This document shows, piece by piece, positions 1 through 60,883 of a stretch of DNA of 60,883 nucleotides. The notes under the pieces are model-generated. The model was not told the origin of the DNA. It saw only the letters and a list, made by a program, of their open reading frames with translations, and made no database searches. Both the position numbers and the translations under genes were made by a program. How positions within the stretch are numbered: position 1 is the stretch's first letter; each line of letters starts with the position of its first letter. Source of the stretch: Zoogloeaceae bacterium (GTDB lineage: Bacteria; Pseudomonadota; Gammaproteobacteria; Burkholderiales; Rhodocyclaceae); NCBI GenBank assembly GCA_031288305.1, contig JAITRP010000026.1, positions 1-60,883 on the forward strand. Reading direction: 5' to 3'.

Positions 1-125
1 GGCGGCAGGCTGATGCTGTGCAGCACGATGAGCGAAACCGTCTCGCCCGCCGGACGCGCGTCGAAGTTCGGACTGACGATCCGTCGCGCCGAAGAAAGCC
101 AGCCTTCCTGAAATTCCATATCCAT
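1..125 (-). CDS. ampD: 1,6-anhydro-N-acetylmuramyl-L-alanine amidase AmpD (5' part only, runs off window start)
   Basis: Not in the ORF track. Manual translation gives MDMEFQEGWLSSARRIVSPNFDARPAGETVSLIVLHSISLP, matching the AmpD N-terminus (GWL..ARR..SP.FD.RP...L.V.H.ISLPP). Confidence 0.9.
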   Translation of the reverse strand, partial: MDMEFQEGWLSSARRIVSPNFDARPAGETVSLIVLHSISLP

Positions 126-276
126 CTTGCCGATTCCTGTCCAATTTCCCAAAAACCGCATGGCATGCGAACGCGCGGACTTCATGGGGCAAGGCGACCC
201 GTGCCGCAGCTATCTCGCAAGGCATGGATTGTAGCTTTATTGAGCGCAGGAAGCCTAAATCGGATAGGTCTCGGCT

Positions 277-394
277 GCGATCCAAAGTGGAGGAAACCCG
301 TGCGCACGCCCTCGTTTTTGACGAGTTTGAAGGTGAGCGCACAAGTTTTGCGTTCGCGCTTTGCTCGGCAAGATTTTCCTCCACTTTGGATCGC
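277..394. repeat. Repeat family R3: MITE-like element with terminal inverted repeat GCGATCCAAAGTGGAGGAAA
   Basis: GCGATCCAAAGTGGAGGAAA at 277 and its reverse complement ending at 394. An additional reverse copy lies at 602-621. Confidence 0.85.
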
Positions 395-708
395 GCCCGT
401 AAGCTTTATCAAGGTTGAGCATGGCTTGGCGATCAGGGAAAGCGCGGGTGCCCCCCTTGTGTGCAGCTTCGCAGTCTGCAAAGGCTTTGCTGCATCTGGC
501 TTCGCCAGACCAGCCTGCGGCTGTCCTTTCGCCTTCGGCTCCAGTAGGGGAGGGCTGGCGCCCTGCAAAGGGAGCGCGGCGGCGCTTCGTCCTGGGCAGT
601 TTTTCCTCCACTTTGGATCGCGCACCCGCTATTCAGTCAGGATTCCGCGCCCTGCCCGCGCTGGAGTAAGATTGCTGCTGCCTTCCCTGGAAAAATCGAG
701 TCACCGCC

Positions 709-2214
709 ATGCGAAAAAACCGCTATTTTTCCCTTTGCCTGTCCAGCCTGTGCGGCCTGTGCGCCATGCTCTTCTGTCTTGCCGGAGCGCAGGCGGCGGA
801 TATTCATTACAGCCACGCGACGCGCTTGACCCTGCGGGAAGCGCCCGACGCTGGCGCGGCGGCGCTGGCGCGGTTGTCGATCAATCAGCCGCTGGAGATC
901 GTCGCGCGGGAAAATCGCTGGTGCCGGGTGCGGCTCGTGGAACCCGTAGATTCCGCCGATGCCGCGCGGGAAGGCTATGTCCATTGCGCCTTCCTGAAGG
1001 ATAAAAAGCTCGATTTCGCGATGCTGGAAACCGAAGCGGCGCGGTTGTTCCTGGAATTGCATCGGGAAAACCTGACGCCAAGCGAGGAAGCGCGGATTCT
1101 GGAGGCGCTCTTCACGCGGATCGAACGCCATTTCGCGCTTTCGCCTTCGCTGTACGCCTATAACGATTACCGGGCGCTGCTTCGGGATGCGCGGCGGCGC
1201 GGTTCGGAAAATCCGGAATTTCAATTACCGGCGCGTGAGAAAAAGCGGGCGGCGATGTTGCGCGAATTGTCGCGCCAGACTTGGGAAGAGGAGTTTCCCG
1301 TGGTGCGCCAGACCGTGGTGACGAGCGGGATAGAAAAAACCTTGCGAAAACTGCGCTCGGAACGAGGGTGGGATAGCCTCCCTTACCGCCTCCCGGAATA
1401 CCGGATTCTTGGTATACGTGATGATCCTGAACTGGTCGGGGAAGAATATCGTGAATATGATAATAAAATTTTCCCCGCGCCACCCAAGGCATCTTTTTTC
1501 AGTCGAGGCAAATGGGCTATTGGCTGGGCAGGCGGTCCCATGATTCATCGGCGTCACGGCAGCCATCCGCCCACTTATTCCGTGGGATTCAGCAGTGGGG
1601 GAAACGAGTTCGTATTCAATCGCGTCTATGAGATGGCAAAAGCGCTCAAGGCGCCGGTCAATGTCAGTTTCGTCGCGGTCAGCGATACGTCGGAAGTGTC
1701 AATACTGGAAACGAAACTCCCCATCTGGGCCATTACTTCGGATGGCCTGGTCGCGGGCCATTTACGAGAAGCCCGTCTTGGTCCGGACGTCAGCGCATGT
1801 TCCGTCAGCCCAGGTTCTGCCGAAATCGTATTCGACCGCCCGCTCAAGGGCAAGATATATGGCGTTTTCGCCAGCAATGCGCCGATCGATCCCGCCAAGG
1901 CGAAAATAACTGTCCGCGACAAAACCTATTTGGGGGGCAGCTTTCTGGGAGATGAGCAAGCCAGGATGACCTACCGCGAGGAAGCCAGCGTGGATATCGA
2001 CAGCGACGGCGTGGACGACCTGTCCATCATGCTATCCACCGATCAATCGGCCGATCTGGAACCCTATCAGCCACGCCATGCCGTCTTCAATGGAAACTTG
2101 GGCGGATTCCTGCGCGTGTCCGGATATTACGACTATAACGTCTATTCCCTGCTGGTCAATGAGGACGGACAATGGCGCACATTGTTCCTGTACGACATCG
2201 TGACCTGCACATAA
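709..2214 (+). CDS. Secreted protein with N-terminal SH3b-like domain
   Basis: Signal peptide ending AQA. SH3b-like pattern LTLREAPDAGAAALARL...W.RVRL...EGYV. C-terminal DIDSDGVDDL Ca-binding-like loop. Confidence 0.75.
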   Translation: MRKNRYFSLCLSSLCGLCAMLFCLAGAQAADIHYSHATRLTLREAPDAGAAALARLSINQPLEIVARENRWCRVRLVEPVDSADAAREGYVHCAFLKDKKLDFAMLETEAARLFLELHRENLTPSEEARILEALFTRIERHFALSPSLYAYNDYRALLRDARRRGSENPEFQLPAREKKRAAMLRELSRQTWEEEFPVVRQTVVTSGIEKTLRKLRSERGWDSLPYRLPEYRILGIRDDPELVGEEYREYDNKIFPAPPKASFFSRGKWAIGWAGGPMIHRRHGSHPPTYSVGFSSGGNEFVFNRVYEMAKALKAPVNVSFVAVSDTSEVSILETKLPIWAITSDGLVAGHLREARLGPDVSACSVSPGSAEIVFDRPLKGKIYGVFASNAPIDPAKAKITVRDKTYLGGSFLGDEQARMTYREEASVDIDSDGVDDLSIMLSTDQSADLEPYQPRHAVFNGNLGGFLRVSGYYDYNVYSLLVNEDGQWRTLFLYDIVTCT

Positions 2215-2225
2215 GAGAAAAAAGC

Positions 2226-3335
2226 ATGACAAAACGATTTTCGCAATACCTTGCCGTTTTCCTGTGGACGCTCCTGGTGAGCGTTCCGGCGCAAGCGGAT
2301 TCGCTTGAAAAAGCGGAAGGTTGGGTACGCTGGATGCAGGAAACGCCCGGCGCGGATGGCTGTGCATATAACGATGGACTTTTATTGGGATACGGTATCC
2401 CCTATGGCGGATTGGTTCGTATCTGGAACGAAGATGAAGCCGTATCTTTTTCCGAGCAAGCGCCGTTGCATTACCTGGAGTTTTTGGACGCAAGCCTGAA
2501 AGCATGTTCCCTGCCCGCCGGAAAGGACACTCCTGACCCCAATGCCTCCGAAAACAAATGGCTGGAACGTTTTGACTTTTATCAGCATCCCGACTACGAC
2601 GCTCATTTCGATCATGCCGACGCCTTGGCGCTTGCCGGACCCTCGGTAAAAGACGGGGTAACGCGCTACTGGAAACAAGACGGCAAAACTCACATCCGTT
2701 TTGCGCTCAATGGAACTGCCAGGGATTTGCGCTCCTGGGCCAAGCGGCGGGGAATCGCCCTGCAATTGACCCGGCAGCAAACCAACGGTCCGGTGTTTTA
2801 CGGCGACTTGCCGATTCTCCGGGGCAAGACGGCAATTCCAGTTTTCGTCGTTTCGCCGGAGGGACTGACATCCGCCAGGATCGTGGATTTTTCTGGCGAT
2901 TGGGTAGAAGTAGTCTTGGGAAACGACACAATGCCGCCCGTCTGGGCCGTGATTGCCCTGCGCGATCCCGGTCTTGCCAAAAAGGCGAAAGTCACGCGCC
3001 AAAGGCAATTGGAAACACAGAAAGAGGGTACCCATTACCTTGAACTCAAGCGCGGTGTGCTGCGGCTCGAATTTGAAAACAACGCCTTGCCGCCCCTGAC
3101 CCTGGTTGCGCGACAGTTGGCTTTCTGGGAAAGCACCGTGGAAATGGGTGAAAAAGAGGACGAGTGGATCGAAACGGAAAAAACCCTGCGGGGCAGCGTC
3201 TGGGGAACGGAAATCTTCATTCCCGACGAAGCCTATGCAAAAGAAAGGGAATGGAACCCTTCCGCCACCTTTACCTTTGGCCGCGCCATCAGCTTCCTCG
3301 GCTCCCCGCGCTGCCCGCCGCCCGCGCCGGAATGA
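2226..3335 (+). CDS. Secreted hypothetical protein, partly similar to the upstream gene
   Basis: ATG at 2226, 11 nt after the previous stop. Signal peptide ending PAQA. Shares a segment with 709-2214. Confidence 0.7.
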   Translation: MTKRFSQYLAVFLWTLLVSVPAQADSLEKAEGWVRWMQETPGADGCAYNDGLLLGYGIPYGGLVRIWNEDEAVSFSEQAPLHYLEFLDASLKACSLPAGKDTPDPNASENKWLERFDFYQHPDYDAHFDHADALALAGPSVKDGVTRYWKQDGKTHIRFALNGTARDLRSWAKRRGIALQLTRQQTNGPVFYGDLPILRGKTAIPVFVVSPEGLTSARIVDFSGDWVEVVLGNDTMPPVWAVIALRDPGLAKKAKVTRQRQLETQKEGTHYLELKRGVLRLEFENNALPPLTLVARQLAFWESTVEMGEKEDEWIETEKTLRGSVWGTEIFIPDEAYAKEREWNPSATFTFGRAISFLGSPRCPPPAPE

Positions 3336-3340
3336 AGTTT

Positions 3341-3994
3341 TCAGGCGGAATTCTCCCCCGCCTCCCGGAACAGCCCGCAGAGAAAGAGCGTGCTTGAGAG
3401 CGTTTCCAGCAGTTCCTCGTAGAGTTGCATCCCGATGTCGTCATAGCGGATGTCGAGCGCGATAGCCGCGAGGCCGCAGGCGATGGCGGGCCAGAACCAG
3501 CGCCAGGCGGCGCGGGACGCCATTCTTTTGAGGAAGAAGAGGAGAACCAGTCCGGCGCAGGCATAGACGGCCAGCAGGGCATGAATCCAGGAACGCGCGG
3601 CAGGCGCGGCGTCGGCGACCGTGTAGAAGAGAAAATCCTGCATCTGCTCATGGAACATGAAACGCTCATCGAGCGCCGCGAAGAAGAGGCACAGGGCCAG
3701 AGCGCCCCAGAACCATCGCGCCCGCCCTGTGTCCGCCCGCGCCGCATTCTGGGCAAGCAGGCCGCTCATGCTGGCGCAGGCGACGAGCAACATGCCCTGC
3801 TGCCAGGCAAGCGGCGCGTCTTCCGCGGCAAAGGCAAAAAGCAGATCGGGACGCCAGGCCACGCCAATCCCGACGGTAACGGCCAGATTGAGGCCGAGGA
3901 CGAGATACGGAACCACACAGCCCGGCGCGCGCTTTCTGGGCAAATCCTCGTGGCTAGCGCCGATCCAGTCGAATGGTTTCATGTCGCGCATCAT
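3341..3994 (-). CDS. Multi-pass membrane hypothetical protein
   Basis: About 6 hydrophobic segments, with a DERFMFHE motif and a YEELLE motif. GGAG lies upstream of the ATGs at 3994/3991. Confidence 0.7.
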   Translation of the reverse strand: MMRDMKPFDWIGASHEDLPRKRAPGCVVPYLVLGLNLAVTVGIGVAWRPDLLFAFAAEDAPLAWQQGMLLVACASMSGLLAQNAARADTGRARWFWGALALCLFFAALDERFMFHEQMQDFLFYTVADAAPAARSWIHALLAVYACAGLVLLFFLKRMASRAAWRWFWPAIACGLAAIALDIRYDDIGMQLYEELLETLSSTLFLCGLFREAGENSA

Positions 3995-4038
3995 ACTCCA
4001 GGGGGTATGAAGATCGGCGGCGATGCGTTTTCGCGGGT

Positions 4039-4056
4039 GCAATCCAAAGTGGAGGA
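4039..4056 (+). repeat. Isolated R3 terminal repeat
   Basis: GCAATCCAAAGTGGAGGA. Confidence 0.7.
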
Positions 4057-4136
4057 CGTCAAGGTGATATTGACTTGATAAGTCTGCTGTCCCTGGTTTG
4101 CAGGGGTTGCGTATGGCTTGGGCGTATCAGGGGAAG

Positions 4137-4274
4137 CGCGGTTTGCCCCCCCCCTGACAAGGGGGAATGGCCTGCATCCGATCTCCATTGCCGCAAACCC
4201 CTCCCCAGCCATCCCCTTGCCAGGGAAGGGAGTATGGCGGCGCTTCGTTTGGAATGATTTATTGACATGGCATT
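4137..4274 (+). repeat. Repeat family R2 (CCCCCTGACAAGG...GCCGCAAACCCCTCC...CGCTTCGT...ATTGACATG), copy a
   Basis: Collinear blocks shared with 17455-17624 (+) and 28289-28447 (-). Confidence 0.8.
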
Positions 4275-4334
4275 CTCTGCCTTTAATTGCGCCCCCATTC
4301 CTGTCCAGTCCGTCTACCCTTCGCGCTCCGATAC

Positions 4335-4343
4335 TGGTAGAAT
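4335..4343 (+). promoter_or_regulatory. Putative extended -10 promoter of rpsO
   Basis: TGGTAGAAT (TGn-TAGAAT) about 135 nt upstream of the rpsO start. Confidence 0.5.
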
Positions 4344-4476
4344 TCGCTCCCCTTGTGCGCAAGACGCATGGGGTTCCTGCCGGAAGCGCGTATTTTCGCG
4401 TCGTCTTTCGGGTTCATTTGTCTGGCGCTGGCTCTTTCAAACCGGGGCGGCGCCGTTTTTGGAAAGCGTGTTTGAA

Positions 4477-4746
4477 ATGGCTGTTACGACCGAACAAAAG
4501 GCAAAAATCGTTGCCGAATTCCAGCGTGCGCCCGGCGACACCGGGTCTTCCGAAGTGCAGATCGCGCTTTTGACCGCCCGCATCAATGACCTTACCGGGC
4601 ACTTCAAGGAACACAAGAAGGATCACCACTCCCGGCGCGGGCTGCTCAGCATGGTAAGCCAGCGCCGCAAGTTGCTGGATTATCTCAAAGACAAGGATCT
4701 GAACAGCTACCGCAACCTGATCGAACGTCTGGGACTGCGTAAGTAA
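4477..4746 (+). CDS. rpsO: 30S ribosomal protein S15
   Basis: MAVTTEQK...[13 protein letters not shown]...[12 protein letters not shown]...LGLRK, 89 aa, upstream of pnp. Confidence 0.99.
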
Positions 4747-4935
4747 GGGCGCGCGCATCTTCACGCGGGGGCGGCGCGCTCCATGTCCATTTTTGCGCAA
4801 TCCGTCGCCAGGAGCGCCTGCCTTGCCGGCAGGACGCTCTTTTCGTTTTTCCGCAGGCAAGAAGGCTTCTGGCGCTGAAACGCGCCAGGGAAGCGTATTG
4901 AATTGTTGTTGAATTGAGTGAGAGGAAAGAAAAAC

Positions 4936-7056
4936 ATGTTTGAGATTGTAAAAAAGACCTTCGCCTATGGCGATCATCAGGTCACATTGGAGACGGGCGA
5001 GATTGCCCGTCAGGCTTCTGGCGCGGTATTGGCGCGCATGGGGGAAACCGTGGTGCTGGTCACGGCAGTGGCGGCGAAAGACGCCAAGCCGGGTCAGGAT
5101 TTCTTTCCGCTGACTGTGGATTACCAGGAAAAATTCTATGCCGCCGGACGCATCCCCGGCGGCTTTTTCAAGCGCGAGGGTCGGCCTTCGGAAAAGGAAA
5201 CCCTGACTTCCCGCCTGATCGACCGTCCCATTCGCCCCCTGTTCCCGGAAGGCTTCTATAACGAGGTGCAGGTAGTGGCGACCGTGCTTTCCCTCGACCC
5301 GGAAATCGACCCGGACATCCCGGCGTTGATTGGCGCTTCCGCCGCTCTGGCGATTTCCGGCGTTCCCTTCGACGGCCCCATCGGCGCGGCGCGTGTTGCC
5401 TGCATCGACGGCCGGTATGTGCTGTGTCCCACGGCGACGCAGTTGAAGGAAAGCCAGCTGGATCTGGTGGTGGCGGGCACGGAAAGCGCCGTGCTGATGG
5501 TGGAATCGGAAGCGAAAGAGCTTTCCGAGGAAATCATGCTGGGCGCGGTGATGTTCGGTCACGAACAGATGCAGGCCGCGATCAACGCCATCAACGAACT
5601 GGTGGAAGAAGGCGGCAAACTGGAATGGGACTGGCAACCGCCGGTGAAGAACGAACCCCTGATCGCCCGTCTCGACGCGCTCGCGCGCGCCAGGCTCGAA
5701 GAAGCGTACAACATCACCGGCAAGCAGGAACGCAGCCAGAAGGTGAAGGAAATCCGGACGGAAACCATCGCCGCGTTGTGCGAAGGTGACGAGGCCGCCG
5801 ACGAAGGCGCGGTCGCCGAACTCTTTTTCAACCTGGAAGCCGCCATCGTGCGCGGGCGCATTCTCTCCGGCGCGCCGCGCATCGATGGCCGCGATACCCG
5901 CAGCGTGCGTTCGATCCGCATCCGCACCGGCGTGTTGCCGCGCACCCACGGTTCCGCCCTGTTTACCCGCGGCGAGACGCAGGGACTGGTTATCGCCACG
6001 CTGGGCACCAACCGCGATGAGCAGATCATCGACGCGCTGGCGGGCGAATATCGGGAGCGATTCATGCTGCATTACAACATGCCGCCGTTCGCCACCGGCG
6101 AATGCGGGCGCGTGGGTTCGCCCAAGCGGCGGGAAATCGGGCATGGCCGCCTGGCCAAACGCGCCCTGCTGGCGGTGCTGCCGAAGCCGGAAGATTTTTC
6201 CTATTCCATGCGCGTGGTTTCGGAAATCACCGAATCCAACGGCTCCTCCTCGATGGCCTCCGTCTGCGGCGGCTCGCTGGCGCTGATGGACGCGGGCGTG
6301 CCGCTGAAATCGCATGTGGCGGGCATCGCCATGGGGCTGATCAAGGAAGGCAACCGCTTTGCCGTGCTCACCGACATCCTGGGCGACGAGGATCATCTGG
6401 GCGACATGGACTTCAAGGTGGCCGGAACGCGCCAAGGCGTCACGGCGCTGCAAATGGACATCAAGATCCAGGGCATCACCCGGGACATCATGAAGATCGC
6501 GCTGGCGCAGGCCAATGAAGCGAGAATGCATATCCTCGGCCTGATGGAAGCCGCTGTTTCCGGACACCGGGAAGAAATGTCCACCTACGCGCCACGCCTT
6601 TACACCTTCAAGATCAACCCGGAAAAAATCCGCGACGTGATCGGCAAGGGCGGCGCGGTCATCCGCGCTCTGACGGAAGAGACCGGCGCCACCATCGACA
6701 TTGCCGATGACGGCACCATCACCATCGCCGCCACGAGCAGCGAAGCCGCCGCAGACGCGCGCGCGCGCATCGACATCATCACGGCGGAAGTGGAAATCGG
6801 CAAAATTTACGAAGGCGCGGTGCAGAAGATTCTCGACTTCGGCGCTTTCGTCAATCTCCTGCCCGGCAAGGACGGCCTGTTGCACATCTCGCAGATTGCC
6901 AACGAGCACGTCAATCGAGTGGAGGATTACCTGAGGGAAGGCCAGGTGGTGCGCGTCAAGGTGCTGGGCGTCGATGAACGCGGGCGCGTAAAACTTTCCA
7001 TGAAGGCGGTGCTGGCGGAAGAAGCGCAGCAACAGGAGCAGGAACCGCAAGCCTAA
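4936..7056 (+). CDS. pnp: Polyribonucleotide nucleotidyltransferase (PNPase)
   Basis: [21 protein letters not shown] and GDMDFKVAG motifs, plus KH and S1 domains. Confidence 0.99.
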
Positions 7057-7080
7057 TCCAGCTTTTCACGCTTTTAATGA

Positions 7081-7114
7081 ATGGACGCCCATTGTTTTTC
7101 CGGCGTCCATTTTT
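7081..7114 (+). terminator. Intrinsic terminator after pnp (possibly bidirectional)
   Basis: ATGGACGCC...GGCGTCCAT stem followed by TTTT, between convergent genes. Confidence 0.7.
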
Positions 7115-7144
7115 CATGGAAGGCCGCGCACCGCCGCCCTGTCC

Positions 7145-9181
7145 TCAGTTTTCTGTTTTGGGCAGGTAGAAATCGACGCGGCGGGTTTCCCGGATGCGTC
7201 CGTTTTCGATCCGGCCTTCGACGATTTCATAGCCCATCAGCGCGAACAGCCGGTTGGCGATGAACAGGGGGCGGGAATTGCCGTACCAGTCCACGCAGGA
7301 GGCAACGCAGTGGTCATCGATCTGGCCGATCTGGCTTTTGTCCGCTGCCGTGAGACTGCCCAGTTCGGAGAGCCTGCTGGGCTGATCCCGTGTGTAGTGC
7401 GTATAGCGTAAAAACACCACGCCGCTGGAAGTCTGCCGGAGTTGCCGCCAGCCCTGCCTGCCGCTGCCAGCAAAGGGGAGTCCCAAAAAGCCGCCTGTGG
7501 CGTCGGGTTTGTAGAAAAATCCGTGACTGCGGGTCTCGCCCTGCGCGGCATTGGACAGTTTGAAACTGTCGCCCGCTTGGGAGATGACGCCGAAAGCGTA
7601 GGGTGAAGCAACGTACACCGGCGTGAAATACAGGTCGTTCCCCCGTGTGCCAACGAGCAGCGGCGTCTTGCCCAGCGCCTCGATGCGATCAATGCTGTGC
7701 GCCAGCGAAACGCTTTGCAAGCGAATATCGGGCCGTACATATCCTTCCCTTGGTTTCAATTTCCAATGGAATATATAGGCACTAGAGGGAGCGGTTTGTT
7801 CCTTGCGTCTCCCCCAGGTCTGCCCCGCGCCATAGACGAGAACATCGTCGATATAACGATTCTGGAGACTGCCCCCGCCTTCCGGCGCGTCCAGCGGCGT
7901 GTAGTTTTCCTTTGCGGCGGATGTCGATCCGTCACCGAAGTCAGCAAGCGGCACGCGCAAAAAAGCCAGCTTCTGGCGGTCTTCTTCTTCCGCCGCCCAC
8001 ATGGACGCCAGCGGCCCATCGGCGCGCAACAGCACATTGAGATGCGCGTCCTCGCTCTCCAGGAAAGAGAATTGGTCGATGGGACTGCCGAAGACCTTGA
8101 GGGCGGACGGCGCGGCGTTCTGCGTCAGCGGCAAACGAAAGACCGCGGCGCTGACCGGTTTTTCTTCCGCACTGCCATGACCATAGCGCCAGGGCGCGGT
8201 CCAGACATACACCGCATTTTTGGCGACATAGAATTCGCGCCCGGCATATCCCAGCACGGATGAGGCCGCGCAATCCAGCGCGCCGCCGGTAATCTTGCAG
8301 GTGGTGACGGTATGCAGCGCGATGTCGTCCTCGCCGGGATCGAGATCGTCCGTCGCGCGGTAAATGCGGGTGGCGGGGGCAATCTGTTTGAATTCGCCGG
8401 GGTTTTGCGCGTCCCGCCAGTGGCGCAGCGCGGGCAGGCTTTGCAGGGGATCATGAAGATTGAGATAGAGCGGCGCATAGAAAATCAGCGTATCGCCAAT
8501 CAGGCGGCTGGCGTAATTGCGCGAAGAATAATAGTCGTTGGAACGCAAAACATAGGTGGATTGGTAGGTGAGCCTGCCGTCCTCCCCGATCTGGAACAAC
8601 ACCACTTCCGTGCCGCCTTTTGCGTAGCTGTAGCCAATGACGAGGACGGTATCGCCGGAAATCAGCAGTTCGTCGTACCAAGCGCCCCCCCCGTCGGAAT
8701 CGGGCGCGAAGATCCGCAGTTTGTCGTACCAGGCGCGCGCCCCGTCGGAATCGGGCGCGAAGGCGTCCCGCATGTCGACGGGCGTCAAGGCGTCATCGCC
8801 AATCTTGACGGTAAAAAGCCGTCCCCGGCGCAGAATGACCAGGTGCTTCCCATGCAGCTTGACGATGCCGCCCTCATCGACGCCCGCGCTCTGCGTATTG
8901 GTGATCGACTCCTGCGCGGGCGGCGCGGCTGCGGGTTCGGCTGCGAGTTCGCCGAGTTCAAACCTGCGCTGCTCGACGCCGCCATAAGCCTTTTTTTTCT
9001 CCTCCAGCCAGGCGAGCCATTCCTCCTCGGAAGCAAACGCCCGCAAGTGGCTGCCCGCCGCCTCGCCCTCGAACGCAGGCGGTGGCGGCGGCGTGACGCT
9101 GGGGGAAGCGAAAAGCGTGACCGTCAGGCCAAGCGCCACCACCGTACCCATGATGCCAAACGCAAGAGATGAACGCGCCAT
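7145..9181 (-). CDS. Secreted beta-propeller domain-containing protein
   Basis: N-terminal hydrophobic segment. ITNTQSAGVDEGGIVK, YASRLIG and DQFSF motifs typical of the secreted Beta_propel family. Probable start MARSS at 9181. Confidence 0.8.
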   Translation of the reverse strand: MARSSLAFGIMGTVVALGLTVTLFASPSVTPPPPPAFEGEAAGSHLRAFASEEEWLAWLEEKKKAYGGVEQRRFELGELAAEPAAAPPAQESITNTQSAGVDEGGIVKLHGKHLVILRRGRLFTVKIGDDALTPVDMRDAFAPDSDGARAWYDKLRIFAPDSDGGGAWYDELLISGDTVLVIGYSYAKGGTEVVLFQIGEDGRLTYQSTYVLRSNDYYSSRNYASRLIGDTLIFYAPLYLNLHDPLQSLPALRHWRDAQNPGEFKQIAPATRIYRATDDLDPGEDDIALHTVTTCKITGGALDCAASSVLGYAGREFYVAKNAVYVWTAPWRYGHGSAEEKPVSAAVFRLPLTQNAAPSALKVFGSPIDQFSFLESEDAHLNVLLRADGPLASMWAAEEEDRQKLAFLRVPLADFGDGSTSAAKENYTPLDAPEGGGSLQNRYIDDVLVYGAGQTWGRRKEQTAPSSAYIFHWKLKPREGYVRPDIRLQSVSLAHSIDRIEALGKTPLLVGTRGNDLYFTPVYVASPYAFGVISQAGDSFKLSNAAQGETRSHGFFYKPDATGGFLGLPFAGSGRQGWRQLRQTSSGVVFLRYTHYTRDQPSRLSELGSLTAADKSQIGQIDDHCVASCVDWYGNSRPLFIANRLFALMGYEIVEGRIENGRIRETRRVDFYLPKTEN
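8661..8762. repeat. 51-bp in-frame tandem duplication
   Basis: GTCGTACCA at 8672 and 8723. Protein reads FAPDSDGARAWYDKLRI / FAPDSDGGGAWYDELLI. Confidence 0.9.
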
Positions 9182-9368
9182 GATATTCCCCCAACAAAGT
9201 TCGGAAGCGCCCATGCTACTACGACGCCCATCGCCTGTCACATGCGGCGCCCAAAGCCGCGCGCAACGGGAAACCATGAAATCGTGGTATGCTCTTCGCC
9301 GGCAACGCCATGAACATCCGCCTGAATCGAATCGCTTGCGAGGCGGCAATCATGCGGCTTGAACAGAC

Positions 9369-10994
9369 ATGATGACACTTTCCATTCGGGAATTCCACAG
9401 ACCAAAAAAGGTTTCACGGATCGGCGACGCGGCGCTATTGACCGTCGTCATCCTGGCGGGAACGGTTTTTCCGCGCCTGATGTTTCTGGGCTTGTTTCCC
9501 GCGTCGGACGAAGGTTATTACGCCTATGCCGCGCAACAGATTCACCACAGCCTTGTCAATGGGCAGGGCATTCCGGATTCCGGCGGACTTTCCTTGTATC
9601 CCATGTTGTGTTCATGGGTATTTTCCCTGCAATACAACCCCATGATTGCGTTGCGGCTGATTGACTTGGGCGTGGCCATTGTCATGGCGTTCTTGTGGTA
9701 CAAGGTATTGGCAAGAATATGTAATAACAACACGGGCGCGGCGTGCATCACCTTTATTTTTACCTTTACCCTGAATCAGTTCGGTTTTATTGAAAGTGGA
9801 TTCAAGAACAGCATTACCGTGGCTTTTGTGCCGCTGCTCCTGGCATTGTATATTGGAATAGGAGCAGTGCAGGAAAAGGAATCCGGAAACGCCTGGTGGA
9901 TGGCGGGCGCTTTGACGGCATTGTCTATTGTTTTCCGGGAAACCTTCGCTCCTTTTGCGCTGGTTGGACTGGTCAGCGTATTCATTGCGCAAGGCAGGAA
10001 AGCGGCTTTACAATTTTTTGTTGGCGGCATGGCGGCGGGCATCGCATTGGTCGGCGAAATTCTTCTTGCGCGCGGGGGAATAGCGGAAACCATCGCGCAC
10101 TATCGCGCGGCAGGTATCGTATTTGACGCCGTTTCGGGCCTGCGTCTGAAAAATTTCTATTCATATGGGTTGCAGGCCGCGTATTCTTCTTCCATCGCGC
10201 TGGCGTTCAGTGCATTATCCATCATGGTATCATCGATTGTCTTCTTCTTTCGTCGTGACCGGTCTCTTTTCTTGACCGTTGTTTTCTGGTTGTCTTTCAT
10301 TGGCGTTGCCCTGTTCGAGCCAGTAGTGAAAGTATGCTACCCCTACCATTTCACAATTTTATTCCCTGGTCTTTCCGGATTGTGTGCATTGGCGCTGCGC
10401 GAGATCATCCGGCTGTGGCCTGTCATGAAATGGGCGCATGGAAAAGTAAACAACATTCTTGTTGCGGCAGGCATCTTGTTGTCGACGATTTGGCTTTATT
10501 TTTCTTGTTCCATGCTGGCAATGATCTATTGGCCATTTACACTCGAAACATTGGTTGCCGCTCCCGGCGGAAAATGGCCGGAAAAATTCGTGCATCAATC
10601 AGAACTCTTGTTCATAGCAGCGGAAATCGAAAAGGTAATTCCTGAAAAGGGTACGCTCAGTATCATCATGCACATGCAAAGCCTATATCCATTGACAGGA
10701 CGCTTCCCGCCTTCGTATCGATTGAATGATCTGAGTACAACCGCAATTTTATTGCGGTTTTCCGTTCCGGCCATCCGGCAAGCTCTGCTGGATTGCGCGC
10801 CAGATGTCATTGTGTTCACAACGAAGGAGGACAGGTCTATATTTGAATCCATTCTTGCAACGGAGATTTATGAGCCAGTGGTGAAAATTCCATTCACCAG
10901 GAAAAAGATGGATCATTTTGACGGCGTGATGATTTTCCGTAAAACGCAAGAGACGGCCTGTCTTGAGGCTCAAGGGATGGCGGATTGGCTATAA
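9369..10994 (+). CDS. Integral-membrane glycosyltransferase-like protein (GT-C / ArnT-PMT-like)
   Basis: DEGYY motif after the first TM helix, more than 10 TM segments and a C-terminal soluble domain. AT-richer than its neighbours. Confidence 0.65.
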   Translation: MMTLSIREFHRPKKVSRIGDAALLTVVILAGTVFPRLMFLGLFPASDEGYYAYAAQQIHHSLVNGQGIPDSGGLSLYPMLCSWVFSLQYNPMIALRLIDLGVAIVMAFLWYKVLARICNNNTGAACITFIFTFTLNQFGFIESGFKNSITVAFVPLLLALYIGIGAVQEKESGNAWWMAGALTALSIVFRETFAPFALVGLVSVFIAQGRKAALQFFVGGMAAGIALVGEILLARGGIAETIAHYRAAGIVFDAVSGLRLKNFYSYGLQAAYSSSIALAFSALSIMVSSIVFFFRRDRSLFLTVVFWLSFIGVALFEPVVKVCYPYHFTILFPGLSGLCALALREIIRLWPVMKWAHGKVNNILVAAGILLSTIWLYFSCSMLAMIYWPFTLETLVAAPGGKWPEKFVHQSELLFIAAEIEKVIPEKGTLSIIMHMQSLYPLTGRFPPSYRLNDLSTTAILLRFSVPAIRQALLDCAPDVIVFTTKEDRSIFESILATEIYEPVVKIPFTRKKMDHFDGVMIFRKTQETACLEAQGMADWL

Positions 10995-11038
10995 GGATGC
11001 GTCAAGAAGCAACGCCCTGATTTTTGCCGCGGATCCAG

Positions 11039-11530
11039 TCAGCGGACCGGATTGTTTTCTTTCTCTTCCCATATACGCGCTCTGTATACGCGCTTGATTT
11101 GTTCGATGCCGCCGGACCAAAGGCCAAAATGTCCCGTGTTCTTCGCGTTGAAAACCCCTTCCATCACAACATAACTGTCATTATGCGGCAACAGGAATTG
11201 ATCGAAGAATTCATTGCGGGATCGCAGTTTCTCTTCTCCATCCCCTTCTTCCCAGTCATACCAATCCACCCAGATGCCATTCCTGGACAAGAAATGCATG
11301 GCATCGTCCCGATGCAGATAGAGCGCGTGTCCTTCAAATTCCAAGTGCATGAAACCGCTGACCAAAACGGTTTTGCCATGATATTTTTCCGGGTTGGCAA
11401 TCAACTGGATCAAGGAAACCAGCGCCATCTCCTCAGCGCGTTCTTCCACGCTCTCCTCCACGCGCTCTTCCGCGCCCGCCGTCATGACCATCAGGCACAG
11501 CGCGAGGAAAAGCAGAAGTTTCATGCGCAT
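11039..11530 (-). CDS. Exported conserved hypothetical protein
   Basis: GGGAG RBS before ATG 11530. Signal peptide, then VSLIQLIANPEKYHGKTV.V.G (OB-fold-like). Confidence 0.7.
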   Translation of the reverse strand: MRMKLLLFLALCLMVMTAGAEERVEESVEERAEEMALVSLIQLIANPEKYHGKTVLVSGFMHLEFEGHALYLHRDDAMHFLSRNGIWVDWYDWEEGDGEEKLRSRNEFFDQFLLPHNDSYVVMEGVFNAKNTGHFGLWSGGIEQIKRVYRARIWEEKENNPVR

Positions 11531-11568
11531 CGTTTGTCTCCCGAGAGGATAGCCGCCCTGCATTTTTT

Positions 11569-12390
11569 TCATTTCTGGCATTGCGGGCAATAAAAGCTGG
11601 AACGCCCGGATTGGCGAATCTGGCGAATGGGGTTGGCGCAGCGCGGGCAAGTCTGCCCGGCGCGACCGTAGACGGCGCAGCGCAACTGAAAACTGCCCGC
11701 GCCGCCATCGCTGTGCACATAATCGCGCACACTGCTGCCGCCCGCTTCAATGGCTTCTTGCAAGGTTTCCCGAATGGCAGGCGCAAGTTTCCGGATTTCT
11801 TGGGGACGAAGCCCGGCAGCCGGACGCAGCGGGGAAACAGCGGCGCGAAACAGGCTTTCCGCCGCGTAAATGTTGCCCACGCCGACAATTAGACGGGCGT
11901 TCATCAGAAGCGGCTTGATTGGCATCATGCGTCCTTTCAGCAATGCCGCCAGATAATTCGCCGTAAAAGCCTCCGACAGGGGTTCCACGCCCAGATGTTC
12001 AAGCAGCGGATGCGTTTCCGGCCGCTCGCCTTCCAGCCAGAGCGCCAGCCCAAAACGGCGCGGATCCTTGAAGCGCAGGACGGCGCGGGGAAAGCACAAG
12101 TCGAAATGATCATGCCGCCCCGCGGGCGTGCCTGGCGGCGCCAGGCGCAGGCTGCCGGACATGCCCAGATGCAGCAGCAGCCAGCCGTTTGCCGTCGGCC
12201 AGTGAAACAGCAGATACTTGCCGCGCCGGATGATGGCCGCCAGACGATGCCCCCTCAACCTCGCCGCCAAATCCTGCGGCATGGGCAGACGCAGGCTGGC
12301 GCGCCGCGCCAGGCAATCCACCACGGGTTCCTGCAACAAATGCGGCAACAGCCCCAGGCGGCTGACTTCGACTTCCGGGAGTTCAGGCAT
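11569..12390 (-). CDS. mutM: Formamidopyrimidine-DNA glycosylase
   Basis: MPELPEVE, HLGMSG, GVGNIYA and a C-terminal CPRC...CPQCQ zinc finger. Confidence 0.98.
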   Translation of the reverse strand: MPELPEVEVSRLGLLPHLLQEPVVDCLARRASLRLPMPQDLAARLRGHRLAAIIRRGKYLLFHWPTANGWLLLHLGMSGSLRLAPPGTPAGRHDHFDLCFPRAVLRFKDPRRFGLALWLEGERPETHPLLEHLGVEPLSEAFTANYLAALLKGRMMPIKPLLMNARLIVGVGNIYAAESLFRAAVSPLRPAAGLRPQEIRKLAPAIRETLQEAIEAGGSSVRDYVHSDGGAGSFQLRCAVYGRAGQTCPRCANPIRQIRQSGRSSFYCPQCQK

Positions 12391-12405
12391 GGCGAGGACG
12401 GAAAA

Positions 12406-12960
12406 TCAGGACGCCGCCGCCCGCGCGGCGTAAATCGCGGGCAGGTTGCGCCATGCGCCGCAGATGTCCATGCCGAAGCCGAAGACGAAGCGGTCGGGGA
12501 CGGCAAGGCCGACGAAATCGGCCTGGACGGGCTTGGCGCGCCCGGTGATCTTTTCCACGAATACCGCCGTCAGCACGCGCCTTGCGCCCATTTGCCGGAT
12601 GCGCTCGCGGATGGTGGACAGGGTGGCGCCCTCATCGAGAATGTCATCGACCACCAGCACGACGCGCTCCTTGAGGTCTATCCACGGGCCGCTACGCCAG
12701 ACGAGCTTGTTGTGGCCGCTGGTATTCGCGCCATAGCGGCTGGCATGCAGGTAATCGAAATCCAGCGGAAAATCGAGCCGTTGCAGGAGTTCGCCAACAA
12801 AAGGCACCGCGCCGCTCATCACGCACAACACCACCGGATTTTCTTTTGCCAATTCCGCCTTTATACGCGCCGCCACTTGCTGGAGCGCGTTTTGCACCGC
12901 GGTTTCCGAATGGATCAGTTCGGCGTCTTTCAAAAGCGCCAGAGCTTCTTCACGGTTCAT
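12406..12960 (-). CDS. hpt: Hypoxanthine-guanine phosphoribosyltransferase
   Basis: VLVVDDILDEGATL PRPP-binding motif, FVFGFGMD and WRNLPAIY. Confidence 0.93.
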   Translation of the reverse strand: MNREEALALLKDAELIHSETAVQNALQQVAARIKAELAKENPVVLCVMSGAVPFVGELLQRLDFPLDFDYLHASRYGANTSGHNKLVWRSGPWIDLKERVVLVVDDILDEGATLSTIRERIRQMGARRVLTAVFVEKITGRAKPVQADFVGLAVPDRFVFGFGMDICGAWRNLPAIYAARAAAS

Positions 12961-12978
12961 GCCTCTTTCCTGAACGGT

Positions 12979-13842
12979 TCAAAGGGTTTTCAAATACGCG
13001 CCAAAGGCCGCGCCCACATCGGGGTGGCGCAGGCCAAACACGACCGAGGCTTGCAGGTAGCCCAGCTTGGAACCGCAATCATAGCGTGTACCCGCGTAAC
13101 GATAGGCCAATATCCGTTCTTTTGCCATCAGCGCGGCAATCCCGTCCGTCAGCTGAATTTCGCCGCCCGCGCCCGGCCGGCCAGTTCCCAGATGGTGAAA
13201 GATTCGCGGCGAAAGCACGTAACGTCCCACCACGGCAAGATTGGAAGGCGCTTCTTCCGGCGTCGGCTTTTCCACGATGGCGCTCACCTGCTCGACCCGT
13301 CCGGCAAGCGAACGCGAAGCGACGATGCCATAACTGGCCGTCTCCGCCTGCGGCACTTCCTGCACCGCCAACAGGGAAGAATGGTATTCATCATAAACAT
13401 CCATCATTTGCTTCAGCACCGATGGCCGCGCGTCCAGCAAGTCGTCGGCGAGGATCACGGCAAAAGGCTCGTCGCCCACCACTTCCTTGGCGCAGAGCAC
13501 CGCGTGCCCCAGTCCCAACGCCTCGGCCTGGCGGATATAGACGCAATGCACCGAACGCGGCAGGATGTTTTTCACGACCATGAGCATCTCGGTCTTGCCT
13601 TTTTTTTCCAGTTCGGTTTCCAGTTCGAACGCCTTGTCGAAGTGATCCTCGATCGCCCGCTTGCTGCGCCCGGTGACGAAAATCAGTTCCGTAATCCCCG
13701 CAGCCACCGCTTCTTCGACCGCGTACTGAATCAATGGCTTATCGACTATCGGCAACATTTCCTTTGGACTGGCCTTGGTCGCCGGCAAAAACCGCGTCCC
13801 CAACCCCGCCACGGGAAATACCGCCTTGCGAATCTTCTTCAT
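12979..13842 (-). CDS. galU: UTP--glucose-1-phosphate uridylyltransferase
   Basis: [26 protein letters not shown] and [17 protein letters not shown] before ATG 13842. Confidence 0.98.
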
Positions 13843-13866
13843 GTCCTTCTCTCCTGTCAATGCATG

Positions 13867-14282
13867 CGTCAAAAAGTAAAAACCACTTTCCGCCGGTTTA
13901 TCTTGAGGTTTGAAAAACCAGGAAAAGCCTGGCTTCAAACCGTGTAATTCCCTTTTCAAATCATCCGTGACGTTGTCGACTTCGCCTTGCCGTGCTGCAC
14001 GGTCTGTGGCTCGTTTTCGCGTCGCGAATGACCTGGAAATGGAATAACCCCAACGAAAAAATCGTCCGGCCTGCGCGGTTTCGTAGGCGCGCGCTCTTCT
14101 GCGCCCGCAACCCAATCCGCCGCGTGACGCGTGACGGTCAACGGGCGCGCGCAGTGCGCCCCTACGACCGGGCAGACGGGCGATAGCGGGTTCTCATTGC
14201 CTTTACTCCCAAAAAGGGCGAGCTTCGCTTGCCCTTTTTTGCTGATCCGAACCGGCAAGAAGCGGCTTTTTACTTTTTGCCG
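13867..14282. mobile_element. Repeat family R4: MITE-like element with ~30-bp TIR (CGTCAAAAAGTAAAAA...), long copy
   Basis: Ends CGTCAAAAAGTAAAAACCACTTTCCGCCGG and CCGGCAAGAAGCGGCTTTTTACTTTTTGCCG. Internal blocks are shared with 22844-23041. Confidence 0.75.
14081..14167. repeat. GTAG-type REP doublet (REPIN-like) nested in R4
   Basis: TCGTAGGCGCGCG...GCGCCCG and the inverted CGGGCGCGCGCAGTGCGCCCCTACGA. Confidence 0.7.
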
Positions 14283-14290
14283 CCTCCGCA

Positions 14291-17153
<2,863 letters not shown>

Positions 17154-17244
17154 TCATTCTTGCCACATCGCTACTAGTCCGTCATGCTGAATGAACCATA
17201 TGAAACTCAAAATGCCTGAACTGAAGACAGGGCAAACGCTTTTG

Positions 17245-17370
17245 TCCCCCTCCCCCCCTTGCGGGGGAGGGGTCAGGGGAGAGGGGAAGCCACGGTTCAA
17301 CGGCTTTGCTCTTTTGATCTGCTCCTCTCCCGGCGCTGCGCGCCACACTCCCCCACAAGGGGGGAGGGAC
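17245..17370. repeat. Inverted pair of GC-rich palindromes (CTCCCCC.CAAGGGGGGAGGG type)
   Basis: TCCCCTCCCCCCCTTGCGGGGGAGGGG and CTCCCCCACAAGGGGGGAGGGA in opposite orientation. Confidence 0.7.
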
Positions 17371-17454
17371 AGGAGGACTTCCGGCGGGCAGTCACGCCAA
17401 ATTTGCGTCGATTCGACGTGACGGACTACCACGCTCCGAAGAGACGAGGCTGGC

Positions 17455-17624
17455 GAGCGCACGGGTTTTCCTCCCCCTGACAAGGAGGGATTGAGGGGGG
17501 TTTGCGGCGGACAGGTCTGCATCAGACCTTGGTTCCTGTTTCCCTGCCGCAAACCCCTCCCTCCCCTTCTCAGGGAAAAGTGTTCGGCCACGCTTCGTTG
17601 AAGGCAAGTTATTGACATGACATT
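17455..17624 (+). repeat. Repeat family R2, copy b
   Basis: CCCCCTGACAAGGAGGGATTGAGGGGGG...ATCAGACCTTGGTTCCTGTT...GCCGCAAACCCCTCC...ATTGACATG. Confidence 0.85.
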
Positions 17625-17672
17625 TTCCGCTTTCAGTTGCGCCTGTTCCTTTTCGTCTCTTGCGCGAAACGC

Positions 17673-18908
17673 CTAGCGGAACAACCTGCGCGCCAGCGCG
17701 CCGCCGGGGGAGAGACCGGCTTCTTCCATGCGTTTCTGGATGCCGACGACGTAGTTCTGGCAAATCTGCGCCAGTTGCGCCTCGGAAAGCGGTTGGCGCC
17801 GATCATCGATCAATATGCCGTCCAGTGTGTCGGCAAAGCGCCTGGCGGCATCAATCATCTGCCAATAGACATATTGGCCATGCGGCGTGACGGGGACATC
17901 CAGCAAAAAGACCAGAGCATTGCTGCGCAGGTTTTTCAGCTCATCCGCGACAAAAACCCTGCCTTCGGCATTTTGCAACGAAAAGAGCGGCACATCCGTT
18001 TTTTCCTCGCGGCGCACATAGAGGCCATTTTCCAGCGCCATGCCCGATGCTTCCGCCAGCGCCCGGATTTTGGTGCCGGGGAAAGGGGATTCCCGACTGA
18101 CGAGATTCACGCCAATCTGGATATCGGATTCATAGCAGAACCGTTCCAACTGTTGCGCCTGATCCAGCGTCGCCTGACGATCCGGCAACGGCTCGGCCAC
18201 CACCATGTGCGCCTTCGCCGCCTGACGCACGACGCGAGTAAACAGCGCGAATTCGCCCGCGCCCACCGGTCCGCTTTCGCGATCGGTGAGTTGCAGGCCC
18301 AGGCGCAGACGCCGATATGCCGCGCGGCACTCCGGCGTCAGCAATTCCCACTTGCCTTTTGCCTCGTTCAATCCCACCCAGCGCAGCAACTTCTGGCTGC
18401 GCGGCGGCATGTCCTGCAAAAACGCCAGCATCTCCCCAGCGGGAGCCGCCTCCACCAGTTCCAGCGCCGCGACGACATCGATGCCGCTCCAGAGCAATTC
18501 ACGCGGCGGCTCGGCGGGAAAGGCGGAAAGCGCATTGGCGTCATCATCGCCTGCCGCCTCCGGCGCTTCGCCTTTTCTATCCCCCTCCTCGCCCTCCAGC
18601 GCCTCGTCCTCCATCTCGTCTTCCTCCTCGAAACCGTCTTCCGCCTTCGGCGCGAGGGAAGCGGCAAAAAAGCGCGGCTCCTGGCGCTCCGGCGGCGTCA
18701 GGCCGTCGCCGTTTTCCGGCGCGGGGGAAGCGGCGCGCGCGTTGCGGCGGAAAAGGACATCCGCGTTGTCGCCGGATTCCGCGCGCGTCGACGGGAACAT
18801 ACGCTCCGCCATCTTGCGATGCCGGATTTCCTGCCACTTGTTGTACGCCAGCACGCCGGCGATCAGTACGCCGCCCAGCGCAAGGACGCCTATCTGCAAT
18901 TCGTTCAT
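17673..18908 (-). CDS. zipA: Cell division protein ZipA-like (C-terminal FtsZ-binding domain)
   Basis: N-terminal TM (YNKWQE), acidic linker, FLLDVP and C-terminal PGGALARRLF. Located between smc and ligA. Confidence 0.85.
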   Translation of the reverse strand: MNELQIGVLALGGVLIAGVLAYNKWQEIRHRKMAERMFPSTRAESGDNADVLFRRNARAASPAPENGDGLTPPERQEPRFFAASLAPKAEDGFEEEDEMEDEALEGEEGDRKGEAPEAAGDDDANALSAFPAEPPRELLWSGIDVVAALELVEAAPAGEMLAFLQDMPPRSQKLLRWVGLNEAKGKWELLTPECRAAYRRLRLGLQLTDRESGPVGAGEFALFTRVVRQAAKAHMVVAEPLPDRQATLDQAQQLERFCYESDIQIGVNLVSRESPFPGTKIRALAEASGMALENGLYVRREEKTDVPLFSLQNAEGRVFVADELKNLRSNALVFLLDVPVTPHGQYVYWQMIDAARRFADTLDGILIDDRRQPLSEAQLAQICQNYVVGIQKRMEEAGLSPGGALARRLFR

Positions 18909-21900
18909 CAGGATTCCTCTCTCATCTTCAAGGCTGCCTCCATATCCACCTCCACCACACGGGAAACGCCGGATTCCTGCATGGTCACGCCCACCAGTTG
19001 ACTTGCCATTTCCATGGCAATCTTGTTGTGGCTAATAAACAAAAACTGGGTCTGCCCGGACATTTTCTTCACCATCTGACAAAAGCGTTCGGTATTGGAA
19101 TCATCCAGCGGCGCGTCCACTTCGTCCAGCAGACAAAACGGCGCCGGGTTCAACAAGAACAGGGAGAATACCAAAGCAATCGCCGTCAGCGCCTTTTCGC
19201 CGCCCGACAAAAGGTGAATGGTGGAATTTTTTTTGCCCGGCGGTTGCGCGAATACCTGGACGCCGGCATCGAGGATTTCCTCGCCCGTCATCACCAGCGC
19301 CGCCCGCCCGCCGCCAAAAAGCTCCGGAAACAGGCGTCCGAAGTGCTCATTGACCGCGGTGAAAGTGCCTTGCAGCAACTGGCGCGTTTCCCGATCGATG
19401 CGACGGATGGCGTCTTCCAGCGTCTCCATCGCTTCCACGAGATCGGCGGCCTGCGCGTCCAGATAGCCCTTGCGCGCGCGGGCGGCTTCCAGTTCCTCCA
19501 GGGCGGCCAGGTTGACCGCGCCCAGGTCGTGGATGGCTTTCTGCAGCGTCTCGATGTCCTGGAGGAGCGCCTGCGGTCGCGCCGGATTGGCGGCCAGCGC
19601 GATGGAGAGCGCGACTTCGTCGGCGCCGGCTTCCCGCAATTGCGCCGCCAGTTGCGCCGCGCTCAGGGCGGCGGCCTGCTCCTTCAAGCGCAAATCGCCG
19701 ACGCGTTTGCGCAAGGGATCCAGGGATTGTTCGATCTTCAGACGTTCCTCTTCCAGCGCGCGCAGGGCGGTGGCGGCCTCTTCCATGCCATTGCGCCGCG
19801 CCGCCAGATCCGCCTCCCGCAGGATTTTTTTTTCCAGCGCCTCCTGCAAGGCTTCGGCAAACATTTCCGGCGGCGCGTCCGTCTCCTGCGCGCGACAGGC
19901 GGCCATGTCCGCCGCGACGCGCTGCGTCTCGCGCCGCGCCAAGGCAAGACTGGCGGCGATTTCCGTCAATTTTCCCGCGCATTCGCGCTGCGAGAATTCG
20001 GCCTCACGCGCCTCGCGCTCAATGGCCGCCGCCTGTTCGCGCGCGTCATTCAAGGCGCGTTCCGCCGCTTCCAGCCGGACGCGCGCCGCGCTTTCCGCCG
20101 CGCGTCCGCTTTCCGTCCGCGCCCGCAACGACGCAAGGCTTTCTTCGATGGCGGCGGCGCGCTCGCCCTCGATCTGCGCTTCCCGCTCCAATTCCGTCCT
20201 CTGCGCGTTCCGCCGATCCACATCCGCCTGATGCCGCTCCAGCGCCTGGGCATGTTTCAGGGCTTCCACCTGCGCGGCATGCACGCGTACCTGTAACGCG
20301 CCCTGTTCGCGGCGCAAGGCGTTGGCCTTCTCCTGCCTGGCGCGGCAGTCCGCATCCAGCCGCGCCAGTTCCGCGCGGCTTATATCTGTCGCCTGCCGCA
20401 GACGCGCGCCTTCTTCTTTTAGCGCCTCGATTTCCCGCTGCCGCTCCAGCAGGCCATGCTCCGCCGCGTCAGGCGCGAACAGGGAAAGCGCCTGGCGTTC
20501 CACCATGTCGCCCGCCCGCGTCACCCAACGACATCCCGGCGGCAGGCTCGTTCGCGCCGCCAGCGCCGCCGAAAGATTTTCCGCCACGAGCGAGCGACCC
20601 AGCCACGCCGCCAGCAAAGGCCGCCACGCGGCGTCTTCCGCTTCCACTTGCAGGAACAGGCTGTTTGCCGCCATATCCGCGGGCGGCGCGTCCATATCAT
20701 GCGGCAAGCGCAATGTCAGCCTGCCGCCGGGACGATTTTCCGCCCAATGCGCGGCCTCTCCCATGGCTTCCCGCGTTGCCGGAAGCGCCCCGATGCGCTC
20801 GCGCAACACCGCCTCCACCGCCGTTTCCCACCCCGGCTTTACCCGCAGGGCGCGCCACAAGGGCATGGCGCCGGCAAGGCCGTAACGCTGCAACCATTGC
20901 GGCAGATTGCCTGCCTGCGCCGCCGTCTTTTGCACCTTTGTCAAGACCTGGAGGCGCGCTTCGATGGCGGCGGATTCCAGCATCTTGGCTTCCAGGCGCG
21001 CGGCAAGCGTTTGCCGTTCGGCTTCTTGCCGCGGCAACTGCTCCTGTTCCGCGCGCAGACGCGCTTCCACTTCCACAAGCTCCGCCCGCATGCTTGCCAG
21101 TTCGGCTTCCTTCTCCGCCAACGCCGATTTTTCCGGCGCGATCTGCGCCGCCGCTTCCTGCCGCAGAAGCTCCCGCCGCTGCCGCAAGCCCTGCAGATTG
21201 CGCTCGACATGCGTCCGGTGCGTCTGTTCCACCTGCAACGCCTGTTCCGCGCGCGCCGCTTCCCCGCGCAGGCGATCCGCCTCGGCGCGCGCCGCTTCCT
21301 GCTCCGCCCTGGCCTGCCGCAAGGTCTGCGCGCCGGCTTCCTGCCGTTCTCCGGCCGCCTGCCGGCGCGCATCCGCCAGATCGCGCAAGGATTCCCAGCG
21401 CGCCTCATCGCTTGTCAGTTCTTCCGCCCGTTCCCGCCAGTGCGCCTCTTCGCTCGCCAATTGCGTCAGCCGCGCCGCCAGTTGCCGCTCGATTTCCTGA
21501 CGATGACGAATTTCGGCTTCCAGCCTCGTCACCTCGGCATTGACCGAATACAGGGCGCTCTGCGCCTGATGCACGGCATCGCTCGCCGCAAAATGCGTTT
21601 CACGCGCCAGGAGAAGCGTCGCCTCCGTTTCGCGCAGCGCGGCGGCCGTCGCTTCCAGTTCCGCGTCGGCGCGCGCCGCTTCCAGCGCCAGCTTCTGCTG
21701 TCCGGACTGCGCCTCGTTCTTGCGCGTCAGCCACAAGAACTGCTGCTTTTGCGTCAGATCCGCGGTAAATAGCTGATACTGCCGCGCCACATCCGCCTGC
21801 GCGTTCAGTTTTTCCATCTGCGCCGACAATTCCAGGCGGATATCCTCTACTCTTGCAAGATTTTCCCGCGTATCTTCCAGCCGGCCTTCCGTTTCTTTCC

Positions 21901-22429
21901 TGCGTTCCTTGTAGCGCGTCACGCCCGCGGCTTCTTCGAGAAAGACGCGCAGATCGTCCGGACGCGCCTCGATGACGCGCGAAATCATCCCCTGACCGAT
22001 GATGGCGTACGCCCTTGGCCCCAGGCCGGTGCCAAGGAAGAGATCGGTAATGTCCTTGCGGCGCACCTTCAGGTTGTTGATGAAGTAATCCGACTGGCCG
22101 TTGCGCGTCAGCACCCTTTTTACCGAGAGTTCGGCGTACTGGCTCCACTGTCCCAGGGCGCGGCCGGAGGCATTGTCGAATACCAGTTCCACCGAGGCGC
22201 GCGCTACCGGTTTCCGGTCGCTCGTGCCGTTGAAAATCACATCCTGCATGGATTCGCCGCGCAACTCCGATGCCCTGGATTCCCCCAGCACCCAGCGCAC
22301 CGCATCGATGATGTTCGACTTGCCGCAACCATTCGGCCCCACCACGCCCGCCAACTGCCCCGGGAAAGCCACGGTGACAGGATCGACAAAAGACTTGAAT
22401 CCGGCAAGTTTGAGTTTGGTTAAGCGCAT
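18908..22429 (-). CDS. smc: Chromosome segregation protein SMC
   Basis: GFKSF, Walker A GPNGCGKSN, coiled coils and hinge, LSGGEK, LLDEVDAPLD. Confidence 0.99.
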   Translation of the reverse strand: MRLTKLKLAGFKSFVDPVTVAFPGQLAGVVGPNGCGKSNIIDAVRWVLGESRASELRGESMQDVIFNGTSDRKPVARASVELVFDNASGRALGQWSQYAELSVKRVLTRNGQSDYFINNLKVRRKDITDLFLGTGLGPRAYAIIGQGMISRVIEARPDDLRVFLEEAAGVTRYKERRKETEGRLEDTRENLARVEDIRLELSAQMEKLNAQADVARQYQLFTADLTQKQQFLWLTRKNEAQSGQQKLALEAARADAELEATAAALRETEATLLLARETHFAASDAVHQAQSALYSVNAEVTRLEAEIRHRQEIERQLAARLTQLASEEAHWRERAEELTSDEARWESLRDLADARRQAAGERQEAGAQTLRQARAEQEAARAEADRLRGEAARAEQALQVEQTHRTHVERNLQGLRQRRELLRQEAAAQIAPEKSALAEKEAELASMRAELVEVEARLRAEQEQLPRQEAERQTLAARLEAKMLESAAIEARLQVLTKVQKTAAQAGNLPQWLQRYGLAGAMPLWRALRVKPGWETAVEAVLRERIGALPATREAMGEAAHWAENRPGGRLTLRLPHDMDAPPADMAANSLFLQVEAEDAAWRPLLAAWLGRSLVAENLSAALAARTSLPPGCRWVTRAGDMVERQALSLFAPDAAEHGLLERQREIEALKEEGARLRQATDISRAELARLDADCRARQEKANALRREQGALQVRVHAAQVEALKHAQALERHQADVDRRNAQRTELEREAQIEGERAAAIEESLASLRARTESGRAAESAARVRLEAAERALNDAREQAAAIEREAREAEFSQRECAGKLTEIAASLALARRETQRVAADMAACRAQETDAPPEMFAEALQEALEKKILREADLAARRNGMEEAATALRALEEERLKIEQSLDPLRKRVGDLRLKEQAAALSAAQLAAQLREAGADEVALSIALAANPARPQALLQDIETLQKAIHDLGAVNLAALEELEAARARKGYLDAQAADLVEAMETLEDAIRRIDRETRQLLQGTFTAVNEHFGRLFPELFGGGRAALVMTGEEILDAGVQVFAQPPGKKNSTIHLLSGGEKALTAIALVFSLFLLNPAPFCLLDEVDAPLDDSNTERFCQMVKKMSGQTQFLFISHNKIAMEMASQLVGVTMQESGVSRVVEVDMEAALKMREES

Positions 22430-22502
22430 CAGGGAGAAGCGTCAGGATTTGGGAAGGGGGGATTGTAACTTGCCATGCCCAGGCGCGGACGGGCATGTCG
22501 AA

Positions 22503-22754
22503 TCACTCCCCTTCGGGCGGGGACGCGGGCGCCTGGGCAGAGAGGGCGGCTTCCAGCGCGGCGTTGTGTTGTGCCGAAATCGCCTGTATTTCCTCCAGGC
22601 TTTCTTGCGTCTTTTCCATTTTCTGCCGGGCGCTCTTGGCTTCCTCGGCTCTCAGCTCGCCCACGGTAGCCGCCGTGGTCACCACTTCCACGCCACAGGC
22701 GGAAAGCAACAGAGCGCCAAGGAACAGCGCCGCCCTCCATGCGGTAGTCTTCAT
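22503..22754 (-). CDS. Small lipoprotein
   Basis: MKTTAWRAALFLGALLLSAC lipobox, GAGGGAGG RBS and a short coiled coil. Confidence 0.75.
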   Translation of the reverse strand: MKTTAWRAALFLGALLLSACGVEVVTTAATVGELRAEEAKSARQKMEKTQESLEEIQAISAQHNAALEAALSAQAPASPPEGE

Positions 22755-22829
22755 TCTTTCCTCCCTCGAAGAAAATTCACGCGCGCAGTATACCGCCCTT
22801 GCCGGGCATGCGGACGCCTTGACAGCGAA

Positions 22830-22838
22830 TGCTAGAAT
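22830..22838 (+). promoter_or_regulatory. Putative extended -10 promoter for yebC
   Basis: TGCTAGAAT immediately upstream of the R4 copy and yebC. Confidence 0.45.
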
Positions 22839-22843
22839 AGGGA

Positions 22844-23041
22844 CGCCAAAAAGTGAAAAGCCACTTTTTGCCGGCTTACCTTGGGGTTTGAAACCAGGCA
22901 AAGCTTGGCTTCAAACCGTGCAAACCGTGTAAACCCAACGCAAAACCGATCCGGCCTGCCCGGTCGCAGGGGCGAGCTTCGCTTGCCCTTTTTTGCCAAT
23001 TGAACCTGAACCGGAAAAAAGTGGGTTTTCACTTTTTGACG
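22844..23041. mobile_element. Repeat family R4, short copy
   Basis: TIRs CGCCAAAAAGTGAAAAGCCACTTTT / AAAAGTGGGTTTTCACTTTTTGACG. Shares GGCTTCAAACCGTG and GGGCGAGCTTCGCTTGCCCTTTTTTGC with 13867-14282. Confidence 0.8.
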
Positions 23042-23069
23042 ACTTTCATTCACAGCATCGAGGTACATC

Positions 23070-23795
23070 ATGGCTGGACACAGCAAATGGGCCAACATCC
23101 AGCACCGCAAAGGACGTCAGGACGAAAAGCGGGGCGCGGCCTTTTCAAGGATTGCCAAGGAAATCACCGTCGCCGCCAGGATGGGCGGCGGCGATGTCGC
23201 GTTCAATCCGCGTCTCAGACTGGCAATCGACAAGGCCAAGGGACAGAACATGCCCAAGGACAAGATCGAAAACGCCATCAAGAAAGGCACGGGTGAACTG
23301 GAAGGCGTGGAATACGTGGAAATTCGCTACGAAGGCTACGGCATCGGCGGCGCGGCGGTGATGGTGGATTGCCTCACCGACAACAAGACGCGCACCGTGG
23401 CCGATGTGCGCCACGCCTTTGCCAAGCACGGCGGCAACGTGGGTACGGACGGCTGCGTGGCGTTCCAGTTCAGGCACTGCGGGCAATTCATCTTCGCCCC
23501 CGGCGCGGACGAGGCGGCACTGATGGACGCGGCCATCGAAGCAGGCGCGCAGGACGTGCTCTCCAACGACGACGGCTCCATCGAAATCCTCACCGCGCCC
23601 GGCGACTTCATCCACGTGAAGGACACTCTGGAAGCCGCCGGATTCAAGGCGGAATTCAGCGAAATCACCATGAAGCCGGAATCCGAAAGCGAACTCTCCG
23701 GCGAGGATGTCTTCAAGATGCAAAAGCTCCTGGACGCGCTGGAAAATCTTGATGACGTGCAGGAAATCTACACGACCGCTGTTTTCGATGCGTGA
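23070..23795 (+). CDS. yebC: YebC/PmpR family regulator
   Basis: [35 protein letters not shown]. Confidence 0.97.
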
Positions 23796-23800
23796 ATTCC

Positions 23801-23971
23801 AGCAAGAAATTAGCGGCAGACCTTCAGGGCTGCCGGTCTAACGTCATTGGGAAGGGGTTTCTCTCCCCTCCCCAATGGCTATGATCGAAACCCCGACCTT
23901 CAGGCCGGGGTTTCACCTTCGCGCCGATTCTTCCGGGCGGGGTTTCAAACCGGAGTTAGTTTTACGATGAA
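23801..23971 (+). mobile_element. Repeat family R1: ~172-bp multi-hairpin non-autonomous element, copy 1
   Basis: AGCAAGAAATTAGCGGCAG...TTTTACGATGAA. Four near-identical copies in the window. Confidence 0.9.
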
Positions 23972-24092
23972 AAAGCAAAGGGCGTCAATTCTCCCTCAAT
24001 CCCCCTGGTCAGGGAAGAAGACAAGACAGCATCGCCAGTTCGGCGGATTCCACAAGCGTCAAATCGCAACCCCCCTGGCACGTTGTACCGCA

Positions 24093-24563
24093 ATGCTCAA
24101 ACTTGCGCGGGTCACAGTTCCACCGCTTCTTGTCACGCTCATCAGCGGGTGCGTGCCGCTTCCGCATTTCGACTACCTTGCGCCTGCGGCATCGGGCGTC
24201 ATCACCCAGGACGGATTTCCGATTACTGACGCACAGGTGCAGGTATCCAGTCAATTTTCGGACGAGCGCATGCGCGCGATAACAGGAGCGGACGGGCGCT
24301 TTGCCACGGAATCCATTCGCAGGTTTTCGTTTTTCATGGTGCTGCTTGGCGATCCAATCCATGTTTATTCAGTCAAAATCACCACCGGAGACAAGACGTA
24401 TGAAGGTTATTCAACGTGGAACATGGGTTACGCACCCGAGAAGATAGAACTCAGGTGCGATTTGTCATGTCCCCTGAAATCGCGCGATGGGCAAGAATAT
24501 TGCGCATCGGAAGAAGCATCGTCGCGCCCGCCCGTGACGCCACAGCCCGGAACCTGTCCATGA
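24093..24563 (+). CDS. Lipoprotein with transthyretin/carboxypeptidase-regulatory-like beta domain
   Basis: Lipobox ISGC and the pattern SGVITQDGFPI...ITGADGRF. Flanked by inverted R1 copies. Confidence 0.6.
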   Translation: MLKLARVTVPPLLVTLISGCVPLPHFDYLAPAASGVITQDGFPITDAQVQVSSQFSDERMRAITGADGRFATESIRRFSFFMVLLGDPIHVYSVKITTGDKTYEGYSTWNMGYAPEKIELRCDLSCPLKSRDGQEYCASEEASSRPPVTPQPGTCP

Positions 24564-24611
24564 TAATAGCGCGGCGGTGCTCGACAACCGGCACAGCATA
24601 AGAGAAAACGC

Positions 24612-24786
24612 TTCATCGTAAAACTGACTCCGGTTTGAAACCTCGCCCGGAAGAACCGGCGCGAAGGTTGGAACCCCGGCCTGAAGGCCGGGGGATCAAT
24701 CCGTAGCCATTGGGGAGGGGGGAGAGAAACCCCTTCCCAGTAACGTTGGACCGGCAGCCCTGAAGAGCTGCCGCTGATTTCTTGCT
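24612..24786 (-). mobile_element. Repeat family R1, copy 2
   Basis: Reverse complement of copy 1 (TTCATCGTAAAA...TTTCTTGCT). Confidence 0.9.
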
Positions 24787-25037
24787 ACGCTTCTTCAAAA
24801 CGCGGCTTCCTCACCTCTTCTTGCACGACCGTCCGTTTCATCACTCCCTCCTTGCAAGGAGACTATGATGACCGGACAACCATCGCGCCATCAAGGCGGG
24901 CAGATACAAAGTTCGCTACAGCGGTGTTGTCGCCGTCTGGCGGAAACCCGCATCCCGGCATAAAATCCCTTGTCCCCCCTGCGAGCCTGAAAGTGTATGA
25001 CAAGGCCGCGCGAACCTTGCCGACAGGATAAACCGCC

Positions 25038-25976
25038 ATGCCCGCATTGGAACCCGCGTTTCATCATTTTCCCAATCCCGTTCTCCGCTATCTTGCGGCC
25101 ACCCGGCCCGCGTTTTTGAGCATCACCCTGATTGCCTGCCTGATCGGCCTGGCGAGCGCCCATTTCAGCGGCCTGCCCTTGCAGGTCGACCGGGCGCTGG
25201 CGACGATCTTCTTCGCGCTGGTGGCGCACGCGGGGGTCAACGTCATCAATGATTATTACGATTTCATGAGCGGCGCGGATGTCGTCAATACCGGGCGCAT
25301 CTATCCCTTTACCGGCGGCAGCCGCTTCATTCCCAACGGCGTGATTTCCGCCCGGCGCATGAAGATTTTCGGCTATACGCTCCTTCTGGCGGTTATTCCC
25401 GCCGGGCTTTGGCTGACGCGAGTTTCTTCCGAAGGGCTGTTCTGGATTGGCCTTGCCGGGCTTTTCGCGGGCTGGGCCTATTGCGCGCCGCCCATGAAAC
25501 TGGTCTGCCGGGGCCTTGGCGAACCGGCGATTCTGGCGGGCTGGGCCTTGATCGCCGTGGGCGCGGATTTCGTCCAGCGCGGCGGCTTTTCCGCCCTGCC
25601 CTGGCTTGCGGGCGTACCCTTCGCGCTCCTGGTGGTCAATATCCTCTACATCAACCAGTTTCCCGACCGGGCGGCGGACGCGGCAGCGGGCAAGCGCACC
25701 CTGATCGTCCGCCTGGGGCCGGAAGCGGCGCGCTGGGGGTATTTGCTCATCGCGTTTCTTGCCTACGGCTGGCTTTTGTTCGCGACGGCAAAAAACTGGC
25801 TGCCCCTCTACGCCGCGGCGGGCGCGCTTGCCCTGCCGTTTTCCCTCCTTGCCGCCCGCGCGCTGCTCGCCCACGCTTCGACCCCTTCGCTCCTCGCCCC
25901 CGCGTTGAAACGCACCATTCTCGCCGCCAATATCAGCGGCCTTTCGACCACGCTGGGACTGTGGTTTTCCGCGTGA
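25038..25976 (+). CDS. UbiA/MenA-family prenyltransferase (1,4-dihydroxy-2-naphthoate prenyltransferase-like)
   Basis: ATRPAFL, NDYYDF.SGAD, NQFPDRAADAAAGKRTL and multiple TM helices. Confidence 0.88.
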   Translation: MPALEPAFHHFPNPVLRYLAATRPAFLSITLIACLIGLASAHFSGLPLQVDRALATIFFALVAHAGVNVINDYYDFMSGADVVNTGRIYPFTGGSRFIPNGVISARRMKIFGYTLLLAVIPAGLWLTRVSSEGLFWIGLAGLFAGWAYCAPPMKLVCRGLGEPAILAGWALIAVGADFVQRGGFSALPWLAGVPFALLVVNILYINQFPDRAADAAAGKRTLIVRLGPEAARWGYLLIAFLAYGWLLFATAKNWLPLYAAAGALALPFSLLAARALLAHASTPSLLAPALKRTILAANISGLSTTLGLWFSA

Positions 25977-25978
25977 GT

Positions 25979-26117
25979 TTCAGAGGACTGACGACAGAGC
26001 GGCGCGGCGCTCGCCTTGTGGCCTGCATTCCGTAATCCGTGGCCGCGTGTTGGACGTGATGCGCTCCGCAAGCTCCCGCAGACCACAAAGGCGCGCGGCG
26101 CCGCTCTGTCCTCTGAA
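25979..26117. repeat. Repeat family R5 (CAGAGGA/CAGAAGA-ended palindromic element)
   Basis: TTCAGAGGAC...GACAGAGCGGCGC ... GCGCCGCTCTGTCCTCTGAA inverted arms. Internal CGTAATC is shared (reverse complement) with the 39.3 and 40.7 kb copies. Confidence 0.7.
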
Positions 26118-26120
26118 CGC

Positions 26121-26149
26121 TTGACACCGGATCGCGCACTACTTACCAT
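26121..26149 (+). promoter_or_regulatory. Sigma70 promoter of the efe operon
   Basis: TTGACA-17 nt-TACCAT. Confidence 0.75.
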
Positions 26150-26168
26150 CTGCACAATCTTCTCAATG

Positions 26169-26187
26169 AACGCGAATTACTCTCATT
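26169..26187. promoter_or_regulatory. Putative Fur box
   Basis: AACGCGAATTACTCTCATT matches 15/19 to the palindrome AATGAGAATGATTCTCATT. It lies between the promoter and an iron permease start. Confidence 0.7.
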
Positions 26188-26202
26188 TCTATAAAGGTTA
26201 TC

Positions 26203-28278
26203 ATGTTCGTTCCCTTTCTCATCATGCTGCGCGAAGGGCTGGAAGCCGCGCTCATTGTCGGCGTCATCGCCAGTTATCTTCATCGGACAGGACGCGCGCG
26301 CTGGTTGCCGACTGTCTGGGTCGGGGTGTTGCTGGCGGCGGCCATGTCGATATTTTTGGGCGCGACCGTGCTGATGACCGGACACGAGTTTCCGCAAAAG
26401 GCCCAGGAACTGTTCGAGGCCATCGTCGGACTGGTGGCGGTGGGCGTGCTTACCTACATGGCGTTCTGGATGCGCGGCGCGGCGCGTTCGATCAAGGCGC
26501 AATTGCTCGGCTCCGTGGACGCGGCCATTGGCGCGGAAAACGCGGGAGAGCGCAAGGGCGCGACCTGGGCCTTGATGGGCATGGCGTTCTTTGCCGTGGC
26601 GCGCGAAGGACTGGAATCCGTCTTCTTTCTTCTGGCCATCTTCCAGCAAAGCCCCGGCTGGGCCGCGCCATCGAGCGCGCTCGGCGGCATCGCGGCGGCG
26701 GTGTTCCTGGGTCTGGGCATTTACTGGGGCGGCGTGCGGCTGAATCTGACAAAATTCTTTCAATGGACGGGTCTCTTCATCCTGCTCGTGGCCGCGGGAC
26801 TTCTTTCCGGCGTGTTGCGCAACCTGCACGAGGCCGGGGTGTGGAACCTGATGCAGGGCGTGGTCTACGATCTCAGTGGCGTGCTCTCCAATTCCAGTGT
26901 GACGGGCACGGTGCTCTCGGGCTTGTTGGGCTACCACGAGTCGCCCGCTTGGGGAGAGGCGCTGGCCTGGTTCCTGTATCTTGTCCTGACGCTGATTCTG
27001 TTTCTACGCCCGCGCGCTGAAACAAAACCTTCGGAGGAAGACAAGACGGGCACGACAGCCGCCAGCGCCCAGTTCTCGCCCGCCGCATCCTCCCCGTCAA
27101 CTGTTCCCGGCAGCGTTCCCGCTCCGGCACGCTTCATGTATCTGGCGCTCTTTGGCTCGATGGCGCTGGTCGTCCTTTCCCTGTGGCTGTTCGTATACGC
27201 AACGCGCACGGCACAAGGCCCGCGGCGCGGCGACGCGCACAAGGTGGTCATCACCGATCAGACCTGCGAGCCGCTGGATTTCGTCGTGCCGGCGGGGGAG
27301 ACGACCTTCGAGATTCACAACGACTCGCGCCGCAGCCTGGAATGGGAGATTCTCGACGGCGTGATGGTGGTGGCCGAGCGGGAAAACATCGCGCCGGGCT
27401 TTCATTCGCTCTTGAACGTCAAATTGAAGCCGGGCGAATTCGTCATCACCTGCGGGCTGCTCTCCAATCCGCGCGGCACGCTGAAGGTCACGCCCACCGA
27501 CGCTTCCGAAGCGGAACGCCTGCGTCCTCCGGTGCAGGCTTTTATCGGTCCCCTGTCGGAAATGCGCGTATTTTTGGTGTTGCAGTCGAGCGCGCTGGCG
27601 CGTGAAACAGAGGCGCTGGCCGAGGCCATCAAAGCAGGCGATCTGGAATCCGCTCGCCAGAGTTGGCTGGACGCGCGCGAACCCTACAAGCGCATGGAAG
27701 CCATTGTCGGGCGCATGAGCGATGTGCAGTCGCGCCTCAATCCGCAGGCCGCCTATCTGGCGGACGGCGAGAAAGATGCCGCTTTCATTGGTTTCCCCCG
27801 TCTGGAAAAGGGGCTGTTCCAGGACAAGCGCCTCGCGGGACTCGAACCCGTCGCGCGGCAACTGGCCGAGGACGCCCAGGCGCTCAAGGAACGGCTGCGC
27901 AACGGCCTACAGCAGCGCCCCGAAGACCTGACGGAAAGCGCGCTCTGGCAGGCCCGGCGTCTGGCCGACGGCGTCATCCCGCAAGGCGAGAATCCCCATG
28001 CCCAGAGCGATCTGGCCGATCTCCAAGCCAATCTGGAAGGTATGGAAAAAAGCGTGCTGCTGCTCGATGCCCTGCTTTTTGACGCCAACGCGCCGCTGGC
28101 CGAGGAACAACGCCTGCGCCTGCAAGCCTTGCGGGAGGCGCTGGACGCTCTGCGCGTGCAGGACGCTTTTCCGCCCTACGCGCGGGTAAATGAGGCACAG
28201 CGCGCCGATCTGGCGCAAAAGATGGGCGCGCTGGCCGACACGCTCGAAAAAATCAACCCGGCATTGGGATTGCAATAA
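26203..28278 (+). CDS. efeU: Fused iron permease EfeU (FTR1) + EfeO-type cupredoxin + peptidase-M75/imelysin-like domain
   Basis: Two REGLE motifs, then a linker and an extra TM helix, a cupredoxin (TCEP, EWEILDG, ERENIAPG, ITCGLLSNPRG) and an M75-like helical domain. Confidence 0.9.
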   Translation: MFVPFLIMLREGLEAALIVGVIASYLHRTGRARWLPTVWVGVLLAAAMSIFLGATVLMTGHEFPQKAQELFEAIVGLVAVGVLTYMAFWMRGAARSIKAQLLGSVDAAIGAENAGERKGATWALMGMAFFAVAREGLESVFFLLAIFQQSPGWAAPSSALGGIAAAVFLGLGIYWGGVRLNLTKFFQWTGLFILLVAAGLLSGVLRNLHEAGVWNLMQGVVYDLSGVLSNSSVTGTVLSGLLGYHESPAWGEALAWFLYLVLTLILFLRPRAETKPSEEDKTGTTAASAQFSPAASSPSTVPGSVPAPARFMYLALFGSMALVVLSLWLFVYATRTAQGPRRGDAHKVVITDQTCEPLDFVVPAGETTFEIHNDSRRSLEWEILDGVMVVAERENIAPGFHSLLNVKLKPGEFVITCGLLSNPRGTLKVTPTDASEAERLRPPVQAFIGPLSEMRVFLVLQSSALARETEALAEAIKAGDLESARQSWLDAREPYKRMEAIVGRMSDVQSRLNPQAAYLADGEKDAAFIGFPRLEKGLFQDKRLAGLEPVARQLAEDAQALKERLRNGLQQRPEDLTESALWQARRLADGVIPQGENPHAQSDLADLQANLEGMEKSVLLLDALLFDANAPLAEEQRLRLQALREALDALRVQDAFPPYARVNEAQRADLAQKMGALADTLEKINPALGLQ

Positions 28279-28288
28279 GGGACTGAAG

Positions 28289-28447
28289 GATGCCATGTTG
28301 ATGATCCATCCCAGACGAAGCGCGACCGAACGCCCTCCCCTGACAAGGGGAGGGTTGGGGAGGGGTTTGCGGCAGTGGAACAGGAACCAAGGTCTGATAC
28401 AGACACCACCGCAACCCCCCTCAATCCCCCCTTGTCAGGGGGGAGGA
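28289..28447 (-). repeat. Repeat family R2, copy c (inside the efe operon)
   Basis: Reverse complement of 17455-17624. Similarity seems to extend to ~28560 (TTTCATATGGTT, also found reverse-complemented at ~17194). Confidence 0.85.
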
Positions 28448-28648
28448 CAAGGGCGCAGGCCGAAGGACAGCAATGAGAACTGCCATGACCTGTGCCCAAT
28501 TCTCGAAAGCGGCAACGAAACCCCAAGACCGCGCTGGTCTTGCGTTGCTTTCATATGGTTTGAAGGCGAGGCTGCCTCGCCCTCAAACCCAAATCAATCC
28601 GGCAAAAAGCAGGGTTTTGCTTTTTGCCGTACACGGAAGAAGACCATC

Positions 28649-30016
28649 ATGATGAAAAAACAGGAAGCACCGGCCCCGCGCGATGTCACGGAGCGCGACG
28701 GGGCATCTCTCCCGAATACGCCGAATACGCCCGCCAGCCGCCGCATGGCGCTGAAGATGGGGATTGCCGCGCTGGGTTCCGTCTGGATGGGCGGCTACGC
28801 GCGCGCCGCTTCCCGGTCGGACGGGGAGACCAGCGCGGCCAACGTGACCAACGCGCCGGTGACGAACGCCGCCACGCCCGGAGATCGGGTACCCTTCTTC
28901 GGCAAGCACCAGGCGGGCATCACCATGCCGCGCCCGGCCAACGGCATGATCGCCAGTTTTTCCGTGCTCGCCGAAACGCCAGAGGCGCTGGAGCGTCTTT
29001 TCAGGCGTTTGACGGAGCGCGCGATATTCCTGACGCACGGCGGCGCGCCGCCGGAATACGACCCGCGCCTGCCGCCCGCCGATTCCGGCATTCTTGGCCC
29101 GAACATCCCGCCGGACGCGCGCACCATCACCGTCTCGCTGGGCAATTCGCTGTTCGAGGAAAGACCCTGGCTCAAGCCGCACAAGCCGCTGCGTCTTTCG
29201 CGCATGACGCGCTTTCCCAACGACGCGCTGGACGCCGCGCTCTGCCACGGCGACCTCAGTCTGCAAATCTGCGCCAACACGCAGGACAGCACGCAACACG
29301 CCCTGCGCGACATCCTCAAGAATCTGGCCGACCAACTGGTGTTGCGCTGGATGCAGGAGGGCAACGTGCCCGTCATCCAACCCGGCCCGGACAAGGCGGC
29401 GGAGAGCGCGCGCAACCTCCTGGGTTTCCGCGACGGCTCGGCCAATCCCGACGCCGGGGACGAAGCCTTGATGAACCGTCTCGTCTGGGTCGGGCCGGAA
29501 CGCGGCGAACCCGCCTGGGCGCTGGGCGGCAGTTACCAGGCCGTGCGCATCATCCGCAATTTCGTCGAACGCTGGGATCGCGCGCCGCTGTGGGAACAGG
29601 AAGCCTTCATTGGCCGCGCCAAGGTGACGGGCGCGCCGCTGGACAAGCCGCGCGCCACGGAAGCCGACGTGCCCGACTACGTGAATGATCCCCAGGGCGA
29701 AAAAACGCCGCTGGCTTCGCACATCCGCCTCGCCAACGACCGCACGCCCGAAACCCAGGACAACATCATCCTGCGCCGTCCCTTCAATTACTTCAACGGC
29801 GTGGCGAAGAACGGCCAGCTCGACCAGGGTTTGCTCTTCATCTGCTACCAGGCCGATCTGGAAAAGGGTTTCATTACCGTGCAGCGGCGTCTGGACGGCG
29901 AACCGCTGGAGGAATATTTAAAACCCGTGGGCGGCGGTTATTTCTTCACCCTGCCGGGGGTTGCGCACAAGAACGATTTTTTCGGCAGCGCCCTGATCGC
30001 CGCCATCCGCGCGTAA
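28649..30016 (+). CDS. efeB: Tat-exported DyP-type peroxidase/deferrochelatase EfeB
   Basis: SRRMALK Tat motif, HQAGI, RNLLGFRDGSANP, SHIRLAN and ILRRPFNY. Confidence 0.95.
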   Translation: MMKKQEAPAPRDVTERDGASLPNTPNTPASRRMALKMGIAALGSVWMGGYARAASRSDGETSAANVTNAPVTNAATPGDRVPFFGKHQAGITMPRPANGMIASFSVLAETPEALERLFRRLTERAIFLTHGGAPPEYDPRLPPADSGILGPNIPPDARTITVSLGNSLFEERPWLKPHKPLRLSRMTRFPNDALDAALCHGDLSLQICANTQDSTQHALRDILKNLADQLVLRWMQEGNVPVIQPGPDKAAESARNLLGFRDGSANPDAGDEALMNRLVWVGPERGEPAWALGGSYQAVRIIRNFVERWDRAPLWEQEAFIGRAKVTGAPLDKPRATEADVPDYVNDPQGEKTPLASHIRLANDRTPETQDNIILRRPFNYFNGVAKNGQLDQGLLFICYQADLEKGFITVQRRLDGEPLEEYLKPVGGGYFFTLPGVAHKNDFFGSALIAAIRA

Positions 30017-30079
30017 GGCGCAACGCGGCATCAAAGTTTTTTTTCACAACCAATGGCTGAAAGCCAGGAGAACCTCAGC

Positions 30080-30910
30080 ATGAACATCAAACACCTCATC
30101 ACCGCCACCGCCCTGTTGGCCGGCGGCATCACGGGCGGCGTCGCCCTTGCCCAGTCCGCGCCGCTGGAGCTCGTCGGCCCGGTTGCCGAGTACAAGATCT
30201 ACGTCAGCGAAAACGTAGATCAACTCGCCAAGGAGACGGCCAGGTTCGTCGCCGCCGTCAAGGCGGGCGATATTGCCCGCGCCAAGGCGCTGTACGCGCC
30301 CACTCGCGTCTATTACGAGCGCGTCGAACCGATTGCCGAGCTGTTCAGCGACCTGGACGCGGCCATCGATTCGCGCGCCGACGACTACGAAGGCGCGGAG
30401 AAAGACCCGGAATTCCCCGGCTTTCACCGCATCGAATACAGTCTGTGGGAGAAGAACACCACCAACGACGTGAAGCCGGTCGCCGACAAGCTCCTGGCCC
30501 ATGTGAAGGAACTGCAATCGCGCATCGGCAAGCTGACCTTCCCGCCCGAAGTGGTGGTGGGCGGCGCTGCGGTGCTGATGGAGGAAGTGGCCGCCACCAA
30601 GATTTCCGGCGAGGAAAACCGCTACAGCAAGGTGGATCTGTGGGACTTCAAGGCCAATACCGACGGTTCCTACAAGATCGTCGAACTGGTGCGCCCGCTG
30701 ATCGCGAAAAAGGAAGCCAGGTTCCTGGCCGAAGTCGACAAGAACTTCAAGACCGTCTACGACATCCTCAAGACCTACGAGACGAATGAAGGCAAGGGCT
30801 ATGTCTCCTACGAAAAGCTCACCGACAAGGATCGCACCACAATGGCCGCCGCCATCAACAAACTGGCGGAAGACCTCTCCACGTTGCGCGGCAAGTTGGG
30901 GTTGAAGTAA
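30080..30910 (+). CDS. efeO: Periplasmic EfeO/EfeM iron-binding protein (M75 domain only)
   Basis: AGGAG RBS, signal peptide, YERVEPIAELF, GFHRIE and KISGEENRYS. Confidence 0.92.
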   Translation: MNIKHLITATALLAGGITGGVALAQSAPLELVGPVAEYKIYVSENVDQLAKETARFVAAVKAGDIARAKALYAPTRVYYERVEPIAELFSDLDAAIDSRADDYEGAEKDPEFPGFHRIEYSLWEKNTTNDVKPVADKLLAHVKELQSRIGKLTFPPEVVVGGAAVLMEEVAATKISGEENRYSKVDLWDFKANTDGSYKIVELVRPLIAKKEARFLAEVDKNFKTVYDILKTYETNEGKGYVSYEKLTDKDRTTMAAAINKLAEDLSTLRGKLGLK

Positions 30911-30982
30911 GTACCCCCCCACACAACGCCCCTTTTTCTTTGCGCATAGCGCATGGATAGGGGCGTTTGTGCGGAGGGCATC

Positions 30983-31073
30983 GGGCGCAATCCAAAGTGG
31001 AGGAAAAATCCGCCAAGCGAAGCGCGGACGCAAAATTTATGCGCTCACCTTCAAGCGCGTCAAAAGCGAGGGC
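30983..31073 (-). repeat. Repeat family R3, partial copy
   Basis: Reverse-complement match to ~308-398 (GGGCGCAATCCAAAGTGGAGGAAAA...GCGCTCACCTTCAA...CGAGGGC). Confidence 0.85.
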
Positions 31074-31152
31074 CGCAGGCCCGTGGCAATCCAGACGGCC
31101 TTTCCGCGTTTTGCCGTTCCAGAAAACTGAACCGCCATCTGGATTGCCACGG
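31066..31152. repeat. Palindromic element with CGTGGCAATCC/GGATTGCCACG arms
   Basis: Perfect 15-bp stem CCGTGGCAATCCAGA (31081-31095) / TCTGGATTGCCACGG (31138-31152). Confidence 0.7.
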
Positions 31153-31453
31153 CAAACACGTATCCAAGCCGTAACTCATTGATTCAACAAAATGATTACG
31201 GTATTCCCACGCTGGGAACGGACTCAATCATGGACTTTTTTCCGCTCGCTGGCAAACCAGACTCACGCTCATGCGCTTGTTGTCGTCCGCCTGAATCCAT
31301 CGCCTTCCTGCGAGGGATGGTAATCCCAAAGCGATACATTTCTCCGGATAAAACGGTGTAGGCGGATTTCCTATTGTTTGTCGTTTTGCAATTCATGTTC
31401 TGGTGACATGAGCGCTCCTTCGGTTTCGTACCGATCCTTTTTGGAGTCTCATC

Positions 31454-32112
31454 ATGTCATATCCCCCTGTACCACAAACCCAGTCTGCCGGTCTGTTCGT
31501 GCCGCAAGCCCTGCTGTCGGATGCTCGCCTGAAACCCATGGAGCGTAACGCCTGGATGGTGTTCCGCTCGCTGGCGGACAGTAACGGCGTTGCCACGGTC
31601 AGCTACGAATCGTTGCGTACAGCCTTGCTGTGCGCGCCGGGTTCGCAAAAGGCCGCCCCGGCTACCGTGTCGCGTGCCGTATTGCACCTGCGGCTGACCG
31701 CCTGGATCGTCAAGGCACCTTCCGCTTATGGGCCGCGCGCAAGAAGACGGAGCTGGAGCGACCGGCGTTGAACGTTCAGGAAGCACCACGGGAAATATCC
31801 AAATCGCCATCGACATCGGGAGTGACGACAACTGAGCCAGCGGACAAACCCGCTTCCAGGGAAGTGGCATTGGCTTCCCTCCAGCGCATGAAGGCGATAT
31901 TACAGGGTACAGCGAATGTGGCGCAGCCGGTTCACGCAACGAAGCCGCCCGAACGCAGGCATCCGCAAACGCCACTCGTTCGCGCTGTGGCGCAAGCCAC
32001 GCCCCCGACAAAACCGCTGCGTCCGCTGGCGGATTTCCTGACGCCGGTCGTGGAAACTGCCACAGCACGATGCCATGACAATCTTGGATCGGGCCGTCAC
32101 TGTCCGCAGTGA
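31454..32112 (+). pseudogene. STY4528-family ICE replication/HTH protein, internally deleted and frameshifted
   Basis: Frame 1 reads VPQALLSDARLKPMERNAWMVFR...SYESLR...ATVSRAVLHLRLTAWI (STY4528 N-terminus). Another frame continues with GTFRLWA...ASREVALASLQRMKAIL (C-terminus-like), and the middle is absent. Confidence 0.7.
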
Positions 32113-32119
32113 CGGCCCG
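32090..32119. other. Perfect 13-bp-stem hairpin
   Basis: CGGGCCGTCACTG-TCCG-CAGTGACGGCCCG, with no U-tract. Confidence 0.8.
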
Positions 32120-32322
32120 GACGACTGCCGCAACAATCGGGGTTGGCGCAATTTCCCATTGATTGCTGCGCGCGTGACGATGCCCCGGCATACTGCCGCA
32201 ACATGACGAATGTTCCCATGGCGCAGGTTCCTGCAAGCGCCACTCCGGTTCGCCGGAGGGAACCACTCCCAGCACGCTCCGGCTCGTTTCAGCGTGCGAT
32301 CCCACCCACGGGATGAGCCTTT

Positions 32323-32494
32323 TTCATCGTAAAACTAACTCCGGTTTGAAACCCCGCCCTTCAGGGCGGTGCGAAGGTTGGAACCCCGGCCTGAAGGCCG
32401 GGGGATCAATCCGTAGCCATTGGGGAGGGGAGAGAAACCACTTCCCAATGACGTTGGACCGGCAGCCCTGAAGGGCTGCCGCTAATTTCTTGCT
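32323..32494 (-). mobile_element. Repeat family R1, copy 3
   Basis: Reverse complement of copies 1 and 4. Confidence 0.9.
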
Positions 32495-32814
32495 TTCTGG
32501 CACAACTTCGCTGGCAATCCACGGATGGCTGGCACAGTGCTTCTGTTTTCCAGCTTCCCCTTTTTTCCTTTCTCTTTTTCTTTTCACAGGAGGTATCCAT
32601 CCATCGCTTTATCCGCTTTGTCGTCCTTGCATTTCTCCGCCCGGTCTTCCCACAGGGAAGCAAGGCGGACGTCTCATTCGAGACCACGGGCGCGCTGAAC
32701 GCCCGGCCCTTGCCCTTCGGGGATCTCGCCTTGGCGAGTTGGCAATAACACTGACCGTTTGTTTTTCAGCCTTTCCAGCCAGTTTCAACCAATGACCGAT
32801 GGCAGGATTTTTCG

Positions 32815-33614
32815 ATGGATGATTTGACCTACACCCTGCGCCAGCTTTGCCTGCGCAACCGCGACGGCAGCTTTGCGACACAGGCCGACCGGCAACGCTC
32901 GCTGGCCTTGATGGTTCGCCAGTTGCGTGAAGCCGGTTTTCGCCAGACGCGCGCGACCTCGCTCAAGGGCAGGCACTGGCGCACCTGCGCTGGTGGGCCG
33001 AGAAAGTCGGCAAGGCGGGCATTCTACCGAAGGACAATACGAAACTGGGTATTCCCGAACGTCACGCTGTAGCCAAAGAGGACAAGGCGAAAGCACTGGG
33101 GGATAGGCTGGACGGAATTACCGACGCCCATGTCCGCATGAGCCTGAGACTACAGACTGCTTTCGGGCTGCGCCGTGAAGAGTCCATCAAGTTCCGGCCA
33201 AGTATTGCTGACCGAAACGATCATATCGCCATCCGGGGTTCCTGGGCCAAGGGCGGACGGGATCGGACAATACCGATCACGATGCCGGAACAACGCGCCG
33301 CGCTCGATGGCGCTTGCCAGTTGGTGGGTTCCGGGTCGTTGATCCCGGCGAACAAGACCTACATCCAGCAGCGGCAGGTCTATGATGGACAGTGCAAGCG
33401 GGCCGGACTTTCCAACATGCACGGGCTGCGACATCGTTATGCGCAAATTCGGTACGAAACGCTGACGGGATGGAAAGCGCCCAAGGCTGGCGGCCCCAGG
33501 GTAAACCAGCTTGATCCGGCACAATGTCAGAAAGATCGATTCTCCCGGCAGCAAATCAGCCGAGAACTTGGGCATGAGCGGATTGCGGTCACGGCGGTTT
33601 ATCTGGGGAACTGA
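32815..33614 (+). pseudogene. Tyrosine integrase (Integrase_1-type with short N-terminal domain), frameshifted
   Basis: MDDLTYTLRQLCLRNRDGSFATQADR...SLKGRH, then a frameshift at ~32975 into LAHLRWWAEKVGK. Catalytic FGLRREE, KGGR, HGLRHRYAQ and LGH.R....YL are intact. Confidence 0.85.
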
Positions 33615-33691
33615 TAATACACCGGCCTTGTATCTGCAATGGTGCAGCGTCCGGGAGCGCATGGTTCGGGCAAACCTAGGAATTTCTCCAG

Positions 33692-34378
33692 CTAAAGAAC
33701 CATCTTCATCCAGCCGGTCAGTTCGGCAATCTGGTTCTCGTCGATATCGGTTGATGTTTTCGACCAGGGACTTTTTGTCGTCGAATTGCTGTTGGCCAGT
33801 GTATTTTCCCGAAAATTGCCAAAACGCGCGTCGACCACCGTATCGAAATAATGATCGAGGAAATTCGCGAGTTCAGGGGTAAGACCTTCGATCGTCATCG
33901 CGTTGCGCGAACGCGAAACGTAGCTGCCCGAAGTGTCGCCCGGCTCTTTCCAGCGGACGTTCTGGAAACAGATCTTCAGGTCGTGCGGCAGGCCGTTGCT
34001 GTCGAGATAGACATAACGATCCTCGCGGCCTTCCGCGCGGCCGTTGGGAAGGCCGATGCCAACTTTCAGCATGGCGTCGCGCAGTTCCTTGTCGCACAGG
34101 GTTGTTCCGGGAACGCCATCTGTCGCGCATTGCCTGTTCACGCAACCGGTCGGCAGGCTGACATTGTCTGCCAGCGTTACCCCGGTCGCGGTCTTGTAGC
34201 TGTCGTAGGCGAGCAGCCAGCCCTGGATGAATTCGCTGGCGATGCGCTGGTTCTGCGCGTTGCGATGCACGTCCTTGCCGATCGACACCGCGCCGAGGAT
34301 GATGCCGATGACGATGAGGACGACGGAGAGTTCGACCAGGGAAAAACCGCCTTGTGTGATTTCTTTCGATGCAGGCAT
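33692..34378 (-). CDS. Prepilin-like protein, paralogue family A (228 aa)
   Basis: QGG|FSLVEL class III signal, GKDVHRNA, GRAEGREDRYVYLDSNG and GLTPELA. AGGAGG RBS. Confidence 0.88.
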   Translation of the reverse strand: MPASKEITQGGFSLVELSVVLIVIGIILGAVSIGKDVHRNAQNQRIASEFIQGWLLAYDSYKTATGVTLADNVSLPTGCVNRQCATDGVPGTTLCDKELRDAMLKVGIGLPNGRAEGREDRYVYLDSNGLPHDLKICFQNVRWKEPGDTSGSYVSRSRNAMTIEGLTPELANFLDHYFDTVVDARFGNFRENTLANSNSTTKSPWSKTSTDIDENQIAELTGWMKMVL

Positions 34379-34394
34379 TTTCATCCTCCTTTTT

Positions 34395-35687
34395 CTACGG
34401 ACTTCCCGAATACAAGCCCTGTTCATCCGCAAGCCAGGTATGGTCGAGAAGCTGTTGGGCAAATTCTTGCGCGGTTGATCTCAGACCTATGATAAAGACA
34501 TAACGTTGCCGTATCATTTCGCGCTTTTCATAAGACTGGACGAGTTTTGTGATGGCAAGCGCCAACGCGGACGCCGAGATTGCTCCAGTTGTTACCGCCT
34601 TGACGGTATATGCGATTCCCATGGCAGGTTTGGATTCTCCATCCGGAACCTCCGGAGGAACGGAAGCCAAATATTTTCCGGCTGCCTTGAAACCGTCAGC
34701 CGGAATTCCAAAAACAATTTTTGCGCCATTGTTGACCACGCTGCCGACTGACGACAGAAATTGCGCTTCTTCCATCACCTTGTTTTGCTCCACAATCTGT
34801 TCGTAATCAAACAGGGCGCGATATATCATGACGGCTGCCGTGGCGGCGTTGGGCTGCGCGTGCCCGATGGAAGCCACCGCTTCGCCGCATTTCAGCCTGC
34901 TCCACAATGCGCCGGGTGTAACGGCGCGAACGCGATCATCGTCTAGATCATGTGGAGGAGTGAAGGTCAAAGGAGCGGGCGGTGGGTTGTCGAGCGCATT
35001 CTGGGCCGCAGGCAGCGCAATCCCGTAGGCGATCTGTCGTTTGCCGCCCGCAGTCTCCATGTGGACATGCTTATCTATTTCGTCGGGCAATGGATCCTCC
35101 GCCACGCGCAAGGCCCAGCAGAAATCCAGTGTATTCCGCTTGCCAAAAACGACATTCTGCGTCCTGGGTAGAGGATTACTATTGAAATCGACAGGAGTAC
35201 CATATTTGGTATTCCGTGTTGCAAGCGATGACACTTCCGTGTCGCTGCCCTCCAATGCGAGAAATGGATAAAAGCGATCTGTATTTGCCATCAAATTCAC
35301 GGATCGGATCGAGTCCGGCACAGGGTCTTTGTCTGTTGCGGCTTCCGGGTCTGCCACCTCGTCTCGCTTCAGGACGCCGTAACGGATCTGCCTGGCTGTC
35401 ATATCCGCAATACCCAGATCCCGATAAGGCAATGTGCCCGTTTCGCTGCCTGCCGCGCAATCTTCCTTTCCATCGCCATCGGTATCCGGGCAGGGCAGGC
35501 GGTGATGCGCCATGATATAGCCTGTCAATGCCCAGTCAGCCTGTTCCAGTTGCGAATATAACCGCGCCTTTCTTTTCTCCTGCATATTCGACTGGATAAA
35601 AGGCCAGAGCAGGACCGTAATCATGCCCAGGATCAGGATGATCACCGACAACTCCAGGAGCGAGAACCCTTTTATTCGACGTTTCAT
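34395..35687 (-). CDS. Large prepilin-like protein (LPCP family) with hydrophobic/coiled-coil C-terminal extension, 430 aa
   Basis: IKG|FSLLEL and LPCPDTDGDGKEDC. Ends LADEQGLYSGSP. Confidence 0.85.
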   Translation of the reverse strand: MKRRIKGFSLLELSVIILILGMITVLLWPFIQSNMQEKRKARLYSQLEQADWALTGYIMAHHRLPCPDTDGDGKEDCAAGSETGTLPYRDLGIADMTARQIRYGVLKRDEVADPEAATDKDPVPDSIRSVNLMANTDRFYPFLALEGSDTEVSSLATRNTKYGTPVDFNSNPLPRTQNVVFGKRNTLDFCWALRVAEDPLPDEIDKHVHMETAGGKRQIAYGIALPAAQNALDNPPPAPLTFTPPHDLDDDRVRAVTPGALWSRLKCGEAVASIGHAQPNAATAAVMIYRALFDYEQIVEQNKVMEEAQFLSSVGSVVNNGAKIVFGIPADGFKAAGKYLASVPPEVPDGESKPAMGIAYTVKAVTTGAISASALALAITKLVQSYEKREMIRQRYVFIIGLRSTAQEFAQQLLDHTWLADEQGLYSGSP

Positions 35688-37069
35688 GGCAGCAATCCTT
35701 TCTCGTCGATGGTCATGGCGCGATCCGTTGCCGCATCGACGGTTTTCAGCATTCGATGGGCGTAGATTTCCGCATCGATACGCGCTTTTTTCGCCTTGGC
35801 AAGTTTTTCATCGCTCTCATCCCTTTTCTTTTTTGCTTCCGATAGTTTCAGTATGTCCATTGCCATTTTTGATCCGGTCAGAATAAACTTGAGAACACTC
35901 AGGGCAGTTTTGAAGACACTGAAAATAATCTTGGAGGGAGATGAACCAGCAGCTGTAAGAGCAATATCAAAAACAGAATTGACGGCTGAAAGGGAATCGT
36001 TTACCATGCTCCATGTTGCCCATTTCATGGAAAGATCCGCCTGTTGATGGCTGTCATAGGCAAGATCCAGTTTGAAAGCCTGATATTGCAGAATGGCAAG
36101 TGAAATCAAATAATTATCATAGACGGCGCGTGCGGTGTGCCCCGCCGCATTGGCGGTAGACAACCGCGCGGGACAGGCAAGCCGCGCCGCCAGTTCCGCA
36201 AAACCCACGGCAATTACATGGTCATCGTAACGATCAGTTGCGGGAATCCAGGGCGCCTCGAATGTTGCGCCAGAAGCCGTGTTGCCGAGGTCGAAGAAAT
36301 TGCCATCATCATCGCTATCGAGTGTGCCGGGATGGGCAATCGCATAGGCAACGGGGATGCTGTTCGACAACACGGAATCCGGTGTGACTACCTGGGCATC
36401 GCGCAGTGCCGCGCAAAAATCAAGGCCATTGACACGCGCGGTAACGGCATTGAGTTGGGCCTGCGTAAATTTACGCACAAGCTTTGGATTATCACCAAGC
36501 GTGCTCATGTTTTGTAACGCGACTCCGCCAAGATCAGTCGACACCTGCCCCATCTGGAGAAAGGAAAAACCGGCAAACGCATTCTTAATCTCGTTTACTG
36601 CGTCCTCATAACTCCCGATCGTGTAGGAAGCATCCCCCCGCAATGGCCATTCCGTGTCGCTTGTATTGGGCGGCACAATGGGCAACCAGGGTTTGTGTCG
36701 CGCAATGGCAAGCGCCAGGGAAGGGGTAGCGGCGTAGCGTAAACGTTCAGGAAAGCGCATACCCAAGGTCTTGAATGGAAATTCTCCGGCTCCGTATTGG
36801 CAGCCACCACTCTTGGTTCGTTCCACACCATCTCCATCTGTTTCTGCCGGACAAGGCAACCGGTGTTCCCGTAATACAAACCCCTGGATCGCTTCATCGG
36901 CCAATGCCAGTTGTTCGATAGCGACTTGTGCATCGTCAACGTCTTGCGACAAACGGAAAAAATTCCAGAAAGCGATTATCATTATGCCGATAATCGTCAG
37001 CGCCACTGCCATTTCCAACAGGGAAAATCCGTTTTCATGGTCATCGCTGAAATAATATTGGTATTTCAT
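35684..37069 (-). CDS. Large prepilin-like protein (LPCP family) with hydrophobic/coiled-coil C-terminal extension, 461 aa
   Basis: ENG|FSLLEM and LPCPAETDGDG. Ends TIDEKGLLP. ATGA overlaps at both ends. Confidence 0.85.
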   Translation of the reverse strand: MKYQYYFSDDHENGFSLLEMAVALTIIGIMIIAFWNFFRLSQDVDDAQVAIEQLALADEAIQGFVLREHRLPCPAETDGDGVERTKSGGCQYGAGEFPFKTLGMRFPERLRYAATPSLALAIARHKPWLPIVPPNTSDTEWPLRGDASYTIGSYEDAVNEIKNAFAGFSFLQMGQVSTDLGGVALQNMSTLGDNPKLVRKFTQAQLNAVTARVNGLDFCAALRDAQVVTPDSVLSNSIPVAYAIAHPGTLDSDDDGNFFDLGNTASGATFEAPWIPATDRYDDHVIAVGFAELAARLACPARLSTANAAGHTARAVYDNYLISLAILQYQAFKLDLAYDSHQQADLSMKWATWSMVNDSLSAVNSVFDIALTAAGSSPSKIIFSVFKTALSVLKFILTGSKMAMDILKLSEAKKKRDESDEKLAKAKKARIDAEIYAHRMLKTVDAATDRAMTIDEKGLLP

Positions 37070-39351
37070 TGCAAGCCTCCTCTTTTATCAACCTGGCGAA
37101 GGATTTCCGTAGCCGCATTGGTCTTGAATATGATGATTTCGCCGTCCGCTTCATGGCCGCACGAACTTGTGTCTACGCTGAATTCCTGCTCCTGGATGGT
37201 CGCGTAATTTTTTTGGGCTGTTTCATGCAGTTCCTTCATTTGATAATATTCCATCCAGAGATCGTAATAATGATTGCGATCGCAATGCTCTTCATTCCTT
37301 TTTTGGATAACGCACTCCTGCCGTGCTTGCGCTTCTGTGTAAGGAATAGGCAACTGTCGAAGAAGACCATAGTATTCAATTTCCCAATTGGACCAGGTAA
37401 TTTCCCGATGGGCAATCTGACAGGCATTGGCGGATTGAGCAGAATAAAATCTGGGGAGTATTTTGTCTCCCGCCGGAAGAGATTCCACAAGATCGGCGAG
37501 GACTTTTTTCTTTTCTGCCAGCGAGGATTGCAGACTCGCAATATACGCTTGTTTTTCCGCTATTTTTCCTGGCAATGCCGCGTTATTCTCATCCAATCCC
37601 GCCCTCATTCTGGCAACGGCTTCATCAATATCCTCCTGGGTATAATAACCGCTTTCCCGCATGACTTTGACCAAATCATCTATGGCGTCTTGACTGTTTG
37701 CTCCTGAAGATTCTTCTTGTTCTTTATAGAGCGCTTGAAGCTTGCCTTCTTCTTCGCTGATATTTTGTTCGATATTATATATGTCGCCGAATAATACTTG
37801 CCGCTGTGGTTCCTGGAATGGCGCATAGTATACGGGCTTTGTTGCCGCGCAGGCCGCGATGATATCATCGGCGGCCTGGAGTTTGACATGCGCCGCGTCC
37901 ATATTATTCTTTGCATCATTCACGGTATCCTGTGCATGCTGCGTGGCGTCTTGCTTTGCTTCCTGGAGCTTTTGTTTGATCTCTTCATTGTTGAAATTTT
38001 CACACATGTCATTGATTATGCTCACATCTTCGCCAAACCTGCTGGCAACATTTCCGACAATGATCGTATTGGCGAGCACCAGCCCAAAATTGGCAATATT
38101 GGCAAGCATGCCAGGCACCTGGAAGCCCAGCGCGGCCACGTTGGATCCTACAGAGGCAGCATGAGGCGGGGCGGGTACGCCAAACCATGGAGGAGAAAAA
38201 CTCATTCCAAGTTCGATGGATTTTTGCACAATATCATATGCTGAAGTTGCTATACTGGCTATCGAGAACATGACATCGAGAAAGGAATTTACAGAACTCC
38301 ATATTCCGTAGCGCAGATTTTTTTTCGCGGAGTCCCTGGTATCATCAAAATACTTGTTGCTGCTTTCAACCATTTCTTGCGCCAGCTTGACGGAATGAAC
38401 CGACGACTGCAAGAGAGAAGAAATCCCTTCTTCGGTATAGTTGACGACAAGCTGGTTCTCGGGATAGGAGACGCTGCTGCCATAGGCTACTGTCGCTGTA
38501 TAGGTGTTTGAAACAGAATAATCCACTGGTAGACAACTAAAAGCCGACATCAGCGAGGGAAAATCGCGCACGAAGACGAAATCGTCGTAGGAGACGCCAT
38601 GACCGCGATCCGGCGCTTCCATTTCGGGGGTGTTTCCGGCGTTGACGCCGTCGAAGGGGTCGCCGTTGTCCGAACGGTCGCCCGCGCCGGGCAGAGCCAG
38701 GCCATAGGCGACGCTGAATGGCGCGCCGCTTCCGCTTGTCTTGTAATGCGCGTAACTTGCCGCATTGTCCGTCCTGTCCTTGTAGGCAAGCCGCATGGTC
38801 TCGCACATGTCCAAACTGTTGCGCGCCTTGAAGACCTCGTTATCCTCCGGGGTGGGGTCGTACTTATCCGAAGGCAACTGTCGGCTCGAACCATCGGCCA
38901 CGGTGACGGGTTCGTTCCCGGCGAGGTCGCCGGTCGCCGCGTTCCGATAGACCATGTAGCGCATGGTCAACGTATTGGGCGTATAGAGCATGGCGTCGAG
39001 ACCGAGCGCCGTTACCGGCAGGTAGCCCTTGGCGCGCGTGCAGTTTTCCGCGCCGTTCGGGGTAGCCGCCGGGCAGGGCAAGCGGTGGTGGATGGAGGCG
39101 AAGCCCAGGATCGCCTCGTCCGCCCGCGCCAGCGCCAGGCGTTGCGTGGCGGCAATTTCCTCGCTGGGCAGCCCGGCGCGCAGATACGCGATGCCCGCCG
39201 CCAGGCTGGCGCCGAGCAGGAGGAGGAGCAAGGCAACGGTCAGGAGGCTGATGCCGCGTTGCGCATGGCGGAAGACAGAAGACGGAGGACAGAAGACAGA
39301 GCGCTCGCTACGCTCGCTTTGTGATCTGTGTTCGGTATTCAGTTGTCGCAT
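37066..39351 (-). CDS. Very large minor-pilin-like protein lacking Glu5 (PilX/GspK-like signal), 761 aa
   Basis: QRG|ISLLTV and LPCPAATPNGAENC, then a hydrophobic hairpin and a long coiled coil. Ends QVDKRGGLQ. Confidence 0.8.
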   Translation of the reverse strand: MRQLNTEHRSQSERSERSVFCPPSSVFRHAQRGISLLTVALLLLLLGASLAAGIAYLRAGLPSEEIAATQRLALARADEAILGFASIHHRLPCPAATPNGAENCTRAKGYLPVTALGLDAMLYTPNTLTMRYMVYRNAATGDLAGNEPVTVADGSSRQLPSDKYDPTPEDNEVFKARNSLDMCETMRLAYKDRTDNAASYAHYKTSGSGAPFSVAYGLALPGAGDRSDNGDPFDGVNAGNTPEMEAPDRGHGVSYDDFVFVRDFPSLMSAFSCLPVDYSVSNTYTATVAYGSSVSYPENQLVVNYTEEGISSLLQSSVHSVKLAQEMVESSNKYFDDTRDSAKKNLRYGIWSSVNSFLDVMFSIASIATSAYDIVQKSIELGMSFSPPWFGVPAPPHAASVGSNVAALGFQVPGMLANIANFGLVLANTIIVGNVASRFGEDVSIINDMCENFNNEEIKQKLQEAKQDATQHAQDTVNDAKNNMDAAHVKLQAADDIIAACAATKPVYYAPFQEPQRQVLFGDIYNIEQNISEEEGKLQALYKEQEESSGANSQDAIDDLVKVMRESGYYTQEDIDEAVARMRAGLDENNAALPGKIAEKQAYIASLQSSLAEKKKVLADLVESLPAGDKILPRFYSAQSANACQIAHREITWSNWEIEYYGLLRQLPIPYTEAQARQECVIQKRNEEHCDRNHYYDLWMEYYQMKELHETAQKNYATIQEQEFSVDTSSCGHEADGEIIIFKTNAATEILRQVDKRGGLQ

Positions 39352-39435
39352 GGCGCTTCCTTTCAGATTACGGATACCTGACTACAAAGGCCGAAGGCCG
39401 CTCTGTCTTCTGTCCTCAGTCCTCTGCCTTCTGTC
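39271..39435. repeat. Repeat family R5, copy overlapping the 5' end of the 761-aa gene
   Basis: GAAGACAGAAGACGGAGGACAGAAGACAGA ... CTCTGTCTTCTGTCCTCAGTCCTCTGCCTTCTG arms, with core TTCAGATTACGGAT and AGGCCGAAGGCCGCTCTGTC. Confidence 0.85.
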
Positions 39436-39436
39436 A

Positions 39437-40699
39437 TCATGACACCTGCAACAGCATGGATTGGCGAATCAGGTCATAGACCGGCAGCAAGAGCGCGACG
39501 ACGATGAATACGAAAAACGCGCCCGCCAGCAGGATAACCACCGGCTTGATGATTTCCGCCAGTGAGGCGATCAGATGGTCGAAGCGCCGCCGGTATTCCG
39601 CGGACAGGCGTTCCATCTGCTCGTCCAGCGAACCGGTATGCTCGCCCACGGCGATCATGCGCAAAATGAGCGGCGGGAAACGGTTCGCCGCGCGCATGGC
39701 GACGCTCAGGAGCTCGCCGCGCGCGATGAAGGTGCGCGTTTTCGCCAGGCCTTCCCGGTAATATTCATCGCCTGTGGAACGTTCCAGTACCGCCATGCTG
39801 TGCTGGATGTCCAGCCCGGCGCGAATCAGGATGCCCAGGTGTTCGGTGAAAAAGGCCATGCCGGCGGTGCGCAGCAATACGCCGCTCACCGGCAGCCGGT
39901 GTCCCATCCGGTAGCACCACTGGCGCGCGGCCCGGCTGTGAGAGAAAAGGAGCCACGGCGCGGCGACGAGCGCGGCAAGGATCAGGCCGCTCAACAGCCC
40001 GTTGGCCGCCAGCCAGTCGGAAAAACGGATCAGGGCGAGCGTCAGCGGCGGCATTTTCGCGTGCAGTTGGCGGAACAGCCCGGCAAGATTGGGGATGACG
40101 TAATAGAGCCAGAATGCCGCCGCGCCGAGGACCGCGGCAAAGACGAACAGCGGATAGATCAGCGCCCGGCGCGCGTTGCGTCCGATGTCCGCCACGCGCT
40201 CCAGATGGGCGGAGGCTTCCAGCAACATGCGGTCGAGCGTGCCGCTTTCATTGCCGATTTCCACCAGATGGCGCACGATTTCCGGGAACAGGTCGGGGTG
40301 GCGGGAAAACGCCTGGCTGACGCTCACGCCGCTTTCCAGTTCGCCGAGCAGGAGTCGCGTGGCCCGCACCGTCCCGCCCGCCATCCCGAACGGCGCTTCC
40401 TCCACGATCATGCGCAGCCCGTCGATGATGGAAATGCCGCTCTTCAGCATCAGCGCCAGATCGCGCAACATGCTGCCCAGGTCTTCCCTGCGGACGGACG
40501 AGGCGCCCAGTTTTTCCAGCGCGCGCAGGATGCCGTTTACCCAATCCGGACAGCGGTATACCCCCAGAACAACCGCCCTGTAATGCCGTTCCAGCCAGAG
40601 GGAGACAGAAAAATCGCGCTCGACCGCAAACCAGGTAAAGCCGTTTTTCTTCCTGCCGTCTTCCAGCAGCAGGCGATAACAGTAGAAACGCCCGCTCAT
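39437..40699 (-). CDS. Type II secretion F / PilC / MshG-family platform protein
   Basis: LESGVSVSQAF, GNESGTLD, ALIYP, GEHTGSLD and LLLPVY. Confidence 0.93.
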   Translation of the reverse strand: MSGRFYCYRLLLEDGRKKNGFTWFAVERDFSVSLWLERHYRAVVLGVYRCPDWVNGILRALEKLGASSVRREDLGSMLRDLALMLKSGISIIDGLRMIVEEAPFGMAGGTVRATRLLLGELESGVSVSQAFSRHPDLFPEIVRHLVEIGNESGTLDRMLLEASAHLERVADIGRNARRALIYPLFVFAAVLGAAAFWLYYVIPNLAGLFRQLHAKMPPLTLALIRFSDWLAANGLLSGLILAALVAAPWLLFSHSRAARQWCYRMGHRLPVSGVLLRTAGMAFFTEHLGILIRAGLDIQHSMAVLERSTGDEYYREGLAKTRTFIARGELLSVAMRAANRFPPLILRMIAVGEHTGSLDEQMERLSAEYRRRFDHLIASLAEIIKPVVILLAGAFFVFIVVALLLPVYDLIRQSMLLQVS

Positions 40700-40779
40700 G
40701 TTCGGAGGACAGAGAACAGAAGACAAAACACTCGCCGCGCTTGCTTTTGATATCTGTATTCAGTAGTCAGTTGTTGCAT
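40696..40779 (-). CDS. Putative 27-aa repeat-derived leader ORF coupled to the PilC-like gene
   Basis: GAAGGAG-7 nt-ATG, encoding MQQLTTEYRYQKQARRVFCLLFSVLRT*. Its stop overlaps the downstream ATG (ATGA). Confidence 0.45.
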   Translation of the reverse strand: MQQLTTEYRYQKQARRVFCLLFSVLRT

Positions 40780-40855
40780 GGAATTACTCCTTCAGATTAC
40801 GGATCACAAGGGCCGAAGGCCGCTCTGTCCTCTGTCTCCTGTTTCCTGTCCTCCG
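40703..40855. repeat. Repeat family R5, copy at the ATPase/PilC junction
   Basis: Same arms and core (CCTTCAGATTACGGAT, GGCCGAAGGCCGCTCTGTC) as 39271-39435. Confidence 0.85.
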
Positions 40856-42614
40856 CAACCGCGCCGACGACGCGCGCGATTTCCGCCAGCGTGCTCTGCC
40901 CGCTGCGCACCCGCCATTTCGCCTGCGTGACGAGACTTTCGAAGCCCTGTTTCTCCGCCATCTGGCGCAGAGTTTCCCGTCCGCCGTCATCGGCGATGCA
41001 GTTGGCCAGGGCATCGTCGATTTCCAGGATTTCATAGACCGGCAAGCGGCCGATGTAGCCGCTTTGCCCGCAGGCGTCGCAACCCACGCCGTGCCGGGCG
41101 TGGATCGCGCCTTCGTCGCCGCCATCCGCCAGCCAGGCGCGTTCGGCCTCATTCAGGGACGATTCCACGCTGCAATGCGGGCAGTTCCTGCGGATCAATC
41201 GCTGGCTGACGATGGCGATCAGATTGTCGGCGATGACGCGCGGGTCCAGTCCCAGCGGACGCAGGCGCGGCACCACGCCGAAGACGTTGGCGACATGCAG
41301 GCTGGAGAGCACGAGATGGCCGGTTGCCGAGGCTTCCACCGCCGCCTGCGCGGTTTCCCGGTCGCGGATTTCGCCGATCAGGATCACATCGGGATCATGA
41401 CGCAGGAAATAGCGCAGCGCGTTGCTGAAATCGTATTCGGCGCGCCGGTTGACTTCCGTCTGCGCCGCGCCGGGGATTCGGTATTCGATCGGGTCTTCCA
41501 CCGTGAGAACGTTGCTTTCGACCAGGGACTGAACCCGCTGCAAGGCCGCGTGCAGGGTCGTGCTTTTGCCGGACCCCGTCGGGCCGACGACCAGGATCAT
41601 GCCCGATGGTTTCGAGAAAACGCGTTCGAGCCTGCGCACGTCCCTGGGCAGGAATCCCAGTTGCGTGAGGCCGGCAAGCTCGTTTTGTTCCGGCAGGAGC
41701 CGGAGAACGATGCGTTCGCCGAATTCGACGAACAGGATGGAAACGCGTATGGCGAACGGCTGGCCGAGGATCGTGGTGTGATAGCTGCCGTCCTGCGGGC
41801 GCCGCTGTTCGGAAATATCCATTTCGGCGGATAGCTTGATGAAGGTCGCCACCCGCATCAGGGAATGCGGCAACGCCATGATGGGGCGCAGGACTCCGTC
41901 GATGCGGAAGAACACGTGCATGCTCCAGGGTGAGGGAACGAAGTGCACGTCCGTCGCCCGCTCATGCACCGCCTTGTGCAACAGGAAATCCAGGAACGGG
42001 CCGGGGCTGTACGCATGATCCACGTCATTGGCAAGCAGGCGAATTTCCCGCTCCAGCATGGCGTCGACGGAATATTGCGTAAAGTAATAGGCATCCCGGA
42101 TATGACGGGCAACGCGGGAAAATTCCCCCTGCGCGAAACGGCAGGGCAATCCCGTCCGCTCGCGCGCGATATGGGCCACTTTCAGTTCGTCGCCGTCGCC
42201 CAGGAGGACTTCCAGGCAGTCCGCGACGCGCCGCAAGGGCAGGAAACCATTCGTCAGGCAAAGCTCGCGGCCAAAACAGGCGAGCAGATCCGCGTCCGGC
42301 GGCGGAAAGTCCTCATGCGCAAGGAAAGGGATGCCTTTTTTCCCCGCCAGTTCGCGGGCGACATCATATTCGCGCACCAAGCCGTGCCGGACCAGCAGTT
42401 GTCCCAGACGCAGATTTTCCGTCTTCTGCTTTTGCAGGATGTACTGGAACTGCCAGGGGGTCAGGAATCCACGTTCCAGAAGGCGCTCGCCCAGACGCGC
42501 GGGAGCGCCCGGACGCGCGGGAAGGTCGAGTTGCCGTCCCGCTTCCTCGATCACGTCCGCCACGTCTGCCATGTCTGCTACATCCAGCGCGAAATTTTCC
42601 CGGTTCATCATCAT
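40797..42614 (-). CDS. GspE/PilB/MshE-family assembly ATPase with MshEN domain
   Basis: Tandem RLG..L...G motifs, Walker A GPTGSGKS, TVEDPIEY, Walker B PDVILIGEIRD, His box and CxxC...CxxC. Confidence 0.95.
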   Translation of the reverse strand: MMMNRENFALDVADMADVADVIEEAGRQLDLPARPGAPARLGERLLERGFLTPWQFQYILQKQKTENLRLGQLLVRHGLVREYDVARELAGKKGIPFLAHEDFPPPDADLLACFGRELCLTNGFLPLRRVADCLEVLLGDGDELKVAHIARERTGLPCRFAQGEFSRVARHIRDAYYFTQYSVDAMLEREIRLLANDVDHAYSPGPFLDFLLHKAVHERATDVHFVPSPWSMHVFFRIDGVLRPIMALPHSLMRVATFIKLSAEMDISEQRRPQDGSYHTTILGQPFAIRVSILFVEFGERIVLRLLPEQNELAGLTQLGFLPRDVRRLERVFSKPSGMILVVGPTGSGKSTTLHAALQRVQSLVESNVLTVEDPIEYRIPGAAQTEVNRRAEYDFSNALRYFLRHDPDVILIGEIRDRETAQAAVEASATGHLVLSSLHVANVFGVVPRLRPLGLDPRVIADNLIAIVSQRLIRRNCPHCSVESSLNEAERAWLADGGDEGAIHARHGVGCDACGQSGYIGRLPVYEILEIDDALANCIADDGGRETLRQMAEKQGFESLVTQAKWRVRSGQSTLAEIARVVGAVAEDRKQETEDRAAFGPCDP

Positions 42615-43255
42615 TCCTCGAAAACAGTGCCCTGGGATGAATAATTGTCGATGTCCATGCCGAGGGCCTGGCGCACGGCGCGCAGTTGCTGTGAATCCGG
42701 ATGGCGGCGGGCAAGATCCGCCAGAATCCGCTCGGCTTCCTTTCCCTGTCCGGCGCGCGTCGCGAGAATGGCAAGGTTGATGCCGGCGTTCTCATCGTTT
42801 TCGATCCGTTCCAGGATCTCCAGATAGGCCTCCCTTGCCGCCGCGTCCTGCCCGGAAGAGAAGGAAAGCCAGGCTCGTATCCGCAGCATGGTGAGGCTTC
42901 GTTCGGGAAGGAAATGCCCCAGCGTGCCCAGCAACCCTTCCGCCAGCGCGAAATCCTCCTGCAAAATCGCCGCATTGACTCGCCGCACCAGATCCCGGAT
43001 CTGCGCCTCGCGCGTTTTCTTCGCGTGGGCGGCGGATTCTCCTTCCCCGACCCTGGCGTTTGTTTTTTTGTTGATGGACAGAGAGGATTCCGCCTTGGTT
43101 ACCGATGGATTCTGCAACGGCGCGTTTTCCTGGGCGCGGGCGGCGCAGGACAAGCCTCCGGCCAGATGAACGAACACCAGCGCCAGCACAAGCCGCGCGC
43201 GAAACGACATGCCGCGGCGCTTGTCCGATGCAGCGTATTTTTCCGAATCGCTCAT
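42611..43255 (-). CDS. TPR-containing exported protein (MshN-like)
   Basis: Signal/TM segment and TPR-like helices (AREAYLEIL...NAGINLAIL). Confidence 0.75.
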   Translation of the reverse strand: MSDSEKYAASDKRRGMSFRARLVLALVFVHLAGGLSCAARAQENAPLQNPSVTKAESSLSINKKTNARVGEGESAAHAKKTREAQIRDLVRRVNAAILQEDFALAEGLLGTLGHFLPERSLTMLRIRAWLSFSSGQDAAAREAYLEILERIENDENAGINLAILATRAGQGKEAERILADLARRHPDSQQLRAVRQALGMDIDNYSSQGTVFEE

Positions 43256-44964
43256 AGCAACCTCACGCGCAGAACGATCACCAGTTCCCGGCTCTGGTGC
43301 GACTTGCTCTGTTCGCCGAACAGGTTCCCCACCGCCGGAATGTTCGACAATCCCGGCAGGCCATCCTTGTTGTTCGACTGGTTCTGGTCGATCAATCCGC
43401 CGATCATCACCATGTCGCCGTCGCCAAGATTCAGCGTCGTCGTCAGGCCCTTGTAGTTGATCCTGGGCAGGGTCACGACGTTGCCGTTGCCGACGTCGAT
43501 GAGGCTCAGGGATTCCGGGGTGACTTCCGTCTGGACCGGGTGGATCAGGAGTTCGATGCGTCCGTTGTCGTGGATGTAGGGCACCACGCCCACGACCACG
43601 CCGGAAAAGAGGGCGTCGGTTTCCACATCGGAGGTGGTCGTCGCGCTGCCGCCGCCGATGTTGTTGAAAGTCGAACTGCTCTTGGTGATGTAGCGAATGT
43701 TGGCGCCCACGCTCAGAAGCGCCGGCGTGCCGTTGCGCACGCGCACGCTCGGATTGGAAAGAACGCGCAGGGTGCCGAACGAACTCAGGGCCTTGATCGT
43801 GGCCGAGAAACGCTCGTCGCCATAGGAAAGGCCGAGACTGTTGCCCGCCAAAGCGCCGCCGATGGCCTGCGCCGGGATGGTCAGGGTGCGGTCGAGGAGC
43901 GTCCCGTCGGGAAAGGAACTGGAATGTTCCTGCACGCGCAGGGAATCCGCGCCGTAGACGCCCGCGACATTGCGCCGCAACAGCGTCCAGTCGACGCCGA
44001 ACTGGTGGCCGTCGTTCAATTGCACGTCGATCAATTGCGCTTCCACCAGAAGCTGGCGGCGCAGGATGGTTTTGTTCAGGTCGATGATCTGCTGGATCGC
44101 CCGAATCTGCGAAGGACGCGCTTTCACGTACAGGGCGCCGCTCGTCCGGTTCAGGCTGTAGCGTACCGGAGAGGGTTCCGCCGCCACGCCGCCCTGTTCC
44201 GCTCCGGTTACGGACGGGTTTCGCGCGGACGGTTGCGTTGGAAGACGCCCTTCCGCAAGACCGAGAATATTCTTCACCGCGTTCTCGAGTTCCTCATAGG
44301 TATCGATCTGCCTCGGCGTATTCCCGCTGATGCCGAAATCGGCGCGCAGCGTATTCGCGCTTCCCGACACGCTGTCGCCGGCCGAAACGTTGCTGCCGAA
44401 GACATCGCCGCCGGAAGCGAGATTGATCGAAAGATTGGTGTTCAGAAAACCCGCGCTGAAAATACGCTCTTCGTACAAATCGATGCGCAACGCGCCATTC
44501 CTGATTTCACCGCGCAAATCGAAGGTTTCCAGGATGTGGTTGTAGAGTTCGCGTGTCGTCACGTTCTTCAGCGCCAGGCTGGCGCGGATTTCCTGCCGCA
44601 GCACGAGCGGGTCGACCACCAGGTTCATGCCCAGCTGATTCGCCAGGGTCCACAGCAGCCAGTCGATGCCCGTATCGTGCATGTTGATTGAAATGGTTTC
44701 GTTTTCGAGCGGATCGTATTTCGGCGCGACCGGACGGGCCGCGCGTTCCACGACGGCGGCGCGATCCAGCCGCGCGCGCAACGCTTCATGCTGTTGCGCG
44801 AGTTTTTCCGACTCGCCGCTGACCGTTTCGGCCAATCCCGTCACAGGGATGGGTTCGTTGGGATCGAGCGCCTCGAAACTCCGGTGCGTGCTGCATGCTT
44901 GCAGGAAAAACACGCTCGCGGCGAAGCAGGCGGCTCTCTGAAGACTGGACAAGAGAATTTTCAT
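43252..44964 (-). CDS. Secretin of MshL type (lipoprotein secretin)
   Basis: Lipobox FLQAC, VEAQLIDVQL...FGVDW, LSNPSVRVRNG, IGGLI, GLPGLSNIP.VGNLF and RELVIVL. Confidence 0.92.
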   Translation of the reverse strand: MKILLSSLQRAACFAASVFFLQACSTHRSFEALDPNEPIPVTGLAETVSGESEKLAQQHEALRARLDRAAVVERAARPVAPKYDPLENETISINMHDTGIDWLLWTLANQLGMNLVVDPLVLRQEIRASLALKNVTTRELYNHILETFDLRGEIRNGALRIDLYEERIFSAGFLNTNLSINLASGGDVFGSNVSAGDSVSGSANTLRADFGISGNTPRQIDTYEELENAVKNILGLAEGRLPTQPSARNPSVTGAEQGGVAAEPSPVRYSLNRTSGALYVKARPSQIRAIQQIIDLNKTILRRQLLVEAQLIDVQLNDGHQFGVDWTLLRRNVAGVYGADSLRVQEHSSSFPDGTLLDRTLTIPAQAIGGALAGNSLGLSYGDERFSATIKALSSFGTLRVLSNPSVRVRNGTPALLSVGANIRYITKSSSTFNNIGGGSATTTSDVETDALFSGVVVGVVPYIHDNGRIELLIHPVQTEVTPESLSLIDVGNGNVVTLPRINYKGLTTTLNLGDGDMVMIGGLIDQNQSNNKDGLPGLSNIPAVGNLFGEQSKSHQSRELVIVLRVRLL

Positions 44965-44979
44965 TGGATTTTCAGGATT

Positions 44980-45696
44980 TCAATGAACATGATGTTTGAA
45001 CAACCATTCGATCAGTGTGTCGGGCGCTTCCGCCACGACAACGTCGTCATATACGGACGATCCGGATTGCAGGGGCGAGGCCACGCAAGGCCAGCCGTTC
45101 GCGTTCACGCCGTCCCGCGGGTCGCCGTCCTCGTCCCGGTCCGCGTTGGGCACGATGAGGACGAAGGCTGGATGCGTGAAGTTCCCGCAGTCGGAAGCGC
45201 CATCCGCGCCGACGGCGGCGACCCTGACATGAGACGCGGCAGGCGTTGCGGGAATTTTCCGCAATGCCGCGATCATGTCGCCATACCCCAGGTAATCGGG
45301 CTGGCCTTCGCCGTCGCCGGTGCGTTCGATGAGCGAGGTCACATCATCGGCGGCGCTTCCCCGATAGACGGCGTAGCGCATCCGATTTCCCGCCGCGTCT
45401 TCGAGACCGAACGTCAGGTACGGCAAGAACCCGGATTCCCCCGCCGCACAATCCTCATGGCCATCCCCATCGCTATCCGGGCAGGGAAGGCGCTTGTTGG
45501 CCAGCACGAAATAACGCAAGGCCTCGCGCATCTTGTTGGCTTCCGATCGACCCTGCAACGAGGATGTGTCACCCGGACCGGAAAAGGCAAAACCCGCCAG
45601 GAGACCCAGGACACCCATGACGACGAGCGTCACCGTCAGCTCGATCAGGCTGAAACCCTGTCCTGTCCGCCCGTGGAAGGGAAATGGACGCGACAT
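44980..45696 (-). CDS. Prepilin-like protein (LPCP family core only), 238 aa
   Basis: GQG|FSLIEL, LPCPDSDGDGHEDC and YDDVV. No C-terminal extension. Confidence 0.88.
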   Translation of the reverse strand: MSRPFPFHGRTGQGFSLIELTVTLVVMGVLGLLAGFAFSGPGDTSSLQGRSEANKMREALRYFVLANKRLPCPDSDGDGHEDCAAGESGFLPYLTFGLEDAAGNRMRYAVYRGSAADDVTSLIERTGDGEGQPDYLGYGDMIAALRKIPATPAASHVRVAAVGADGASDCGNFTHPAFVLIVPNADRDEDGDPRDGVNANGWPCVASPLQSGSSVYDDVVVAEAPDTLIEWLFKHHVH

Positions 45697-45697
45697 G

Positions 45698-46309
45698 TTA
45701 CCGTCCCGATCCCGAAAACGGCGCGATTCCCGCAGTCGCGGGCTGCCCGTGGAGACTGGCCAAAAACTGGTTTTGCAGGGCGGCGGCCTTGCGTCGCAAA
45801 TTTTCCATTTTCGCGACGTCGGGCGCGGGCTTTTTGTATTCCGCGTCCATCTCCTTGGCTATCTGTTGCAGATCCCGCGCGATGCGAAGATTTTGCCGCT
45901 GGACATTCAGGTCGATCCCGGCGATCACGCTCGTTCCCTGGATTTCGATCAATTCGGCAAACAGGGCGTCGATCTCACCGATGTCCGGCTCCTTTTGGGC
46001 GGAAATGGTCTCGAACTTCTTCTGCAAGGCTTGCAGGCGAATGGCATCGACAGGTTTGGGAACGAAGTTGGGAACAACGCCGCCAGGCGGGACAGGCGAT
46101 GGTTCGGGGTTCTTTCGCAAAACCAGCGAGCGGGCATCGGCAGGTTTGGGGGCTGGCTCGGAGGCAGGTTCGGCAACGGGCGCGGCGGCGATTTCCCGGT
46201 TGGACGGCGCGTCCTGCCCGTTCAGGATGACAAAAAGCGCCGCGCTCAGGGCGCAAACCATCACGCCCAGCATGGAAATGACTATGCGGTAGAGTTTGAA
46301 TTTGTTCAT
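45698..46309 (-). CDS. Membrane-anchored hypothetical protein in the pilus operon
   Basis: N-terminal TM, Pro-rich linker and helical C-terminus. Tightly packed in the operon. Confidence 0.75.
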   Translation of the reverse strand: MNKFKLYRIVISMLGVMVCALSAALFVILNGQDAPSNREIAAAPVAEPASEPAPKPADARSLVLRKNPEPSPVPPGGVVPNFVPKPVDAIRLQALQKKFETISAQKEPDIGEIDALFAELIEIQGTSVIAGIDLNVQRQNLRIARDLQQIAKEMDAEYKKPAPDVAKMENLRRKAAALQNQFLASLHGQPATAGIAPFSGSGR

Positions 46310-46323
46310 GGCGGATCGACCTT

Positions 46324-46893
46324 TCAGGGTATGCGGGCGGGAGGCTGCGGGAAAACGGCGGGGATCTCGATTCGTTGGCGCTTGCGCCCCTTTCGCACGA
46401 CGACCGAGGTATCGCGGATTGCCACAAGGCGGGCGCCGTCGGACAACAGGTCACCTTCGCGCACGAAATACCCATCGATGATGGCGCGCCGGAAATCCTG
46501 GGAAAAAAAGATGAAGGAAAGCTGGGGATCGATACCGGGCGAAAGCGGACGGTTGTTTCCCGATGCCTCATCGGCGTGCGCGCCGGATAACGCGGGTACG
46601 GCGGTGGAAATTTGCACAGGTTCGGCGGCTGCAACCTTCGGCAACGGAAACAGCCATTCCCGGGTATCGATCCGGCGCGTTTGCAGGACGACCGATGCAT
46701 CTTCTTCATCCTTCTCGAAACGCCGCAGTGTGACCCTGGTTTTTTCGAGTTCCTGGGCGTCGGTATTCGGGGCGGGCTGTCTCATCCCTGCCGAGATCGG
46801 CGCGCGTCCAGGGGTCCGTTCCAGGAGGAGAAATCCCGTCATGATCGAGAGCAGGATGGCAAGGCAGGAAATCAGGAGAGCGGCGTTTTTCAT
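46324..46893 (-). CDS. MshK/PilP/GspC-like alignment protein
   Basis: N-terminal TM and C-terminal RRAIIDGYFVREGDLL...ARLVAI (HR-like beta domain). Confidence 0.7.
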   Translation of the reverse strand: MKNAALLISCLAILLSIMTGFLLLERTPGRAPISAGMRQPAPNTDAQELEKTRVTLRRFEKDEEDASVVLQTRRIDTREWLFPLPKVAAAEPVQISTAVPALSGAHADEASGNNRPLSPGIDPQLSFIFFSQDFRRAIIDGYFVREGDLLSDGARLVAIRDTSVVVRKGRKRQRIEIPAVFPQPPARIP

Positions 46894-48200
46894 GAAATAT
46901 CTCCCGCGCTACGCGAATCCGGGTTCAGCCGGTAGGCAAAGGCGCTGCCGGGAGGGGCGGCGCGCGGCGCCAGGGTGACATCGATTGCCTCCGGTTCGAA
47001 GCCAAGCTGGCGCAAGCGCGCCAGGAAATTCGCAAGCTGCTGGTCGCCGCCGGCGGTCGCGTCGCCCCATCCTTCGATGACGATGCGACGATCATCCGCC
47101 TGCATGTAAACGCGCAGCAACTTGATGTCGTCGCCGGCGGCCAGGCGCAGGTTTTGCAGCAAATCGCCAGGATTCGTTTCTGTCCTGGCGGCGGACAGCA
47201 GGTCGATGAAATCGCGGGTGGCGAAAAAATCGGGAGGAAGCATTCCCGCCATTCCCCCTGCTTCCCCCGTGGATTCCACGATCTTGCGCGTATCTTCGCC
47301 CAATGCGGCGACTTCTCGGCGAATCGAGACGGCCTGGAAGAAGAAGGCAAGACCGGCCACCAGGCATGCCAGCGCCAGGATACCGGCGCTCAAGCTGAAA
47401 ACTCCGATGTTTCGCTCGGCGAAATAACTCGCCTTGGCCAATAGCGTATTCACGGCGATCCGCTCCGAAAGGCAGGGCGCCAATACCTCGAGCGGAAAAT
47501 ACCGGTACGTGCCGTCGTCCTGGAGATAGCCTTCCCTCTTGACTTCCTCGACGCGGCTTTCGGAATGCGCGGCGAAAATTTCCGCCAGGCCCGCTTCTCC
47601 GAAGGCATACCAGCGAAACGCCAACCTTTGCCCGGGCACTTCCAGCGTTTGTTCCTGGCGGATACGTCCGGCCAGCGTCATGGCGCAGGCGCGTGAATCG
47701 TCCTTTTCGTCACCGCGTACCCGCGCGGAAAAATAGCAAAGCTTCCTTCGTTCTTGCGCCAGGACGCTGATTCTTTTCCCGCCATGGAAAACGACGCCCT
47801 CTCCGTCCCGCCGGATCAGCCTGCGCATCAAGGCGGCCTGCGCGATCACCAGGCAATGCTCGTCCTGCGACGCGATCCAGGACTGCATGCGCCGCCAGGC
47901 AGTCATCGGCATGGCGGTATAAAGCGCCTGCCAGCCGTCAGATACAGGCGCGCCGCAATGGATCAGCACCTTGGTTTCTTCGTTTTCAATGACGCCGTCG
48001 TCACGCAGGCGGCGACCGATCAGGGCTTCCGCGTAATGTTTTTTTTCGTGGATCGTGGAAACGCCACTGACCGCGCCGCCGAAATCCGTCAGTACCAGGG
48101 TTGGCGCGGCAAGTCGCGGATATTCCGGCACCGCCCGGATGCAACCTTCCTCGACCAGCATCCAGTTCCCGTCGATGTTGAGCAGGATGTCAGCATTCAT
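46890..48200 (-). CDS. GspL/PilM-PilN-like alignment protein
   Basis: Large cytoplasmic domain, one TM, coiled coil and a ferredoxin-like C-terminus (IVIEG...LANFLARL). Confidence 0.65.
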   Translation of the reverse strand: MNADILLNIDGNWMLVEEGCIRAVPEYPRLAAPTLVLTDFGGAVSGVSTIHEKKHYAEALIGRRLRDDGVIENEETKVLIHCGAPVSDGWQALYTAMPMTAWRRMQSWIASQDEHCLVIAQAALMRRLIRRDGEGVVFHGGKRISVLAQERRKLCYFSARVRGDEKDDSRACAMTLAGRIRQEQTLEVPGQRLAFRWYAFGEAGLAEIFAAHSESRVEEVKREGYLQDDGTYRYFPLEVLAPCLSERIAVNTLLAKASYFAERNIGVFSLSAGILALACLVAGLAFFFQAVSIRREVAALGEDTRKIVESTGEAGGMAGMLPPDFFATRDFIDLLSAARTETNPGDLLQNLRLAAGDDIKLLRVYMQADDRRIVIEGWGDATAGGDQQLANFLARLRQLGFEPEAIDVTLAPRAAPPGSAFAYRLNPDSRSAGDIS

Positions 48201-48712
48201 GGTTCACCTCCTCCGGCGCGAAAGAGCAGCGTCCCGCGCACCGTCAACAGCAGGAGCGCATTCCCGGATGGATGGAACAGGCCTTTGTCGTTTTCCGTGA
48301 CCGACAAATCGAAAGCCTCGATGTGGAACAGGCGGCCATTCGTGCGCGAGAACGACTGGAAAAGGGTATTCGCGTCGGCGCGCGCAAGCTGTGTCTGCCG
48401 CAAATCGATGAAGCGTTTCGCCCAATAGCGTGGCGTTGCGCGCCGCGCTTCGGCAAGCCGCGACAATTGCCGCGCGGTTTTTTCCAATTCGGCGCGGGAT
48501 TGGGTTTGCGCCTGGATTTGCAGGGCATCTCGATGCGCGCGTTGCGCGAGAACCGTCTCCAGACGCGCCTCGCGCGCCTCGCGCACCGCAAGGAGCAACC
48601 CGCCCGCGGCAAGCAGCAAAAACACCAACATGCCGACGGCGAGCGCCAGGCGCTTTCTCCGTCCGTTCCGCCAGCCGCCGGATAAAGAAGAAGCGGAAGA
48701 AGCAGCGTTCAT
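48197..48712 (-). CDS. Membrane-anchored protein (PilO/GspM-like position)
   Basis: Single TM plus coiled coil, with an ATGA overlap with the downstream gene. Confidence 0.65.
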   Translation of the reverse strand: MNAASSASSLSGGWRNGRRKRLALAVGMLVFLLLAAGGLLLAVREAREARLETVLAQRAHRDALQIQAQTQSRAELEKTARQLSRLAEARRATPRYWAKRFIDLRQTQLARADANTLFQSFSRTNGRLFHIEAFDLSVTENDKGLFHPSGNALLLLTVRGTLLFRAGGGEP

Positions 48713-48715
48713 GCT

Positions 48716-49564
48716 CTATTGCTCCATGATCCATTGCGCCGTGACGAGCGCCACGCGATCTTCGTCACGATTGCCGCCCACGCCTTCGGCGCTCGAGGAA
48801 TACGCGCTTTCCGTCTGGGCAAAGGTATTGTTCGCGCGCCATTCCTGGCCGGGAACCTGATGCGAAGGTTCCTGGGCGTTATGCCGGGCATCCTGCTGGC
48901 GGAAGCGTCCTTCGAGCGCGTCGGCCTTGCCGTCGATCAAACCGTCCAGATAGCGCGCCAGATCCGGCGTCAGACCGCGCAGCACCATCACGTTGCCCGC
49001 GCCGCTGATGGTCGAGGGAGGATTCCATTGGAAACATATCTGCAATTCGGTCGCGTTGCCGTTCGTGTCCGAATAGACGTAGCGATCTTCCAGTCCCTCG
49101 CCGCGTCCCGGCGGCATGCGAATGCCGATCTTTTGCACCAGTTCCCGCAAATCCTGCCGCGCCAGGTCGCTGTCACCTTCCCCGATCGAGTTCCTGGGAT
49201 AGCCCTGACCATGACAGATGCGCAGGCCGGTATTGGCGTAGTTTTCCGGAATGCCGGCCAGCGTCCCCGAAGGATCTCCCCGGCCTGCGCGCGCGCCGCC
49301 GATCGAGGCTTCGCCGCCATTGACCATGTAGGTCGGCGCGATCTGGCTGTCCCCCAGCACCACGCCGGTACGCTGATAGTATTCGTCGTAAGCCTTTTTC
49401 CATTCGAAGACGAATTTGTTGGAAATCCGGTGATATTCGGCGTTGCGCTGTACGTCCTTGCCTACCGCCATGGCGCCGACGATGACGCCGATGACGACCA
49501 GGACGACCGCCAGCTCGATCAGCGTGAATCCCGCTTCATTCGGATGATTCGGAAATGCGCTCAT
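48716..49564 (-). CDS. Prepilin-like protein, paralogue family A (282 aa)
   Basis: EAG|FTLIEL, GKDVQRNAEY, EDRYVY and GLTPDLA. Confidence 0.9.
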   Translation of the reverse strand: MSAFPNHPNEAGFTLIELAVVLVVIGVIVGAMAVGKDVQRNAEYHRISNKFVFEWKKAYDEYYQRTGVVLGDSQIAPTYMVNGGEASIGGARAGRGDPSGTLAGIPENYANTGLRICHGQGYPRNSIGEGDSDLARQDLRELVQKIGIRMPPGRGEGLEDRYVYSDTNGNATELQICFQWNPPSTISGAGNVMVLRGLTPDLARYLDGLIDGKADALEGRFRQQDARHNAQEPSHQVPGQEWRANNTFAQTESAYSSSAEGVGGNRDEDRVALVTAQWIMEQ

Positions 49565-49583
49565 GTCGTTCCTCTACTTTCCC

Positions 49584-50405
49584 CTACTGATTCATCTTGT
49601 AGATGGCGACGACCGTTTCCACCTGATCTTCATCGCGTTGTTCACCGGTAGTCGTCGCCTGATTAAGCGGGTTGGCGCCTGTATGGGCGTAGGTGTTATT
49701 CACGCCCCATTCGATACCCGCCACGTTCGCGCTGGCATTCGTGACGCCTTCCTGGCGAAAAAGCCCTTCGCGCGCATCGGGTTTGCCGTCGATCATCTGA
49801 TCGAGCGAGCGCGCCAGATCCGGGGTCAGTCCGCTGATGACCATCACGTTTCCCGCGCCAGCGGCGGTACTCGGCGCATTCCACTGGAAACAGACCTGGA
49901 TTTCCTGCGGATTGCCATTGCTGTCGAGGTACACGTAACGATCCTCGCGTCCTTCCGCGCGTCCTGGCGGCATGCGGACGCCGACTTTCTGCATCAGGAT
50001 ACGCAGATCGAAATTGGTTCCGGTTTGGAAATTCCGGGCCATTTTGGTACCCTTCGCGCCATGGCAGATCGCATCCGGCGCCGACGCCCCCGTCATGTCT
50101 CCTCCGGAAACCGTGCCGCTGGCGGCCACGCCGACGTTGAAATTGGCGCCATTGACCATATAGCGTGGCTCCTGCTGGTTGTCGCCAAGCGGATAACCCG
50201 TGCGCTGGCCGTAGGCGTTGTAGGCGACCGCCCACTGGTCGATGAATTTCTGCTTGATCCGCGCGTATTCGGCGTTGCGCTGCACATCCTTGCCAATCGA
50301 CACCGCGCCCAGGATAAGTCCGATGATGATCAGCACCACCGCCATCTCGATCAGCGTAAATCCCTGAGCGGCAAATGGCCTGCGGCATGTCTTGCATGTT
50401 TTCAC
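49584..50405 (-). CDS. Prepilin-like protein, paralogue family A (273 aa), candidate major subunit
   Basis: GGAGG RBS and GTG start, AQG|FTLIEM, GKDVQRNAEY and GRAEGREDRYVYLDSNG. First gene of the operon. Confidence 0.9.
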   Translation of the reverse strand: MKTCKTCRRPFAAQGFTLIEMAVVLIIIGLILGAVSIGKDVQRNAEYARIKQKFIDQWAVAYNAYGQRTGYPLGDNQQEPRYMVNGANFNVGVAASGTVSGGDMTGASAPDAICHGAKGTKMARNFQTGTNFDLRILMQKVGVRMPPGRAEGREDRYVYLDSNGNPQEIQVCFQWNAPSTAAGAGNVMVISGLTPDLARSLDQMIDGKPDAREGLFRQEGVTNASANVAGIEWGVNNTYAHTGANPLNQATTTGEQRDEDQVETVVAIYKMNQ

Positions 50406-50800
50406 GAAGAATTCCCTCCATGTGAAATTGAACGACATGCGCACACAGTAGAAAGATTTCGTGACGGAATGATGACCCATGGGAAAAATATCATTTGCCG
50501 GAAGGCCGTACCCGGTTACGCCCCGCTGTTTGTTTTTCTCCGATCCGCTACATAAGCACTGGCTCCTTTATCCTATGCGAAAAGGGTTTGCGCAAAAGGG
50601 GAAAAGGTTGGAAAGGAAGGGGCTTCAAGGGAAAGGGGCCTACCCGCAAAAGGTGCTTTCCTCCTGAATGCTGGATTTCCCGAAAAGGCGAAAAAACCGG
50701 CGCGATTCGCGCCGATCGCTGTTTATGGGTTCCCCCCTCAAGCCGCGCGCGCGAATGTCTGCGCGCACTCCGACATGGCGGGTCTTTCCAGGACGGGTAG

Positions 50801-50972
50801 AGCAAGAAATTAGCGGCAGCCCTTCAGGGCTGCCGGTCTAACGTCATTGGGAAGGGGTTTCTCTCCCCTCCCCAATGGCTACACGGTCGAAACCCCGGCC
50901 TTCAGGCCGGGGTCTCACCTTCGCACTGCCCTGAAGGGCGGGGTTTCAAACCGGAGTTAGTTTTACGATGAA
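50801..50972 (+). mobile_element. Repeat family R1, copy 4
   Basis: AGCAAGAAATTAGCGGCAGCCCTTCAGGGCTGCC...TTTTACGATGAA. Confidence 0.9.
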
Positions 50973-51085
50973 CAGGGTCCCCAGAAGACAGGGGACAGAA
51001 CGGCGCTACGCGCCTTTATGGCAGGGACGGCAACCTGCCCCCTGCAAGAACCCGCAGGACGTGCCATGACAGGCATGATGATCGC

Positions 51086-52291
51086 TCAGTCCTTCAGTCC
51101 TCTGTTCGCGCGCCGCGTCTGCCAGATGACGAGCAGCGCGCCGATTCCGCCAAATGCCGCCATGCCGATCGACAGATTCAGGCGGCTGCCCCAGAGTATT
51201 GGCGCAACGAAGGCCGCGATGGCGGAATTGATGATGGTTTGCACGAACGCCTGGCAGGATGCGGCGGTTCCCCGGTTCTGCGGAAACATGTCGAGGCCGC
51301 GCAGGGTGACGGTAGGAATGGTCATGGCGATGCCCAGGTTGTAGCCGATGATGGGCAGGACGGCGGGAACGCGCCAGGGCGGCAAGAAACCAGAAACCAG
51401 CAGATTGAGGCAAGCCGACGCGCCCATGACGGCAAAGGCGACATACAGGGTGCGGCAATCGCTCCAGCGTCCTGATACGCGCCCGGAAATCCAGGAGCCG
51501 CTCATCATGCCGATCATGGCGGGGATGAACAGCCAGTGAAAATCGGTTGCGCCCAATCCCAGAAGTTCGCGAATAAAAGCCGTCGCGGACATCACATACA
51601 CGAAGAAGCCGCCAAAAAACAGCCCCAGACCAATGGAAAGCAGCATAAAGGCTGGATTGCTCATGATGCTTTTGTAATTTTCAAGCAGGGGTAGAATGGC
51701 GAAGGATCGGCGTTTTTCCAGCGGCAGGGATTCGGGCAGTTGCCGCCAGCAGACAAGCAGCAACAGGACAGACGCCAGGACAAGGAAGAAAAATATGGCG
51801 CGCCAGCCCGCCAGGTGCAATATCCAGCCGCCAAACATGGGCGCGATGGCGGGCGCTACCGCGAACATGATGGCAATCTGGGCAATCAGCCGCTGGGCCT
51901 CCGCGCCATCATAGAGATCGCGCACGATGGCGCGGCCAATCACCATACCCGCGCCAGCGGCAAGCCCTTGCAAAGCGCGCATCGTCCAGAGCATTTCAAT
52001 GCTGTCCGAAAAAGCGCAGCCGAGCGTGGACAGGGCATAGACGGCAATGCTGGCCAGAATTACCCGGCGACGCCCGAAACTGTCGGAAAGCGCGCCGTGC
52101 CAGAGCGTCATCAGGCCGAAGGTGACAAGATAAATGGAAAGCGTCTGCTGGATTTGCAGGGAATCGGCAGAAAGCGCCGCGCTGATTTCAGGAAAGGCGG
52201 GCAGGTAGGCGTCAATGGAAAACGGGCCGATGGCGGCCAGCGCCGCCAGCAAAACGGCAAGGTTCAAGCGGCGGCGCGCTGTCGTGTTCAT
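51086..52291 (-). CDS. Bcr/CflA-family MFS efflux transporter
   Basis: PFSIDAYLPAFP, GALSDSFGRR.V, RAIVRDLY and 12 TM helices. Confidence 0.92.
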   Translation of the reverse strand: MNTTARRRLNLAVLLAALAAIGPFSIDAYLPAFPEISAALSADSLQIQQTLSIYLVTFGLMTLWHGALSDSFGRRRVILASIAVYALSTLGCAFSDSIEMLWTMRALQGLAAGAGMVIGRAIVRDLYDGAEAQRLIAQIAIMFAVAPAIAPMFGGWILHLAGWRAIFFFLVLASVLLLLVCWRQLPESLPLEKRRSFAILPLLENYKSIMSNPAFMLLSIGLGLFFGGFFVYVMSATAFIRELLGLGATDFHWLFIPAMIGMMSGSWISGRVSGRWSDCRTLYVAFAVMGASACLNLLVSGFLPPWRVPAVLPIIGYNLGIAMTIPTVTLRGLDMFPQNRGTAASCQAFVQTIINSAIAAFVAPILWGSRLNLSIGMAAFGGIGALLVIWQTRRANRGLKD

Positions 52292-53817
52292 GCCGACTCG
52301 ATGAATGGGCGGCGGTATTGCAGGGCTTCCGCCAAATGATTCTTTTCGATGCTGGCAGAAGCCGTCAGATCGGCGATGGTGCGCGCGACCTTCATCGCCC
52401 GATGCCAGGAGCGGGCGGTCAGGTCAAGGCGGGCGGCAGCATGCGTCAGCAGGTTCGCGGCTTCCTGGCTCATGGCGGCGTATTGTTCGATGTTTTCCGG
52501 CCCCAGACAGGCATTGCTCATGCCTTGCCTCGCCCGCTGCATTGCCGCCGCCGCCGCCACCCGCTCCCGAATCCGCGCCGAGGCTTCGCCGCCGCCCGTC
52601 TGCGCCAGCGTTTGCGCGGGCAAGGCCGGAACTTCGATGAGCATATCCATGCGGTCGAGGATGGGGCCGGAGATGCGGCTGCGATAACGCTGGATCTTGT
52701 CCGACGAACAATGGCAGCGTCCGTTGGGATGTCCCTGCCAGCCGCAGGGACAGGGATTCATCGCCGCCACCAGTTGAAAACGCGCCGGAAAGGTGGCGTG
52801 ACGGGCGGCGCGGGCGATATGAATCTGGCCGCGTTCCAGCGGCTCGCGCAGGCTTTCCAGCACCTTCCGGTCGAATTCCGGAAACTCGTCAAGAAAGAGA
52901 ACGCCCTGCGTGGCAAGGCTGATTTCCCCAGGTCGCGGCGGACTGCCGCCGCCCACCAGGGCAACGGCGGAAGCGGTAGCGTGCGGCGCGCGGTAGGGAC
53001 GAACACGAAACTGCGCGGGGTCAAAACGTCCGGCCAGCGACAATACGGCGGCGGATTCACGCGCCGCCGCGTCATCAAGCGGCGGCATGAGACCGGGAAG
53101 CCGCGCCGCCAGCATGGATTTGCCGCTGCCCGGCGGGCCGAACATCAACAGCGAATGCCCGCCCGCCGCCGCGATTTCCAGGACGCGCCGCGCCTGCGAT
53201 TGTCCCTTGATGTCGGCCATATCGGGAAAAACCGGCGGCGCGCCAACACCTTTCGCCTGGCCGGGAACAAGCTCGCCTTGCCCGGCAAGCCAGGCGCAAA
53301 CTTCCAGCAGGGATTTCGCGCCCAGCGTCTCGCCCGCTTCCGCCAGCGCGGCTTCGTCAGCGCTCTCTTTTGGCAGGACAAAACGCGCCGCCTTCCCTTC
53401 AACACCCGCTTCCTGTTGCGAGAACAGCGCCATGGCAAACGCGCCGCGTATGGGCTGCAAATCGCCGGAAAGCGAGAGTTCGCCCGCGAACTCGTATTCC
53501 TGAAACGGTTCCCGCAAGACCTGCGCCGGGAACTGACCGGAAGCGGCGAGAATGCCCAGCGCGATGGGCAGATCGTAACGCCCGGATTCCTTGGGCAAAT
53601 CGGCGGGCGCCAGATTGACGGTAATGCGTCCCAAGGGAAACTCAAAACCGGAATTGCGTATCGCGGCGCGCACACGGTCGCGCGCTTCCTTGACCTCGGT
53701 ATCAGGCAGACCTACCAGCGTAAACTGGGGAACGCCCGGCTCCAGATGCGCCTCGACCCGCACCCGTGGCGCGCGCAGGCCATCGACGCCCCGGCACCAG
53801 AGGCTGGCGAGCGGCAT
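52288..53817 (-). CDS. comM: YifB/ComM Mg-chelatase-like AAA+ ATPase
   Basis: VGLPD..VKEARDRVR, NLAPADLPK, GPPGSGKSM, LFLDEFPEF and AAMNPCPCG. Confidence 0.93.
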   Translation of the reverse strand: MPLASLWCRGVDGLRAPRVRVEAHLEPGVPQFTLVGLPDTEVKEARDRVRAAIRNSGFEFPLGRITVNLAPADLPKESGRYDLPIALGILAASGQFPAQVLREPFQEYEFAGELSLSGDLQPIRGAFAMALFSQQEAGVEGKAARFVLPKESADEAALAEAGETLGAKSLLEVCAWLAGQGELVPGQAKGVGAPPVFPDMADIKGQSQARRVLEIAAAGGHSLLMFGPPGSGKSMLAARLPGLMPPLDDAAARESAAVLSLAGRFDPAQFRVRPYRAPHATASAVALVGGGSPPRPGEISLATQGVLFLDEFPEFDRKVLESLREPLERGQIHIARAARHATFPARFQLVAAMNPCPCGWQGHPNGRCHCSSDKIQRYRSRISGPILDRMDMLIEVPALPAQTLAQTGGGEASARIRERVAAAAAMQRARQGMSNACLGPENIEQYAAMSQEAANLLTHAAARLDLTARSWHRAMKVARTIADLTASASIEKNHLAEALQYRRPFIESA

Positions 53818-53827
53818 GATGGCGGGA

Positions 53828-54776
<949 letters not shown>

Positions 54777-54789
54777 GGAGAATACCATC

Positions 54790-56190
54790 ATGAAACGTCT
54801 GTTTGCACTCTTGAGCCTATTGGGCGCCGTCAGCTTGGGAACACCCGCCTGGGCGCAGGAAGCCGCTCCCGCGGAGGCCGTCGTCAGCGAAACGGCGGTG
54901 GTCGTCGTGGAAACCACGCCCGCCGCCGCGGAACCCGAAGCCGCACAAGCCTCCGTCACGCCGCCCGACAGCGGCGACACCTCCTGGATGCTCACCTCCA
55001 CCATGCTGGTCATCCTGATGACCATCCCTGGTCTGGCGCTGTTCTATGGCGGCCTGGCGCGCAGCAAGAACATGCTTTCCGTGCTCATGCATGTCTTCAT
55101 CATTTTCTGCCTGATGACCCTGTTGTGGTGTCTCTATGGCTACAGCCTGGCGTTCTCCAACCCGGCGGAGGGCGACGCAGGGGCGATTCTCGGAAATCTG
55201 GACAAACTTTTCCTGAGCGGCATCGGCACCGGCAGTCTCAACAACACCATGCCGGAATACGTCTGGGTCGCCTTCCAGTCCACCTTCGCCGCCATTACCA
55301 CGGCGCTGATCGTCGGCGCGTTCGCGGAACGCATCCGCTTTTCCGCCGTCGTCATTTTCGCCATCCTCTGGTACACCTTCAGCTATGTGCCGATGGCGCA
55401 CATCGTCTGGGGCGGCGGTTTCCTGGGCGCGGACGGCGCGCTCGATTTCGCGGGCGGCACGGTGGTGCATATCAACGCTGGCATCGCCGGTCTGGTGGGC
55501 GCTTATCTCTTGGGCAAGCGCATCGGCTTCGGACGTGAAGCCATGACGCCGCACTCGCTCACCCTGACCATGGTCGGCGCATCCCTCCTGTGGGTCGGCT
55601 GGTTCGGCTTCAATGCCGGTTCCGCGGGCGCCGCCAACGGCCTGGCGGGTCTGGCCTTTGTGAATACCATACTGGCGACCGCCGCGGCGACGCTTGCCTG
55701 GATCACGGGCGAGGCCATCTTCAAGGGACACCCTTCCAGCCTCGGCGCGGCTTCCGGCGCGGTGGCCGGTCTGGTGGCGGTGACGCCGGCGGCGGGCTAT
55801 GTCGGGCCGATGGGTTCCATCGTTATCGGCATTGCCGCTGGCTTCATCTGCCTGTGGGGCGTGAATGGCCTGAAGAAAATACTGGGCGCGGATGACGCCT
55901 TCGATGTCTTCGGCGTGCATGGCGTCGGCGGCATTCTGGGCGCGATTCTCACCGGCGTTCTTGCCGCCCCCGATCTGGGCGGCCAAGGCTTTGGCGAAGG
56001 CAACGCCAACATGGCGGCGCAGGTCTTCGTGCAGGTGAAGAGCGTCGGCGTCACCATTCTCTGGTCGGGCGTCGTCGCCTTCGTCTCTTACAAGATCGCC
56101 GACATCTTCGTCGGCCTCAGGGTTCCAGAAGAAGAAGAACGCCAAGGCCTGGACATCACCGCCCACGGCGAAACCGCCTATCACTTCTGA
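54790..56190 (+). CDS. amtB: Ammonium transporter
   Basis: PGLALFYGGL, DFAGGTVVHINAG, WFGFNAGS and HGVGG. Confidence 0.98.
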   Translation: MKRLFALLSLLGAVSLGTPAWAQEAAPAEAVVSETAVVVVETTPAAAEPEAAQASVTPPDSGDTSWMLTSTMLVILMTIPGLALFYGGLARSKNMLSVLMHVFIIFCLMTLLWCLYGYSLAFSNPAEGDAGAILGNLDKLFLSGIGTGSLNNTMPEYVWVAFQSTFAAITTALIVGAFAERIRFSAVVIFAILWYTFSYVPMAHIVWGGGFLGADGALDFAGGTVVHINAGIAGLVGAYLLGKRIGFGREAMTPHSLTLTMVGASLLWVGWFGFNAGSAGAANGLAGLAFVNTILATAAATLAWITGEAIFKGHPSSLGAASGAVAGLVAVTPAAGYVGPMGSIVIGIAAGFICLWGVNGLKKILGADDAFDVFGVHGVGGILGAILTGVLAAPDLGGQGFGEGNANMAAQVFVQVKSVGVTILWSGVVAFVSYKIADIFVGLRVPEEEERQGLDITAHGETAYHF

Positions 56191-56219
56191 CGAGACGAAC
56201 ACAATCCTCCTCTCCTTTT

Positions 56220-56244
56220 GCGCTCCAACGGGGCGCTTTTTTTT
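56220..56244 (+). terminator. Intrinsic terminator after amtB
   Basis: GCGCTCC-AACG-GGGCGC followed by T8. Confidence 0.75.
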
Positions 56245-56302
56245 GCGCCCGCGCGGGAGATTCCGGGTGGAGTTCAACCCGAAACGCCGCCGCCCGCAAG
56301 GG

Positions 56303-57070
56303 TCAGGCGTCAAGGATGACGCAAACGGGCGCGTGATCGGAGGGACGTTCGCGTTTGCGGGGAGCGCGGTCGATATCTGCGGCGATGACGCGCGCGGCGA
56401 GGGGAGCGGAAAGCAGGATGTGGTCGATACGCAGGCCGTGGTTTTTCACGAAGCCCAACTGACGGTAATCCCACCAGGAAAAGCTCTTTTCGGGCTGCGG
56501 GAAAAGCCGGAAACTGTCTTCTAGCCCCAAATCCAGCAGGGCGGAAAAAGCGGCGCGTTCGGGTTCCGAACAGAGAATCCGTCCTGCCCAAGCGGCGGGA
56601 TTGTAAACATCCCTATCCTCCGGGGCGATGTTGAAGTCCCCGCACAGCGCCAGATCGCGGCGCGCCGCCAGTTCTTCCTTGAGCCATGCGGCAAGCGCGG
56701 CAAACCACTTCAGCTTGTAGGCGTATTTGTCGCTGCCGACGGCCTGGCCATTGGGACAATAGGCCGAAATGACGCGCATGCCGCTGATGGTCGCGGCAAT
56801 CAGGCGTTTTTGCGCATCGGGAAAATACGGGTTGCCAATTTGGATGTCTTCCAGCGGGCAGCGGGAAGCCAGCGCAACGCCGTTATAGGTTTTCTGCCCG
56901 CCGCAAGCGACATGATAGCCTGCGGCGGCAAGTTCGGCGCGGGGAAAATTCGCGTCTTCGAGTTTGGTTTCCTGCAAGCAGACAATATCCGTCCCGCTCT
57001 GGACGAGCCAGTCCAGCAGATGAGGAAGGCGCACCTTGAGGCTATTGACGTTCCAGGTGGCGATTTTCAT
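56303..57070 (-). CDS. xth: Exodeoxyribonuclease III
   Basis: MKIATWNVNSL, LQETK, GDFNIAP, SWWDYR, RIDHIL and SDHAPV. Confidence 0.97.
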   Translation of the reverse strand: MKIATWNVNSLKVRLPHLLDWLVQSGTDIVCLQETKLEDANFPRAELAAAGYHVACGGQKTYNGVALASRCPLEDIQIGNPYFPDAQKRLIAATISGMRVISAYCPNGQAVGSDKYAYKLKWFAALAAWLKEELAARRDLALCGDFNIAPEDRDVYNPAAWAGRILCSEPERAAFSALLDLGLEDSFRLFPQPEKSFSWWDYRQLGFVKNHGLRIDHILLSAPLAARVIAADIDRAPRKRERPSDHAPVCVILDA

Positions 57071-57153
57071 GGGAGGAGCGGCGCGCCCAACATAAAAACT
57101 CGGGCGCAGGCTCTTCGATCCCCCGCGCCCGGATTATCCGGCAAAGCCCGCTA

Positions 57154-57672
57154 TTATTGTCCGGCGGCGGCAGCCGGCGCGCCCTCGACTTTGGGATAAC
57201 CCGCCAGATCAAGGGCGCTGTGATAGGAAGCCGCGTCAAAGCCGCGTATTTTTTGCCGCCCAATCAGCACGCTCGGCACGTAGGTGTCGCCCACCAGCTT
57301 GGAGAGTTCGACCTGATCCGCCTCGGACTGCACCACCTTTTCAGTGAAAGGAACGCTGCGCTTGTTCAGCAGATCGCGCGCTTCCTTGCAAGCATCGCAA
57401 TCCGTGCCGACATAGAGCACCACCGGATATTTTTCCGATGCCATGCGAATCGTGTAGGGAAGATCGGGGTCATATTCGTCATCCGCATATCCGCTGGCGT
57501 TGATGCGCACCACGTTCTTGGCGTTGCCCGGCGGCGCGGTGTCGGTATACATGGTGCGTCCGGTTGCCGGATCGATCCAGCGCCAGGTCTGCGCCGGGAG
57601 GGAAGCGGCAAACAGCGCGCAATACAACCCCAGCACGGTCAGGACGATGTTCTGCAAGCGAAAATGAATCAT
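57154..57672 (-). CDS. DUF4124 + glutaredoxin-domain exported protein
   Basis: Signal peptide, WRWID..GR..YTD.PP, CDAC redox motif and VP. Confidence 0.85.
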   Translation of the reverse strand: MIHFRLQNIVLTVLGLYCALFAASLPAQTWRWIDPATGRTMYTDTAPPGNAKNVVRINASGYADDEYDPDLPYTIRMASEKYPVVLYVGTDCDACKEARDLLNKRSVPFTEKVVQSEADQVELSKLVGDTYVPSVLIGRQKIRGFDAASYHSALDLAGYPKVEGAPAAAAGQ

Positions 57673-57691
57673 GGTCAAAACCTCCAAGAAA

Positions 57692-59737
57692 TTACGCTGT
57701 GATCATACCACTATGGCGCAGCAAGGCATCTATTTTTGGCGTCCTGCCGCGAAAAGCCTTGAAGGATTCCAGCGCCGGACGCGCGCCGCCCTGCGTCAGG
57801 ATTTCGTCGAGAAATCGCCTGCCTGTAGCGGCATCCAGCGGATTACCGGTTTCCTCGAAAGCGGCGTAGGCGTCAGCGGAAAGCACTTCCGCCCATTTGT
57901 AACTGTAATAGCCCGCCGCGTAACCGCCGCCAAAAATGTGCGAAAAGCCGTTGGGAAAACGCTGCCACGCGGGCGGAAAGAATACCGCGACTTCCTTGCG
58001 CGCCGCGTCCAGCACCGTCTGAACGCAATCCTTGCGCGGATCGAAGGCGCTATGCAGCAGCATGTCGAAGAGGGCGAATTCGAGCTGACGCACGGTCGCC
58101 ATGCCGCTCTGGAAATTCCTCGCCGCGTACATCTTGTCGAACAGCGCGCGCGGCAAGGGTTCGCCGCTATCGACATGCGCGGTCATTTCCTTCAATACCG
58201 TCCATTCCCAGCAAAAATTTTCCATGAACTGCGAAGGCAGTTCCACGGCGTCCCATTCCACGCCATCGATGCCGGAAACGCCCAGTTCTTCCCTTTGCGT
58301 CAAAAGATGATGCAAGCCGTGTCCCGCCTCGTGGAACAGTGTCTGCACCTCGTCATGCGTGAAGGTGGCGGGTTTGTCCCCCAGCGGCGGGGAAAAATTG
58401 CACGCCAGGCAGGCTACGGGCGTTTGCAGTGTGCCGTCGCTTTTGCGATAACGGCTGACGAGAGAATCCATCCACGCGCCGCCGCATTTTTCCGCGCGCG
58501 CGTACAAATCCAGACAGAGCGCGCCAATCGACTCGCCCCGCGCGTTTTCGACGCGATAAAAGCGCACGCTTTTATGCCAGACCGGGGCGGCATCCGGTTT
58601 GATGGTCACCCCGTAGAGACGCTCGACGACATGGAACAATCCGGCGATTACCCTGGGTTCGGTGAAATAGGGGCGCACTTCCTGTTCGGAAAAGGCGTAG
58701 CGCGCCTGCAGGAGCTTTTCCGAGGCATAGGCCAGATCCCAGGCTTCGAGCCGCTCCAGACCCAGTTTTTCGGCGGCAAACGCCCGCAGTTCCCGCATGT
58801 CCCGTTCGGCAAAGGGTTTGGCGCGGGACGCCATGTCGCGCAGGAAGGCCAGCGCCTCGGCGGGCGAATCCGCCATCTTGGGCGCAAGCGATACTTCCGC
58901 AAAATTGCGATAACCCAGCAATGCCGCTTCCTCCGCCCGCAATTCCAGCATGCGCGTCATCAGCGGGGCGTTGTCCCATTCCGGCTTGCCGCCCGCGTCG
59001 GCAAACTCCGCGGCGCGCGTGGCATGGGCGCGATAGAGGCGATGGCGCAGGTCGCGGTTGTCGGCATATTGCATCACCGGCAGATAAGAAGGCGCGCGCA
59101 AGGTGAATTTCCAGCCGGGAAGCCCGTCGGATTGCGCCGCCTCGCGCGCGGCGCGCAGCACTTCCGGCGGCAGACCGCTCAAATCTTTTTCTTCCGTGAT
59201 TACCTCGACAAAGGCGTTGGTCGCGTCCAGCAGGTTTTCCGAGAACTTCGCCGCAAGCGTCGAAAGCTCCTCCATGATGACGGCAAAGCGCGGCTTGTCG
59301 GCGTCCGCCAGTTCCGCGCCGGAGAGACGAAAATCGCGGATCTCGTTTTCCACGATGCGCCGCTGCGCACAATTGAGCCGTTCGAAGCCGGCGCTGTCGC
59401 GCAGCGCCTTGTACTTTTCAAACAGCGCCAGATTCTGCCCCATCTCGCTGTAGAAGCGGGAAACCTCCGGCAACAGGGCGTTATAGGCGTCGCGCCAGAC
59501 CGGAACATCCTGAACGGAGTGCAGGTGCCCAACCACGCCCCATGCCCAGGCGAGCCGCTCCAGCCCCTCGTGCAATGGCGCGGCGAAATCCTTCCAGCTC
59601 GCGTGCGTCTCCGGTGCGGTCAGGCGCTGTATCAGCGCCCGCCCATCGGCGAGCAAACGGGTGATGGCAGGCGCGACATGTTCCGGCAGGACGCGATCGA
59701 AGGCGGGAAAGGGTTCCGTGCTCAAAAGGGGATTCAT
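57692..59737 (-). CDS. prlC: Oligopeptidase A (M3 metallopeptidase)
   Basis: [24 protein letters not shown] and [20 protein letters not shown]. Confidence 0.96.
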
Positions 59738-60681
59738 GTCGGCAGCTTTTCTCCGGTCAGCCGTTCGCAGGCTTCCACGTATTTCTCGCTGGTGCGGCGG
59801 ATGACTTCGGCGGGAAGGCGGGGGCCGGGCGCTTTTTTGTTCCAGTCCAGGGTTTCCAGGTAATCGCGCACGAACTGCTTGTCGAAGCTTGCGGGATTCT
59901 CGCCCTCGCGGTAATTGTCGGCGGGCCAGAAGCGGGAAGAATCCGGCGTCAGCGCCTCGTCGATCAGGTAGAGCGTTCCCGAGGCATCCACGCCGAATTC
60001 AAACTTGGTGTCCGCGATGATGATGCCGCGCCCCAGCGCATGGGCGGCGGCTTCCCGGTACAGCGCCAGCGCCGCGTCACGCGCCTCGCCGCATATCGCC
60101 TCGCCGCTTTTGCCCGCGCCTTCCAGGACATTCGCCAGCCGCGCCGCGCAAAGTTCTTGCGCCTCGGAAAAGGAGATGTTTTCATCATGCTCGCCGATTT
60201 CCGCCTTGGTCGCGGGCGTGAAGATCGGCTCCGGCAGACGCGCGGCCAGCTTGAGTCCGGCGGGCAGCGGCAGGCCGCATACCGCGCCGGTTTGCTGGTA
60301 ATCCTTCCAGCCCGAACCGATCAGATGCCCGCGCGCCACCGCCTCGATCGGCAAGGGCTGCAAACGCCGCGCCACCACCGCGCGCCCGATGACCTGCGCG
60401 GCTTCTTCCGGCGCGACCACGCTTTGCGGATCGATGCCCGTGAGTTGATTGGGAAGGATGTGCGCGAGCTTTTCGAACCAGAAATTCGCTACCGCCGTCA
60501 GCACCTGTCCTTTCTTCGGAATCGGGTCGGGCAGGATGACGTCGAAGGCCGAAAGCCGATCGGTGGCGACGATCAGGAGCTTGTCCGCGCCAACCGCATA
60601 GATGTCCCGCACCTTGCCCCTCGATACCAGAGGCAGACTGCGGATGGCGGTTTCAAAGACAGGAGAAGAAGATAAGGACAT
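59734..60681 (-). CDS. purC: SAICAR synthase
   Basis: [32 protein letters not shown] and FDKQFVRD. Confidence 0.97.
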
Positions 60682-60761
60682 GACGGCCTCGCGGCGACAG
60701 GAATGAACAGGGAGGCGATTATATGATCAGAAGACGGAGAAAAGGACGGAGCAACCTGGGT

Positions 60762-60883
60762 GCAAGTAAATATCCCCCGGCAGAGCCGGGGGCTTTGGAT
60801 TGTGAGCCGCTCAAAGCGGCTGGCAGGGACGCTGACGCGGCACCAAAGCTTTGCGCCGCCTGCGAGGCGGCGCCCTCCTGCAT
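60762..60883 (-). mobile_element. IS200-like element end or derived non-autonomous element (truncated by window end)
   Basis: GCAAGTAAATATCCCCCGGCAGAGCCGGGGG, GCCGCTCAAAGCGGC and GCGCCGCCTGCGAGGCGGCGC form a hairpin series that I recognise from IS200-type tnpA 3' ends. Confidence 0.6.

What the first reader, a model, noticed from the sequence alone, without database searches (positions are those of the whole stretch)
34395..39351. Three tandem pilin-like proteins fused to translocator/pore-forming-like helical extensions: candidate pilus-tip membrane-insertion system
Seen: the 761-, 461- and 430-aa proteins share a prepilin signal and an LPCP...DD.V core with the 238-aa pilin at 44980-45696. 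The 238-aa protein stops after the core. These three continue past a conserved Cys (AFSC/RLAC/RLKC) into a helix, then a long Ala/Ser/Gly-rich hydrophobic hairpin (e.g. VAALGFQVPGMLANIANFGLVLANTIIVG; IIFSVFKTALSVLKFILTG; AVTTGAISASALALAI), then a charged coiled coil. They are translationally coupled (ATGA overlaps). The largest lacks Glu5. Established: Glu5-less large minor pilins (GspK/PilX) cap filament tips, and coiled-coil plus hydrophobic-hairpin architecture typifies T3SS translocators (YopB/IpaB) and ClyA/Hbl/Nhe alpha-pore-forming toxins, some of which are tripartite. Inference: a heterotrimeric tip complex that inserts into a target membrane for killing, anchoring or delivery.
Basis: partly seen in the sequence, partly recalled or inferred. 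Interest (0 to 1): 0.88.

Follow-up and report, generated by a model that had tools for sequence, protein, structure and literature searches.

The report
Pilus tip with membrane-seeking hairpin trio
Three neighbouring pilus genes each carry a predicted long, oily-tipped helical hairpin and likely cap a bacterial surface fibre that would anchor itself in another cell's membrane, a way of gripping cells not found in the papers searched.

Summary
The 761-, 461- and 430-aa genes overlap by ATGA and sit in an MSHA-type type IV pilus operon. The same trio, in the same order, recurs in about 0.5-2% of sampled Pseudomonadota genomes.

Past a conserved Cys, each protein forms an antiparallel helical hairpin. 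In two classes it is about 145 aa long (AlphaFold plus covariation); the largest also carries a variable coiled-coil insert. Across the family the hairpin apex is apolar, close to this genome's own T3SS translocator-like protein and well above soluble chemoreceptor hairpins. Weak covariation suggests the hairpin points away from the producer's membrane. Here the extensions lie on a low-GC3 block that begins at the core/extension boundary.

No toxin, immunity or effector gene recurs nearby. Loss of Glu5 is not family-wide. This window's tips are among the least hydrophobic in the family. Trimer formation could not be modelled.

Best reading: a tip trimer that inserts into a target membrane as an anchor (0.5). 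Pore-forming killing is less likely (0.15). New variant of MSHA-type pili.

The parts
37066..39351 (-). Class-1 tip pilin, 761 aa: no Glu5, pilin core, hairpin 312-438, helical insert 444-721, end helix with D..G motif
38038..38418 (-). Predicted hairpin of the 761-aa pilin (helix 312-384, loop SFSPPWFGVPAPP, helix 398-438); 60 residues with at most one charge
37189..38022 (-). Variable coiled-coil insert (residues 444-721); about 15% median identity among homologues, absent in L028
35684..37069 (-). Class-2 tip pilin, 461 aa, Glu5 present
35699..36175 (-). Predicted 76+76-residue antiparallel hairpin (299-374, 382-457); apolar zone about 348-408, apex about 380
34395..35687 (-). Class-3 tip pilin, 430 aa, Glu5 present; hairpin 267-424 with apex near 347 by covariation (not folded)
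34395..38544 (-). Low-GC3 block (0.53 against 0.77 in eight other operon stretches), starting at codon 269 of the 761-aa gene; likely a swapped tip cassette
33692..34384 (-). Last pilin of the operon (about 230 aa from the ATG after AGGAGG); paralogue of the two first pilins, always follows the trio
39437..40726 (-). Platform protein (MshG/PilC-like, T2SSF)
40797..42614 (-). Extension ATPase (MshE-like; MshEN, c-di-GMP motif NF053729 above cut-off)
42611..43255 (-). TPR protein (MshN-like by position; name recalled)
43252..44964 (-). Secretin MshL (TIGR02519, 302 bits, cut-off 250)
44980..45696 (-). Class-4 pilin, 238 aa, core only; likely adaptor below the trio
45698..48712 (-). Four conserved accessory genes (203, 189, 436, 171 aa); likely inner-membrane alignment complex
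48716..50480 (-). Two large pilins (282 aa; 298-aa ORF with likely GTG start at 50405); candidate shaft subunits

Best explanation
The three genes encode minor pilins of an MSHA-type type IV pilus that likely assemble as one heterotrimer at the filament tip, where three predicted helical hairpins would project outward and insert their apolar ends into the lipid membrane of a neighbouring cell as an anchor. Shown: operon, gene order, prepilin sites, apolar mid-segment. Predicted: hairpin fold with arms of about 114 A. Inferred: prepilins are cut by the unlinked prepilin peptidase; the trio starts the filament with the 238-aa pilin below it; the MshE-like ATPase (c-di-GMP motif) extends it through MshL; the polar stalk helices bundle; six apolar helices enter the target bilayer; unlinked PilT may then pull the cells together. 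The large subunit's coiled-coil insert may shield the tip or pick the target.
For: Operon. Order class 1-2-3 plus last pilin is complete in 19 of 27 loci that reach the trio; in the order-level sample all 4 of 400 positive genomes have all three. Hairpin: AF2 pLDDT 83.7; antiparallel covariation 22, 21 and 19 of 79 top pairs against 6-7 expected, 0 of 200 permutations. Fixed length, median 145 aa, IQR 143-148, apolar window centred at 0.52-0.53. KD19>=1.6 in 60/66, 50/68 and 30/31 extensions against 3/67 and 1/68 cores. Tip helices are near neutral even on their most polar face (medians -0.05 to 0.59 in five of six), stalks -1.0 to -1.8. Own translocator-like control KD19 2.23, KD50 1.58; four chemoreceptor hairpins 0.7-1.3 and 0.06-0.53. 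Direction: alpha1 and arm 1 covary in parallel, 11 of 40 against 3.0, 4 of 200 permutations; antiparallel 41 of 200. Co-adaptation: tip hydrophobicity correlates across the three, rho 0.73-0.83, n 15-18; cassette break at the core boundary. PilT/U and peptidase elsewhere in the genome. Tip trimers are the rule in type IV filaments (PMC7248040, PMC10191384, PMC12918778, passages).
Against: No model of the complex, so burial inside a six-helix bundle is not excluded. The window's copies rank 5th lowest of 66, 5th lowest of 68 and lowest of 31 for 50-residue hydrophobicity; two are amphipathic (7 charges in the best 50 residues) and the 430-aa one (KD50 0.50) is in the chemoreceptor range. L029 has shortened hairpins (58 and 105 aa). 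The direction test is weak (one of five bands tested) and one strong pair, A55-T305, does not fit. Tip confidence is low (pLDDT 55-72; under 50). Loci are related, so the correlations overstate. No expression or phenotype data.
Confidence: 0.5

Rival explanations
1. The hairpins pack into a rigid six-helix spike or a sticky pad: their apolar faces hold the trimer together or bind hydrophobic surfaces such as wax, oil or cuticle, without crossing a bilayer.
Against: In most homologues the tip is apolar on all faces for 37-72 residues while the stalk is amphipathic; a bundle needs only one apolar face. 21 of 31 class-1 tips carry a Cys-x(2-9)-Cys apolar loop at the apex, which cannot be buried along a bundle.
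Confidence: 0.27
2. The tip is a contact weapon: the six helices form a small pore, or several tips join into one, and depolarise or lyse the target cell.
Against: No recurring immunity, effector or chaperone-like neighbour outside the operon. Four other carriers have one FHIPEP gene each, consistent with the flagellum only, and no SseC match in four carriers. One tip offers only three hairpins. Named carriers are not known predators (recalled).
Confidence: 0.15
3. The apolar hairpins are transmembrane anchors in the producer's own inner or outer membrane, so the trio is a base anchor, length stop or short pseudopilus rather than an exposed tip.
For: Many homologues have two windows of KD19>=1.6 (31/66, 22/68, 23/31). 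Class 1 keeps Glu5 in 17 of 30, unlike canonical apical pilins (PMC12918778 passages).
Against: Covariation favours arm 1 running parallel to alpha1, away from the membrane, with the apex about 120 A from the hairpin base. Fast tip divergence and cassette exchange fit an exposed part.
Confidence: 0.08

Closest known systems
MSHA (MSH) pilus of Vibrio cholerae, tip MshD-O-P with MshQ
   Same: Single locus with MshL secretin, MshE-like c-di-GMP ATPase, MshG-like platform and TPR protein; no peptidase or PilT in the locus (PMC6668835 and PMC10191384 passages, PMC9815625 abstract).
   Different: The pilins match no MSHA pilin beyond the N-terminus (MshA 9lab E 0.0067, residues 11-39). No MshQ-sized adhesin recurs. 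All three tip candidates carry long apolar hairpins. The ExeA/MshM-type ATPase of most other loci is missing here.
GspI-J-K / PilI-J-K tip trimers
   Same: Three adjacent minor pilins, one large and here without Glu5, plus a core-only fourth pilin.
   Different: The extensions are helical and occur in all three. The C-terminus is a helix plus D..G motif, not the complementing beta-strand of PMC12918778. Glu5 loss is not general (13 of 30).
Kil Tad-pilus tips KilLMN of Myxococcus xanthus
   Same: Predicted heterotrimeric minor-pilin tip with variable distal domains, linked to contact with other cells (PMC12075869).
   Different: Tad machine rather than MSHA; the distal domain there has a large beta-scaffold in one subunit; three of four tips need a T3SS. 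No apolar hairpin trio in the passages read.
T3SS translocators (SctE/SctB; YopB, IpaB) and tripartite alpha-pore toxins (Hbl, Nhe, Ahl, Smh, Mak)
   Same: Coiled-coil stalk with an Ala/Gly/Val-rich apolar hairpin; similar hydrophobicity.
   Different: No detectable homology: Hbl L1 E 0.39 and IpaB E 0.085 among generic coiled coils; MakA E 0.26, SmhB E 0.47; hhalign to own SctE-like protein probability 0.05%. These proteins are tethered pilins.

Membership tests
MSH pilus (Denise 2019 model) | MshL secretin | tested here: met
   TIGR02519 302 bits, cut-off 250
MSH pilus (Denise 2019 model) | MshE-type ATPase and MshG-type platform | tested here: met
   T2SSE + MshEN + NF053729 above cut-off; T2SSF. 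The MacSyFinder profiles themselves were not run.
MSH pilus (Denise 2019 model) | MshM ATPase | tested here: inconclusive
   Absent from the window; an AAA_22 + PG_binding_1 ATPase holds the place in other loci; no MshM profile available
MSH pilus (Denise 2019 model) | MshA-family major pilin | tested here: inconclusive
   Only N-methyl motif matches; major pilin not identified
MSH pilus (Denise 2019 model) | Single locus without prepilin peptidase | tested here: met
   Only peptidase hit is on C183; operon contiguous
PilK/GspK apical pilins | No Glu5 | tested here: inconclusive
   Thr in the window's 761-aa protein; Glu in 17 of 30 orthologues
PilK/GspK apical pilins | C-terminal beta-strand complementation | tested here: inconclusive
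   Monomer models end in helix and coil; no complex model
T3SS translocators SctE/SctB | SseC (PF04888) profile match | tested here: not met
   No match in the trio or in scanned homologues at E<=0.05-0.1; the genome's SseC hit is on C47
T3SS translocators SctE/SctB | Secretion through an injectisome, no prepilin signal | tested here: not met
   Prepilin sites present; four other carriers show a single FHIPEP gene
ClyA/Hbl/Nhe alpha-pore toxins | Sequence profile | tested here: not met
   One of 31 class-1 members touches PF05791 at E 0.047, none above cut-off
ClyA/Hbl/Nhe alpha-pore toxins | Four/five-helix bundle fold | tested here: inconclusive
   Only weak generic rows
ClyA/Hbl/Nhe alpha-pore toxins | Membrane pore activity | not testable with these tools
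   Needs bench assay

The most novel reading that the evidence does not exclude
A widespread, undescribed type IV pilus subtype whose three tip pilins are a built-in, pilus-tethered translocon: on contact they insert six helices into a target membrane and open or fuse it, with exchangeable tip cassettes setting the target.
Probability: 0.2. Interest if true: 0.92.

Novelty: new variant of a known kind. Interest (0 to 1): 0.7.

Why it matters
Known type IV pilus tips grip receptors, glycans, DNA or secreted cargo through globular domains. A tip that enters a bilayer would be a different attachment principle and, if it permeabilises, a contact weapon needing no separate toxin. MSHA-type pili are poorly studied outside Vibrio. 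The operon is compact, conserved and present in cultured harmless Halomonadaceae, so the question is directly testable. The family is unannotated (hypothetical or 'type II secretion protein') and also occurs in plant-associated Paracidovorax, where it could bear on colonisation.

Tried and rejected

Extension-only profiles hit nothing else in the genome (best unrelated E 0.0068). No match in plasmids or phages. No RNA holder listed. Earlier findings: none.

My recalled lead that this is the 'Tpp' pilus was dropped. Six phylum-sample genomes with the same pilin core (L035-L039, L041) have other C-termini and were left out; four core-only hits were not fetched. The split class-3 gene in L019 is intact in near-identical L042/L043. 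A T3SS link is rejected as a family trait. The core tree is a quick tree only: classes cluster by position (9 changes against 35 shuffled) but classes 1-3 are not each one clade. Promoter and terminator scans were near chance. Nine paper searches listed no description of this family; subscription papers and supplements were not seen.
Full report
Observation. They share the prepilin site, RLPCP and DD.V; the 238-aa protein stops after the core; the 761-aa protein has Thr at +5. The class-2 and class-3 profiles align over their whole length (probability 100%, E 3e-82); class 1 aligns through the core into the first helix. Pfam and NCBIfam see only the N-methyl motif.

Context. The trio lies in a 15-gene minus-strand operon: two pilins, four accessory genes, the 238-aa pilin, secretin MshL (TIGR02519 above cut-off), a TPR protein, an MshE-like ATPase with a c-di-GMP motif, a platform protein, the trio, and a last pilin. 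PilT/U and the prepilin peptidase lie on other contigs. This fits MSH loci, which lack a peptidase (PMC6668835, passages); Vibrio MSHA pili depend on PilT (PMC9815625, abstract).

Distribution. Seven of 400 phylum-sample genomes hold the trio (13 of 17 hits fetched, the 4 unfetched being core-only), 2 of 399 in the class sample and 4 of 400 in the order sample, each with all three genes. Among 40 close relatives only G009 and G001 show the operon, both cut by contig ends. Named carriers include Vreelandella, Rhodoferax, Ramlibacter, Sulfuricella, Pseudoxanthomonas, Pseudofulvimonas, Acidovorax and Paracidovorax. Of 27 fetched loci that reach the trio, 19 show the complete order 1-2-3-last pilin. 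L042 and L043 show it too but duplicate L019, whose class-3 gene is frameshifted; L013, L016 and L040 are cut by contig ends and L015 has a short class-3 gene near one; L033 and L034 put the large Glu5-less gene third (these groups overlap in count only through the duplicates). The only strong sequencing-run holder is a termite-gut metagenome that may be the source.

Anatomy. AlphaFold gives the 461-aa protein two unbroken helices, 299-374 and 382-457 (pLDDT 83.7 overall, 55-72 at the turn). Covariation agrees for all three classes: 22, 21 and 19 of the top 79 pairs fall on one antidiagonal against 6-7 expected, and 0 of 200 permutations reach this; the structure prediction used the same alignment, so the two are not independent. 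The Cys-to-D..G distance is fixed in classes 2 and 3 (median 145 aa, IQR 143-148) and the most apolar 50 residues sit at its midpoint. The 761-aa model is weaker (pLDDT 63.6, pTM 0.40): hairpin 312-438, a helical insert 444-721, and an end helix. The insert is highly variable and absent in L028. Three-helix matches spanning 339-734 hint that it folds back on the hairpin, but at low confidence.

Is the tip membrane-like? KD19>=1.6 occurs in 60 of 66, 50 of 68 and 30 of 31 extensions, against 3 of 67 and 1 of 68 cores (one short class-2 row dropped). Family median KD50 is 1.46, 1.20 and 1.62. The genome's own SseC-family protein scores 1.58 and four chemoreceptor hairpins 0.06-0.53; these controls are few. 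Tip helices stay near neutral on their most polar face while stalks are amphipathic. Twenty-one of 31 class-1 tips have a Cys-bounded apolar loop; the window's has SFSPPWFGVPAPP instead. Against: the window's copies score 0.94-0.96, 1.02 and 0.50, near the bottom of each class, and two are amphipathic. L029 has shortened hairpins.

Direction and partnership. Pooled covariation puts arm 1 parallel to alpha1 (11 of 40 against 3.0; 4 of 200 permutations) rather than antiparallel (41 of 200), and W35-L459 places the hairpin base near the alpha1 kink. This is weak evidence that the apex points about 120 A away from the producer's membrane. Tip hydrophobicity correlates among the three paralogues of a locus (rho 0.73-0.83; kin are not independent). 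In this genome GC3 falls from 0.83 to 0.49 at codon 269 of the large gene, four codons before the conserved Cys, stays low through both smaller genes, and recovers in the last pilin (p 5e-20, breakpoint chosen from the data). No other locus shows so large a step. I infer that the three extensions were replaced as one block. Between the 461-aa protein and its 89% relative, 14 of 51 differences fall in residues 355-395; the same is not seen for class 3.

No toxin kinship. Foldseek finds nothing at E<=0.001 and VIA only long coiled coils, among them RipA, YscO, colicin arms, TcA channel helices and SipB, all under the bar for helical matches. PDB profile hits are generic. Among 137 flanking ORFs the ones shared between loci are regulators (a BTAD/AAA-type family beside five loci, MalT-like beside two, 7TMR-DISM kinase pairs beside two), a few housekeeping genes in close kin and one TPR-like pair; none is a toxin or immunity gene by Pfam.

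Mechanism. Minor pilins form tip trimers capped by a large, Glu5-less subunit (PMC7248040, PMC10191384, PMC12918778, passages). By analogy the trio caps this filament, and its three hairpins bundle through their stalks and present six apolar helices. The most likely use is insertion into a target bilayer as an anchor (0.5). Rivals are a buried spike or hydrophobic-surface adhesin (0.27), a pore-forming weapon (0.15) and an anchor in the producer's own membrane (0.08). The nearest functional precedent is the Myxococcus Kil tip (PMC12075869, abstract, section 8 and passages), a different machine and fold.

Verdict. The machine is MSHA-type; the tip family is unannotated and was not listed in nine paper searches (supplements and subscription papers unseen). 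It may work like a translocator but is not a member of those families. New variant of a known kind; interest 0.7.

Noticed in passing
window 39256-39445 and 40701-40860: A dispersed inverted-repeat element (85 blastn hits for one copy; 43 contigs in all) sits between MshE and MshG and between MshG and the large pilin, and reads in frame into the leader of the 761-aa pilin and the end of MshE.
   Followed up: partly
window 32815-33614: Split integrase remnant (Phage_int_SAM_2 and Integrase_1) right after the operon.
   Followed up: no
G000 C221, C89, C47: The genome carries T3SS-like parts on short contigs: a second FHIPEP gene, a secretin, and an SseC-family protein.
   Followed up: partly
G000 C157 and C209: A second MSHA-like locus (secretin, ATPase, platform) and an unlinked pilin with the same LPCP motif.
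   Followed up: partly
L047:5726-9511, L049:5444-8158, L051:6974-10897, L052:5275-8730, L053:2899-6306: A related family of large AAA_16 regulators (BTAD in two) flanks the operon in five genomes; not found in G000. Suggests ligand-induced expression.
   Followed up: partly
L033:15726-18230 and L034:16044-18509: Variant operons where the large Glu5-less pilin is third and the Cys pairs lie in the class-2 tip.
   Followed up: no
L029:7406-10706: Variant with shortened class-1 and class-2 hairpins and a Trp-rich insert in class 3.
   Followed up: no
window 45698-46309: Conserved 203-aa membrane-anchored helical protein of no family, just before the 238-aa pilin; could be a periplasmic chaperone for the hairpins (speculation).
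   Followed up: no
L035-L039, L041: Pilins with the same LPCP core but other C-terminal domains, so the core looks like a general carrier for grafted tip domains.
   Followed up: no
window 26203-30910: Iron-uptake-like gene run ending in an imelysin/peptidase M75 gene; the EfeUOB label is recalled.
   Followed up: no
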